Made by a program: the position numbers and the translations under genes
Origin: Guillardia theta CCMP2712
Taxonomy: Eukaryota; Protista; Cryptophyta
Direction: 5' to 3'
Length of the DNA: 64,000 nucleotides
NCBI RefSeq assembly: GCF_000315625.1
Contig: NW_005434482.1
Location: forward strand, 1 to 64,000
The notes under the pieces: model-generated
The model's database searches: none
What the model was told of the DNA's origin: nothing
The model's input: only the letters and a program-made list of their open reading frames with translations
Shown here: positions 1 to 64,000 of the stretch, in pieces
Numbering within the stretch: the first letter of the stretch is position 1
Layout: each line of letters opens with the position of its first letter

Positions 1-303
1 GCTATCCTCGGAGGCTGTGTTCGAGCTCATGTTCGACCTCCAGCGTCTCCTTCCAGCAGTCGACGAGCTCCACATCGACCTCTCGCTGGTACTGAGCGGG
101 TTTGACAAGGTCATGAGGGCGAACGAGAGTCTGCGCGAGAGGGTGAGGGAGATGGAAGAGGCGTCGGGAGAGGAGGAGGAGGCGAGGAGAAGCTTGCAGA
201 CGCAGCTGTCCATGGAGAGGAGCGCAAGGATAAAGCAAGACCATATCGAGTACATGTCGAGGGAATGCAGCTTGAACAGCATGCTGTCGTTGCAGTCGGT
301 GTT
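1..303 (+). repeat. Inverted duplicate of an exon segment (partner 796-1098)
   Basis: Base 1 (gctatcctcggaggctgt) is the reverse complement of 1081-1098, and the match continues to about 303/796 with few mismatches. ORF 17..424 (+) repeats the peptide FELMFDLQRLL...ECSLN found in ORF 459..1601 (-). Confidence 0.93.
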
Positions 304-304
304 G

Positions 305-349
305 ATCATCATGATCATCCTCATCATCATCATGGTGGTCATGGAGAAG

Positions 350-380
<31 letters not shown>

Positions 381-470
381 ACATCAACAACCCCAACATC
401 AACAACATCACCATCAACCATTAGTTTTGTCCTCGTCGTTGTCATCATCATCACTTTCTCAATCATTTTT
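305..470. repeat. (CAT)n/(CAA)n low-complexity tract
   Basis: Visible trinucleotide runs directly after the inverted copy. Confidence 0.9.
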
Positions 471-503
471 AGCAATCACATCATCTCCATTCATCAGACT
501 TAC

Positions 504-3500
504 TTGAGTTTGTCCTTCCCAGGCTTGCTTACAATGTAAGTTGAGTTGTTCAATCTCCTCCTTGTGATTCTCTTTCGCAGTCTGAAGACTTCTCCTCAAC
601 ATCAACATCTCCTTCTCATACTCCTCGATCGTTCGTGCGCACTGAAGGGAAACCGCCTCCAGCTGCTCTCGATGAGCCTTGTCTTGCCTGCTGTCTTGAT
701 ATTTCTCCTGCACCAACTGCTGCCCAAGTTGTTGACGAGCTAATTGCTTCTTCTCCCACTCCTCCCACAGTGTTGCGAGCGAGAACAGCTCGTTCGACAC
801 CGACTGCAACGACTGCATGCAGTTCAAGCTGCATTCCCTCGACATGTACTCGATATGGTCTTGCTTTATCCTTGCGCTCCTCTCCATGGACAGCTGCGTC
901 TGCAAGCTTCTCCTCGCCTCCTCCTCCTCTCCCGACGCCTCTTCCATCTCCCTCACCCTCTCGCGCAGACTCTCGTTCGCCCTCATGACCTTGTCAAACC
1001 CGCTCAGTACCAGCGAGAGGTCGATGTGGAGCTCGTCGACTGCTGGAAGGAGACGCTGGAGGTCGAACATGAGCTCGAACACAGCCTCCGAGGATAGCGA
1101 GAGCTGCACACGCTGACCGTTCCTTTCCCTCCTCTCCTCCTTCCTCTGCTGCTCCTGTTGCCTACTCCCGTCCCTCTGGCTCTCTGCATGGCGCAGCCCA
1201 GCCATGATCGCATGCTCGCAGACGTTCAAGATCGTCGAGCATGACGATGTCAGCTGATCCATCGTCCAGCCCGTCAGGACCGACTCCTTGCAGACTTCGT
1301 GCGAGCACGCGAAGTGGGCGGCAGAGTTGCTCTCCCAGAGCCTGGCGAAGCTCCTGGAGGACAGGAAGCGCTCGAGCTGGTTCTTCGGGATGTCCTCGTT
1401 GAGCTGTATAATACAGATGATGCCTTTACTGTCGTTGCACTTGAGGAAGTCGACGATGGAGAAGTTGCAATCCTTGACGAACATGATGGAGGCGATCTGG
1501 TCCCTGACGTGCGCAACGTCGTTGCTGTTCGCCATGGAAGACAGGAGGTTGATGTCGTCGATACATGTGGACATGAGAACATGACGGTGATAATGCTGCA
1601 AACATGTCAGTCAGGAGAAGAGAAGAAGAGTGTCGGGTGATTGAGGAGAAGACGGAAAAGAGAGGAAGTTCCAGGAGAGCCAAAGTGTAAGTCGGAAGAA
1701 CGTTGAGAAGAAACCACGAGAAAGGCAGTACAAGTTCAAACAAAGATGAAACAAAGTTGTATGAAAGTTGTATGAAAGTCGTATGAAAGTCGTTTGAAAG
1801 TTGGGACAAAGTTGTATGGAAGTTGGATCAAAGTTACATCGTTTCCTTTGGAGGCAAGGTTGTCTTTCTGATGAAGGATTTCACTTGCAAACATCATCCT
1901 AAGGCAGGTGACCCAGAAGTCTGTCAAAATGTCAAGCAGGACCATCAACACATTCCTCATCCTCGTCCCCTTTGCCCGCTCCTCCTCTTCTTCCTCCTCC
2001 TTCTCCTTGTCCTCTCCGCCCCTGACCTCTTCCTCCTCTACCATCCTCCTTCTCCTCGTTCGCATCATCCTCTGCTCCTTTACTGTATGAAGCAATCCTT
2101 GTCTCTCCTCCGCTGCGCTTTACCTCCTCCTCTTGACTTCCCCTCGGACCGTCGACTTGAATCCAACGAGACAGTTCGACGCTCATGCTCGCTCGTTCCA
2201 TTGCTCAGGACGGAAATCTGCGACGTCGGGGGGGAGGAGGACTTGAAGACAAGATGACCGTCGGGGCTCAGACACTTGCCATTCTCCACCTCCCTCATCC
2301 CGCCCATGCCGTCATCGCCGCTCGAGTCTCTTCCTCCTCCCTCGTCGTATGTCAACCCCACATGGTAAGTCATCGACGCCTCCCCCCTGCTCACTTGCCC
2401 GACCGTCAACCCGTCCGGGTTCAAGTAGCTTCCTTCCTCCATCGACTTTACAGCTGCGCGAAGTGCCTCGTTGACAACAAGCAGGTGCTCTCGGTCATGC
2501 TCAGCGTTCATCCGCTCCTGCTGCTGCCTTTGTCGCTCCTTCTCCAGCCTCTCCTTCTCCTGCTTCCACTCGCTCTGCTGCCGCTCTAGCTCGTGCTCCA
2601 GCATCTTCACCCTCAGTGTCTGTGAGTTCAACTCTTTCATACTCCTCTTCATCACAAAATCCTTGCTCTGACAGTCAGATTCCAGCTCATGGACCTTGCT
2701 CTTAAGAGCTCGCACCTGCAAACAAAGGAAAGCCTTCAGCAACAAGCACACAAGAGCAGGGCAGGTCAGAGAACTTGATCAATCACTCACCACCGCCCCG
2801 ACGTCTCCGGCCTCTTCAAGTCGGATGGTATCTCGTTGGCTCAGAATCGTGCTATTCTGAGAGAGCAGCATCGCGTCCTTTGACCGCAGCTCTTCCTGCA
2901 GAGCCTCAATCTTCTCTTCCTGCTTCTTAACCTGAGGACAACGACCTAGTCACTGATCCCTCCTAGTTCAACCTGCTCTCACATGTTGCAGAGCCGTCGC
3001 CAGCTGCTCCTCCAGCAAGGACACCTGAGTCGTGATGCCGGAGACTGTTGGGTTCAGCTCCCTCCACTGCTCCTTGGTCAAGTTCAACTTGTCGAGGAGG
3101 AGGGTGACTTCCATCTCAGCTCGTGTCAGCTGGCTCTTGTACGTGTCTCGCTCCTTGGCGGTCGCGTCCAGGTCGAACCTCAACCTCTCGATCATTTCGT
3201 TGAGCCTCGCCGCATAGTCCTGCCCATGCACGGAGCCATCCGGGGACGCTCCTCCTCTCGCGGAGGGGAGTCGAGGGGTGTGGATGGCAGAGGAGGGGGC
3301 GCTGGAGGTAGGGGACAGGTTCCTTGAGATGTACCTGCTCTGCTCGCTGACTTTCCCCTCCGCCTGCTCAAGTGCTGCATGTACCCTGTCGTACTCGGCT
3401 AGCAGCTCCTTGTACGCCTCGTGCATGAGAGTCGCTGCTTCCTGACCTGCCTGTGGGTTGAGCTTGTCTGAGTCCAGCTCCTCCCCAGCAGCCTCGATCC

Positions 3501-3537
3501 TCCCCAGCAGCCGACGCAACCTCGGGGAGGACGCCAT
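504..3537 (-). CDS. Multi-exon large coiled-coil protein; 3' end probably runs off the window
   Basis: ORFs 2968..3666, 2080..2751 and 459..1601 are all heptad- and E/Q/R/K-rich and joined by GT-AG introns (e.g. 2972-2932, 2790-2716). Likely ATG at 3537 (MASSPRLRRLL). A GTAAGT donor at 503 suggests further exons to the left. Confidence 0.75.
1753..1836. repeat. 11-bp degenerate minisatellite (AAAGTTGTATG), about 7 units, probably intronic
   Basis: aaagttgtatg aaagttgtatg aaagtcgtatg aaagtcgtttg aaagttgggac aaagttgtatg... Confidence 0.85.
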
Positions 3538-4002
3538 ACATAGAGGTCTGAGAGGCAAGGTGGTAGGGGGAGGGGTACTTTGATATCTACTATCACTGCT
3601 AGTAGAATATAGGATTGAGAGAGAAAACTCAGGGGTCCACAAGGGGGTCATACATACAAATTTCATCGACTCTTACACTAGCAAAAATGGCCATAGGTAC
3701 ATACTCTGAGCAAAGGGAACAAGCTTGAATTTGGGGCTATCAACAGGACCCCTTCGTTACAACCCCGCCGTCGATCGGGGTACCCCACCCCACCCCCTAG
3801 ATCGATGCAATACATATCTGCGGATACGTCGCCCTCATCCCCTAACCAATGTTGGTGACCGTTTCAGGGCGGTTGCTCTGCAGATGACCTTTTTTTACGA
3901 GTCGGACGTTGGCCCGGCGGCCCAGCGAGCCAGCAGTTGCTACTCGTAAGGTACTAGCCATCTGCTGCTGCCCCGCCCCCCCCCCCCTTTCTCCCAGGCC
4001 CG

Positions 4003-4055
4003 GCTCCTCCTGCTCCTGCGGCTCCTGCTCCTGCTCCTGCTCCTGCTCCGGGGAG

Positions 4056-4099
<44 letters not shown>

Positions 4100-4125
4100 A
4101 GGCTCCTGCTCCTGCTCCTGCTCAG

Positions 4126-4201
<76 letters not shown>

Positions 4202-4250
4202 AGGCTCCTGCTCCTGCTCCTGCTCCTGCTCCTTCTCCTGCTGCTGCTCC
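4003..4250. repeat. (CTCCTG)n hexamer array, about 40 units
   Basis: Directly visible; it generates the SC- and SR-repeat ORFs. Confidence 0.95.
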
Positions 4251-4399
4251 TCCCGGAGTCCTCAGGGGCGGGCCTCAGTCCTCCCGAGTCCACGGAGTCT
4301 GATCCACCCAGAATCGGAAACTCGGAGTGACTTGCCGCGATTTAGGCCAAAGTTTGACAGGAGGCGGCCTGGCGATCATCGGATTCAGAGTCTAGTTGA

Positions 4400-5233
4400 A
4401 TCAGAGGATCACTGGAGAAGAGGCTGCGACCGTAACTAGCGTCACGACTCGAGCCATGAAGCAGTGAAAGATGCTCTGATAGTCAGCAACACGTTTATGG
4501 CAGTCGATCAACTCATTCGAGCAAAAATGCAACAAGAGTCAAGATTGCTGCTGCTTGTCAAAGTTGTTGGGCACACCTTGAATTCGGACTCTAATCGTCG
4601 CACGAGAGCGAAGTTCTGATCTCGGGTACTTGATCCGAACATGTCGGACAAAGTCAGGAGGATAGGGAAGGAGAGGATTGCGATGTTCTTCAAAATTGAC
4701 GACGACGACAAAAACGACACTAAAAACAACATCGATGCTCTGACGCAATCAGAGAGGTACGCCATCGGCTTCTTCTTCCACAGCTACTTGAAACCCTTCC
4801 AAGATCCTTAAAAGACAGAACAATGATGTTCTATGAAGTTCTCGATCGCTGGACCGCTTCTTCTTCTCCCTCTCCTTCTCAGCTGCAATTTGTTTGACTG
4901 GTACATCTAGTTGTTCCGTCTCATCGTTCCTCTTGTCGTTTGCTGTCTATCCATCTGATACATAGATGATCGCTTCGTTTTCCAGGTCGTCCTGCTGTCT
5001 TACCTTCGGGGGCGGGGCGAGTCCTTCGATTCCGTGTGCCAGTGACCAGACCATGACGAACCAAGCCCGGGAGCAGGCTTTGAAGTTGGAAGCGAGGTCA
5101 GAGGAGTCAATGCCGACTTCACAGTGAAGCAGCAGGTAACTCACTGGCACCTTGTTCGAGTCCAACTGCCAGTGGCACGGAGGTCGCCGTGACTAAGTCA
5201 GCGATGTCTGCTAGTTCTTTGACTACCTTCATG
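4400..5233 (-). CDS. Hypothetical multi-exon protein
   Basis: Short charged exon-like segments (EGLAPPPK|GTAAGA; TANDKRNDETEQLDVPVKQIAAEKEREKKKRSS) with splice-like signals. No recognisable domain. Confidence 0.35.
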
Positions 5234-5479
5234 TCTTGAGTCACCGTCACGGTGACGCAGTGCCAAGGGAGGGTCTGAACCTCCGACTCGAGTCCAGCTC
5301 AGATAGATCAGATGCCCCTCAGGGCCTGGCACTGGCGGCCTGACAACCGTAACCTTCTAAACAAACTTTCATATTCTCCGTAATCCGAGTTTACTTTCAG
5401 CACTCAAACAACTGCAAGTCCCCCCTCAGTCCAGCGCCGCCGGCCCATTCCTTCCTCACTGGGTCAGGCCAGTTCCAGC

Positions 5480-5600
5480 AGGCCGCCGCTCGGCAGTGAG
5501 GTGAGCTTCGCCGGGCCTGCCGGGCGGCCGCAGGGCCGCCCGGGCCCCGGCCCGCGGGGCCGGGCCGCGGCCCGGCGGCCGCCGATGATCTCCGCCAGTT
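5480..5600. promoter_or_regulatory. CCGG/GGCC-rich GC island between divergent genes
   Basis: Extremely GC-rich ccggg/ggccg run, with TGAGTCA at 5237 nearby. Regulatory role is inferred. Confidence 0.5.
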
Positions 5601-5699
5601 CGGACGGCACTGAGGGTGCTTGTGAAGTAGATTCCGAGTTTGAGAGTCGCGGCCCCTGCCCCGAGTCTCTTCATTCTCCATGGGACGGACCCTAGACCA

Positions 5700-7030
5700 C
5701 CTGGCACCCCACCCCCGCGGACTTTCCGCCGCCCCTGCGCTCCCACAGACCCCTGGTTATGACCCTATTTTGCCATTAAATGGAGGGGTAGTGATGCAAC
5801 CGAGAAGATTGTCAACATTCCAACGATGGCTGATACCCTGGCAGCCACCCCTACCCCCCCCCCCCCCCCGTACAGCATAGCTACTCTTATAACCCTATTG
5901 AGGTGACTACCGGTGGCTCATCCTGGAGTTAGACTAGAAAGATGGGGCACTATATGTAGGCGAGTCCTTATGGAGGTACCCCCACCCCCTCTACTTCAGT
6001 TCGGCCTCTTGTTGCCTTGATAGATTGTGACCAGTACTACCCCCCGATTATCCTCCCTCACTACACTCCCCAACCGGACTACTACCCCTAGTCCGATAGT
6101 CCGAGGATCAATACTCCCCTACCATTCCCCAATATGTACCCACCCTATCTACATGTAGAAGAGTCCCCTTAGAGTACTACCCCTCATTTTTCAACCACCC
6201 CCCGTCGGCGATCAGCCTTTTTCGCCTTGAGGCCAAGTTCGTTCCTTCAAGTACATCACCCACTCCACCCACCCCCTTTGGTATGAAAAATCAATTTTCA
6301 TGGCCACCCCTACCCCAAGTTTCCCAGGTAACTTAGGCATAACAACCCCCTCATCTATGAGCTTGGCTGACGGCCCCAACGTGACCCACCCCCCTTCCTT
6401 TCACTGTACGGTGACCGAAGTGATTCCAGTCCCCCAACTCCTCAGTACCGGAAATTTCAGTCAACTCAGGCATATCAATCCAGTCCAGTTTAATCCTGAG
6501 AGAAGACCACCCACCCTCCTATCTTCCAGGATTCTTGGGGGTAGTGCCGTATGTGTACACCCTCGAAAGTACCAAGATCAACCCCTATACCTCCCAGTAC
6601 CCCTACCCCCTACCCTACCCTGCTCTGATCAGTACGGTCGCGCCGTGACGGTCAGCAGGCACACGATGACCCCCCCATGTCTTCTGATGTTGATATGTTG
6701 ATTCGCCAGTCTATGACCCCACCCCTTCTGACCTCTCTTCGAGGACCCACCCCATCCCACACTCCTCTAGGCTTATTTACCCCTATCACGGCTAAACGGC
6801 ACACCCATAGCACGTACCCCTTCGAGAAGCAATAATCTGGATAACCCACCCTACTAGGCTACCCATTACCTCTATCCTCAGAAATCCACCCTACCCTTTG
6901 TTTGCGTCGACTACCCTCCACCCCCTTCCCTGTGGACATACGACTGGTAGTACCCCTGCGGACCGCCAGGCCACCACCCCTCGGAAGATATCACTTTGAT
7001 GGGGTCCCCTTCCATCCATTTGCCCCCTCC
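5700..7030. promoter_or_regulatory. ACCCC/TACCC-motif-rich non-coding upstream zone
   Basis: Many cacccc/tacccc motifs, mostly on the + strand, and no credible ORF. Lies between the GC island and the next + gene. Confidence 0.45.
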
Positions 7031-7031
7031 T

Positions 7032-9872
7032 ATGCGTAGACTACTCGCAGCTGGTCGGAGCTCAAGGAACGAGTTGATGTGTGCGAGAGGAGAGATATGT
7101 GATAGACGTTGACACGTCCATATCACCAGAGAGTGCGACAAAGGTCGAAGAGGTTTGCAACATTGCGAATAGAAAGTGTAGCCACCAACAAATTTGAAAT
7201 TCTTGTCTTAGCTCTTGAACGAGGCAACAAGTTGGTTTGGAAGTTGTTGATGAGTATAGCAGCAGAAGGTGAATTAACATTCGAAGAACTTGTGTTGATA
7301 CGACCAAATTCTATGTCGTTCTTCTCCCGTTGCAAGCTCGTCGCAAGCTTTATATCCTGGAGTTGTTGTTCCTCTGATCGGGATGATGCAGAAATTCCGT
7401 CTCGAGGCGATGCATCCGTCTACCATGTCGTCGTCTCAAGATAAAGATGATCGTATAGCTCTGTCAGTTCTGGAGGAGGTGATTGAGTGGACTGCATCTC
7501 CTCAGTCGAGGGATGAAAATGGAGACTTCATGTGCGTTTGCACTTTCCGTTGTTGCCCTCCAACTGATCTGTGAACCTTGCCAGATGCCCGGAGCATCAC
7601 TACTTCTCGAGGATCCAGAAAGAATTGTGTGAAGCAAACAAAGATGTTCACCTGGACACCAAGACGATCGAGCTGATGTGGCACCAAGAATGCAGGAAAG
7701 TGACAGGCAATCGAGGGCTGAGGAAGAAGAAAGGGAACGCAGAGTCCACGTTGGAGAAGGAAGAATGGTATTGTACACTAGAACCTGTGAATGACCGCTG
7801 AAAGCTGAGCAGGCCGATCGATGAGACTCAAGAGGATCCAACGGAGTACCTCGAACGGTCAGTCGTTGACTCAGTTTGCTCCTTCGCACCTGCTGACTTG
7901 TCGGTTCCGTAGATGCAAACTGTACTGCTCTTGGTTGGATAGGAAAGTCTCGAAATTTCGGATGGTCTCTGAGCCTCAGACTTGCGATCCTTGTTGGTTG
8001 TTGCAGAGCATGGAGGTCATAGCGTCAGAGGTCAGCACCCCACAAGGGAAGGAAGAGATCGAGCGTGTGAAGGAGTTTGTTCGGTCTAGCAGCCAGTGGC
8101 AGAGGGAGGCGTCTTTGACGTCTATGTCGTTCCTTGAATCCGTCTCGTCCTTCGTGAAGGAGATCACTGCCAATGTGAACAGCTCTTACAGCCTGATTGT
8201 CTCCGCCAAGGATTCCATCCCCTCCCCGAAGAGTTTGATCCGCCAGGTCGAGGAGCTCAGGCAAGAGCTGATCTTCAAGAACCAAGAGATGCAGTCGGAC
8301 GAGACTACCATACAAGAGATGGCTGCGATCATACAGCAGATGAGATACGACAGGGAGGAGGAGACGGTCAGTGCACCAAGTGATGATTGCTTCCTGTTGG
8401 AGAAGTTGGTGGACGGTATGGAGCAAGTGGTGAAGCTAAACCATGACATCTTGGACTCGCTCTCGGCTCATTCGTGTTGCAAGTCGAAGAACTGTGATGT
8501 AAGAGCAGAGTCGACAGATCTTGACATCGTCAAGGGATACTTGAAGAAGCTTGAATGCAACTTGTCCAACCTTGCTTCAAGCTTTGGGGACGGCAAGACT
8601 GAGAATGTGAGGTACATGGATGATCTGAAGAAGGAGATGCACGACCTGCAGAACAAGTTCGACTCGCACATGCAGTTCATGGTGGAAGAGAACGAGATCC
8701 TGAGAAAGGAGATCAGAGAGCTGCACAACCTGTTTGACCACGTGTACCAGCATCAGAATCGTTGCTCGCAGATGCTTATGATTGAGTCGGGAGGCAACGA
8801 GCACAGACAAGAGAAGTTGGGCTCGTTTGCTAGCATGAACTCCATGCCGCAAGACGAGGAGAGGCTCTTCTCGGGTCCCTGCCTGGAGCTTCACAAGAGT
8901 TTCCGTGTGAAACGAAGTCACTTCCTAGAGCTGTTCCAGGTGCTTGCTCAGTCACAGGGCAGTCAGAGTGAGAGACTGTTAAAGGAAAACAAAGATCTCA
9001 AAGAGTTGCTTCAGCGGTCCGAGCAGGAGAAAGATCAGGTGTCGAAGCTTGCACACATGGAAAAGTGGGAGCGCGAGGCCGAGTACAACGCTGCCATCGC
9101 CAGGTTGCAGGTGACGTTGGACCAGCAAAGACAGAAGAACAAGCTGCTCAACGAGATTCTTGTGAGCTCTGCCGTGTTTGACGATGAAGACATGCCCATG
9201 GACGACTCTTATGACCAAGATTCGATGAGCGAGGAGGAGGAGGTGATGGGGAGGATAGAGGACAGTCTGAAACAGGACTCGCCTCATTCCCCATCACAGC
9301 TTGTGACGGACGTTTGTTCAGTTCTCAACAGGTTGAATGATGTGTTGGATGTTTCCTCGCGAGATCTCAACAAGTTGGAAGAGAACATTTTGACAAACCC
9401 AGTCATCAGAAGTGACCTCAACAACATTTTCTCCTCTTTGGGTTCAGTCCTGTCGGGCCAGCGCTCGCAGTCCAGCAGTTCTCACCAACCTTGCGCGGCC
9501 TCCTGCTCGGCTCACGGGGTAGCGGATAGGAAGGGACAGGAGGTGGCGAGCAACAGGAGAAGCTCCGAGGAGATCAGAGAGCATGAGATGGCGCAGAACG
9601 TGGAGGAGGAGATGGTGGCCTTCTACATGAAGGCCAAGAGGATGCATCAAGATGAGCTTGAGCAGACGGCAAGTCAGCATGAGGAGGAGGAGAAGCAGGA
9701 GGAGAGAGGGGAGGAGTACAGACATGGTCGAAGCATGAAGGAGCTAGAGGAAGAGATTGGGGCGCTGACGTCAGACTTTGATGTTGATATGGAGATGATG
9801 AAGGCGAGGCTGCGATCTAGAATCTTCCACTGCCGAGAGCTGTCGGAGAAAGTCCAGGCATTGCGATGTTGA
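7032..9872 (+). CDS. Coiled-coil protein with short 5' exons and a long terminal exon
   Basis: 683-aa ORF 7821..9872 with heptad-rich segments, plus upstream exon-like pieces (7383-7530, 7587-7700). Start uncertain. Confidence 0.7.
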
Positions 9873-10029
9873 TGATGATGAGTATGATGTTGATGCAAGT
9901 AGAGGATGAGGAGGAGGATGAGGAGGAGGAGGAGGAGGAATGAGAGTTAAATTAAACTAATGAAGGTTGTCTTTTGAAGGTTGTATTCTTAACTAAGTTC
10001 ATTCGTTTGGTTTGTCTGAGAAGATTCTA

Positions 10030-13000
10030 AATTAAGAGATCACAAGAACTTTTCCATGTCAATCTCAAAAAATTATTCACAGAAGCATCTTCGAGGCAAC
10101 CTATCTCGGATCTCTCATCTCAGTGATGTCAATCTCACTGCACCTCAAGAGTCAGTCCTCCTCCTCCTCCTCCTCCTCCTCCTCCTCCTCCGCTTCTCCC
10201 AGTCATCGTACCTTGATGCTTCCATCTCAATGTCAATGGAGTCAACGATGTGATAAGCAGACGATTCTGCGCCTGAATCTCCCTGTAGCAGCAAGTCAGA
10301 CAAGCACGGGAAGAAGCAGCTTCTGATTCTTCTGTCTCTCCTTCTCTCCTTGCCTTCTTCCTCTCCCTCTTCTCCTCTTCCTCCTCCATGTTCACCTCCC
10401 TACCTCCCTCCCTCTCCCCTCGCTCTCCTCACCTGGGACTGAAAGAACATCCCCCACACGCGGTTGATCGTCCGAGCAAAGAAGCCGCGCCTGACCTGCA
10501 GAATGAAAGTGAGGGAGAGAGGAGGAGAAACGGATGAGGGAGAGAGGAGGAGAAACGGATGGGGGAGAGAGGAGGAGAAACGGATCAGGGAGAGAGGAGG
10601 AGGAGGAGTAGTAGTAGTAGGAGGAGAAAGGTAGCTGGGTCGAGCTTGCCTTCTTGGTAGGCGGTGCTGTGTTCTGTGCTCAAGTATGAGTAGGAAGAAG
10701 TTGCGACGAGGGAAGAAATAACAAGAGAGGAAGAAGAACAAAGAGATGAACAGGACGAGAGGGAGGGAGGGGAATGGGATGGAAAGGGCGGACGAGGAGG
10801 CAGGGGGTATGTACAAGTGGTGATGGAGGGGGAGAGGGGAGGGAGGGAGAGGGGAGGGAGGAGGAGGCGGAGGCGGATGAGGCGGAGGAGGAGGAGGAGG
10901 CGGCGGAGGCGGATGAGGCGGAGGAGGAGGAGGAGGCGGCGGAGGAGGAGGCGGCGGCGGCGGCGGAGGAGGAGGCGGCGGAGGCNNNNNNNNNNNNNNN
11001 NNNNNNNNNNNNNNNNNNNNNNNNNNNNNNNNNNNNNNNNNNNNNNNNNNNNNNNNNNNNNNNNNNNNNNNNNNNNNNNNNNNNNNNNNNNNNNNNNNNN
11101 NNNNNNNNNNNNNNNNNNNNNNNNNNNNNNNNNNNNNNNNNNNNNNNNNNNNNNNNNNNNNNNNNNNNNNNNNNNNNNNNNNNNNNNNNNNNNNNNNNNN
11201 NNNNNNNNNNNNNNNNNNNNNNNNNNNNNNNNNNNNNNNNNNNNNNNNNNNNNNNNNNNNNNNNNNNNNNNNNNNNNNNNNNNNNNNNNNNNNNNNNNNN
11301 NNNNNNNNNNNNNNNNNNNNNNNNNNNNNNNNNNNNNNNNNNNNNNNNNNNNNNNNNNNNNNNNNNNNNNNNNNNNNNNNNNNNNNNNNNNNNNNNNNNN
11401 NNNNNNNNNNNNNNNNNNNNNNNNNNNNNNNNNNNNNNNNNNNNNNNNNNNNNGAAAAAACATGATTTCACTAGAACGTTACTTTGAAGGGACTCTTAGT
11501 TGTAATTCCTTGAACCAGTGAACAGGCGACCAGATGAAGCAGAAGTGCAGAGGAGTGGAGAGGAGAGGAGAGGAGAGGAGAGCAGAGGAGGAGGAGTCAC
11601 CTCAACATCAACAGTGACATGATGCTTGACATAGAGATCTTTTCCACGTGATGTCTCGCAGATCACTTGCGTGTTTGAAACCCAACGAGTAGTCTGACAA
11701 AGAGGGTGAGAAGGATATTAAAGGCAGCTGAGATGATTTGTAATTTTGATTGTGGAGATTGTGATGGTTTTTCTTTTGTTGTTGTTGTTGTTGATGATGA
11801 TGATGATGACGATGATGAAAATGGAGATGTTACCTGGCATTGAATATCTCCTATGAATGCCTTGGGTTCAGATGCTGCTGAAGTTCCAAAGTTGTTCCCA
11901 AAGATCGTCACGCTTGTTCGACCTGTAAAGGTGAAGGTAAGACGAGAAGAGGAGGAAGAGGAGGAGGAGAGGAGGAGGAGGAGGAGGCAGACTATCGGGA
12001 AGGAAAGGCGGGTGGAGGAAGGGGAAGGAACAGGATGGGAAGAGAGCAGGGAGCAGGACAAAGGAGGAGGAGAAGGAGGGGGAAAAGGAGAAACGGCGGA
12101 GAAAGCGAGCAGGAGGAGGCGAGAGGGAGGGGGAGTGGGAGGAGGGAAGGGGAGTTTACCTGTGACGGGACCTGACGAAGGATCGACCTCGGAGGTCGTT
12201 GGAGGGAGGTAAGTGAAACCCTGAACCTTTGTCATTCCACCGCTGTCCCACACCTCCTCCTCCCCTCCTCCTCCTCCTCTTCCCTGCCCCTCCTTGCTCC
12301 CCCCTCCTTGCTCCCCCCTTCTCATCCCATTCCTCCGCCTCACCTTGAACGGAGCAGACTCCTGCTCTCCCACCACAGCAACCACGCTCCTCCCTCCTCC
12401 TCCTCCCGCCGGGGTCACGCACACGAGCTTCGAGTCGGACGCGTAGAGGGTTCTAGAACAGCTCCTTCCTCCCACCTTCACTGTCGGGTTGGAGTCGAAC
12501 GTCCCAAAGTCTCTCCCCAGCACGGTCACCAGCAGCCCCCCAGCACTGTTCCCCTCTTCCGGCTCCACCGACGTCACCGACGGGGTCCTGTAGGAGGCGA
12601 CGCCGAAGCCCATGAAGTCCTTCCGTCCTCCCTCCTCCTCTACCTCCACCTTCACGTCCAGGTCCCTACCAACTCCAGCAGGAGCCACGCAAGTGATCGA
12701 CGTCGACGACTCCCACCTGGCCTGCGTGCAGCTCGACCCCAGCTGAGCTCCATCGCCCAACGTGACCTTGACGTCCTTCCTGCCCCTGGCCTGCCCGAAG
12801 TTCCTGCTGAACAGCGTTACCGTCGCTCCTCCTCCCGTCGGCAGAGTCTCAGGTTGCATGCTCGTGACTGTTTCCCCCTCGTAGTCGTAAAGTGGCGCCT
12901 CCTCCACCTTGGACGGCTGCCCTCCCACCTTGACCAGCACCGGCACACGACCGACCCCAGCTGGGGTCTGTGCTGAGAGGGAGGAGTCGCTAGTCCATAC

Positions 13001-15852
13001 AGCTGGACCCCAGCTGGCCTCTCCCACCTTCACCTCCGGCTTCGTGTCCGCCAGCCCGAACCCCCAGCCCGTCAGCGTCACTTGCTCCCCTCCCGCCACG
13101 GGGCCCTCGGATGGGGAGAGGGAGGAGACGACGGGAGGATCGTACTCGAACGTCACGCTCCCAAACGTCTCCGCCACCGGGGACCCCCTCGACTGGTAGT
13201 AGACCGTCAGCTGGGAGCCGACCCCAGCTGGGGCCGTGCAGGTGACCTTGCTCTCCGAGATCCACCTCGTGACCCTGCAGGGGGCGGATCCTCCTCCGTA
13301 GCGGGCGAGAGACGCGGCAGCGCCTTCCTGCTCAAACTTGTTCCCGAAGAGTGTCAGAGTGAAGCCTCCTCCCGTCGGCGCCCTCGTCCAGGCGAGCGAC
13401 GTGATCATGGGGGAGCTGCCGGAGCCGAACTGGAAGACGGCAGCCTGGGAGGAGGACGAGACCTGCCCGCTCAGCTGGACTGTGACAGGCTGGATGGTGG
13501 GGCCCTCCGTCCAAGGTGGGGTGATGCAGGAGACAGCTGCATCGTCAGTCCACACGGTGGCTCGGCACCTGCTGGGCCCGACGAAGGCGACAGGATGGGC
13601 GTCGGTGAGGCCGAAGTTGAAGCCCTGGAGGAGGACGCGCGTACCTCCCTCCCTCGTCCCCTGCTCGGGGGAGACGGAGGTAATGAGGGGCGCGGCGTAG
13701 GAGAAGCGCATGTCGTCGGGGGAGGAGGCTGAGAACTTCCCGTCGATCACGATCTGCACCCTCTTGCTCCCTCCTGAGCCAGGTGGGGTCGTGCAGAGGA
13801 CGGAAGTCTCCGCTACCCAGCTGGAGTCGATGCAGTCGATGCCTCCCACCTTGACGTCGATGTGCGACGTGCGCGTGCCGAGGTCGGAGCCAGAGATGGT
13901 CAGTACTTGACCTCCCTGCGTCCTCCCGAAGTTGGGCACCACCTTGCTGACTTTCGGCCCGTTGTACTCGAAGTCGTCCTGCGATGAAGAGGAGGAGGAG
14001 GAGGAGGAGGAGGAAGAAGAGGAGGAGGAGGAGGAGGAGGAGGACGGGGCAGCAGACTCCTGGTCCGCCACTCTCACTCGCACTGCTCTGTTCCCTTCCC
14101 CCTGAGGCATCACAATCATCATCTGCTCGTTGTTCACATGCACCACCCGCGCCGGCACGTGCCCGACCAGCACCGACACCTTCGCCTTGTCCGACCCGAA
14201 GTTGTCCCCGTAGATCGTCACCAGCTGCCCCCCCATCGGGTCTCCAGCTGAGGGGAGGACGCGCTTGACAACTGGCGCATCATATGTGAAGATGTCTCCC
14301 TCAGCTGAAGGCGAGCTGCTGACTGAGTTCTTCTGACCGTCCACGTCGACGATGAGGTGCGTAATCCCGACACCCGGGGGCACGAGGCATCGTGCTTTCG
14401 TATTGGAGACCCATTGGGTTTTCTCGCACTCCACCCCCCCCATGTAGAGCTTGATCAAGTTCGGCGACGTCCCGTAGTTGTCCCCCAGGGCCGCCACGAA
14501 GTATCCTCCGGCAGCTGGGCCATGGTTGGGCTCGACCCTGTCAATGCTGGGCCGATCGTAGTCAAACGTGGACTTACACCCCGCGTAGGGGGACTTGGAC
14601 TTGGCGGGGGTTCTGGGGCAAGGGGAGCTCTTGATCGCTGACACAACGGCCTCTACCTCCTTCCCAGCTCCCACCCCAGCTGGAGTGATGCAGAAGAGGC
14701 AGGACTCGGAGATCCAGCGCTGAGAGGAGCAGGGGATCTGCCCGATGCTCACTTGCAGCTTCTTCCCGTCCTCCTCGTTCCCGAAGTTCGCCCCCAGCAC
14801 GGTCAAGTGCGTCCCTCCCACCGTCGCCCCGTGCTCGGGCTGCAAGGCTGTGATGATCGGGCCGTCGTAGCTGAAGAGAGCTCGGGGAGTCGGCTGGCTG
14901 GGCTGCCCCAGGATGTCCACAGTGACCTGGAGGGGAAGAGCGCGTCAGCAGTCTGCGGCAACTTGACAGGAACTTGTCAAAGTACTGACCTGCTTCTCGG
15001 GTCCGACACCCTTGGGAAGGACACAGGTGACTTGCTCGTTGCTCTTCCAGGCGGAGCTCCGGCACTGCTTCCCTCCTACCTTGATCTGCGGCTTGCTGTC
15101 GATGGTCCCGAAGTTCAGCCCCTCGATGGTCATCGTGTACCCGCCTGTGCTGGGCCCGTGGTCGGGGACAAGCTTGGAGACGACCGGAGCGTCAAACTCG
15201 AAGATGGTGCCGAAGTTCTCCGGGCTGGACTCGTCGAGGACAAAGACGCGGACGTCTCCGATGCCGATGCCGGGAGGAGAGACGCACTGGAGCTTCGTGT
15301 TGGAGAGCCAGACGACATTCTGGCAGGGCCTCCCTCCTATCGTCACCGACGGGTTGTTGTTCGTAGCGCCGAAGTTGGTCCCAACGATAGTCACCATCGT
15401 CCCACCTGAAGCAGAGCCGTGCCCTGGTTCTATCGCTATGACTGAGGGAGGGTCGTAGTTGAAGTAAGTGGACGGGTTCGCCGAGCTGCTCACTCCTCCC
15501 ACCTCCACCGTCACGAGCTTGTGCCCTCCCACTCCCTCCGGAGCCTCACACAGCACCGAAGTCGCAGACACCCACACTACCTGCTGGCAGGGAGACCCTC
15601 CCACGCTCACCGAGGGCTGCACGTTTGTGTTCCCCGACCCGAAGTTCATCCCCCAATCGTGATGATGTTTCCTCCAGCCGTTGGGCCGTTCGCTGGGCTC
15701 ACGTCCTCAATCACTGGAGCCACTGGCATCCCGCTCCTCCTCCTCCTCCCCACGGTCCCTCCTCCTTCCCCAGGACCGTACGTCTGTTGTGAAGCGACAT
15801 GGATGGCGAAGAGGAGGAGCAGGTGCTGACGGAGATGGTTCAGTTTCAGCAT
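10030..15852 (-). CDS. Cell-surface protein with at least 13 tandem IPT/TIG domains
   Basis: Signal-peptide-like start (MLKLNHLRQHLLLLFAIHVASQQ). Repeats of P-x-[IV]-x-x-[VI]-x-P-x-x-G-x-x-x-GG-x-x-[VL]T[IV]xGxNFG...C...W-x-S-x-x-x-[IL]xC-x-x-P-x-G-x-G in ORFs 14945..15649 and 11663..14920. Small 3' exons continue across the N-gap (VRRGFFARTINRVWGMFFQSQ at 10435-10495). Apparent frameshift at about 15650. Confidence 0.9.
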
Positions 15853-16582
15853 GTTTCTTGAGCGAGCAGGGTCTGGTTCAGTCTTCGCCAATGTCTACAT
15901 GCTGTCCCAACTCTGATTCAGAAACGCAATAGGTTGCAATCTAAATCACCTTGTGTGATGACTCAGCATTGCTGCGTTTCATTCACTCTGACATGGAACT
16001 TTGTCTTCGTTGACAGAAGCCTGTCATCCTGGGGACAAACAACGTTATACTCATGGTATCATCAACACTCTTCTCTCGTTCAATACAGAAATGATCTCAA
16101 TACTCTCGTCAAGGCTCAATTTTGTGCATTGCAGGGCAAGAAAATTGTCCTCAACTTATCAAATTTCTCGAGAAGACAAGCAGCAAATGCTCATAGGCTG
16201 ACATCGCTCCTGATTTCTGATAAAAGCCCTTCGGTCTAACCCTTGATGTTATAGCCCTTCCCCTCCGTTCCTCTAGCCTGGTACATGCTTACGCCCCACG
16301 CTCTCCTTGCTGTTCCTTTCCCTCCTATCGCTCATCCGCATCTCCCTTTGGTTTGTCTGGAAACCAATGCACCCCCTCTCTGCCACATATCTCCTTTTCG
16401 CGTCTTCTCCATACTTCACACCGCAATCCTTCTACAGTTCAGCATCACCTCCCCACTATTTCTCCCTTGCTGCCCAGTTAGGTCATTTACTTTCACCCTT
16501 TTCTTCAGCTCTCCTTCCTCCACTGCCTCTTCTGTGAATATCTTCTCCTTCCATTCTTGACGCTTCTTTTCTTCCTCCTTCC

Positions 16583-16686
16583 CCCTGCCTCCTGCCTCCT
16601 GCCTCCTGCCTCCTGCCTCCTGCCTCCTGCCTCCTGCCTCCTGCCTCCTGCCTCCTGCCTCCTGCCTCCTGCCTCCTGCCTCCTGT
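16583..16686. repeat. (CCTGCCT)n heptamer array, about 14 units
   Basis: Directly visible; source of the GGRRQEA/LLPPASC ORFs. Confidence 0.95.
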
Positions 16687-16914
16687 ACCTCCCTGTACAT
16701 CTCTCCCGCCTTCTGCCTTCTGCTTCTGCTTCTGCTCTCCCCATATAATTTTCCTCTCCCCATCTCCTTCTCCTCTCCCCGTCTCCTTCTCCCGCCTCCT
16801 TGCTCGCCATTCCGTTGTTTCCCTGCTACTCTCCGGCATAGGACACGCACGCTGACTCACAGTAACCGTTTGTAACGTAATGACCCGAATTCAGTTTTTC
16901 TCAGTGCATATGCC

Positions 16915-16965
16915 AACAGCCGGTCGGAATCCCGCCCCGGCCGGGCCCCGGCCGGGCCCCGGCTT
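16915..16965. promoter_or_regulatory. CCGG-rich GC island with GTAC-rich flank
   Basis: ccccggccgggccccggccgggccccgg, TGACTCA at 16853, many GTAC sites at 17005-17160, then a GGGGT/ACCCC zone at 17290-18230. Confidence 0.5.
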
Positions 16966-18546
16966 TGACACTACTCACTCAGGTCACTGGATGCTGACTC
17001 TCCTTAAGTACCGTGACTGGTACAACTGCCGTCAAGAATCGAACAGTACTGATCAAACTGTACGGCAACTTTTACAGTGCCTACTACAGTATTAGTCTAG
17101 CTGTACCCATCCATTTTTAAAAGAGTTTAAATATTTATTAATCCATTCAGATAGTACCAGAAAGATTCCGATCAACAGCGAGAACTACCAACACTACCGG
17201 AAACAATATATTTCTTTGTACCTATCTGGGGTTGAATTTTAAAGTTGGAGTGATCTCCCGACACATATAGATTTAAGATTATGTTGCAAAAAGAGGGGTG
17301 GGTCCTACCCATTTCCCGAGAAACACCCCCTTGCACTAGAACAAGTTGCCGTACCAATCACCACCTCACATTTACATTCCAGGGGTGGTCGAGAAGAAGG
17401 TCATCGACCACCGGTCCTGAGTTGCAACGGCGGGATCTTCTTCTCACATAATGGGTGGGGTACTCATTCCGATCCTTGAAAATTTGGAAATCGGGGTAAA
17501 ACATGGTAATCTTTGTGGGTGGGTCATAACCCGAGGGGTAGGGGTTCTTGTAAACTTTTTGTTCATCAATGAGATGGGGTGATCCATTATTGAGGAGGCT
17601 GACACCACCCCCTTGTTCTCACCAGTCATTTGGACCCACCACAGAGGGCTACCACCCCCCTCACTGTCTTGTCGCGCCCCCTATCGGATCACCATTGGCA
17701 AACTTACCACCCTACCTACCTCTGACCTCTTTGTCACTTCGGACCCATCCCTTTGCCCCTACAGACCCCATTGAGACCGGACCCCTATCACCCTCTGGAT
17801 CTGTAAATGGTGGGTCAGGGGAGAAGCGGAATATAAAACACTTTTTAACAATCACGACAACAACAACCCCCGTGACCAACCCTACCCATAAACAATTGAA
17901 ACACCCACCCATGCACAAGCTTGGGATCTTGGTCATTTGGACCCGTGTGGAGACAGCAATTTGGACTCTACTACCCATGAAATCTCATCCTACCCCACCC
18001 ACCCCTTCAGTGCAGAGTTGCCTTTTGGAAAGGCCTCCGAATGTACGGATTTGGGGGATGGAGGGGTCAGTCATCGATGTGTGGGTAGTGTGTCATAGGG
18101 GTGGGTACCATACAGACAAACATGAGGGTGATAGCATATGGATTGGTGGGTGGTATTCCTCTTTGTTATGAATGGAGGGTACGGAACGACTCGGGACATT
18201 TAGGGTGGTATGGGGTGGGTGGTACTACAGTGACACTTAAAATAGTTTTAGTCTACAAGTTGGTCCCAGGATTCAGCGTTTTGGAAATGGAGGAGAGGAG
18301 ATGGTCGTTGAAAGGACAGGAGTGTGCAGCACTTTTTCGATTGTGCTGAGCAGACAGGCCAGTGAAATTGGATGTTAGGGAATGGCAGATGAAACCCAGC
18401 AAGAAACTTGGAAGAAGTATGCATTATGACAAAGATGCCCTCAGTCTAAACCACAATAGTTCGAGTGTATTGCTGATAATTTTGTTGATCAACTGTAAGC
18501 ACGCTCGAAGCTAACGCCGGTGTTTTCCAGATATCCGATCATTGCC

Positions 18547-19200
18547 ATGGCATCCAATCACATACAAGTCGGAGCCAGTGACTCAGCAGATTCTCGCGAT
18601 GCAGACCTTCTAAACAAACTCTCCAACGAAACCCATCGGGACTTCTCAGCAAGATTGTCGAGATCTCGAATCCTCGGCATGGACTTGGACCCTGCCAAGA
18701 AACGCGCCATGATCATGTCAAACTTGAAACAGAGTGAGGTCCTCCGCTCAGATTGGAAACAAACAAGATGTCACCATGACCCTTGCGGTCACGTTCAGAA
18801 CAGGAAACGAGCTCTCCTGGAAAGGCGCAGGGCCATGCTTGGGGACATTCCTCCAAAAGCAGAATCTAGTGAGACTTCGACGGATTCTGAACAACGAAGC
18901 AACCACGGGCATGATAGCGATCGAAAAGGCTCGCTGATAGACGGACTACATGAAGTTTCGGACTTCTTGTGCAAGCTGACTGGTCTTGAGGCCAAATCCG
19001 AGATGATTCAGACTATGTCGCTGACTTTGGGTGGGTTGTTTGTACTCCGTTGTTATCCACTTGTGACTGACATGAATTCGGTTTTATCAGACCACGAATT
19101 TCGAGAGGCAACCAAGGGCTTCAAGCGTCCAAACATCGGATATGTGCAGGCTGTTGGCAAGAGTCAGGCTAACTTGAAGCAGCCCAGATGGCTGGGCTAG
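18547..19200 (+). CDS. Hypothetical protein (may have upstream exons)
   Basis: Non-repetitive ORF of about 220 aa with protein-like composition. No motif recognised. Confidence 0.55.
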   Translation: MASNHIQVGASDSADSRDADLLNKLSNETHRDFSARLSRSRILGMDLDPAKKRAMIMSNLKQSEVLRSDWKQTRCHHDPCGHVQNRKRALLERRRAMLGDIPPKAESSETSTDSEQRSNHGHDSDRKGSLIDGLHEVSDFLCKLTGLEAKSEMIQTMSLTLGGLFVLRCYPLVTDMNSVLSDHEFREATKGFKRPNIGYVQAVGKSQANLKQPRWLG

Positions 19201-19430
19201 CAGATCAATTGGATCTGCACATGTCATTTTATGTAAGTTTGAAGATGCTGAAGATATTAAATCGTGGTTGTGATCACCTGACAGACACAGGAGTGGGAGT
19301 GAGTTGGAGGGAGCGGAAGGGAGGAGTAAGGAGGAAGAAGGGGTGGGATGATGGAGGAAGAAGGGGAGGGAGGACGAGGTGGTGGTGGAGGAGGGAAGGT
19401 TAGGAGGAAAAGGTTGAGTGCGAGGAGAAA

Positions 19431-19490
19431 GTTGAGTTTGAGTTTGAGTTTGAGTTTGAGTTTGAGTTTGAGTTTGAGTTTGAGTTTGAG
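19431..19490. repeat. (GAGTTT)n hexamer, about 10 units
   Basis: Directly visible. Confidence 0.9.
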
Positions 19491-19897
19491 GAGAAAGTTG
19501 TGTTTATGTTTGAGAGGAGGAGGAGGAGGAGGAGGAGGAGGAGGAGGAGGCGGGGTAAGCGGAGGAGGAGGAGGAGGCGGAGGAGCTTGAGGAGGAGGAG
19601 GAGGGGGAGGAGGAGCGAGTACAGCATATTATCGTGTCATGGCCAGGTATCATCTCGATGACTCGCCGTTTGTCGTGTTGGGAGCTCGGCTAAATGGGTG
19701 GGGTAGTGGGTGGGGTTGTCGTTATACCGGTCCTCCAGATTCACAGCAACAAGTATGAAAGTTTCTTGCCAGATTTAAAATTCTTGCAACAACTATTATT
19801 TCATATTATTTCTTTGGAATCGGGTTGGTGGTACTCTTTTCATCGAGGGGGTAGTACCAAAACGGGGGTGGTTGAGCAGGGATTCGGGAAGAGCTCC

Positions 19898-20320
19898 ATG
19901 GCGAAGCGAACGAGACTCGGCGGGGAGACAAGTAAGCAGAAGACAATGCTGACGATGACAAGATGAACTTCGGAGGAAGAAGAGAACTTGTTCGAAGAGA
20001 GCTACCGTGTTGATCATGGCGGAAGAGAAGCTAGTGTACTAGAAGACTGCATCATTGCGTTCTACATCCTATGGATAAGGCGCAACAGTAGCTTGCATGA
20101 GGTTAGGAGGGTCGGAAGTTCCGGAAAGATGATGCAATCCAAGCACACGATAATAGATGATGAGACAGATGCAGTAGGAGCAGGAGTCAGCCATCGGGGG
20201 TTGAAGGATATGCAAACATACTGGGTCGTTGCTGTAGAATGTTCGAGGGCAGAAGGGGAGGTGTGAGATTGTTGTAGATCCGTTCAGCAAGGAACAGGTC
20301 AAGCATTCTAAGATTGAGTG
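19898..20320 (+). CDS. Small hypothetical multi-exon protein
   Basis: ATG at 19898 (MAKRTRLGGET) followed by a GTAAGC donor, ORF 19988..20266, and a GGGGT-rich zone upstream. Confidence 0.35.
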
Positions 20321-20349
20321 AGGCATGCGCATGGACACGAGAAGACAGA

Positions 20350-22700
20350 ATGCGAACTTGTCATCCTCTTACTAAATCCTACGACACTCCCTCACCAGTG
20401 AAACAGATCCCCCCACCAGCGCAACGAGGGAGGAAGATTCTAGCGGGTTATCCGTGTCCGACAGACTGCTGCCAGCGAATGGGAAGGAGGAGGAAGGGGA
20501 GGTTGTGGAAGAAACGTTCGAGATGGAGGTGGAGCGGGAGAGGTCCAAGACTACTCGATTGGGATGGAGCAAGATTTTGACCGTCACCATGATCTGCTTG
20601 TTGACAGCTTGCCTGTTTGCGGATCAGAACTTGATGGCGCCCAATCTCACAGCGATATCACAAGAGTTCTCCTTCACACCTCAGGTACATGTGTTGAAAG
20701 TGCTCTACAACCTTACAGGTTGTTCAGCAACGGGACGAAAAACTCGGCGGGGAGGTTGCGTTTGCGTTCTTCCTGGCTGGCGCTCCCATCGCCCTGTGGA
20801 TAGGATGGCTAGCAGACAAGATGCCAAGGAAGTGGTTGTTCTGTGGAGTAGTGATCCTAGGGGAGGGACCGTGAGTTCTTGTCCGTTAGTTTCATGGCTG
20901 ACTTAGAGGCTGCCAGGGCGCTGGCTACCTTGTGGGTGAAGTCATACCACGAGCTCCTCTTCCTGCGGGCCCTGACAGGCATCGCTGTCGGGGGGGCTCT
21001 ACCTCTGATATTCTCTATGTTGGGTGATATGTTCGAGAACGAGAGGAGGAACGTCGTGTCTGCCATAGTCTCCCTCTCCCAGGGGTTCGGCATCAGCATC
21101 GGGCAGTTCATTAGCGGGGTGGTCGGGCCCCAGCATGGCTGGAGGCTTCCTTTTGCCATCGTCGCTGTGCCCTCCATAGTCTTCACCTGCCTCGCAGCTC
21201 TGTGCATGACTGAGCCTCAACGTGGAAGGTTTGTGACTATCCTCCTCCTCCTTCTCCTCCTCCTTCTCCTTCTCCTCCTCCTCCTCCTCCTTCTCCTCCT
21301 CCTTCTTCCTCCTCCCCTCCTCCTCCTCCTTCTTCCTCCTCCCTCGAAANNNNNNNNNNNNNNNNNNNNNNNNNNNNNNNNNNNNNNNNNNNNNNNNNNN
21401 NNNNNNNNNNNNNNNNNNNNNNNNNNNNNNNNNNNNNNNNNNNNNNNNNNNNNNNNNNNNNNNNNNNNNNNNNNNNNNNNNNNNNNNNNNNNNNNNNNNN
21501 NNNNNNNNNNNNNNNNNNNNNNNNNNNNNNNNNNNNNNNNNNNNNNNNNNNNNNNNNNNNNNNNNNNNNNNNNNNNNNNNNNNNNNNNNNNNNNNNNNNN
21601 NNNNNNNNNNNNNNNNNNNNNNNNNNNNNNAGCAGCACTGTACTCCGTCCCTTCCTCCTTCATCCGTCCTCGTGTCCCTCGCTCAATCCTTCGCTCGCTC
21701 GCTCGCTCGCTCTTTCCTCGCTGCCTTCTTCCCTTTGCCGGCCAGTCTGTCTATCTGCCTGCCTGCCGTGCTGACCAGCTCCCGCAGGCTATTCTGACGG
21801 CCTACAACGTCGGGGGCATGTGCGGCTTCTTGGTGAGGGAAAGAGGGAGGGGTAGGAGGAAGAGCGAGGGGGGAGGAAGAAGGGAAGGGAGAGGAGGAAA
21901 AGGAGGGAGTGACGAAGGTGATTCAGATCGGGGGGCTAGTAGGGCAGATCGTCTACAATCGCAACTCAACTTACGTCGGCGTGCTGATGGCGAGCACGAC
22001 GAGTTTAGGGATCTTTCCTCTCATGTACCTGCTCAACCTCCCAGAAGACCCTCCTGCCGTCCCCGTCCTCTGCGTCATCGCATTCTTCGGGGGAGTCATC
22101 GCATGCGTGACGGGTGAGCATGAGGGAGCTGGTGGTGGTGGTGGTGGTGGTGGTGGCGGTGGTGGTGCTGCTGCTGGTGTTGAGAGGTTGAGCAGGGGCG
22201 AACATACGAGCCGTCCTCCTCAACGTGAACGCGCCGGAGACGAGAGGGTCAGCGTTTGCCGTCTACACGCTCATGGATGACCTGGGGAAAGGCTTCGGCC
22301 CTGCCGCGATCTCGGTATGTCCCGAGCTGATGATAGATGAAGACTGACTGCTGACCGCTCTCCTCTCTCCTCCTCTTCGTGTGTGCCCTCCTACTTTGTC
22401 CTCCTCCTCTCCTCCGCTGTCTTCTCGTCGCTCCGTCTTCTCGCCCTGCTGATTCTCCTGACCCTCGTGTCTTCTTGTGATACTCTCTGCTCCTGCTCCT
22501 GCTCTTCCTCGTCTTCCTATCAGGGCTTGATCGCGCTCAGCGGCGGGAGGCAAGCAGCCTTCAACGGAGCTGTGCTGGTCGGCTGGAGCTCCTGCGCCTT
22601 GCTGCTGCTGTGCATCTGCTTGACATTGCGCAAGGACGAGCAGAAGCTGCAGCAGCAGATCAAGTTGGGGCAGGGGGCGACGAGATGCTGCTTTGTGTAG
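20350..22700 (+). CDS. MFS transporter, spinster-like; multi-exon, interrupted by an N-gap
   Basis: LFADQNLMAPNL; GWLADKMPRK (MFS motif A-like); LRALTGIAVGG; GWRLPF; NVNAPETRGSAFAVYTLMDDLGKGFGP; many TM helices. Start uncertain. Confidence 0.9.
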
Positions 22701-23030
22701 AGAGATGCGACAGGTAGTGTAGGAGTAGGATGAAGGGGCCGGTGATAACGAGGATTACAGACTTGATGCCTTTGACATATTGGAGGAGAGAGGAGAGGAA
22801 GGGGGAGAAGTTGGTAGAGGAGGCGAGTAGCATTGAGAGGAAACGAGTTGAGGGTGAAACAAGGAGGAAACGGAAGCGGAAGAGGAGGGGAGAGGGAGAG
22901 GAGGAGCAAGAGGAGAAGAAGGGAGAAGGAGGAGAGGCTCGTCTGAGGGAAAGGAGGAGGAGGAGGAGGAGGAGGAAGAGGAGGAAGAGGAGGAGGAGGA
23001 GGTGGTGGTGGTGGAGGAGGAGGCATTTAG

Positions 23031-25086
23031 TTAAGATGTGTATTTGCTGATTTGGGAGACATGCCGGCGAACTATTGAAGTATTCGTCCTTGTCAAGCTT
23101 GTCAAGCTCGACCGTTGAAGTTCGCGGCGCCGTGCTCGCCTACATCCTGGCCGATCTGCCGTTAACATTATCGCCCTCCTCCTACTGTCCTTGGCCCTTG
23201 CTGGGGAGCAGGAGGAGGGAGCATGGCGAGGCTGCGCTAGTCTTGCTTCCTCCTGCTCTGACTGTCGAGGAACTTGAGGGTGGCGTACCAGACGCTGGCC
23301 ATGAGGCCGAGGAGACAACCTGAGGCAGGTGAGGGGCGAGCGAGAGAGGAGGAGGGAAAGTTGCCTGAGATGTGGACGATGCTGTGACGGAATTGAGAGA
23401 AAGCAAGGATGGCGGATGGATTATGAGAGGGAGAGGGGGCGAGGCAGGAGGAAGCGAAGAGGAAGGAGGAAGGAGGGAGGAGGGAGGAGGGAGGAGGGAG
23501 GAAGAGGAAAGAGGGAGGAGGGAGGAAGAGAGAGGATAGAGGGAGGGAGGAGGAAGGGAGAGGAAAGAGCGAGGAGGGAGGAGGGAGGAGGAAGGGAGGA
23601 GGGAGGAAGAGAGAGGAGGGAGGAAGAGGAAGGAGGGAGAGGGTCAGGCAAGGGCAACAGACGTTAGACGGCAGACCTGTACTCTGCTGGAGGCATGAAG
23701 ATAAAACCCCCTAGCGAGCTCACCACATTCTTCGCTTGCCCTGTGTCAAGGAATATGAGCACGGAGGAGGACCAGGAGGAGGAGGAGAAGAAGGAGGGGA
23801 AGGAGGAGGAGGAGGATGTCTGAGCGAGAAACAGCAGCAGCAGCAGGGCGAGTAGTAGTAGCAGTCGTAGTTGGAGGATGAAATGCAGAAACAGTAGCAG
23901 AAGGACGAGGTGAACGAGGAGGAGGAGCAGTAGTAGCAGTCGAATCAGGTAGATGAGAGGCAGGACGAGAAGGAGGGAGGGAGGGAGGGAGGGAGGGAGG
24001 GAGGGAGGGAGGGAGGGAGGGAGGAAGTCTTACCAGTGACGCAGGTAGTTAAAGGAGAGTTGACAGAGGCGGATAGGAAAACAAGATAGTTCAAGAGGCC
24101 AGAGAGGATCTGATGCGAAACTTGAGCAAGGAGGGAGGAAGGAGAGAAGCGATAGGAGGGAGTGAGAGGATGGGAGAGAGAAGGAGGGACAGAAAGGAAG
24201 AAGAGGAGACGAGGGAGTGAGAGCACGTACTGAAGATCCGAAGAGCGAGGCGAGGAAGCCACTGTCTGTAAGGAGAGGAAAGGAGGAGACCCTATGAAAC
24301 TGAAGAGGCGACTGTAAGGGCAGGAGCTTGAAGGAAGAATGAAGGATGATGAGGGAACGCACGCGAAAACGAGAAGGAGGGGAGCAAGGATGGACGTATG
24401 GATGGAGGAGGTTGAGGTTGAGGTTATGATTGAGGTTGAGGAGAAAGAGGAGGAAGATAAAGAGGAGAAAGATAAAGAGGAAGGGGAGGAGGAGGAGGAG
24501 GAGTAGGAGTAGGAGGACTTTCGGTACCTCACTGGACAGAAGAACGAAGAGGGCGACGGGTAGGAGGCACCACATGTTGGTATACATGAGCACGCCCATC
24601 TCCGACATCCCTGGCCGCCCCCAAGCTCATCAGCGCCCCAGCTCTCCCTCCAGCTCCCTCCCCACCTGTCTTCTTCTTTACTTGAGTCACGGCCCGCAGG
24701 TACAGCGCGGAAGAGAGGCAGTTGCAGGCGACGTGCACATACCCGCTGCAGCCGGACTTTAGCTGGACTCTACCCAAGGGCCCCACCGCTCTCCTCTGAC
24801 CCACCGCAAACTTCCCTCGAAGTCTCCCAGCCCGGCAAGGATTGCGCCTGCCAATAGGCTCAGCTGGGCCCCCGCTGGAGCCGCTCGCTGCCCCTCACCC
24901 AGCAGCATGAGGACTATGGAGAGCCAGATGCTCATTGGCGCCAACTTGTCTCGAGAGCGTCAGTAGGAGGTCGAGGGCATCGAGCATGACCTTGCTGTCG
25001 CTGAACCAATCCAGAAACTGCGGAGGCAGCTGGTCAGACTCTTCCTGCTCTTCCTGATCCCAACAACCCTCCCCCCCCCCCCACCA

Positions 25087-25151
<65 letters not shown>

Positions 25152-25800
25152 NNNNNNNNNNNNNNNNNNNNNNNNNNNNNNNNNNNNNNNNNNNNNNNNN
25201 NNNNNNNNNNNNNNNNNNNNNNNNNNNNNNNNNNNNNNNNNNNNNNNNNNNNNNNNNNNNNNNNNNNNNNNNNNNNNNNNNNNNNNNNNNNNNNNNNNNN
25301 NNNNNNNNNNNNNNNNNNNNNNNNNNNNNNNNNNNNNNNNNNNNNNNNNNNNNNNNNNNNNNNNNNNNNNNNNNNNNNNNNNNNNNNNNNNNNNNNNNNN
25401 NNNNNNNNNNNNNNNNNNNNNNNNNNNNNNNNNNNNNNNNNNNNNNNNNNNNNNNNNNNNNNNNNNNNNNNNNNNNNNNNNNNNNNNNNNNNNNNNNNNN
25501 NNNNNNNNNNNNNNNNNNNNNNNNNNNNNNNNNNNNNNNNNNNNNNNNNNNNNNNNNNNNNNNNNNNNNNNNNNNNNNNNNNNNNNNNNNNNNNNNNNNN
25601 NNNNNNNNNNNNNNNNNNNNNNNNNNNNNNNNNNNNNNNNNNNNNNNNNNNNNNNNNNNNNNNNNNNNNTGCCTTGGAGGGAGGAACGGCAGGAGGAGAA
25701 TCTTGAAGGGGAGAGGGGGAGGGGGAGGGAGGGCAGGAGTAGGGGGAGCTGCCGGGCCCTTGCAAGCGATTGGGATCAGATGTAGGAAATGAGACGAATC
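23031..25800 (-). CDS. Nucleotide-sugar transporter, SLC35D-like (DMT superfamily); multi-exon, N-gap
   Basis: Exons give IWLSIVLMLLG|AILAGLGDFEGS|GYVHVACNCLSSALYL|MSEMGVLMYTNM|LLNYLVFLSASVNSPLTTCVT|GQAKNVVSSLGGFIF, which matches the SLC35D pattern NSPLTTxVxGxxKN. Both ends uncertain. Confidence 0.8.
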
Positions 25801-26429
25801 CAACAGATCCAGTCCCTCGCACCTACCTACCTACCTCCTCCTCCTCCTCCTCCTTCCGCCTCCTGTCAGGGATCACTTGGTTGATATCTTTTCCTTCACC
25901 CGCACATTCCCTCTCCTCTTCTCAGAGCTGCATGCTCGCCTGTTGGGGGTCTTCGAGTTACTTCAAACGAGATGATTCAAAGCCATGAACGAGTTCTGCT
26001 GTCCCTGGTTGATCGCGATCCTCAAACAATCACTGAAAGTTGTTCTGATACACGCTGTTGCTTCTCCTCCACTTCTTCTGCTTCTCCTGTTGCTCTTGCT
26101 CCTGCTGCTGCTCCTGCTCCTGCTGCTCCTGCTCCTGCTCCTTGTTTGCTGCTTCTGCTGCTGCTGCTCCTCCTCTCCTTGGCTGATCTTGTTTCCTTGC
26201 GTTCCCCACTAATCGCTACAGTATGGGGTGCAGGTTCTGATATGTCATTTTTGAAAACATATTTATAAATATTGTCTTGTTTTTGAATCGTTTGGTGTCA
26301 CATTGAAACTTAATAGGTTTTAAAGTGAACATTTGATGTACTTGGTTTGAAAGGTAAAACAAACTTTTTGAAAACACAGGCAGTTGAATGCAGCAGTGAC
26401 GAAGCGAGAGTATGGAGGAGAGAGAGAAC

Positions 26430-26762
<333 letters not shown>

Positions 26763-26973
26763 AGAAAATGTTACGAGGCGGCAAGGTCGACCGGGAGTGC
26801 GAAGTGAGCTATGATCAACTTGCAGCCGGGCAGCTGGTGAGGGCTGAGATGAAACATGAATGAGGGAGGGGAGAGGAAGGAGTTGTAGGAGGGGATTGAT
26901 AACTAGAGGGGAACGTCTGCTTCTCTCCCGCTTGCTCATGCTGGTGGCAGGCGAAGCTTTGACACTGATAGCA

Positions 26974-27308
26974 ATGTCCTCGCCGGCGGGAAAGAAGATT
27001 CTTTCCTTCTCTTCCCCCGGACACATCTACAAGTCTCAGTATCCTCTGCCCCAGTGCGACCTCTCCTTGGACGTGAAGGCTCGGGCGCTCGAGTGCAAGT
27101 GAGGAGGAGGAGGAGGAGGAGGAGGAGGAGGAGGAGGAGGAGGAGGAGGATGAGAGTTTCGCTTGCTGACCCAGGGAGCAGGAAGATTCTGGTGACGAAC
27201 ACCCTCAACGAGCTTCGAGAAATGTCGTCGGGACTGAAGGAGGACGAATGGATGTTTGAACACGATGGAGAGAAGCGAGCTGTGTTGTCAATATGTAAAG
27301 GTGTGTGA
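26974..27308 (+). CDS. Small two-exon protein, weakly APC16-like
   Basis: MSSPAGKKILSFSSPG...ALECK|KILVTNTLNELREMSSGLKEDEWMFEHDG..., with an intron at about 27099-27181. Confidence 0.5.
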
Positions 27309-27400
27309 GGTGGGGAAAATAAGGCATCATTATGTGTTAGGACAATTCTGTTGATATCAATATATACATATTTACATCTTCTTCATCACCTAATTTGACA

Positions 27401-30400
27401 TCATCGCCTTACTTCCTCTAATCTTTTTCTCATCTTCATCTTCATATTGACAACGTTCTCAATCTTCAGGAGCTTCTTCTCTATGTTCTCCTCTTCTTCC
27501 AGCACATCTTCGTCATTGATGAAGTTGTCTCTATCATCTTCCTCTTGCGTCTGGCTCATTTTGTCTCTTTCCTCCTTCACGTCTTGCGCCATCGGAGCTT
27601 CGCCGAGCTGTGCCTTGCCTTGCTCGAGATTCTGCTCCGGCGGGCTGATCGGGAACAGTCATTCTGACATCTCAACCACAAGACATGTCAATGTTACATG
27701 TTCTGTACATCCCTGCCGTGGGGAAAGCAAACGTTGAAGATGTTGTCGACAATCTGCAATTTGACATCAGCATGTAACTTTGAGCGTGAAGAAGACAAGG
27801 AAAGTTCTCACCTCTGCAAACATCTTGACTAGATATGACTGCAAGGTTGTCAGAAGAGAAGCAAGATATGACAACTTCTGACATGAAGGCCTTGAAGGAG
27901 ATTGAAGAGCAACCTTTCATTCCCTGCCACCTTGCCGAACGACTGCAGCCTTGTCACTGAGCATGTTGCAGCAAACACGATCATTGACCGAGAGGATGTC
28001 GGCGTCGTAGGACAAGTCTGTTCGATCTTCGGATGCGAGTGCTGGTGCGAAAAAATCATATGAGAAAATGCGCGAAGAAGAAGGGAGGGGACGGGACGGG
28101 AGGGGAGGGGAGGGGAAAGGGGAAGAGTAGGATGGAGGAGACAAGTAGACGGGAGGAGGAGGGTAGATACCGGCAGTGAAGGCTTGAAACAGAACCTTTG
28201 CGATGATCCTATTCCTTACATGAACAAGAGCAAGAGCAAGATATTCTCTCGTTTACCTCAAGTTGTTCATCGTTACCTTACCTGGCGCTCTGCCGCCAAT
28301 ACCATGCTGGCAGCAAATCAAAGGGCTTGAATTGCCAACAAGATGAAGAAGATGGAGAGAAAAACATCATCAAAGTGATGAAAGCAGCATGTGAGTAATG
28401 AAAACAGCATGAACGTGATGAAAATATACGAATGATGATGTAAACATCAAGAATGGGAGCGGAAGAAGACTGGGAGTGAATCATTGCATATAAAACAAAA
28501 ACGAAGGAGAAGAGGCAGGGGTAGCAGAAGATGGTAGTGTGGAGGAGTGAGAAAACCTTCCAAGGATTGAGGAGAAGGTCGATGAAAAAAATTCTTGTAA
28601 AGATGAATTGAGCGATAAGAAACTTGGCCTGTCGTTGGTAAGGAAGGATGGAAGGAGGGAGAAGAAACGAAAAGTAGCAGAAGAAGAGGAGGGAGGAAGA
28701 GGAGGAAGAGGAGGGAGAGGAGGAGGAGGAGGAGAAAGGAGGAGGAGGAGAAAGGAGGAGGAGGAGGAGGAGAGAGATCGTTACCTGTCTATCGTTGATC
28801 TCCCTGCTTGCTCATTGTCACATATCCCNNNNNNNNNNNNNNNNNNNNNNNNNNNNNNNNNNNNNNNNNNNNNNNNNNNNNNNNNNNNNNNNNNNNNNNN
28901 NNNNNNNNNNNNNNNNNNNNNNNNNNNNCCACCTACTCTTCCCTCCCCTTTCTCCTCTCTCTCTCTCCTCCCTCTCCCTCCTCTCTCTCCCTCCTTCTTC
29001 CCTTCTTCCCTTCCCCTGCACTTCTCTCCTCCTGTCCTCTGCTTCCTCTCCTCTCTCTCTCCTCCTCTCCCTCCTTCCCTTCCCCCTGCACGTCTCTCCT
29101 CCTGTCCTCTGCTTCCTCCTCTCTCTACCCTCTGGTCAACCTGCAAGACGAGGTTCGAGTCGAAGACAATGCTCGAGACCACGTGCTTGCAGATCTACAG
29201 AAAGAGCACAACAAGATTTAGCGCAGCAACTTTCATCTCGCCTCGACTCTTTCACCCTCTTCATCCACGATCTGCAAACTTCTTGATACGTCTGAACCTC
29301 GTCGCCCCTGCTGCTTCTTAGCGATCACAACAGATATTGAGGCTGTTGCTGACGTGATCTTGTCTTCATCGAGCTCGTCTTGGCCCTCAACCTCCTCCTC
29401 CTCCTCCTCGTGTTCTGTTCTCTGCCAAACAAGTTGGTTTGAGATCCAGTTGACAAAAAAACAAGACAGTGAGAAAGGATAGGATGGATTGAAGTGGGAC
29501 GAAGACATGCCAAGATTCAACATCAGCAACATCTTGCGGATGTCCACATGTTCAAGAGCTCACTCCCTCACACACTCCCTCACTACAATCAACTCGGCAG
29601 TTCAACATTCTTACATCCAGTCTTGAGGCTTCAGCGTTGACATTGTTCGCAGCTTCTTCAGATATCTGATTGAGATGTCATGATCATCTCTGAGGAATCG
29701 AAGCTTCAGCACCTGACGAGTCTCCTTCCCGGCCGATACAAACTTGTCCGTAACTTCTTTCAGATTCTTCAGGAACTGAAAACAACACCAGCACCACGTG
29801 TCAATATGACAAACAGCATTCATACAGTCTTCAGCACATCATATTCCCTCAACAAGGCATGTCTTCTAAACAAGTCATGTCTTCTCATAAGATCATGTCT
29901 TCTCAACCAAATCGTATTTTTACAACAAGTCACGTTCGCTGACCTGGCGGTCGTATTCATCCTGATCCTCCTGTCCATCCTCCCGCCATTTGTTCACAGC
30001 GCTCGAACGTCTCCTCGGCGGCTCGACGACCCTTCTCTTCTCTGCTCCTGTCACGATCGTCTTCTCCTCCCTGCTCGCCTTCCCCCCGTCATCTCTGCTC
30101 GCTGCTCGCTCGAAGCTCCTCGATGTCTTCACTCCTCCCTCACTCTGCGAGTCGTCCGTTTCCTTCAGCATCGCAATCAGAAAGAAATCATACGAGAGCT
30201 TCCTTGCGCTTCCCTCCTCCTTCGACTTTTCCCTTCCTCAGCGGTGCTGAACCCCCCTCCCTCCCCCTTCCTCCTCCTCCTCTCCTCTCCCTCCTCCTCT
30301 CCCTCTCCTCGCTCCTCCTCTCCTCCTCTCCTCCTTTCCATCCCACCATGTGCTTCAGAAACATCTTCTGCATGGCAATCGTACTCTCTAAAAGCGCCTC

Positions 30401-31490
30401 AAGTTTCGAGGCAGCAGGCGGCCTGACTGCCAGTCTTGGCTGCTGCCGGACACGCTCGCCTCCCGCGATCTCGCTCCCTCGTACTGGTTCCTTCCCCCTG
30501 CCATCGGGGGGTCCACTGAACACAACCTGTTCCTGATCTCGGTCTCACGATCAGCATGGCAGGAGGGAGGAGGGAGGGCGTTAACGGACCTTCCTCCTCC
30601 TCAGCTGCTGTTGCATCGCTCGATTGGACTCTTCGATCGATCGCAGCTCAGCAAACTTGCTGTCGAGGAGGCTTCTCAGGAACGCCTCCTGCCGTCCCGG
30701 TCAGAGCAGTTCCTTCCTATCTCCTCTTGCTCACCTGCGGTGGAAGTGTCTCCGGCAGTCCTCCCCTCCTCCTCTCCTGCTCAAGTACAGCAGCCGGTCT
30801 GGCGTGTATGGCAGGCAGACTTGTTCCTCCCATTGCATGCTCTGCGGGAGCTGCGGGGCTCGATCGCTGCTGCTCCAGCAGTGAATTGAGTTCGTTCAGA
30901 CGCCGAATGACGTGCTGCTGTGACATGAAAGAAGAGGGACCGAGGAGTTCGCGTGATGTCACATGCTCCACTTGAACTTCCTTGCTGGAACAGCAAGTCC
31001 TGTCAGATCGAGGTAATAACGAGGAGATGCAGGAGAGGGAGGGGGAGAGGGAGGGGGGGAGGGAGGGGGGGAGGGAGGGGGAGGGGAGAACTTCAAAGCA
31101 GGATAGGGGGTTGCTATTATGCCTCTCGTTCCATCTCTCTGCAAAGGGTCTCAGCTGCTTCGTAGTCTGCTAGCAGCTCATCCGTCGACCTATCCCATCT
31201 GGAGCAGTCCCACCCAGCCCTCGGATCAGCTCACAATTGGCAATTGTTCCTTACTATTTCCTCTGACACACTCTCTACTTCTCACCCGCGCATTAACAAC
31301 ACAATGTTCTCTGCTTTCTAAATGTGTTGGTTTTCCCCGGCTCCTACACTTTGGTCTCCCCCATCGTCTTTGACTTGGATTGTCATCCTCCTTTCCTCCT
31401 CTCCCTCTCCTCCTCCTCTCTCCTCCTGCTGTACTCTCCTCCTCTCTCCTCCTGCTGTCCTGTTCTCCTCTCTTCATTCAACCATGAGCA
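27401..31490 (-). CDS. Large multi-exon hypothetical protein with charged, low-complexity segments
   Basis: Chain of minus-strand exon-like ORFs (30717..30971, 29920..30171, 29611..29823, 29233..29547, 27401..27592) separated by microsatellite-rich introns. Could be more than one gene. Confidence 0.55.
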
Positions 31491-31579
31491 CAGGCATTTG
31501 GTTTCCAACTGATTGCAATGGCGCGAAAAGATCCAGTGAAGATGGCTGACCACCTTATCAAGCCCGCCTCAGCAATCAC

Positions 31580-31670
31580 GACTTGCCCGGCCCCGGAGCC
31601 CGGTACACCTCCCGGCAACGGCGACAGTTACTCAAGGCCCGGCCCGGCCGGCCCGGTCCCGGTTACACTA
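31580..31670. promoter_or_regulatory. CCGG-rich GC island between divergent genes
   Basis: cccggccccggagcccgg...ggcccggcccggccggcccgg. Confidence 0.5.
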
Positions 31671-33253
31671 CTGCCTGGTCACGTTCATCGGAAAACCAGG
31701 TCTTACTGCGCCTGTCATCCACGTGTTTTTAGTTGACTAAAGTATGGAAGAAGGCAGCAGCTTCACAATAGGATATCAATTAGTGCACTCATAATTGACC
31801 AAGCTCTCATGGGACACCTCGGATGTCCAATTTGGCTATGACACGACAACGGTGTACCCCCCACCCCCTCAACTACCATGTCAACAACCCCTCCTTTGTC
31901 ATATGCCCCCCTTCTCCGCCCATCGATTTTTTTTTTCGGAGCCTTCCGGATGTCATGCTGCGTGTCATGCGGTCACATTGCAGGTTGATGGCATGTTTGG
32001 GTGGGTACTTTACAAATGGATTTCTGGGGTAGGGTACTGAGTCATGGAACAAGGAAGGTGACAAACGACCTCTTCCTTTTAAAAAAAACAATTATATCAG
32101 TATAATTATTCTTATTGACAAGGATGTAACGGAAAATTATAATTACTACACGGTTTATTCCTTATGGGTCCAAATGCTTATAATCTTTTTACGGTAGTCG
32201 ATTCGGCCTTGCTCTCTTCAAAACAATGGAATATCTTGAAATAGTTGTCTCTAGTTTGAAATGTACAAAAAGAATCAATTTCCAAATATGGATCGGTGTT
32301 GCCGAGGTGAGGACTCATTGGGCCCTGGGATCGGCAGTCCACGTTGGTCATTGACGAACACGTATATATCTGACCATATCTAGAGTTCATTTTTGTATGG
32401 CAAACACTATAAAAAGTATTGCAATGTTCCTCACAATCACCTTGTACCCCCGTTGTCGTATATCATTTACATCCTTATTAACTTACACCTAGGATCGGAA
32501 GTTCTATATTGTGTCATATTTCAGTACAAACATTACCTACTTTTTATAGTCCACAGAATCCCAGCAATATCTAGGACGTGCCAAACCCCAAGATATCTGT
32601 CTCATGGTTATGCTAATCTGGGGTCAAGGGATCTTACGATCGAATTGAAGGCTTCGGAGTCATAATTTTTCATAAGTCTAGTAAAGATGATTACTGAGAA
32701 GAGGGCACCTTGGGCTTCTGGCAAACGACGCTGATACGTATCAGCTAGGGGTACCTCTTCAAAAACAAGTTTTTGATGTAAGATTTGTGTCAGCAACCGA
32801 CATATTCTGCGAATCGTTGAGGATTTATGTAGTAAAGAGAGTACCATATTATCCTAATTGAAAGATATCTTGGACCCCACAAAGGGTCTCCCGTACCATA
32901 TCCAGCAAGATGTTTATCTACCCCCCATTGAACTATTCAAGATATCTATGAAGTACCCGGTACTAAAGTACCCCACCCCCCTTCGGAATCTCTTTTCGAA
33001 GTATCTCTCACCTCCTTTGTTTGGCCTCTTGCCCTGCGTTTGCCTGTCTGTAGCTTGACCCGCGCATTTCCCCTCCTCCTCCTCCTCCTCCTCCTCCTCC
33101 TTCCCCCGCTCCTTTTACTCTCCCTCCTCACTCCCCCCAATCCTCTCCCTTGCAGCGCCCATCTCCTTCAGTAACGCTTGTCTTGCTCTTCTCGCCCTTC
33201 CCTGTAGTCTCTTTTCTTTCTCGCTGTCTTTCCCTTCACACAACATTACTGTG

Positions 33254-33916
33254 ATGCAACGATACGGCGACATTCCTTTGGACTTGAGCTCCTGGCTAGT
33301 TCCTTCTCCGTTGAATCCTGTGCAGTCTCATTACAGCGCTTTCCCGAGCATCTTGCCTGTTTCTTTCCCTATCGCGGCTCAAAGTCTTCAGGTGGGTTCA
33401 TTGCACCCCATCATCCCCTCGGAGGACACCACCCTTCTACTCCAGCAGCAGCTGCGACTGATGGAGAGTCAGAATGCCATGAAGCAGAAGATGCTAATGG
33501 ACGCACTGACTTCTCTGGCCTCGACCAACATGCTGCTGCAACCTGCTGCAGTCACGATGGCAACCCCGGTCGTTGCACAGGAGATTGCTTCCCCCCCAAG
33601 TCAAGACATGACCCCAATCGACGCCGAGCAGGGCAAGAAAGGGAAGGTGATGAAGTCCAAGAAGAGCAAGCAGACCATGAGGAAGCGAAGCTTCTGGTCA
33701 GATGAGGAGCATCAGCTCTTTATGGACGCCCTCAAGAAGTACAACGTGAACCCAATGCGGGAGACAAAGGCGGACGGGAAGCTCTATGTTGGGCTGGGGC
33801 CGTACGTTGCCGACATGATCGCGATCGAGATCGGGACTAGAAATGCAGCGCAAGTCCGATCGCATGCGCAGAAGTACTTCCAGAAGACCTGCGTTAGTGC
33901 GCTACCAGCCAAGTGA
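33254..33916 (+). CDS. MYB-related SHAQKYF transcription factor (copy 1)
   Basis: WSDEEHQLFMDALKKY...IGTRNAAQVRSHAQKYF; single ORF with a Q/P-rich N-terminus. Confidence 0.95.
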   Translation: MQRYGDIPLDLSSWLVPSPLNPVQSHYSAFPSILPVSFPIAAQSLQVGSLHPIIPSEDTTLLLQQQLRLMESQNAMKQKMLMDALTSLASTNMLLQPAAVTMATPVVAQEIASPPSQDMTPIDAEQGKKGKVMKSKKSKQTMRKRSFWSDEEHQLFMDALKKYNVNPMRETKADGKLYVGLGPYVADMIAIEIGTRNAAQVRSHAQKYFQKTCVSALPAK

Positions 33917-34809
33917 AGTCCCGCTAGTTAAATGCTTGTTGTTATTCTTTGAATCCTGACGAAACATTCTCCCTTTCTAATGTTAAACCTCATCGCTCAA
34001 GTGGAGAAGACAGAGATGCACCTTCAGCTCTCAGCACTGTTTGAATGTCTTTTAAAGGTCCTTGCCCAATTTTCGAACCGCAAGGTCCCGATTTTAATAG
34101 ATCTGTGAAAGATACACCGAATGTCTTGAACGTACGTTTGAAATTTGCCCATGCTCAATCTATTGTTGGTCCACTCCCATCTCACATTCTATCGTTCAGC
34201 AGTATTCAGCCAGAGGTTGTTATGGAAATACTAAGACAAAGGAGAGTGATCACCACTTGTCACACAATAAATGGAAAGATCAAAATGGCAAATACGTCTA
34301 TCGCGTCAAAAGTAATATGATGCAGCTTGAAAAAGCAATTCATCATTCTATGGATCATTCAATGTTTCAATTCGCGGAATAGCGTCGTGATACTCGATAA
34401 AGTCATGATAAAGTTATGAAGCGTTTTCGAGGACTTTGCCATATCTCCGAGGGCTTCATGGAGCTTTCATACTCTCAACGGCTAGATTACAAACTTCTTC
34501 CTATCCGCAGCTGTAAGAAGTCTTCGGACCGAGAATGTCGTAGTTCCAGACAGGGACAGGCAGGGGCAAATATATGTGAGTGTGCTAGCAAATCTCCTTC
34601 TCAACATCTCTTCTTGTGAATTAGGAGATTACGGACATTATAGATACGCAACAAAGCATGTAATGGGATTATTCATCATGATTTCTTCGTAGAGCTGCGT
34701 GCTCTCATGTAAATTTGGCGACGTGGAGACCCTAGAGTTGGATCTATGTAGCCACTTGTACATATTCATTTGCTTAATGAAGACATATGATTAATAAAAT
34801 CGAGAACAG

Positions 34810-37663
34810 CAGCACGATGTCAATACCTCTCCAGACCTCTAGCTGCCGACTCATTACACACTCACACACTCAACGCATCATATCAACTCCTGATCTTCTC
34901 TCCCTCTTTCCCTCCTCTTGTCTTGAAGCTCATCCCACAATGCCCAGCTTCGTCTGGTAGTCCCATGGTATGAAGGCGCTCCTGTTCGTCCACACCCGTC
35001 AGTCTCTCCCTCCTCCCCCTCCTCTCCCTCCCCCTTCACCCCTCCTCTTCCTCCTTCCCCTCCTCCTCCTCCCTCGCTGACACACCAGCTCTCGTCGTAC
35101 ACGTAGCAGTAGGCGTCGTTGAACTGCTCAAGCCACGTCACTTCCTCCTTCCCCTCCTACCGCTGCCCCTTACCCATCCGCAGGTGCCTTGTCCTTGCAA
35201 GCACATCCACACCTCCTTCTTGTCCTTCAACATCTGCTTGCCCAGCCCCCCTGCCGTCCCTCTCACGTCACCCGCGTCGCGAGCGAGGCAGCAAGCTCAC
35301 CGGTGATGAAGGTCTTGAGGGGGTCCCGGCTGATGTTCTTCCAGCTGCTCCCGGCATAGCACTGCCACAGACTCGTCACGACCTTACGACCTCTTCTCAG
35401 CTCGTACCCCAGGGTTCCAATAGTCGTTCAGCATGTACAGGGGCATGGGCGCGGTCGATATGACCTTCATGTCGCTGTACATCTCAGTCCAGCCTCTCAT
35501 CAGCCCCTGTACAACCCGCGGCACGTGAGACCAGCACAGCCCCAGCTCCTCGCCTGCTTGCCTGGAGGATGGAGAACTTGTTGTCTACATACGGCGACAG
35601 CTCGGCGGTCAGCATGGCGTCCTGCCGGCTGCAGTGAGCAACAGAAGACAGCCATGCGGACGAGGCAACGCACATGCTCGGCTGACAAGACCTTGACGTG
35701 CAGTTGGAGAGTCGCTAAAGGGTACTGATAGGTCGAGAAGTGCAGATACGTCTGCCAGGCAGAGTGTAAGAAGTAGGAGATGCCGAGGACGTCAGTCTCA
35801 CTCCGTTGTAGGTAGCCGGGAAGCTCGTGACAAAGTCCATGACGGCCTGCAGCAGGTAGTGAGGAGGAGGAGGCGAGAGGAGGAGCGGCGCTCCTGGGCG
35901 CTTACCGAGTTGAGGAAGTCGTTGCCGCCATACGACAACATGCCGTACATGCCGTACATGCCGTACATGAAGTAATCCGGGTAGAGGTTCTCAATTGCGA
36001 GTTTGATTGACTTGTGCATTGGATAGGTGGAGTACATGTCGCCTGACGATCAAGTCTGTCAGCAGCTGTGCAGTAGGAGCGGCAGCTTCATCACAGGAAG
36101 GAGGAGGAGTCATGGTGCTGTTGCTGTCCTGCATGTTGTTTGCATAGCAGGTGTCGGTGATGTTCTGCCAGATGGTCTGAAACTGCCACGGCATCGCGTC
36201 TCCCAACCCATTGAGGCAGCAGCCCATGTACGACTGGTACGACGCCAGCGCCTCCTGCTCTTCCCGTCAGCCCCATGGCTTCCATGTCCTCCCCTCTCGT
36301 CGTCTGCTATTGTTGCTCATACCTGGCATTCCATCGAGCAAGCAAGTCCCATGTAAGACATGTAGGTGTAGTCCGTCACGGACATCGGTTCGGCGGGAAG
36401 GCCACATGCAGAAAGAACGGTACTCCACTTTGGCGCAAACTCAGCCTCGTTCATGTATCGCTCCGCACAGTAAGAGCCTTGGTCTGCTCGCATGCACCGT
36501 CATGACCCCCTCGTGACCCGACGCTTCCACTTGACCAATCGTCCCTCCCCTCATCTTCCTTCCCCCTCTATCACCCCCCCCCCCCTTTGCTGTCCTCGCC
36601 CTCTTCCTCTCTCTTCTCTTTATGTATCTCATGCTCCTCTTTCTCTCTCTCCCCTCTTTACCTTGGTAGCAGCCTGCGCTCGCAATCATGCTCATCCGAC
36701 TGTCTGGCTCGACAAGTGCAACCGCTTGCATCACCTGACGCGAGTCATCTCAGCCTTCCTCCCTCCAGGCTCCGCCTTCTCTCTCACCTTCATCCCGCAG
36801 GACGAGCAGAGCAGGCTCGCCCTCGCCTTGTAGTCACTCGAGGACCCGGTCATGGCCTCCAAGACAGCTGCAGGAGTGCATTGGTCGCACAGCTCCATCA
36901 CGTTGTTCATCACTTGATCCTCGTTGGACGACGCGGGCATGCTCATTTCTCCCTCCCCGCTTATCATCATCATCATCGTAGTCGCCATCTGGTACATCAT
37001 TTGCACGCAGTCGCTGCATATCACCTGCAGCCTCCATCACATGCCCCTCCCTCGCTAGCCCTCTCGCTCTGCTCCTCTTGCTCACCCCCATGGCAGCTTG
37101 CGGAGACTCGACGTTGCTGAGTTGGTCCAAACAAGCCGCAAACTGATTGTCGCGACAAGTCATGTTCCATGTTGTGATGGAGATGTTGATCATCGGACAA
37201 GCCATGAGCGAGCTCAGGTCTGCCTCCGACAGGCTCCCAACCATGTCAAGCATCCCCGACATGCACTCACACCCAGACGCCCTCGAGCTTGCATCGAAGA
37301 AGTCAAGCGTGGAGCAGTTGGTCATGGAGGAGGACATCTCCATCATGAGCGGGTTGCTCCACTGCTCGCAAGGGTCTCCCGACATGCTGCGGGTCTTGGC
37401 GCGCTGCTGCTTCGACGCGTCGGCCTTGTGCTTGGCCACGTGGACCTTGAGGGAGTGCGGGAGGTCCGAGAGGGAGGACGAGAGCTGCCCGACCCTGGTC
37501 TTGACCAGATCCAGGAAGTTGTGGGCATGTTGGGCCGGGGCAGCATGGCTGGCCTGTGTGTCAGTCTTGGCAGGCTCCCTCTGAAGTGCAGCAAGGGCGA
37601 GGGCTGGGAGGAGGAGGAGGAGGAGGAGGAGGATAGCGGAGAGCTTGGAGGGCATGGGGTCTT
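34810..37663 (-). repeat. Left arm of a 2.85-kb inverted duplication
   Basis: Reverse complement of 41777..44624. Ends match at cagcacgatgtcaatacctc (outer) and ggcatggggtctt (inner). Confidence 0.95.
34930..37655 (-). CDS. Secreted Cys/Met-rich protein of unknown function, about 13 exons (copy A)
   Basis: Signal peptide MPSKLSAILLLLLLLLPALALA; many Cys including a CxxxCQEALASYQSYxGCCLNG segment; several N-glycosylation sequons; ends PWDYQTKLGIVG*. Confidence 0.85.
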
Positions 37664-38027
37664 TGCAGGCGAAATTCCTGCCTCAAAAGTAAAAACAGGG
37701 CGACGAAATGAAGATGAGAAGGGCTGGTTTGTTCTTGATGAAGAGGTTGTTAGGTGTGAGGGTCACTATGATTGTCAATATTAGTCAAGTGGGAATGATG
37801 GGAAGTGAGGGAGGGAATTCGATTGAGGAAGAGGACAAGCAGGAGGAGGAGGAGAAAAAGGAAGGGGAGAGGAGGACAAGTTAAGGTCCAACGAGGAGCG
37901 GGGGAGGTCGAGGACGATGCTATATGGATGATCGCGAGCAAAGAAGGAGGAGGAGTCTAGAAAAAAGCCTGGCAATATTGTTGTGAAAACTGGATGATCA
38001 AAGTTCAATCGATAAGAAATAAAAGAT

Positions 38028-38066
<39 letters not shown>

Positions 38067-38161
38067 ACAATAATGGAGGTCATGATGATGGAGGAGATGA
38101 TGATGTAGCTGATGGAGAAGAAGAACACTATGATAATGATGGAGTACAAGAACATGATAAT

Positions 38162-38193
<32 letters not shown>

Positions 38194-38844
38194 CATGGTA
38201 GGGTGGTTCAGATGAAGTTAAAGATGAGCATCATGGTTCATGACGATTATGGTTCATGACAACAGCGGACGAGGAGAGAGGAGGAGGGATTTCCAACGCT
38301 ATTAGTGAGGGAGTGAGGGACAAGTAAGACATGTAAAAGGAGGGGAAGTTGACATATTGGTGATGCAAAATCATGGGGGGTAGGGGTAGTCTTATCCAGG
38401 GTTACCGCTGACTTCGTCCTCTTCACCCTCAAAAGGGGTAGGTGAATTGGGGTATTATGGACGGGTCCTGAAAAGCAAGTGATGCTGATGTGGGAGGGGT
38501 GGTGGCAGTGAAAATTAACTTGTCGTCGGCGGTGGGGTGCACCTTATGAGTAAAGTAAATTGTAAAAGTAAAGGTTTGTCCTTCTTTTTCAGTCAATAAA
38601 GTAAAAAAGTAAATTAAATAACACAACACCCTCTAATACTACTGACTAATAAGTCAGTACCATTAGTAATCCTCCGCGGATCTGGTGGTACTTAGTACCA
38701 GGCTACTACTGTGGTACTGTACTACACTAGTGCCGGAATCGCCGTCGAGTTTAAAATCATTCCTTGTGCTACTTTAAAACTCCGATATAGTACGGTAGCC
38801 TACTAGTACCGCAAATCTGTGCCGCAGTATTGCTGAGTCACTTC

Positions 38845-39160
38845 ACTTCGCCGCCGCCCCCCAGGCTCAGCAGCGGCGGTGGCGGGTCCCGTGGCCGGGC
38901 CCGGCGGCCCGGCTGATCGGACCGCCCGGCCGCTCACCGTACGGTACCGTCCGTCAGTCAGTGGCAGGCTGCCACATAAGTGTGCGGCCGCCGGCCCCGG
39001 CGCCCTCGGACCGGCACGGTACCGGCCCGGGCCCCGGCGGGGACCGTCCGGCGGACTGCCCGGGACTCAGGCTCACTGACAGCTGACCGTACCGTCTCCA
39101 TCTTCCCCCCGAGTTTCTGAAATAGTCACCGTCCGTTACATCGCCGCCGGGCCGGGACGT
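38845..39160. promoter_or_regulatory. CCGG-rich GC island (left inner) with GTAC/TACTAC-rich flank at 38630-38830
   Basis: Dense ccgg/ggcc, TGAGTCA at 38834, and a GGGGT zone at 38340-38560 toward the copy A start. Confidence 0.55.
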
Positions 39161-40699
39161 CAGAAAGTCACTCAAACCGTTCCAAGAGAATGTCAGCAGA
39201 TCCAAGTCAAGATACGATGATACAACGTCAAGTTCACAGTCATGCTGAGTGGGCAATAACCATTCAAAGATTGTCCATTCTGAAGAAGATTTTCATGCAG
39301 GGCTATTAGATGTGCAGTGCAGAGATAAGGGGAGATGCCGCTGGCGAGCTGATGGCCGCAAGAGAGAGCCTCGGAGAGAGAGAGTGCCCGCCGGCATTTG
39401 AAGACCAAAAGATAAATTTTGAACCGTAAAGAACTTGTGACCAGAGATTGCTGCCGCGAGATTGGAACATCGAGTCCGTTTCAAGGCATCTGAACATGTT
39501 TTGCAGTTGTACCTTGTTCGCCGATCCAGAAGTAGCTCTGAGTTATGCATGCCACAGCCTAGCTCCATGCCATGAAACTTCCGCCAGATCTCAGTCCTGG
39601 TAGTTCCATTTGATCCTACTCAAAGATCAAGAAGATTAGAATCGAATTAGCTCCGACAACTGTGTTTCCGACACAGTTCAGATATTCGAACTTGCGGCTA
39701 GAGAGAGAGCCTGATTGAAGAGAGGAGTCATCCGAATGTGTAAGGCTTGATAAAAATTGCATAACTTCAACTTTCAACAGCAACGGAAAACAATACCAAG
39801 AAAGAAAAAACTCCAGTGTAAACAATTCAACTAACCAAATATAAGATCAACATGATTCGGACTCGGGGGGGCGGCATGTAATCGGGGCCCATATGACGGA
39901 ATACAAGTTTGTTAGACTTGTACTAGTCCAAAGTCACGCAGATATCACATCGACAGGCTAAGTTGTAACAAGACAGTGATGGCAAGTTTTGCTCAAGACC
40001 GAGTTTAATGCACACAAAAACCAGAATTGAGGAGCACATGAGAGATAGACTGTATGCTAGGATGTGAAACCCAAGCAGACGGCTAGGAAGGCCTCCTCTT
40101 CATCACACGTACTACAATGCCGCCTTGACACGTAAGTCGTCTTGGTTTACAGGAGAGTTTTTGTTAACTCGGCGCTATCTGGCAGGCTGGCACGGCTGGC
40201 ATACGCTCCATCACGCATGGCACCCCGTGATGTGAGACTAGTAGCAGAGCAAGATAACGTATCCGAGGGACTGACTCGTGTAAGAGTGGCGAGGTAACGA
40301 GCGGCCAAGGTGTCCGCTCCTCTCTGAGCTTAAATAGTGTCGTAAATGATCTTGCTATGGTACCGTACGGTCAAGTCTCATCCTCGTAGTGAAGTACTCT
40401 ACCTGTCACTATCATTCAACGGTACTGAGTTTACGACGGAGTAGCCGCCAGGTCCACCGTACAACTCGGATGCCGTTGGGCATGGTATACATAACAGTCG
40501 GTATTCGCCTGATGAAGTACCAAAATGGCTACCCGACACGGTACCGGAGGTATTTCATATAAAACTTCATATTGCCCTTATGAGTTTTTGCTATTTCAGT
40601 TTCGGCATGACTCGGGGATGATGCTGTCAGTGTTGCATCGTTACAAGTGCAACGATGTCATGGGTACAACATCACCCCGCGACTGTCGAACGGTCCGAC

Positions 40700-41045
40700 A
40701 ACCCGGCGTCACGGCCGCGGCGTTGCACCCGGGCCGGCCGCCGGGCTGCGCCCGGATCATCGCCGGATCCCGGAGTCCCGGCGGAGTCTGCCAGACCGGT
40801 CTAGGCGGCAGTGGCCGTTCAAGTTGGCGCCCCCCGCGGCCGGGCGCGGCCCCCTCACCCATGGTCGGAGGCCGGGGCCCGGGTGCACCGGGGCGGAACT
40901 TGAGGCCGCCGTCCGGAGCCTGCAGTGGCCGGGCCCGGCGGCGGCCCGCCGGGCCGGGGCCCCGGGGCCCCCCCGCCGCCGGGGCCGGGAGCCGGGCCGA
41001 GAGGGGGGGGAGTCACAGTGAGTCACGTGACGACGTCGTCACGCG
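40700..41045. promoter_or_regulatory. CCGG-rich GC island (right inner)
   Basis: Dense ccgg/ggcc, TGAGTCA at 41019, CACGTG, and an 18-bp palindrome at 41026-41043. Confidence 0.55.
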
Positions 41046-41776
41046 GCGTTTGCAAGTGACTGAAAGATGAGTAACTAAAAGTATGGGCCCCTGCAGCATC
41101 GCAGAATGGCGCGCCCGCCTCGTCCGGTTGTCACCATGGTGGAGTCCGTGTCCTTTATGACCGCCAACCAGATTTTTTGATAGTCTTAAATCTATCTATG
41201 GTATTTCAAATTTCATCGAGATATTCCAACATGGTGGTGCAAACTTTTCAGAAATAAGAAGTGAGTTATTAGAAGTAAATTTTCTGCAAGTGAACCCTCA
41301 CAAATGAAAACAATTCAAGATATTAACAAAATTTGAAAACGTTTGAAACAATTTGAAATTATCAGAAATGTTCATGTCTTCAAAAACGATTTTTTTCATA
41401 CCCCCCGCTTGCCGCTTCCGCTCAATATCCCTTCGACCACGATGCTTCTGCAGTCGCGCCTGACTAACCCGTGTTCGCTCTCCATCCTCTCCTTGCCATG
41501 TCCAGTAGGGGTTCCTTTCGTTTCCCTTGGCTATTTTTTGCGTCCTTCGTTTCCTTCCCTTCTCTTGCTATGATTCGAGTCTCCCTGCTAGGCTGTACCT
41601 TGCTGCAATGCGGCATGATCGCTGCTGAAACCCTGCTCGTCATTTCGCTCCACTTCTCATCAGCTCTTGCGTTTTGCTTTTCGATGTGATCCTTTCTGTC
41701 TACCATCACATATTCTTTTCCTTTTTCTCGTAATCACACCAATTCTGAGCCATTTTGACTTTTGTCGCAGGGTGCT

Positions 41777-44624
41777 AAGACCCCATGCCCTCCAAGCACT
41801 CCGCTATCCTCCTCCTCCTCCTCCCAGCTCTCGCCCATGCTGCTCTTCCTGTCCAACAGCATGATACAAAGTCCAGCCATGCTGCCCCGGCCCAACATGC
41901 CCACAACTTCCTGGATCTGGTCAAGACCAGGGTCGGGCAGCTCTCGTCCTCCCTCTCGGACCTCCCGCACTCCCTCAAGGTCCACGTGGCCAAGCACAAG
42001 GCCGACGCGTCGAGGCAGCAGCGCGCCAAGACCCGCAGCATGTCGGGAGACCCTTGCGACTCGTGGAGCAACCCGCTCGTCATGGAGATATCCTCCTCCA
42101 TGACCAACTGCCCCATGCTTGACTTCTTCGATGCGAGCTCGAGGGCGTCTGGGTGTGAGTGCATGTCGGGGATGCTTGACATGGTTGGGAGCCTGTCGGA
42201 GGCAGACCTGAGCTCGCTCATGGCTTGTCCGATGATCAACATCTCCATCACAACATGGAACATGACTTGTCGCGACAATCAGTTTGCGGCTTGTTTGGAC
42301 CAACTCAGCAACGTCGAGTCTCCGCAAGCTGCCATGGAGGTGAGCAAGAGGAGCAGAGCGAGAGGGCTAGCGAGGGAGGGGCATGTGATGGAGGCTGCAG
42401 GTGATATGCAGCGACTGCGTGCGAATGATGTACCAGATGACGACTACGATGATGATGATGATAAGCGGGGAGGGAGAAATGAGCATGCCCGCGTCGTCCA
42501 ACGAGGATCAAGTGATGAACAACGTGATGGGGCTTTGCGACCAATGCACTCCTGCAGCTGTCTTGGAGGCCATGACCGGGTCCTCGAGTGACTACCAGGC
42601 AAGGGCAAGCCTGCTCTGCTCGTCCTGCGGGATGAAGGTGAGGGAAGAGGCGGAGCCTGGAGGGAGGAAGGCTGAGATGACTCACGTCAGGTGATGCAAG
42701 CGGTTGCGCTTGTCGAGCCAGACAGTTGGATGAGCATGATTGCGAGCGCAGGCTGCTACACAGGTGAAGAAGGGAGGGAGAGGAAGAAGGGCATGGATGG
42801 ACAAAAGGAAGAGAGCGAGCAAGGGAGGGAGAAGGGAGAGTTGGGGAAGGAAGATGAGGGGAGGGATGTGCGGTGAAGTGGAAGCGTCGGGTCACGAGGG
42901 GGTCATGACGGTGCATGCGGGCAGATCAAGGCTCTTACTGTGCGGAGCGATACATGAACGAGGCTGAGTTTGCGCCAAAGTGGAGTACCGTTCTTTCTGC
43001 ATGTGGCCTTCCCGCCGACCCGATGTCCGTGACGGACTACACCTACATGGGCTTCATGGGACTTGCTTGCTCGATGGAATGCCAGGTATGAGCAACGATA
43101 GCAGACGACGAGAGGGGAGGACATGGAAGCCATGGGGCTGACGGGGAGAGCAGGAGGCGCTGGCGTCGTACCAGTCGTACGTGGGCTGCTGCCTCAATGG
43201 GTTGGGAGACGCTATGCCGTGGCAGTTTCAGACCATCTGGCAGAACATCACCGACACCTGCTATGCAAACAACATGCAGGACAGCAACAGCACCATGACT
43301 CCTCCTCCTTCCTGTGATGAAGCTGCCGCTCCTACTGCACAGCCGCTGACAGACTTGATCGTCAGGCGACATGTACTCCACCTACCCAATTGAGAAGTAC
43401 GCTGTCATTGCCTTTGAGAATCTCTCCCCGGATCACTTCATGTACGGCATGTACGACATGTACGGCATGTCGTGGTATGGCGGCAACGACTTCTTCAACT
43501 CGGTAAGCGCCCAGGAGCGCCGCTCCTCCTCTCGCCTCCTCCTCCTCACTACCTGCTGCAGGCCGTCATGGACTTTGTCACGAGCTTCCCGGCTACCTAC
43601 AACGGAGTGAGACTGACGTCCGCGCCATCTTCTACTTCTTATACTCTGCCTGGCAGACGTATCTGCACTACTGGACATATCAGTACCCCTTGACGACTCT
43701 CCACCTGCACGTCAAGGTCTTGTCAGCCGAGCATGTGCGTTGCGCTCATCCGTCTGGCTGCCTTCTGTTGCTCACTGCAGCCGGCAGGACGCCATGCTGA
43801 CCGCCGAGCTGTCGCCGTATGTAGACAACAAGTTCTCCATCCTCCAGGCAAGCAGGCGAGGAGCTGGGGCTGTGCTGGTCTCACGTGCCGCGGGTTGTAC
43901 AGGGGCTGATGAGAGGCTGGACTGAGATGTACAGCGACATGAAGGTCATATCGACCGCGCCCATGCCCCTGTACATGCTGAACGACTATTGGAACCCTGG
44001 GGTACGAGCTGAGAAGAGGTCGTAAGGTCGTGACGAGTCTGTGGCAGTGCTATGCCGGGAGCAGCTGGAAGAACATCAGCCGGGACCCCCTCAAGACCTT
44101 TATCACCGGTGAGCTTGCTGCCTCGCTCGCGGCGCTGGTGACGTGAGAGGGACGGCAGGGGGGCTGGGCAAGCAGATGTTGCCGTACAAGAAGGAGGTGT
44201 GGATGTGCTTGCAAGGACAAGGCACCTGCGGATGGGTAAGGGGCAGCGGTAGGAGGGGAAGGAGGAAGTGACGTGGCTTGAGCAGTTCAACGACGCCTAC
44301 TGCTATGTGTACGACGAGAGCTGGTGGGTCAGCGAGGGAGGAGGAGGAGGGGAAGGAGGAAGAGGAGGGGAAGGAGGAAGAGGAGGGGTGGAGGGGGAGG
44401 GGGAGGGGGCGGAGAAGGAGGACGGTGAAACTGACGGGTGTGGGACGAGCAGGAGCGCCTTCATACCATGGGACTACCAGACGAATCTGGGCATTGTGGG
44501 ATGAGCTTCAAGACAAGAGGAGGGAAAGAGGAAGAGAAGATCAGGAGTTGATAGGATGCGTTGAGTGTGTGAGTGTGTAATGAGTAAGCAGCTATAGGTA
44601 TGATGAGGTATTGACATCGTGCTG
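41777..44624 (+). repeat. Right arm of the inverted duplication
   Basis: Matches the left arm; paired ORFs are near-identical (e.g. 43946..44290 versus 35119..35463). Confidence 0.95.
41785..44504 (+). CDS. Secreted Cys/Met-rich protein of unknown function, about 13 exons (copy B)
   Basis: Exon 1 41785-42339, exon 2 42401-42637, exon 3 from 42691; stop at 44504 (PWDYQTNLGIVG*). Signal peptide present; likely GC donor near 43848. Confidence 0.85.
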
Positions 44625-45257
44625 ATTCATTACGAAAGACAAGAGAAGCTTGGTGATGTTTTCAAATGGAGAATGGTTTCGTGAAGGCAATAAACTTGTC
44701 TGACTGTTCAAATATCATTTGTACTCAGCTTTCGCTGATAGTCATTATTATTCACGCAACTTGAGAAGAGGTTTTTCAATGAGTCATTCAGATGTCCTTC
44801 AAGCGAGAGATGATACTTATTCTGGTTTATCTTGACTTATTTTCTTGCAGTGTTGGCAAGGTGGAGCATATTTTGTTTCTGATTGCGAAAATGAAAAACT
44901 CGACCTGCTGTATCAACTTTGCAATTCCTTTTGCATTTTTTCGATCTACCACATTGATGGTATATCTCCATTGCATGCACCCAAACATTTTGTACAGTTT
45001 CCAACAAGCAATAAACTTTTTCTGATAGAAATGACATCGTTACCTACAAGGCGTGTCGAAAGTCCTCGAAAACAAGGAATTGTGGACAAGTATCGAGTCG
45101 GGGAACGAATTCTTCAAGTCGTCAATGAAATATTTTGGATTAATTTGGTTTATTGATCTAGGAAAAGCAACCAGGACAATATTTTACACGAAATCTGCCA
45201 CATAAGATGGAAAACTGCCCGCCATAACACAGGAGGAGGGAGATAGAGCAAGGAAGG

Positions 45258-45860
45258 TTACTCCTGCACAGGGGACGTCCTGCTCCTCTGACGAGAGAGA
45301 CGCTGGAAGTACTTCTGAGCATGAGATCGGACCTGCGAGACTGTCCTCGTTCCAATGTCCATGGCAATCAGGTCGGCCACGTGTGGCCCAAGGCCAGCGT
45401 ACATCCTGCCGTCCTCCTTAGTCTCTCTGTTGCAGCTGATGTTGAACTTCTTGAGAGCATCGAGAAACTTTTGATGCTCTCTTGGCGACCACATGCTCCG
45501 CTGCACAGACTTGGGCATGTGGCCGGTAGAGGGAGCAGCCCGGGGCTCCCCCCTGTTGGCTTGCTCCTCCTCAGCCTCCAGCGCTGAGTCCGACTCTGAC
45601 GTGCAGTAGCTGTCGTCGGAGTTGGTGTTGGACTCTCTCTCGTGCTGCTCCATGCCTGCCTCCTTGGGGAACGTCTTGGCATAGATCATCATGATCCTGG
45701 GAGATTCTTCCTGAGCCGAAGGAAGAGCTTGCATCTCTTCCTCTTGGAAAGCAAAGAGAGAGGGGGAGGGCGATTGTCTTTCAGGAAAGACAAAGGAGTC
45801 CTCTGGGAAGAGAGCGGCGATTGCATCAACCAAACTGACTTCGTCCTGATAAACTTGCAT
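45258..45860 (-). CDS. MYB-related SHAQKYF transcription factor (copy 2)
   Basis: WSPREHQKFLDALKKF...IGTRTVSQVRSHAQKYF. Confidence 0.95.
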   Translation of the reverse strand: MQVYQDEVSLVDAIAALFPEDSFVFPERQSPSPSLFAFQEEEMQALPSAQEESPRIMMIYAKTFPKEAGMEQHERESNTNSDDSYCTSESDSALEAEEEQANRGEPRAAPSTGHMPKSVQRSMWSPREHQKFLDALKKFNISCNRETKEDGRMYAGLGPHVADLIAMDIGTRTVSQVRSHAQKYFQRLSRQRSRTSPVQE

Positions 45861-47059
45861 CTTGGTATGTGAGATGGTTTCAAACGGGTTCTGATGGGAG
45901 GGGAAGGTGACTGTCAGGCAGACGAAGGAAGGGAGGTGTAGATTCTTGTTTGTTGTTGGGGAGGATGGAAGAGGTCAGGCAAGAACAAGTAGAGGAGGTA
46001 GGAGATGGCAAAGCTTGTTGGGGAGCAGGAGCGTGAGTAGAGGGGAGGGGAAGAAGGTAGAAGAAGGGAGAAAGGAGGGGGAGCCTTGAAGCTGTGCTGA
46101 ACGGAAAGATGTCTTTTCGACAAAGATGACGTAACCCCTAACATCTGAGATCCAAGGAAAACACTCCAGTTCGGAAATTCTTTGCCCCCTGTCCATGAAG
46201 CGATGCCATTTGGAGGAAGTGGGGTTCAAGGTCCATTGACGAAAATGTATCGAAAAGGTGTATTTCCATGCTCTCCGGTCATCAGTGCACGGCCACCCTG
46301 TAAAACCAACCCTTAAATTAGATCTCAATCACCAGATCCGATGACAGTAAAGTCTCCGGGACGGGTCTTCAATTTCCTGTAAGGGGGGGTGGGGGTCTTA
46401 CCCTTTGCACGTAGCTTTCATGGCTCAAAAAGATCGCAGAATCGTCTAGAGCCTGCATGGGTGGCCCCTTCTCCCAGTCGTTTGTGTTTTGTGCTCTTAC
46501 CCCTCTAAGGTTTACATTTTCTTAAATGAGAGCATATGCAAGCAAGGGTATCCTCAATGGATGCGTCATAGTGCTGCCGTGGGCCTGCTGCGTCCTTTCG
46601 GGGTCTCCACTGCCGTCCCGTCCTCCGGCCCTCTTCAGCCCCCGGGTGCTGCTGACGAAAAAAAGAGTCTATAAAAAGGTAAGGGAAACTATATCCGGTA
46701 CACGTGGAATTGTGAAACGATGCTGTTTCAGAAGAAGGGGAATGCGTGCCCGAATCCTCATGGGGAGGGGTGGACTTCCCCTTGTTGCTAGGACTGGATT
46801 GGGCGGGGTACTCGAATTTGAGGCCGTCGTTAACCAAAAAAAAGGCGTGCCCGACGGTTTCCAATTCGTCCGTTAAAACTCAACGGTGTCCCGTCTACTA
46901 CTACTCCTGATTGTCATCGTACTGATCTTTAACTTAACTTTGAGTAAAGAACATGAGGAGTAGACCAGCCTCCTTGCACAAATGTTTAGTCAACTTGGCA
47001 AAGGGAGGGCCATTCGAAGTTTGAAGTTCAAACTTCAACCGATGGGGAACTTCGGAACT

Positions 47060-47380
47060 TCCCGGGAGTCCGGCCGCCGCTTGGCAACGTGCCCGCCGGG
47101 CCGTGGAACCGGCGGACCCGGCCGGCACACGCCGGGCGGGGCAGTGCAGTGCGGCGGACCGTACCGCCGGTCGGCCGCGGGGGCCGGGCACTGCGGAATG
47201 CGCACGCCGGGCACTGCGGCAGTCGCGGCGGCGGCCCGGCGGACCGTGACTGTACTACGGTACTCCAGTCGGATCGGATCGGACCGTCGACCGCTGGCAT
47301 CTACCGTCAGGCTAGGCCCTACGGCGTGACACTGTGACACGGTCACCGGTCCGGTATTCATCTCGCTGGGCCGCAGTGTA
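47060..47380. promoter_or_regulatory. CCGG-rich GC island upstream of MYB copy 2
   Basis: Dense ccgg/ggcc, GTAC-rich flank, TGAGTCA at 47446. Confidence 0.5.
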
Positions 47381-47709
47381 CCGGGAAACGAACCTTCTCA
47401 GCACGGTCTTACCGTACGGTAAATGTTGTGTATTTTAACACTAAGTGAGTCAATGTTTCACTGCAACTTACGGCTACTACAGTGATGGTATTTGCGGCAA
47501 CTTGCTTGAGTTCGGTTGCTCAGTGACGGTGATCGGACTCAGTGTCGGATGCCGTGACTGACCATGATGGTGTACTAGTAGTTGGTGTGGTAGCTCCGAA
47601 CTTAGCATCATCATTCACCATGCAGGCTGAGTGACCTCGGAACGGTTCAAGTGAGCGGCTATCATGAGAACTAGTTTCATCAGTCTCGTAGAAGTCCCGG
47701 ACTCGGAGT

Positions 47710-48614
47710 TCATGACTTGTCACGATCATCGAAGATGGATGACTTGCGTTTCCCAAGCGGCACGAAATGTATGCTGTTGTCCCAAGAGGCTTGCTTCTTC
47801 TTTTTGGAGATGTTTTGAAAGTATTTCTGGGCGTGCGATCGTACTTGAGCGACAGTGCGCGTTCCGATGTCCATGGCGATGAGGTTTGCGACGTGGGGGC
47901 CAAGCCCCACGAACATCTTGCCATCCCCGTCCTCTTCTCGCTTCGTGTTGATGTTGTACTTGTTCAGGGCTTCAAGAAACTTGGCATGCTCCTCTTTCGT
48001 CCACATCATCCTTGGCTTTTCCGATGGAGATCCTCCTCCTTCTGGGCTGGAGCCAGTATTCCTCGCGCCTTCCGGCTTACGTTGTGCAGCATTGCTGCTA
48101 GAGGAAGGCATCGAGTGGCTTGCGTCCTGGTGAAAGAGCAAATGGGGTGTAAACCTGCACGGATGACCTTGAACCTCTGCTGCAGGGCTGACGAGCAGTG
48201 TTGGATTACAGCTGAGCTGTCGATGAGCAGGGTCGCGAAAGTCCAGAGGAGAAGAGAGAACAGGAGCTGGCAAAGCTGCACACTGAAGAGGCTCGTCGAG
48301 GCTGATGGTATGCGGGCGCGGCATATCGCACTGAAGCAGCGCGGTTGAAACCGAATGGTCGAAGTCGAACTTAGACGGCAGGTGGTTTTGTACCGCACCC
48401 GCTAGGTTGACGGAAGAAGAGGAGGGGTTGAGAAGATAGCATGCTGGTTGGCAGCATAGGAAGCTTGCCTGTCGAAGTCTGCAGAGAGTTCGCTGGAAGG
48501 GAGAGCCGATGTTTCCGTATCGATCGGGCAAGGGTGCGGCCAGCCTTGCTCACCCTCAGGGAACAAAGCCGCGATAGCGTCGTCAATGCTCAGTGTATCT
48601 GGTTTCTTCTGCAT
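47710..48614 (-). CDS. MYB-related SHAQKYF transcription factor (copy 3), two coding exons
   Basis: WTKEEHAKFLEALNKY...VRSHAQKYF. Exon 1 48614-48554 (MQKKPDTLSIDDAIAALFPE) joins 48401 in frame through a GTGAGC...TAG intron. Confidence 0.9.
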
Positions 48615-49702
48615 CCTTGACCTGCAAACAGACAGCCAATGTCAGTTGAAGTGATAACACTATCAAAACACGCAAGCTGCAGAGCTGGATACTGAACACT
48701 AGGAATACTTCACATCAGGCTGTTTCAAGTCATGAGGAGTTGGCCGCAGGTATATCTCCCTCTCTTGCAGCAAAACAAGCGATGAGGGTCAGGAAAACCA
48801 GAAGACGTTTATGACCATCTAAGTTAGTCAAGTGCATCGCTACTTCATCAATCTCAAGGGCGTTTGTCTTTCCTGAATTTGAATGTTTTCGTACGAGTAG
48901 CAGTAAAGCGAATCACTACTTCCCTCAGCTTCTACACACGTACGTTGCAATGCGCTGCACAGATGTTGATGCAGAGGTATAATCAACCCACATGGACACC
49001 ATTTAGTGCACTGCAGACACCAAAGGCAGGGCAAGCGTGAGCACGAGGGGATGGGCATCGCGTGGGATAGTACATGATATCTGTGTGGGAGCACAGTAGC
49101 AGCGACGCTGGCAGAGCCATCAAGCAGACGTTGGTAGTTACATGGGGAAGGAGGGGATGCTGGTAAGTGTGTGGAGGGATGTGAAGCTTCTTGCTGGAGG
49201 AGGGAAGGGGGGTGGGGGGGGAGGAATGACGGGCATTCGGGGATGAGCTTTTAGGAGCTGGGGGACGGAGGAAGAGGCGAGGGGGGCTGCAGCCATTTCC
49301 TGCTTACATGAAAAATACATCGATTGGAATATTTGCTGACACAGACAAACTGAAAAGACTCTCATCCAGTCAAAGCCAGAACCACCTGTTCTTCAAATGA
49401 TGCTTTTTGGTCTACACCAACGACCCGGAGGCCAGAAATCTCCTGAAAGTCTGCTTTTCCAGCTTTTCCACGGATTTATAGCAACTTTTTACCACATAGC
49501 GATGACATCATGAGTTATTTTACCACAGCCTGGAAGGTCTTACAAAGGTCAGCTGAAGATATTCTTGGTTTAATAACATTTTATAAATAAGGACCCAATA
49601 TTATACATAAAAATCTATAATATGCCGCACTATCTCGCTATAAATAATTTTTCGCACCTACATGTCACACCTGTCACGAGCTACTTTTAGTTTCAGTCAC
49701 GC

Positions 49703-49738
49703 CGCCCCCCCCGGGGGGGGGGGGGGGGGGGGGGGGGG
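49703..49738. repeat. Poly-C immediately followed by a long poly-G tract
   Basis: Directly visible; close to a contig end. Confidence 0.8.
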
Positions 49739-50838
49739 ATAAAAAAAATCGCGACAAGGGTGTGATGTTTATTTGGGAAAAAAATTTTTTTGGGGAGGGG
49801 GGGGGGGTTTTAGATTTTTATTGGTGACCAAAAGGGGGCTGCAATAAAGAAAGCGAGAAAAAAGAGAAGATAAAGTTGGGGGNNNNNNNNNNNNNNNNNN
49901 NNNNNNNNNNNNNNNNNNNNNNNNNNNNNNNNNNNNNNNNNNNNNNNNNNNNNNNNNNNNNNNNNNNNNNNNNNNNNNNNNNAGTGCATTGGGAATCTCG
50001 TGAGTCAAACATAGGGGTCGCACCAGTACCTCAGCGGATGAATGGGCTAGTGATCGAGAGAGTTTGCAGAGAAGCAGACGTAGACTGATTAATACCATGA
50101 TTGCAGATGAAGAACAAGTACACAACACAAAGAAGCAGGTTGAATCGATGAGCAGATGAAATGTTTTTTGTGGGGGGGGGAGGGACGGGCCGGGGCCCGG
50201 TTGAGGTTTGCTAAAAGTAGTTTTGAGTATGATTGCGGGGACGTGATGTATTTCACCTGGGTAGGGTACTTGATGCACGGGTGATGAATAAAGTAATTCA
50301 ATGGGAGTATACGGGGTCCAGAATGCTCTCCGGGGGTTTCTTAGGGACAGGAGGGGTGGTCACACGCAAAGTACGAAGGAACCAAAAATGAGACTGGATG
50401 GAGGGAAAGAGGAGGGAGGGAGGAAAGAATGGAGGAGTGAGAAGGGTCAGATACGACATGAGGGTGAAGAGAGCGATGCCGTGATTGGTAATGGAGAAGA
50501 GCAAGGGGGGATGTGTGATGCGAAAGGGGGGGGAGAGATCTTTGATGAGATCTTGTGGTTTGAAGAAAGCGAAAGCGTGATTAGTTCGACCGACTTCGTT
50601 TCTCTCAGAAGGGATCGTATGACTTATAATATCTATCATGATGGAAGAAAACTTGGGAAAAGGAAACTTGGTGGAATGGCCGCATGCAAAGGAGCCATGC
50701 CGCTTCGAGAACGGCAAAGCAGATTGAATTTCTCTCTTGTAGACATGAGAGGAACTGCATTGGAACGGCCGATTCCCCGCCGAATTAACTGAAAGAATTC
50801 TCAGGTAGATTGAAAGAAGCGGCGCTACCGAATCGGAC

Positions 50839-53087
50839 ATGCTGCGCTGGAGATGGAAGCTGCTGTGCAGCTTTCTCTCGGACTACCCGAGCTCAGTATG
50901 CTGGAACGGGGTTGTCGGGGAGCTGGACGTCTTTTCCTCGGTCTCGAGGAGATCATCGCTGCAGACTAGTGAGATGGATTCACTCACTGTCGCAGAGCTA
51001 ACAGGGTGAGCCCGAACCTCTCTGGATTCCGCCTCTCCTTCTCCCGCTGCTACGAGCACATGCAGCCCCCTTCCCTTCGCACTTGCTCGTCCCCGCTTGT
51101 TACCGTCACCGTCACCATCACCACCATGATCACGATCACTTCCAACAGCTATCTATGTCACTATCTATATCTTCATCGCTTCCATCGGTTGACTTGCTCC
51201 GGCCCCTTTTCTCATACCTCCACCTCTGCCCCGCCCGCAAGCCCCCTGCCTCCCTTATTTCTCCTTTTGCCTGTTGTGTTGGTTTCAAACTTGCTGATCG
51301 CCTGTCAGGCTGGGGATCACGCTGGGGATTGTGCACGTGCTCAGTGGACCGGATCATATCAGTGCCATGGTCACGTTGTCGGCAGGAGGAAGCTTTCGCG
51401 CGTACGTTCCTTTATTTGTGCTCCTGGTTTCCACATGATTGTTCACTTACTGCCTGCTGGTCGCCGACTTGACTTGTTGGCATCTGCTCCCCATTCTCTC
51501 GCTCCGCTTGTTTCCTTTGATGTTTTCTTGTTTTGGTCTTCCTCTTCCTATCCTCCTCTTGCTCCTCTTCTTCCTCTTGCTCCTCTTGCTCCTCCCCTTC
51601 TTCCTCTTCCGCCTCCTTCCCTGCATGCCTCGTACTTGTAGCATGCTCATGCATATCGCAGGTTCTGGAAAGGCGTGCAGTGGGGGTTAGGTCATTCGGG
51701 GGGGCTGCTTCTCATGTTCGGAGTTTTTCGTATCTTTGACGAGAAGATCGACTTTGACCAAGTGGGCCAGTACGCGGACATTGTGAAAGCTGCTGGCATG
51801 TTAAGGACACCTTTGATGGTGTTGATGCAGATTGTTGGGCTGTTGATGATTCTGCTGGGGACTTACGGTAGCTGGAGAGCGTGGAAGCTTCATCGGAGTG
51901 AAACAGATCACTTAGGGCACCAAGAACTGTCTGTCACTCATGTTTGATGACAAGACTTTACGCTCACTTGCACCTGTTGACAGGAAAGAGTTGTATGATG
52001 TGGTGGTGGACAGCAGCAGCTCAAATCTTCAAGAAAATCCTGAACAGGACTGCAAGGTTGCACATTAGCTGTTGTCTTGTTTGACTCATAGCCATGTTGC
52101 TCACAGAGCGACACGTTTCTGAGCGATGCCACAAAGAGCAACTCTCTGCTCTCAGTCTCTGCAACGGAGATTACAATAGACGTATGAAATCTCAGCTTGT
52201 GATTTCAACTTACAGCAATCATCTTCAGAACAACGATTATCCCCCCGAGCAACTTTCCAGCCACAAAAAAGCCGAAAAGCACTCCATCCTCCGGACGCTC
52301 AGAGCCGTCGGATCAAAGTCTTTCCCTGCATGCTGATGCGGCTCGTTGATTATCAGGAGCAGGTCCGTCTCCCTGGTTGTCGGCCTCGTGCATGGGCTGG
52401 CAGGTGCCCTGTTCAGTCTCCCTCCTCCTCGTAGACACTCAGAGCAACTCTGCAGGTCCCGGCGGGATCCTCGGGGTTCTCCCTGCTGTTGCGTTGAGAG
52501 ACAGGTCAGAGAGGAGGGGGTCGAAGTGAAGACGAGGACGCTGACGAGTTTTCTTAGCTTGAAGTCTGGGTTTTATCTGGGATCGTTCTGCATCGCAAGC
52601 ATCTTGAGTAAGACTGGGATCTTGATCACTTGTTTCTTTTCCATTCTTTTCGGCGTTATGCTCACTTCATCTTAACAACCTCGTCACTTCAAGATTATCA
52701 TCATCATCATCGATATCATCATTATCCTCACCATCATCGTCATCATCATTTCAATCTTGATCTTCAACATCTTTATATTTCTCTTGTTTCTCCATCCTTT
52801 CTCGCTCGTCTTTCTCACTTCTCCATCGCAGTCATGGGAATCTTCTGCGCTTTCTGGGGTGAGATCACTGCGAGAGTGAGCTCGTCGAACAGGTTATGGA
52901 TCACCCTCAGACAAGCATCAGCTGACCCTCAGCTGGCAGGGTGCAGGTCTGGATAATTTTCCTCTCCTCTCTCAGCTCATTTGTGGTTGGCGTGCTGTGG
53001 CTGGTCGGTCGAGCCCGATGGCGATACTCGTCTAATCTTGGATGGCAGGTGTTAGTTGCAACAGGCAAGATGAATCTGATAGCATGA
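50839..53087 (+). CDS. UreH/NiCoT-related multi-pass membrane protein (plant CGF1/2-like), candidate Ni/Co/Fe permease
   Basis: Spliced motifs GITLGIVHVLSGPDHISAM (51310-51370), GVQWGLGHSGG, IVGLLMILLG, GLVHGLAG|PGGILGVLPA, YLGSFCIASIL|MGIF. Start uncertain. Confidence 0.85.
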
Positions 53088-53822
53088 GGAAAGGAACTGT
53101 GTCTTCCATGTTGTTTCCTGTTTTTGTGTGTTTCCCCGTGTTCCTGAGTTCGATGTTTTCGTTTGAGATCAAACTTATTTATTCAGTTTGTTAAACATGT
53201 GAAATTCGTGATTGTACAAAAACATTCTAATCATCTCATCTTTCCTTCGATTCTGCTGACATCGGGCCTAGGAAGGCTGAGATTGTTCATCCCATGGTTA
53301 GATATGCATGTAGCTCGCTGGAGTTTCAGCCCACAGTCAGTGTCGTACGTTACTAAGATAACACCAGTCGGTGTGCTGTTATTTTTATGAAGGAAGAGAA
53401 CTGAGATGAGAGCAGGAGCAGGAGCAAGAGCAAGAGCAAGAGCAAGAGCAAGAGAAGTTGTACGAGAAGAAGAGGGTGGAGGATGAGGTGTAAGAAGAAG
53501 AGGGTGGAGGAGGAGGTGTAAGAAGACAAGAACGGAGGAGGGTGGTGTAAGAAGGCAACAAGACTGGGGAGTATTGTCCCTAGAAGCAAGTACATTTCAT
53601 GTATGGTACAAATTAAAAATATTATATGTCTATACATACTTATAAACAAGATATTGTACCGAGAACTTAACTTTTTCAGCTTTTATTTTGTACCTGGGAG
53701 CTAGCAGTACAAAGGGGCCATCGAGGGAGAGTGGGGGAAAACAGCGAAGAAGAGAGTGAGAGAGAGAGGAGAGAGGAGAGGAGGGGAGAGAGGAGAGAGA
53801 GAGGAGAGACGAGTGGGAGAAG

Positions 53823-56543
53823 ATGATGAGTCAGAAGTGGGCTGAAGGAAGCAGGCAAGAGAATGTTGGAAGGGAGGAGGGGAGGTCCCCGGTTCCCAAG
53901 GAGTTTCATCTTCACAAGATTGAAGTCATCAAGGACAGGAAGGACGTTGACAAGGTCAGGTCCGACGGAATGCGGAGGAAGAGAGATACGGAGATGCAGG
54001 AGCTACTGGACGACATTGCAAGGTACCAGGAGCTTGCTGAAGCCTTGCAGAGGCAGCTGGTGGAGGCGGGGAAGAGGCTGGTGGAAAGCGAGCAAGAGCT
54101 GAACGCGGCGAACATGTGCTGTGAGCGGCTGGAGGAAGAGATCGAAAGACTGCGGAATGACAAGACGCACCAGCGACTAGAGGATGGGCAGGAGGACGGG
54201 CAGGATGAGCGGGCAGTCCAGGGGCTGCAGCGGAGGTTGCTGGTAATGCAGCAGGAGCTTTCCGAGCTGAGGAGGAGGAACGTGGAGTTGGAGCTGAAGA
54301 TGGGCCATGAGCAGGAGCTGCGAGAGGCGTTGGAGCATGCAGAGAGCTCGAACAACGAGTACAAGGAGCAGCTGGTGAACTTTGGAAGGATCAACAGGTC
54401 CATGACGGAGAAGTACGAGAAGGAGCTGAGGAGGATGAAGAGCGAGCAGGAGGTTATGGAGGAGGAGATGAAGACGTTGAAGAAATTTCGTGAGAGGTGG
54501 GAGGAGGAGGAGAGAAAGAAAATGAATTTGGTCAGAATTGAAAAGACCAGGGAGGAAGGAATTTGTTTCTTACCGTACACTTGTCAAGAATTCTGGAAGG
54601 GAGACAGGGAGAAGGAGGAGAAGGTGGAGGAGGTGGGGAAGGAGGAGGACGGGAAAGCAGAAGCTATCACAAAGGAAAAGGAAGATCCATCTCCTACTCT
54701 AAAAAGCGCGGTTTCAAAGGACGACAAGACAGAAGAGGTCGTGAAAGAGGAGCAAAGCGAAACGTCAAGACAGATTGATACGATCAAGTCTAAGTGCGAG
54801 CTCTACAGGGACAAAGGGTGTTTGGACTTGTTGACATGCTTGAAGACTATGAATGAGATTCTTGACAGCAACCTTGCAGGCTTTTTTGTTCCGCCAGCTG
54901 ATGAGAAGGAAATTGGAACAAAAGGTGATGGCGATTCATTTTTTTTGTTGCGACAGTTGACAAGAAAGTTTCTCTCCTTTATCTCCTTCTGCTGTGTCGA
55001 GAACGAGAAATGCGTCATTGAACTGATATCTCTCTACGCTGTGATCGACCAAGTCAAGGAGAACTTTGAGAGCATCGCATTTCTTACTCCTGATATCTTC
55101 ATCAACATCAACAACCTTGTTGGAGAGTTTGAAAACCAATCATGCTGTCTGCGAGATCGATCAGTGAAGAGATTGCTGGAGCTAAAGGAGAAGGTTGCAG
55201 TTGTTTTGTCGAATCAGAACTCAGAGCTCAAGGACTTCACCGGCAAGATGTTGGATGTGGCAAGCGCGCAAACAAAAGTGATGGATATTCTCGAGACGGC
55301 GAAAGCTTCTTGCGACAAGTTGGACGAAGAGGAAGGAAAAGAAGATGTCGAGGCGATAGTTGTCAACGCTCTCAGGTACATCGAACAGAAAGTTCAAATT
55401 CTTGCCAAGATGATCGGCAAACTTGCCGCTTCCTCGTCTCTAAACAACTCCGCGGATGACTTGAAGCAAGAGATGTGCGGATGTTTGGAGATCTGCGACC
55501 TTTTGCTTCAAGCTCTTTCCGGTGATATCAATACCTCCGGCTCAGCGGGCAGCATGCAGTGCGGGTCCGGGGTCACTGGAGAAATGCGGTCGGGTGCTGG
55601 AAAGGAGGAGAGAAGAGGGGAGGATGGAGGGGAGCAGCAGCAGACGGGAGGGGGAAGGAGACAAGGGAAGGAGCAGCAGACGAGAATCGGGGGCAGGAAA
55701 AGCGGAGGGGATGAGGACAGTGGAAACGATGATAAGGAGGAGAAGCAGAAAAAGCAGGAGGATGATAAGGAGCAAGAGGAGCAGGAGGAGGAGGAAAATT
55801 GGCAAGAAGAAGACAGCGGAGACGACAGTGAGGCTGATGAAGAGATTCATAGGATTGTATTCAGCCAAAGGAAATGTGAGAAAGATCGACACAAACTGTT
55901 GAGCAGCGAGCAAGAGGTCAAGGAGGAGGAGACGGGAGCACGCCGAGAGAGCATGGGAAGGACAAGGAGAAACAAGAGCGTGGTGGAGGTGCTGCTGGAG
56001 GGATCGGACTCCATGGACTTCGACGCAATGCTGGACATCAATGAAAGTCTGCAGGAATTCATACAGACAAGGAAGAAAACTGCGCGTGGAGGGAGGGCAG
56101 GAGACATATCGCTCCTGCTTTCTCCTCCCGCTCCCTCTGATCCCACCGGAGACGATGAGGAGCAGGGAGAGGCTGAATGGCCTGTCCAAGGGAGGGCGGA
56201 GGATGCGACCGAGCAAGACACAAGTTCTCCTCCTCCTCCTCCTGCGTGGGCTACCAGGATCTCAAGGCGCTGGCGGCGAGCTTTCTTCGTGCACATGCCC
56301 AGCAGGAGGACTCAGTGGAAGTACCCTGAGGAGAGGGAGCTGAGAAGAGGCCAGCTGGTAGAGGAGCTGAGAACTGTCGAGGTCCAGCTAGAGGTGAAGA
56401 GTCTGACAGGGCTGTGGGTGAGCTGGGAGAACGTCAGAAGGGTGCTGGAGGGGGAGGGGTGGAGGCACCGGGCGGCAGTGAGGACGACGCTGCTGGCTGT
56501 GGCAAAGATGAAGCGGAAGGAGATGGAGTCCTCTTGGGTGTGA
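53823..56543 (+). CDS. 906-aa coiled-coil protein with a C-terminal WW domain
   Basis: Uninterrupted ORF with N-terminal heptads. PPAWATRISRRWRRAFFVHMPSRRTQWKYP near 56235-56330 fits the WW consensus. Confidence 0.85.
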   Translation: MMSQKWAEGSRQENVGREEGRSPVPKEFHLHKIEVIKDRKDVDKVRSDGMRRKRDTEMQELLDDIARYQELAEALQRQLVEAGKRLVESEQELNAANMCCERLEEEIERLRNDKTHQRLEDGQEDGQDERAVQGLQRRLLVMQQELSELRRRNVELELKMGHEQELREALEHAESSNNEYKEQLVNFGRINRSMTEKYEKELRRMKSEQEVMEEEMKTLKKFRERWEEEERKKMNLVRIEKTREEGICFLPYTCQEFWKGDREKEEKVEEVGKEEDGKAEAITKEKEDPSPTLKSAVSKDDKTEEVVKEEQSETSRQIDTIKSKCELYRDKGCLDLLTCLKTMNEILDSNLAGFFVPPADEKEIGTKGDGDSFFLLRQLTRKFLSFISFCCVENEKCVIELISLYAVIDQVKENFESIAFLTPDIFININNLVGEFENQSCCLRDRSVKRLLELKEKVAVVLSNQNSELKDFTGKMLDVASAQTKVMDILETAKASCDKLDEEEGKEDVEAIVVNALRYIEQKVQILAKMIGKLAASSSLNNSADDLKQEMCGCLEICDLLLQALSGDINTSGSAGSMQCGSGVTGEMRSGAGKEERRGEDGGEQQQTGGGRRQGKEQQTRIGGRKSGGDEDSGNDDKEEKQKKQEDDKEQEEQEEEENWQEEDSGDDSEADEEIHRIVFSQRKCEKDRHKLLSSEQEVKEEETGARRESMGRTRRNKSVVEVLLEGSDSMDFDAMLDINESLQEFIQTRKKTARGGRAGDISLLLSPPAPSDPTGDDEEQGEAEWPVQGRAEDATEQDTSSPPPPPAWATRISRRWRRAFFVHMPSRRTQWKYPEERELRRGQLVEELRTVEVQLEVKSLTGLWVSWENVRRVLEGEGWRHRAAVRTTLLAVAKMKRKEMESSWV

Positions 56544-56688
56544 AGCTTTCGCCTATCATAGGACGTTGAAGGAGGAGGAGGAGGAGAAGGTAGAGGAGGA
56601 GGCGTTAACAGATGTTTCCCTAGGAGCATGTCATGCGTTTGGACATGGGCGGGCTTGTGCTTTATAACTCTTCTAGTTTACATCTGCA

Positions 56689-58907
56689 TTACACACAAAA
56701 GATTTTCTCTTCATGCTGCCCTGCTGTGCCGGGCCCACACAAACGTCGCACTGGTAGAGATCCTGTAGCGCAAGTCAGATGAGGAGAAGGAAGGAGAAGA
56801 GATGAGGAGAGAAGAGAATAGAGGCGCATGACAAGTGTGTGTGCTGTAAGGGGAGCCCAAGCAAGGCAAAAAAGTGGTGACAATGGAAGAGGAGGAGGAG
56901 AGGAAAAGGCATCAGCAACTTTACCTTATCAGAACCACTCTTCGTCAAGGTGTTGGAGCTCGAAAGATCTGAATCTGATTCGTCGTCTTCAATCTCCTTT
57001 GCCTCCTCTCCCTCCTGTTCTTCTCCTCCTACAAGTGCCGCTGCTTCTTTCAGCACACTTTCTGCTCTTGACGACTGATTTAAACTTTCCACACAATTGA
57101 GAAGCTCGACAAAGCTCTGATCAGAGAATTCATTTCAGCGACGTTCAAGGGAAAGGCAGGAGGAGAGGTAGGAGACATGAAGGCATACAGGCAGATGAGT
57201 TGAGAAAGAAGGAAGTGACAGAGATGAAATTTAAGAAGAAGGAAGTGAGAGAGATGAAAGGAAAAAGGGAAAGAAGGAAGAAGTTAGGACATGCAAGGCG
57301 ATGCAAGGAGTGAGGCAAAAGAAAGAGAGGGAGCGGAGGAAAGAATCAAGAGACAGATTCACAACAGGGAGAGGACAGCAGGCAAAGGGCGGGAGGAGAC
57401 AAACGGAAGAGGAGCAAAAGGGGTAAGAAGCACAGGGGGAAGGAGGCAGGGGAGGGGGGGAGGAAGAAGAGGAAGTAGGAGGCAGGGGAGGGGGAGCAGG
57501 GGAGGCAGGGAGATCGCTTCCCCTTACCTGGAACCATCTCCTCTGGTAGGCTTCACTGACAGGGAAGGGAAAGATCCCCATGTGATCTTGCGGATGCTCC
57601 TCCCAGTACCAGACCCCTGGCGCTGGCATCAGCTTGCAGGTTACACCAAATCTAGAGAACCAAGTCGTAGAAAACCATAACAAACACTGAGTCAACGAGT
57701 GCAACAGCAAACACGTCGCAATTCGTTTTCTCTTTTGTGATTCTACTGTCATACATCACGTCATCCTTCTACAAACAAACCATCGTATCACTCCATTGCG
57801 AACAACTTCATAACATCGTTCATTTTGCGACAGACTTCGCAGGAAGTCATTCTTCTGCAAACTTGACAATCTCCTCATGAGCTTCTCTCACCTGGCTTCA
57901 CGCTACGCAAATCTTCTCGATTCAGCTTGCAGGAAGGAACATGGCCTGAGATTCCAACGACAGGAAATCTCTGCGAGTAGACAGGGCACAGGCCGTCTCC
58001 TCCTCTCTTCCACTCCTCTACGTCAACCCCCTCCAGACCCCTCAGTCCTTCATACTTCCTCCACCTTGTCCTCCAAGACAGCAGCAGCAGAAAACTGCGA
58101 CGGAACACGAACAACATCAAGGTTAAGATCCACGTGAGCATGTTCATGACGCTCAAACTTCCCTCCATCCTCGGCACTTGGTTTGCTTGCTCCGAAGTTC
58201 CAACGAAGGAGAAGTAGTAGCAGCACCCGTGCCCTCCTCCCATGCTCTCGTTGTGTTTCTTCATGGCATGGATCGTCGTGTCGTAGGCCGCGTTGTCTTC
58301 CTCCTCCACAAGGTCGCTGTGGACTAACAGACATCGCACCAGCTTCTTGATCGCTGCTCCTGCCCCGACGTCCTTCATCGACAGCTTCCACTGCTCCAGC
58401 CCCAGCTCATACCCCAGCATCCTACCCCCGCACATGGCGAGCACGTGGACTAAGCTTCCTAGTATGCTTCCCGGGCTCAGCCGTCTGACCCGAGGGGGCG
58501 CATCTTCCTCCTCGCCCAGCGCGTAGGTTGTGAGGGTCCCGTTGAGAGGAGCAGAGAGGGAGGAGAGCGAGAGGATCCAGCTCGCGTCTGTCGCATGCCC
58601 TGGGAAGGCGCGAGCCTCTAGCAGGTGCTGCAGGTACCGCGCTGTCGCCCCTCCCAGACTGTGACCCAGCATGTGTATCGGACGCTCGCTGCTCCACTCG
58701 CTGAACAGCCCGGGGTACAGCCTGCCATATCTCGCATGCCCGAACCTCTGGCTGTGCTCCTCGCCGTAGTCTACCTTCCCCCCCTTGATCTGATAGAAGA
58801 CCTCGCACGCTCGGTCATGCAGGCTCGCAAACCCGCAGGGCCAAACGCAGAGAACGGGGTTGAAGCAGGAATTCAGCTCTGCAACCCTTCCCCAATATTT
58901 GTACCAG

Positions 58908-58942
<35 letters not shown>

Positions 58943-59134
58943 GTCTATATTCTCCCACCCTCCTTCTGAGGGAGATGACGGGGCGAGGAAGCCTGGAACA
59001 AGAACAAGAGGATGGTTTGAGACAGATTCTTCACTGTTTGCATGCGAGGAACACTGCTCACGGCTAATATCTGAGAAGGCCTCTGCTTCGACTGCATCGA
59101 GGGCATTTGCTTCCTTCAGCCATGACGTGCGCAT
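56689..59134 (-). CDS. Triacylglycerol lipase resembling bacterial family I.5/I.6 (alpha/beta hydrolase)
   Basis: PLVLVPGF; YWG; SLHDRACEVFYQIKGGKVDYGEEHSQRFGHARYGRLYPG; GHSLG nucleophile elbow; DGLC (catalytic Asp). Second exon 57618-57528 carries GVWYWEEHPQDHMG (catalytic His). 3' end uncertain. Confidence 0.92.
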
Positions 59135-59434
59135 TTTTCTTTCACACTTTGTCCTACGGCACGAACTGCTTTGCTCGGCTTTGTTATGTCACGCAGCACA
59201 AGATCTTTTCATGCACCGATCTGTATCTTAGATGACAGCGTTGAGCTTGTACCTCCTCCTCCCCTGCACACACACACGCCCGACGCGGCTTCTCCTCCTG
59301 ATCACATCGCCTGCTTCACGTTCTCGACATTCCATTTCGCTTGTATGTCGGGCCCGAATAGTGCGTGCATAATAGGGTAGCTGAAGATGGGGGGTGGGTA
59401 CTCAAAGTTAAGTTAAAAATCCGATCATCATCAG

Positions 59435-59830
59435 TCCCCGGGCCGGCCCGGCGGGCAGGCCGGGCCCGGGCCGGGCGGCGATCGTCATCACGCGGCCGGT
59501 CACCGGTCAGGAGTCACCGTGCCACGGTCACGCCCGGCCGGGCCCAGGCAGTGTCACCGACTCGGAGTCGTCGGCTCGGATCCGATCAGCCCGGACTCTC
59601 CGAGGCCCGGACTCTCCGAGGCTCCCGGCCCGGAGTCCGCCGTAGCCTGACTCAGTAAAACTTTCCGAGCGTGGCCCTCAGGGCCTTAAAGATCGGACGG
59701 TACCGTCCAAGCCTATCAGCCGGGCCCGGCCCTCCGAGCTCGGAGGCTCGGAGACTGAGTCGAGGAGCGGCTTGACCCTGACACACCGTTCGTGTCACAC
59801 TGGCAGGCCAAACGGCGAGGCCCCCGAAGA
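59435..59830. promoter_or_regulatory. CCGG-rich GC island between divergent genes
   Basis: Dense ccgg, tandem ccggactctccgaggc x2, TGACTCA at 59648, and an ACCCC zone at 60160-60360. Confidence 0.55.
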
Positions 59831-60506
59831 GAAAAGCCTGGACAGCCGGCGCTGACGGAGAACCAAACCTAATAATCCTGCCAACTGCTGTCCCCCAAAC
59901 TTAACTGATGCCATCATCGGCGGCATCATGAGGCGAGTCCGCCGATTGCCCCGGTGCCGCAGTCGGGAGTCACGGGGTGACAGACACCTGGCGATCAGAT
60001 AGTAGCAAGAAAAAAGCCTTCATTTTCATGATCGAAAAAGAGTCTTTTGGTGTCTAGCGACAAACGTAAGGCATCAGGTAAGTTGACCTCTGTCGGCAAT
60101 TTTTGTTATTATTATAATTTACCACGACCTTTCGTTTGCAACAGTCATGGTAGGGTAACAAAAAGCTACCCTGTACCCCCGTAAAGAAGCTTGAAAGTAC
60201 CCCTCATGTAATAGGGTGAAGTGCATACAAGGGTAACGTGATTTTCTTCGGCGGCGAGCCGTGACGTATGAATGCTTACGTTCGGTCTGTCCACCCCCCC
60301 ACCCCCCATTAAATCTATGTACCCTCAGGTCGTGTTTAGTTGAACCACTCCACCCCATCCTCTGAACAAGCTTTAATGATACTTGCACCGGTAGACATTG
60401 CACCCGACCTACTCGATTACTTCAATAAAGTTCCTGATACCGGTGGTGGGTAGAAATTGGCTTTCTATTAAAAACCCAGTGGTCGCGAAGCAGAGTTGTT
60501 GGTGCC

Positions 60507-61292
60507 ATGCTGTCACTTATCCAATCCCTCTCGTCCCTTCCAGCACATCTTCTCTTCCTTATGATTCTATCTGCTTCTTGTCTCGTGCTTCTCTCCGTCA
60601 TGCTCCTCCTCTTGCTCTCTCGATGTTCTGAAATCCGAGTTCTTGAAACCAAGGAAAAGGAGCTCGAGAAGCATTTCAATTTTGTGGATAACCTGTGCTC
60701 ACAAGTGAATGAGCAAGATCTCCAAGCGATGAAACTATTAGTGGATGATCTCTGCAAACAGACAACGACTGATGCCATCCAATGCGCCATCGCACGATTG
60801 GAGAGCTGCTGCTCGTCCGAAGGGTCGCACAATCTACGTAGGTGTTACTCGACGCCTTGGCCAAAGGAGCAATTCCTGTCGTCAAACTGCAGAGTGCAGA
60901 CAAATGCATGCTCTGCATTGCAGCAAACAGACATGCACACTCGATCTATCAATGGTGAACTCAGATGCAATTCTTCGCCGACGTTCTGCGAGAGCCCGAG
61001 ATCGTACGAAGGTCCAGGATGCTCACCGATCAGCCTCTTAGACCCCACGAACACGAGAGATTACCGTCATTCTGATGTTGGCTGTGGATATTATGCCTAT
61101 GAGATGGAGAGCAAGAGTGGCTGCGGACGGGTGAGCATCAAGAGGAGCAATTCATTCTCAGATGGGACGCAACGAATGAGGGGCCCTTCGGGTCGCAGAG
61201 GATCAAAGTTTTCTAGCGGATCCAAGTTCTACGCTCGAATCATTGCTAACAGGGCGGCGTTTGATCACAAATGCAACTCTTTTTATTTGTGA
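60507..61292 (+). CDS. Intronless protein with an N-terminal membrane anchor, unknown family (paralog 1)
   Basis: 261-aa ORF: hydrophobic helix, short coiled coil, S-rich tail, C-terminal SSGSKFYARIIA. Confidence 0.75.
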   Translation: MLSLIQSLSSLPAHLLFLMILSASCLVLLSVMLLLLLSRCSEIRVLETKEKELEKHFNFVDNLCSQVNEQDLQAMKLLVDDLCKQTTTDAIQCAIARLESCCSSEGSHNLRRCYSTPWPKEQFLSSNCRVQTNACSALQQTDMHTRSINGELRCNSSPTFCESPRSYEGPGCSPISLLDPTNTRDYRHSDVGCGYYAYEMESKSGCGRVSIKRSNSFSDGTQRMRGPSGRRGSKFSSGSKFYARIIANRAAFDHKCNSFYL

Positions 61293-61983
61293 ATTACTGT
61301 ACATCTTGCATGTGAATATTTTGTCTGGCTGCCGTTCTGTAATGAAACTTGAAAAAAGCAAGCATAGACATCAGCCACATGAGTAGGCTCATTTGACTGA
61401 GCGATTCCTGCTGCAGACATGATCGAACTTGAATGCAGGAATACTGTCACTCGCGTCAGTAACACCATTGACCGTACATTCCTGATCGGAACTGTGACTG
61501 AGCCAAGTCAGGCCCAACCCTCACTCAGTCACTGCCGGCCCTCAACTTCTCTCATGAGTACTACGGTAGTACCCTACCCTCCAATGCTCTGAGAATCTAT
61601 TGACTTAATAACGGGTTTGTAAAAGTCAACTTCGAGGGAACCAGACAACTTTGCTCACCCACCCCCGATATCTCAGCGTATGACCCACCCATTTGTAGTC
61701 TCTGAGCACCCCACTTCGCCTCACCACCCTACACTTTCTCCAGTCTAACCCCCCAAAGTTTCTGAAAACGTGGCCCTGCAAGTGCACCCGGCGTCTGCAC
61801 GCACCTCTCCCCTCTCCTCACGCAGATTTACCCTCTCCTCACTCGCTCTCTCTCAACCACCCTTTTGCTCTGTCTGTCTATCTCTCTGTCTCACTGTCTC
61901 TGTCTCTTCTGTCTCTCTGTCTCTCTGTCCCTTCTGTCTCCCCCCCCCCCCCCTAGGGGGGGGGTGAAGAATTTGAACAAGCT

Positions 61984-62531
61984 CTAGCAAGGCTCCGTCG
62001 TGGAGACTGTGCGGGTTCCCTTGACGATCTTGCTTGAGCTGCTTCTACTTCTTGATCTTGAGGTGACATTCTTGCCGCTTTCCCATGCGATCTCAGTTCC
62101 GTCAACCTTCTCACGGAGAGGAGTCGGCTGACGAGTCGGCAAAGAATTAGGTCTTTGTAAGGACTTCGGTGGTGAAAACTCGTCTTGTGGAAGGAGAACT
62201 TGAGGTAAAAACCGATTTCTACTCCTCACGGAGAGTCTGCGCATGATATCAGAAAGAACTTGAAAACACTTCGACCTGTCGGGAAGTTGCTTCCGATGAT
62301 TGCACAGTCTTCATAGCCTCCATCAGAAACAGGAATTCAGTGCAATCGACTTCTTNNNNNNNNNNNNNNNNNNNNNNNNNNNNNNNNNNNNNNNNNNNNN
62401 NNNNNNNNNNNNNNNNNNNNNNNNNNNNNNNNNNNNNNNNNNNNNNNNNNNNNNNAGCCATGCGGCGTAGTTTTGAACATGGAGGGGATCAGCTACATCC
62501 GCTCTCTCTCTCTCTCTCTCTCCTTTTGCTT

Positions 62532-62562
<31 letters not shown>

Positions 62563-62660
62563 TCTTCTCTCTACGATCCTCTCTCCTTTGCAACAGCCCT
62601 CGCTTCTTTCTGTGCACACGCTGTTAAGTCAAGTTATCCGGGGATCGTCCATGCATACCA
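61984..62660 (-). CDS. Hypothetical multi-exon protein with a possible EF-hand fragment; N-gap
   Basis: EVDCTEFLFLMEAM right after the gap resembles the end of an EF-hand loop and its exit helix; ORF 61984..62244. Confidence 0.4.
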
Positions 62661-62800
62661 GCAAGATAATGAACAGTAGATTTGCTTGTTCCTGATCTCG
62701 CGGAGGGTTGGTACAGACATTGCAGACACTGCGGATTTCTTCTTGATTCTGTCATCAGGTTGGAAAGAAAACATTCTCAGCTATCTCGATCCTCCGTGAC

Positions 62801-63658
62801 ATGCTTTCTCTGTCTGAATTCTGCACTTCGCTTCTCCTGACGAGGTCGACAGCCATCCACCAGAGTTCCTGCACGACAAACCTATACATCCTTACTGTTC
62901 TTCCTCTCCTACTCTTCCTTTGTCTGTTGGGCCTGCTGAGGTTCTTTCAGTGTCTTCTTCGTCTCCGCGAGCAAGAGCGCAAGTTGAACGAGAAGATAGA
63001 CATGCTGGTCTCTCACATGGCACAGAAACGTTTCCAAACTCGTTGTGATGAGTGTGCTGAGCAAGGGGATGTGACGTCGAACAAGACCCAGTCAACGGAA
63101 GGAGCTCCTGTTTTCTTCGTTCGAGCAGAGTCCTTCCCTTGTGGTCAAACTTGCAGCCACGACAAGGGCGAGCATGTGTTTTGGGGGAGAGGAGAGTGCT
63201 CTGATGGCAACGACCACAATACCTTAGCATCCAGCTTGTTTTCGCGGTCACAGAGCTGCGTTCCAACTCGAAGGATGCCTGCCCCCATCAAGGTGAGGAG
63301 CGAGAACGAGCAAGGAATGTTCGTTCGCTGTGAAAGCACGAGCACCAGGGCGTCACACTGGACAACAGCATCCTCCCGCGCTCTCTCCCCTGTCGACGGA
63401 ACAAACGGGCAAGAGGCCGGGCAAGAGCCTCTCTTGCAGCCTCTCTACGCAGAAAGTTCACCTGCGGAGTCCCCGATCAAGAACCCTAACCGCATGTCTC
63501 CTTGCGCAGACGTCCCCGGCTTCTCTCGGACAGCATCGACTCACGACCAGTCGAGGAGAAGGAAGAGTGTGGGGCAGGTGGATAAGACTGGAAAGGCTTC
63601 GAGCGGTGCTCGATTTTATGCAAAGGTTGTGGCGGGGAGGTCTCCGACAGTGGATTGA
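62801..63658 (+). CDS. Intronless protein with an N-terminal membrane anchor, unknown family (paralog 2)
   Basis: 285-aa ORF: TM helix, LREQERKLNEKID coil, C-terminal SSGARFYAKVVA. Confidence 0.75.
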   Translation: MLSLSEFCTSLLLTRSTAIHQSSCTTNLYILTVLPLLLFLCLLGLLRFFQCLLRLREQERKLNEKIDMLVSHMAQKRFQTRCDECAEQGDVTSNKTQSTEGAPVFFVRAESFPCGQTCSHDKGEHVFWGRGECSDGNDHNTLASSLFSRSQSCVPTRRMPAPIKVRSENEQGMFVRCESTSTRASHWTTASSRALSPVDGTNGQEAGQEPLLQPLYAESSPAESPIKNPNRMSPCADVPGFSRTASTHDQSRRRKSVGQVDKTGKASSGARFYAKVVAGRSPTVD

Positions 63659-63689
63659 GACGGTGCCAAGTCACACGGTTCGGAACTTG

Positions 63690-64000
63690 CACTGAAACTC
63701 AGGCGTCGGCCGTGAGTACGGTCAGTCTGTGGTGGCACCCAGCTAGCCTGGTCCGAGGCTTCACAGCCACTGCCGGCTAGCGGCTCCTAAATTGCCTTTT
63801 GATCTGGCTTGCATTGAACTCCTCAGTTGAACTGTCACGATACTGCCAGTTCAAGTGCCTATCAAAACTGATGAGTCCGATGAGCCTTTAAGCTGGCACC
63901 GTCGAGTTCACAGAGCCTACTACTAGTAGTCCGAGTCACAGACTGAGACTCCGGGCCCGGTAACGCTGGCCGGGCGTGAGCCTCTGAGCCCGGCACGGCA
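63690..64000. promoter_or_regulatory. Start of another CCGG/GAGTCA/TACTAC island
   Basis: ctactactagtagtccgagtcac...ccgggcccgg...ggccggg. Confidence 0.4.

What the first reader, a model, noticed from the sequence alone, without database searches (positions are those of the whole stretch)
31580..47380. Mirror-symmetric transcription factor plus secreted-protein cassette: island-MYB> <X [island-core-island] X> <MYB-island
Seen in sequence: two copies of an unknown secreted Cys/Met-rich gene face outward from a 4.1-kb spacer bounded by two GC islands. Each copy converges, 0.6-0.9 kb past the arm end, on a SHAQKYF MYB gene that has its own upstream island, and a third MYB follows. Gene order is symmetric over about 16 kb, but nucleotide similarity is visible only over the X genes, while the MYBs are strongly diverged. 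Inference: an old inverted duplication of a regulator-effector module, kept as a unit. It is a candidate co-regulated system (cell-surface or periplast variation, self-recognition, or a life-stage/mating switch) that I cannot match to anything described.
Basis: partly seen in the sequence, partly recalled or inferred. Interest (0 to 1): 0.8.

Follow-up and report, generated by a model that had tools for sequence, protein, structure and literature searches.

The report
Inverted gene pair inside MYB cluster
Two near-identical, back-to-back copies of a cryptophyte-only secreted cysteine-rich protein gene sit between much older MYB transcription-factor paralogs, so the mirror image is real but looks like an ordinary gene palindrome kept alike by gene conversion, not a duplicated regulator-plus-target module.

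Summary
The layout is real. The window is Guillardia theta CCMP2712 scaffold JH993156.1. Two 2.86-kb inverted arms (34810-37667 and 41773-44624, about 95% identical) face away from a unique 4.1-kb spacer.

- **Gene X:** each arm is one transcription unit of 14 exons, from about 45 nt before the ATG to 119 nt after the stop. X-left is GUITHDRAFT_148161. Spliced RNA contigs confirm 12 of its introns.
- **X protein:** about 615 aa, with a signal peptide, 26 Cys, 8.6% Met and 7 N-glycosylation sequons. No Pfam, PDB or Atlas match. Relatives were found only in a Hanusia-like transcript and one metagenome contig.
- **MYBs:** each X converges on an atypical SHAQKYF MYB, and a third MYB follows.

The "old regulator-effector module duplication" reading is not supported. 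The X copies differ by dS 0.07, with perfect tracts up to 339 nt, which indicates gene conversion. The three MYBs share only the 64-aa domain, with saturated synonymous sites. MYB2 has a Hanusia ortholog that matches 63 of 64 domain residues. The spacer has no mirror symmetry in sequence.

The best reading is an X-only palindromic duplication inside an old MYB cluster, like the Drosophila Amy and Hsp70 pairs. Other notes from this scan (unchecked) report further MYB clusters and other gene-body-limited inverted duplicates in this genome. X function and any MYB-X regulation remain untested.

The parts
31600..31800 (.).
   Evidence: 7 CCGG in 200 nt but GC only 0.54, below the island threshold
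33251..33916 (+). MYB1: intronless atypical SHAQKYF MYB (220-221 aa); transcript about 33134-34110
   Evidence: ORF; PF00249 at 25.1 bits against a cut-off of 24.4; unspliced RNA contigs 33134-34110 and 3'-biased raw RNA reads; annotated as a 220-aa gene in L002
34810..37667 (-). Left arm = gene X-left (GUITHDRAFT_148161). CDS 37655 to 34929 in 14 exons, 615 aa. Weaker homology continues to about 37700.
   Evidence: Inverted repeat; 12 spliced joints in RNA contigs of two studies; model built and translated; identical to P0026 except for a 10-aa annotation insert at GC-AG intron 9
35308..35648 (.). Longest perfect identity tract between the arms (339 nt, exons 9-11 with the introns between them)
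   Evidence: Permutation test, P < 5e-5. It includes introns with 0 mismatches, so recent gene conversion rather than coding constraint.
36000..36042 (-). Cluster of changes specific to X-left in exon 6
   Evidence: In the bin 36000-36099, 12 of 14 differences match X-right in the outgroup L001; exon 6 has 23 of 83 exonic differences
37668..41772 (.). Unique 4.1-kb spacer between the two X starts. No gene found and no mirror symmetry in sequence.
   Evidence: No Rfam family; no Pfam hit on its ORFs; no annotated gene; only low-complexity repeats
38801..39180 (.). CCGG island 1 (GC 0.69), 1.15-1.5 kb from the X-left ATG
40641..41140 (.). CCGG island 2 (GC 0.73), 0.65-1.1 kb from the X-right ATG
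   Evidence: It shares sub-motifs with island 1 in direct order (families D4-D6).
41773..44624 (+). Right arm = gene X-right. CDS 41785-44505 in 14 exons, 610 aa, intact. Weaker homology starts at about 41741.
   Evidence: Exons mapped from the arm alignment; all splice sites kept (GT-AG, and GC-AG at intron 9); annotated as a 663-aa gene over the same span. The upstream 28 nt aligns with the relative L001.
45258..45860 (-). MYB2: intronless atypical SHAQKYF MYB (200 aa); transcript at least 46064 to 45131
   Evidence: ORF; PF00249 at 29.5 bits; transcript contig L003 99.9% identical; Hanusia ortholog P0003
47001..47380 (.). CCGG island 3 (GC 0.69), 1.1-1.5 kb upstream of MYB2
47710..48531 (-). 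MYB3: third atypical SHAQKYF MYB (273-aa ORF), in tandem with MYB2
   Evidence: ORF; PF00249 at 32.7 bits; 46 of 64 domain identity to MYB2. Expression not checked.

Best explanation
The core is a gene palindrome. A single 14-exon gene (X) was duplicated in inverted, head-to-head orientation, and the two copies have since been kept alike by patchy arm-to-arm gene conversion. X encodes a signal-peptide-bearing, disulfide-rich, Met-rich glycoprotein found only in the Guillardia/Hanusia clade.

The duplicated unit is the transcription unit alone, from about 45 nt upstream of the ATG to 119 nt past the stop. This pair lies between MYB1 and MYB2, two convergently oriented members of a much older local cluster of three atypical SHAQKYF MYB paralogs. 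An outward-facing pair placed between two convergent paralogs is automatically mirror-symmetric.

The CCGG islands are a compositional feature of several long intergenic regions of this window. They add apparent symmetry without any sequence symmetry.

Shown: the arms, the gene model, expression of X-left, MYB1 and MYB2, the age contrast, and the conversion signature.
Inferred: that the MYBs were never part of the duplicated unit; that X enters the secretory pathway; that there is no dedicated MYB-X regulatory link.
For: - **Arms and boundaries:**
- **Splicing:** RNA contigs from two studies give 12 joints and match X-left exactly, including 59 nt beyond the arm end.
- **Both copies intact:** 14 exons, all splice sites kept, dS 0.069, dN 0.041, exon mismatch 4.5% against intron 4.9%.
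- **Conversion signature:** mismatches are strongly clustered, with perfect runs of 339 and 202 nt, P < 5e-5.
- **Outgroup:** each arm is about 14% from contig L001 and about 5% from the other arm. Differences between the arms split 55:60 between the two lineages.
- **MYB age:** 41-46 of 64 domain identity, pS 0.70-0.74, no similarity outside the domain. MYB2 against Hanusia P0003 is 63 of 64 in the domain and 80% overall.
- **X against its Hanusia-like homolog:** only 53% aa.
- **Spacer:** no genes, RNA families or mirrored sequence.
- **Known analog:** Drosophila Amy-p/Amy-d and Hsp70 palindromic pairs, with concerted evolution confined to the coding region (PMC3924832).
- **Unchecked scan notes:** at least four other SHAQKYF MYB clusters and other gene-body-limited inverted duplicates in this genome.
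Against: - A sharp switch from about 90% identity to no homology at the arm ends is also what an ancient, larger duplication would show if conversion had shrunk to the gene body.
- Divergence rises towards both arm ends, which fits conversion-tract edges.
- MYB2 is slightly closer to MYB3 than to MYB1. That is compatible with an early inverted split of MYB1 from MYB2 followed by a tandem split of MYB2 from MYB3.
- Four of the six CCGG islands or patches of the window fall in this 16-kb stretch.
- I could not count the MYB subfamily in the genome myself.
- The right arm's junctions were not checked with reads.
Confidence: 0.6

Rival explanations
1. Ancient inverted duplication of a whole [MYB + X] module. 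The MYB copies and the intergenic DNA then diverged to saturation, while continuous gene conversion kept only the X transcription units alike.
For: - Gene order and orientation are symmetric, with similar X-to-MYB distances of 894 and 634 nt.
- The conversion signature is present.
- Divergence rises towards the arm edges.
- Concerted evolution confined to coding regions is known for palindromic pairs (PMC3924832).
- MYB2-MYB3 similarity is greater than MYB1-MYB2, which is compatible with this order of events.
Against: - No residual similarity outside the MYB domain or in the X-MYB intergenic DNA.
- The MYB splits predate the Guillardia/Hanusia split (63 of 64 against 43 of 64), so X would need unbroken conversion over that whole time.
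- Even the least-homogenised patches of the arms (11-13%) are closer to each other than to L001.
- Only one X type was recovered from the Hanusia-like transcriptome.
Confidence: 0.2
2. Whatever the origin, the neighbouring MYBs regulate the X genes through sites in the spacer or islands, forming a local regulator-target system.
For: - Physical proximity.
- X-left, MYB1 and MYB2 are all transcribed.
- An unchecked scan note reports another MYB-plus-orphan cassette elsewhere in this genome.
Against: - No shared or mirrored motif in the two X upstream regions beyond -45.
- In RNA run X15, MYB1 depth is about 3 against about 0.25 for X-left.
- X has no other homologs, so recurrence of the linkage cannot be tested in this genome, and two metagenome scans were blank.
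- By the scan's notes the MYB family forms several clusters with unrelated neighbours.
Confidence: 0.1
3. The arms act as recombination substrates that flip the 4.1-kb spacer. That would swap the two different upstream regions between the two slightly different X variants, giving a slow surface-variation switch.
For: - 2.86-kb arms at 95% identity with perfect tracts up to 339 nt are adequate substrates.
- Homology starts almost at the ATG, so an inversion would exchange the complete upstream regions.
- Spacer inversion is known for palindromes (my general knowledge).
Against: - No read evidence for the alternative orientation. Short-read contigs cannot span the arms, and only one read-laying run was allowed.
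- The variants differ little (92% aa).
- No XR-type RNA contig was seen.
Confidence: 0.06
4. Assembly artefact (alleles or a fold-back chimera mis-joined as an inverted repeat), or a transposon with very long terminal inverted repeats.
For: Inverted near-identical repeats are a common artefact. Another 99% inverted repeat sits at the very start of the scaffold (1-305 and 794-1098).
Against: - No gaps between 28929 and 49882.
- DNA contigs of both the left and right sequence types are present in equal numbers, 15 and 15.
- A DNA contig (33139-34878) and independent RNA contigs bridge the left outer junction. A DNA contig (37642-38020) reaches across the inner left junction.
- The two arms have different unique flanks, and the X-right upstream matches the relative L001.
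- Against a transposon: no target-site duplication and no transposase or other ORF match in the spacer.
Confidence: 0.04

Closest known systems
Drosophila palindromic paralog pairs Amy-p/Amy-d and Hsp70Aa/Hsp70Ab (ectopic gene conversion; review PMC3924832)
   Same: - Two paralogs in mirror-image orientation across a short unique spacer.
- The paralogs are more alike within the species than either is to its ortholog.
- For Amy, concerted evolution is confined to the gene while the flanks evolve independently.
- Here the arms are 5% apart against 14% to the relative, homology is limited to the transcription unit, and perfect tracts are present.
   Different: - Here the gene has 13 short introns that are homogenised along with the exons.
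- The protein is a fast-evolving lineage-specific orphan, not a conserved enzyme or chaperone.
- Shared polymorphism, the classic proof of ongoing conversion, was not tested.
Sex-chromosome palindromes of mammals (PMC3403216, PMC8981503)
   Same: Inverted arms around a unique spacer, kept alike by arm-to-arm gene conversion (abstracts seen).
   Different: Those arms are tens of kb to Mb long, over 99% identical, and hold several genes. These arms are 2.86 kb, about 95% identical, and hold exactly one gene.
SHAQKYF-class MYB-related transcription factors (CCA1/LHY/RVE type; the 'MYB-SHAQKYF' class in algae, PMC4827209)
   Same: A single MYB repeat with the SHAQKYF motif in the recognition helix. 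The Pfam Myb_DNA-binding model is matched above its cut-off.
   Different: - An insertion of about 20 aa (…N-x4-RE-x3-DG-x2-Y-x-GLGP-x-VA…) splits the Pfam match into two stretches, and the second conserved Trp is absent.
- The genes are intronless and clustered.
- The same insertion type occurs in Hanusia, Rhodomonas and environmental sequences.
Lineage-specific secreted cysteine-rich orphan families
   Same: An N-terminal signal peptide, an even number of conserved Cys (26), N-glycosylation sequons, fast evolution (53% aa to the Hanusia-like homolog, against 80% for the neighbouring MYB2), and recent duplication.
   Different: No membership can be assigned: there is no Pfam, PDB or Atlas match. 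The 8.6% Met content, including an MMMM run, is unusual.

Membership tests
Gene palindrome / inverted segmental duplication with gene conversion | Two arms in inverted orientation with high identity around a unique spacer | tested here: met
   Arms at 34810-37667 and 41773-44624, about 95% identical; 4105-nt spacer with no internal symmetry
Gene palindrome / inverted segmental duplication with gene conversion | Paralogs closer to each other than to the ortholog in a close relative | tested here: met
   About 5% between the arms against about 14% from each arm to metagenome contig L001. The copy number in that relative is unknown.
Gene palindrome / inverted segmental duplication with gene conversion | Mosaic divergence: long perfect tracts next to diverged patches, not explained by coding constraint | tested here: met
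   Perfect runs of 339 and 202 nt, and a densest 60-nt window with 20 mismatches; permutation P < 5e-5 for the longest run (0 of 20,000 shuffles) and < 2e-4 for the densest window (0 of 5,000). Introns 1, 6, 9, 10 and 12 have 0 mismatches, while intron 3 has 18 of 157.
Gene palindrome / inverted segmental duplication with gene conversion | Polymorphisms shared between paralogs in a population (ongoing conversion) | not testable with these tools
   Only one strain's assembly was available and one read-laying run was allowed
   Homology ends 119 nt after the X stop. The only similarity beyond is the 177-nt MYB domain at 72%.
   X pair dS 0.069 against MYB domain pS 0.70-0.74, which is saturated. 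MYB2 matches its Hanusia ortholog at 63 of 64 but MYB1 at 43 of 64. Conversion of X could mask an equal age.
   X has no other homolog in this genome or in 1.84 billion representatives, apart from a Hanusia-like transcript and one 2.6-kb contig without flanks. Two metagenome scans were blank.
   Both are in the RNA contigs of two studies. One raw RNA run shows MYB1 at depth about 3 and X-left at about 0.25. No binding data.
SHAQKYF-class MYB-related factor | Single MYB repeat recognised by the family model | tested here: met
   PF00249 at 25.1, 29.5 and 32.7 bits against a cut-off of 24.4 for MYB1, MYB2 and MYB3
SHAQKYF-class MYB-related factor | SHAQKYF motif in the third helix | tested here: met
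   VRSHAQKYFQ is present in all three
SHAQKYF-class MYB-related factor | Canonical contiguous domain of about 50 aa with regularly spaced Trp or hydrophobic residues | tested here: not met
   The Pfam match is split into two stretches for MYB2 and MYB3 and covers only model positions 4-20 in MYB1. There is an insertion of about 20 aa and no second Trp. So this is an atypical subfamily.
DNA transposon with long terminal inverted repeats | Target-site duplication and a transposase or other mobility gene between the repeats | tested here: not met
   The flanks cgagaacag| and |attcattac do not repeat. No Pfam hit on the spacer ORFs.

The most novel reading that the evidence does not exclude
The pair may be the remnant of an old MYB-X / X-MYB module in which the regulators diverged while the effector was held identical by conversion. 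One surface glycoprotein would then sit under two different control regions, and recombination between the arms could flip the spacer and swap those regions. More broadly, gene-body-limited inverted duplicates may be a recurrent, mechanistically specific feature of the Guillardia genome: unchecked scan notes report the same pattern for a MYB pair and an RWP-RK pair.
Probability: 0.12. Interest if true: 0.6.

Novelty: new member of a known kind. Interest (0 to 1): 0.3.

Why it matters
It adds a clean, expressed example of a one-gene palindrome with a gene-conversion signature in a cryptophyte nuclear genome. It corrects the public model of GUITHDRAFT_148161, which misses a GC-AG intron. It also defines a small orphan family of secreted, Cys- and Met-rich glycoproteins restricted to the Guillardia/Hanusia clade, which is a reasonable candidate for a cell-surface or periplast component. 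It does not reveal a new regulatory system. If the scan's other notes hold, the recurrence of gene-body-limited inverted duplicates in this genome would deserve a genome-wide survey.

Tried and rejected
**Identifying X.** All of these came up empty.
- Pfam on the ORFs and on the full-length homolog P0021 gave only sub-threshold noise: DUF2333, Conotoxin and zf-C4pol.
- The PDB sequence search had a best E-value of 1.1.
- The ESM Atlas gave no usable hit.
- AlphaFold2 on a 4-sequence alignment gave mean pLDDT 36.6 and pTM 0.30. I did not send this model to a fold search, because a low-confidence model gives meaningless matches.

**Finding X relatives.**
- The word-index search with exon 1 found only P0001.
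- The exhaustive HMMER search found only P0001 and P0021.
- The search with P0021 found only the window's own P0026.
- Two metagenome-contig scans, one with N-terminal and one with C-terminal patterns, confirmed nothing.

**Other checks.**
- The spliced X proteins have no reference, so I did not paste them into any tool. P0026 and P0021 stood in for them.
- The transposon reading is rejected: no target-site duplication and no mobility gene.
- A non-coding RNA in the region is rejected at Rfam gathering thresholds.
- A mirror-symmetric spacer is rejected.
- Positive selection as the cause of the exon 6 patch is not supported: nd 16.5 of 114 against sd 6.5 of 24.
- Papers: no text mentions GUITHDRAFT_148161, and no paper gave a Guillardia SHAQKYF count.
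- The MYB tree on 64 columns had no well-supported branches, so I used only identities and the ortholog comparison.

Full report
**Identity of the sequence.** A protein found with the X family (P0026, [quoted passage not shown]) led to NCBI scaffold JH993156.1 of assembly GCA_000315625.1. The fetched 22.7-kb locus is 100% identical to the window and has the same coordinates. The window is therefore positions 1-64000 of that scaffold. The stretch 28929-49882 has no N runs.

- Repeat finding, a self-BLAST and a full alignment show one inverted repeat with arms at 34810-37667 and 41773-44624. It is 93% identical with gaps and 95-98% in ungapped blocks. The spacer is 4105 nt and unique.
- The only other similarities in the area are the MYB domains: 33707-33883 against 45303-45479 at 72%, and 45304-45494 against 47816-48006 at 74%.
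- MYB1 (33251-33916, +), MYB2 (45258-45860, -) and MYB3 (47710-48531, -) all pass the Pfam Myb_DNA-binding cut-off and carry SHAQKYF.
- MYB1 and MYB2 end 894 and 634 nt from the arm ends.
- No further MYB or X-like sequence is in the 64 kb.

**What X really is.** Assembled contigs from two studies (runs X1 and X3) lie on the left arm with 12 joints that remove 46-178 nt. The tool lists their kind as RNA only as a guess, but all joints are GT-AG on the minus strand except one GC-AG, which shows the contigs come from spliced RNA.
- With one more intron inferred from the reading frame and the contig end, X-left is a 14-exon gene: CDS 37655 to 34929, 615 aa.
- It equals the public model P0026 except that the annotation missed the GC-AG intron 9 and reads 10 extra residues. 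The cDNA-derived homolog P0021 lacks these residues.
- X-right (41785-44505) keeps every splice site and an open frame of 610 aa.
- The RNA contigs match X-left without a single difference and run 59 nt past the arm end. X-left is therefore expressed, and its 3' flank is confirmed independently of the assembly. No XR-type RNA contig was seen, which does not prove X-right is silent.

**The X protein.**
- It has one N-terminal hydrophobic segment (a signal peptide) and no other membrane span.
- It has 26 Cys at the same aligned positions in both copies (an even number) and mostly kept in P0021, 8.6% Met including an MMMM run, 5.2% Tyr, and 7 N-x-S/T sequons.
- There are weak internal repeats of a CxxC-containing module of about 50-70 aa.
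- Pfam, the PDB and the ESM Atlas give nothing, and the AlphaFold model is unusable at pLDDT 36.6.
- An exhaustive HMMER search of 1.84 billion representatives with exon 1 found only two clusters. One is P0001, on metagenome contig L001, which is 86% identical in DNA to both arms over 2.6 kb. The other is P0021, a transcript-derived protein whose cluster holds a Hanusia phi sequence.
- P0021's transcript L004 encodes the same kind of signal peptide. It is 53% identical to X.
- X is thus an orphan family of the Guillardia/Hanusia clade. I infer that it enters the ER and is secreted or placed on the cell surface. Because cryptophyte plastid-directed proteins also start with a signal peptide, a periplastidal destination is not excluded (my own knowledge, untested).

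**Age and mode of the X duplication.**
- Between the copies, dS is 0.069 and dN is 0.041. Exons (4.5%) and introns (4.9%) differ equally. Coding constraint is therefore not what keeps the arms alike.
- The 148 mismatches are far from evenly spread. There are perfect runs of 339 nt (35308-35648, covering three exons and the introns between them) and 202 nt. The densest 60-nt window has 20 mismatches. No shuffle reached either extreme: 0 of 20,000 for the runs and 0 of 5,000 for the densest window. This mosaic is the signature of gene conversion.
- With L001 as outgroup, each arm is about 14% from it, and the arms are about 5% from each other. The differences split 55:60 between the two lineages, in patches. 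One cluster of 12 changes specific to X-left lies in exon 6, and one cluster of 9 specific to X-right lies in the signal-peptide region.
- Even the least homogenised patches (11-13%) are closer between the arms than to L001.
- Homology extends to about 45 nt upstream of the ATG through a conserved TTTTGACTTTTRTCGCAG-like element that L001 shares. It ends 119 nt after the stop. Beyond that the flanks are unrelated.

**The MYBs are much older.**
- MYB1, MYB2 and MYB3 share 41-46 of 64 domain residues and nothing outside the domain, apart from 20-40 extra alignable residues between MYB2 and MYB3.
- Their synonymous sites are saturated (pS 0.70-0.74).
- MYB2 has a Hanusia phi ortholog, P0003, that is 80% identical over its full length and matches 63 of 64 residues in the domain. 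All three MYB lineages therefore predate the Guillardia/Hanusia split.
- MYB1 and MYB2 are transcribed without introns.
- The domain carries an insertion of about 20 aa that also occurs in Hanusia, Rhodomonas and many environmental sequences.
- Notes of this scan, which I could not check, report at least four further clusters of such MYBs in this genome, one paired with another orphan gene. They also report two other inverted duplicates (a MYB pair and an RWP-RK pair) whose homology is limited to the gene.

**Spacer and islands.**
- The spacer has no annotated gene, no Rfam family and no Pfam match.
- Its two CCGG islands (38801-39180 and 40641-41140) share only GGCCCGG-type motifs. The sub-motifs they do share lie in direct order, not mirrored.
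- Similar islands occur at 5381-5740 and 59381-59700, outside the finding. One sits upstream of MYB2 (47001-47380). The one claimed upstream of MYB1 is only a weak patch.
- The islands lie roughly 0.6-1.6 kb upstream of gene starts in long intergenic regions. Their apparent symmetry follows from the gene orientations.

**Explanation.**
- The most economical reading is an inverted duplication of the X transcription unit alone, later homogenised in patches by arm-to-arm conversion. It lies between two convergent members of an old MYB cluster. I give this 0.6.
- It works like the palindromic Amy-p/Amy-d and Hsp70 pairs of Drosophila. There, paralogs are more alike than orthologs, and for Amy, concerted evolution is confined to the gene while the flanks evolve independently (PMC3924832).
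A sharp homology edge cannot tell the two readings apart, but nothing positive supports the module.
- A MYB-to-X regulatory link (0.1) has no support beyond proximity. In one RNA run that looks like 3'-end tag sequencing, MYB1 has depth about 3 and X-left about 0.25.
- Spacer flipping (0.06) is untested.
- Artefact or transposon readings (0.04) are unlikely, given the bridging contigs, the presence of both sequence types in DNA, the distinct flanks, the lack of a target-site duplication and the lack of a mobility gene.

**Limits.**
- Only one read-laying run was allowed, so the right arm's junctions, X-right expression and the spacer's orientation were not examined.
- The genome-wide MYB count rests on unchecked notes.
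- The spliced X proteins could not be handed to the search tools as such. P0026 and P0021 were used instead.

Noticed in passing
window 35507-35561 (X-left) and 43848-43902 (X-right): Intron 9 of X is a GC-AG intron (GCAAGC...ACAG) in both copies. The public model GUITHDRAFT_148161 misses it and carries a spurious 10-aa insert (ASRRGAGAVL) that the Hanusia-like cDNA lacks.
   Followed up: yes
window 37668-37700 and 41741-41772; L001:19-46: A conserved element, TTTT(G/T)ACTTTT(G/A)(T/A)(C/G)GCAG, lies 20-45 nt upstream of the X ATG in both copies and in the metagenome relative. It could be a core promoter or 5' UTR element, or the acceptor of an unannotated 5' UTR intron.
   Followed up: partly
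window 33669 (inside MYB1): DNA and RNA contigs of three runs follow MYB1 up to 33669 and then continue with different sequence (CAAGAAGTCCGCGGTGAAGAAGGG...). A second locus or transcript shares the 5' half of MYB1 at 95% or more.
   Followed up: no
window 38500-38699: Summed contig depth in the DNA run is 26.6, against about 2-10 elsewhere on the stretch. This probably marks a dispersed repeat in the spacer, an AT-rich stretch just before CCGG island 1.
   Followed up: no
window 38801-39180, 40641-41140, 47001-47380, 5381-5740, 59381-59700: CCGG/GGCC-rich islands (GC 0.68-0.73, up to 23 CCGG) built of GGCCCGG-type palindromic motifs. The two spacer islands (38801-39180 and 40641-41140) carry AGTCAC/GTGACT and ACGT-core (GACGTC, CACGTG) motifs at or next to them; the other islands were not checked for these. 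Only compositional similarity links the islands.
   Followed up: partly
window 36000-36042 (exon 6 of X-left), 43371-43420 in X-right: A cluster of about 12 substitutions plus a 3-nt indel specific to X-left within about 50 nt. That is too many for independent point mutations at the arm-wide rate. It suggests a single multi-nucleotide event or conversion from an unknown donor. The dN/dS there is below 1.
   Followed up: partly
window 1-305 and 794-1098: A 99% identical inverted repeat of 305 nt sits at the very start of the scaffold. It could be a real hairpin-like structure or an end-of-scaffold assembly artefact.
   Followed up: no
window 38030-38200: Microsatellites (GCT)13 and (ATG)n/(GAT)n lie in the spacer, about 400-550 nt upstream of the X-left ATG.
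   Followed up: no
L004:40-201: The Hanusia-like X transcript encodes 54 more N-terminal residues than the database protein P0021, including the signal peptide MPCKLSSYTLLLLLLPALAFAAL. The stored protein starts at an internal Met.
   Followed up: yes
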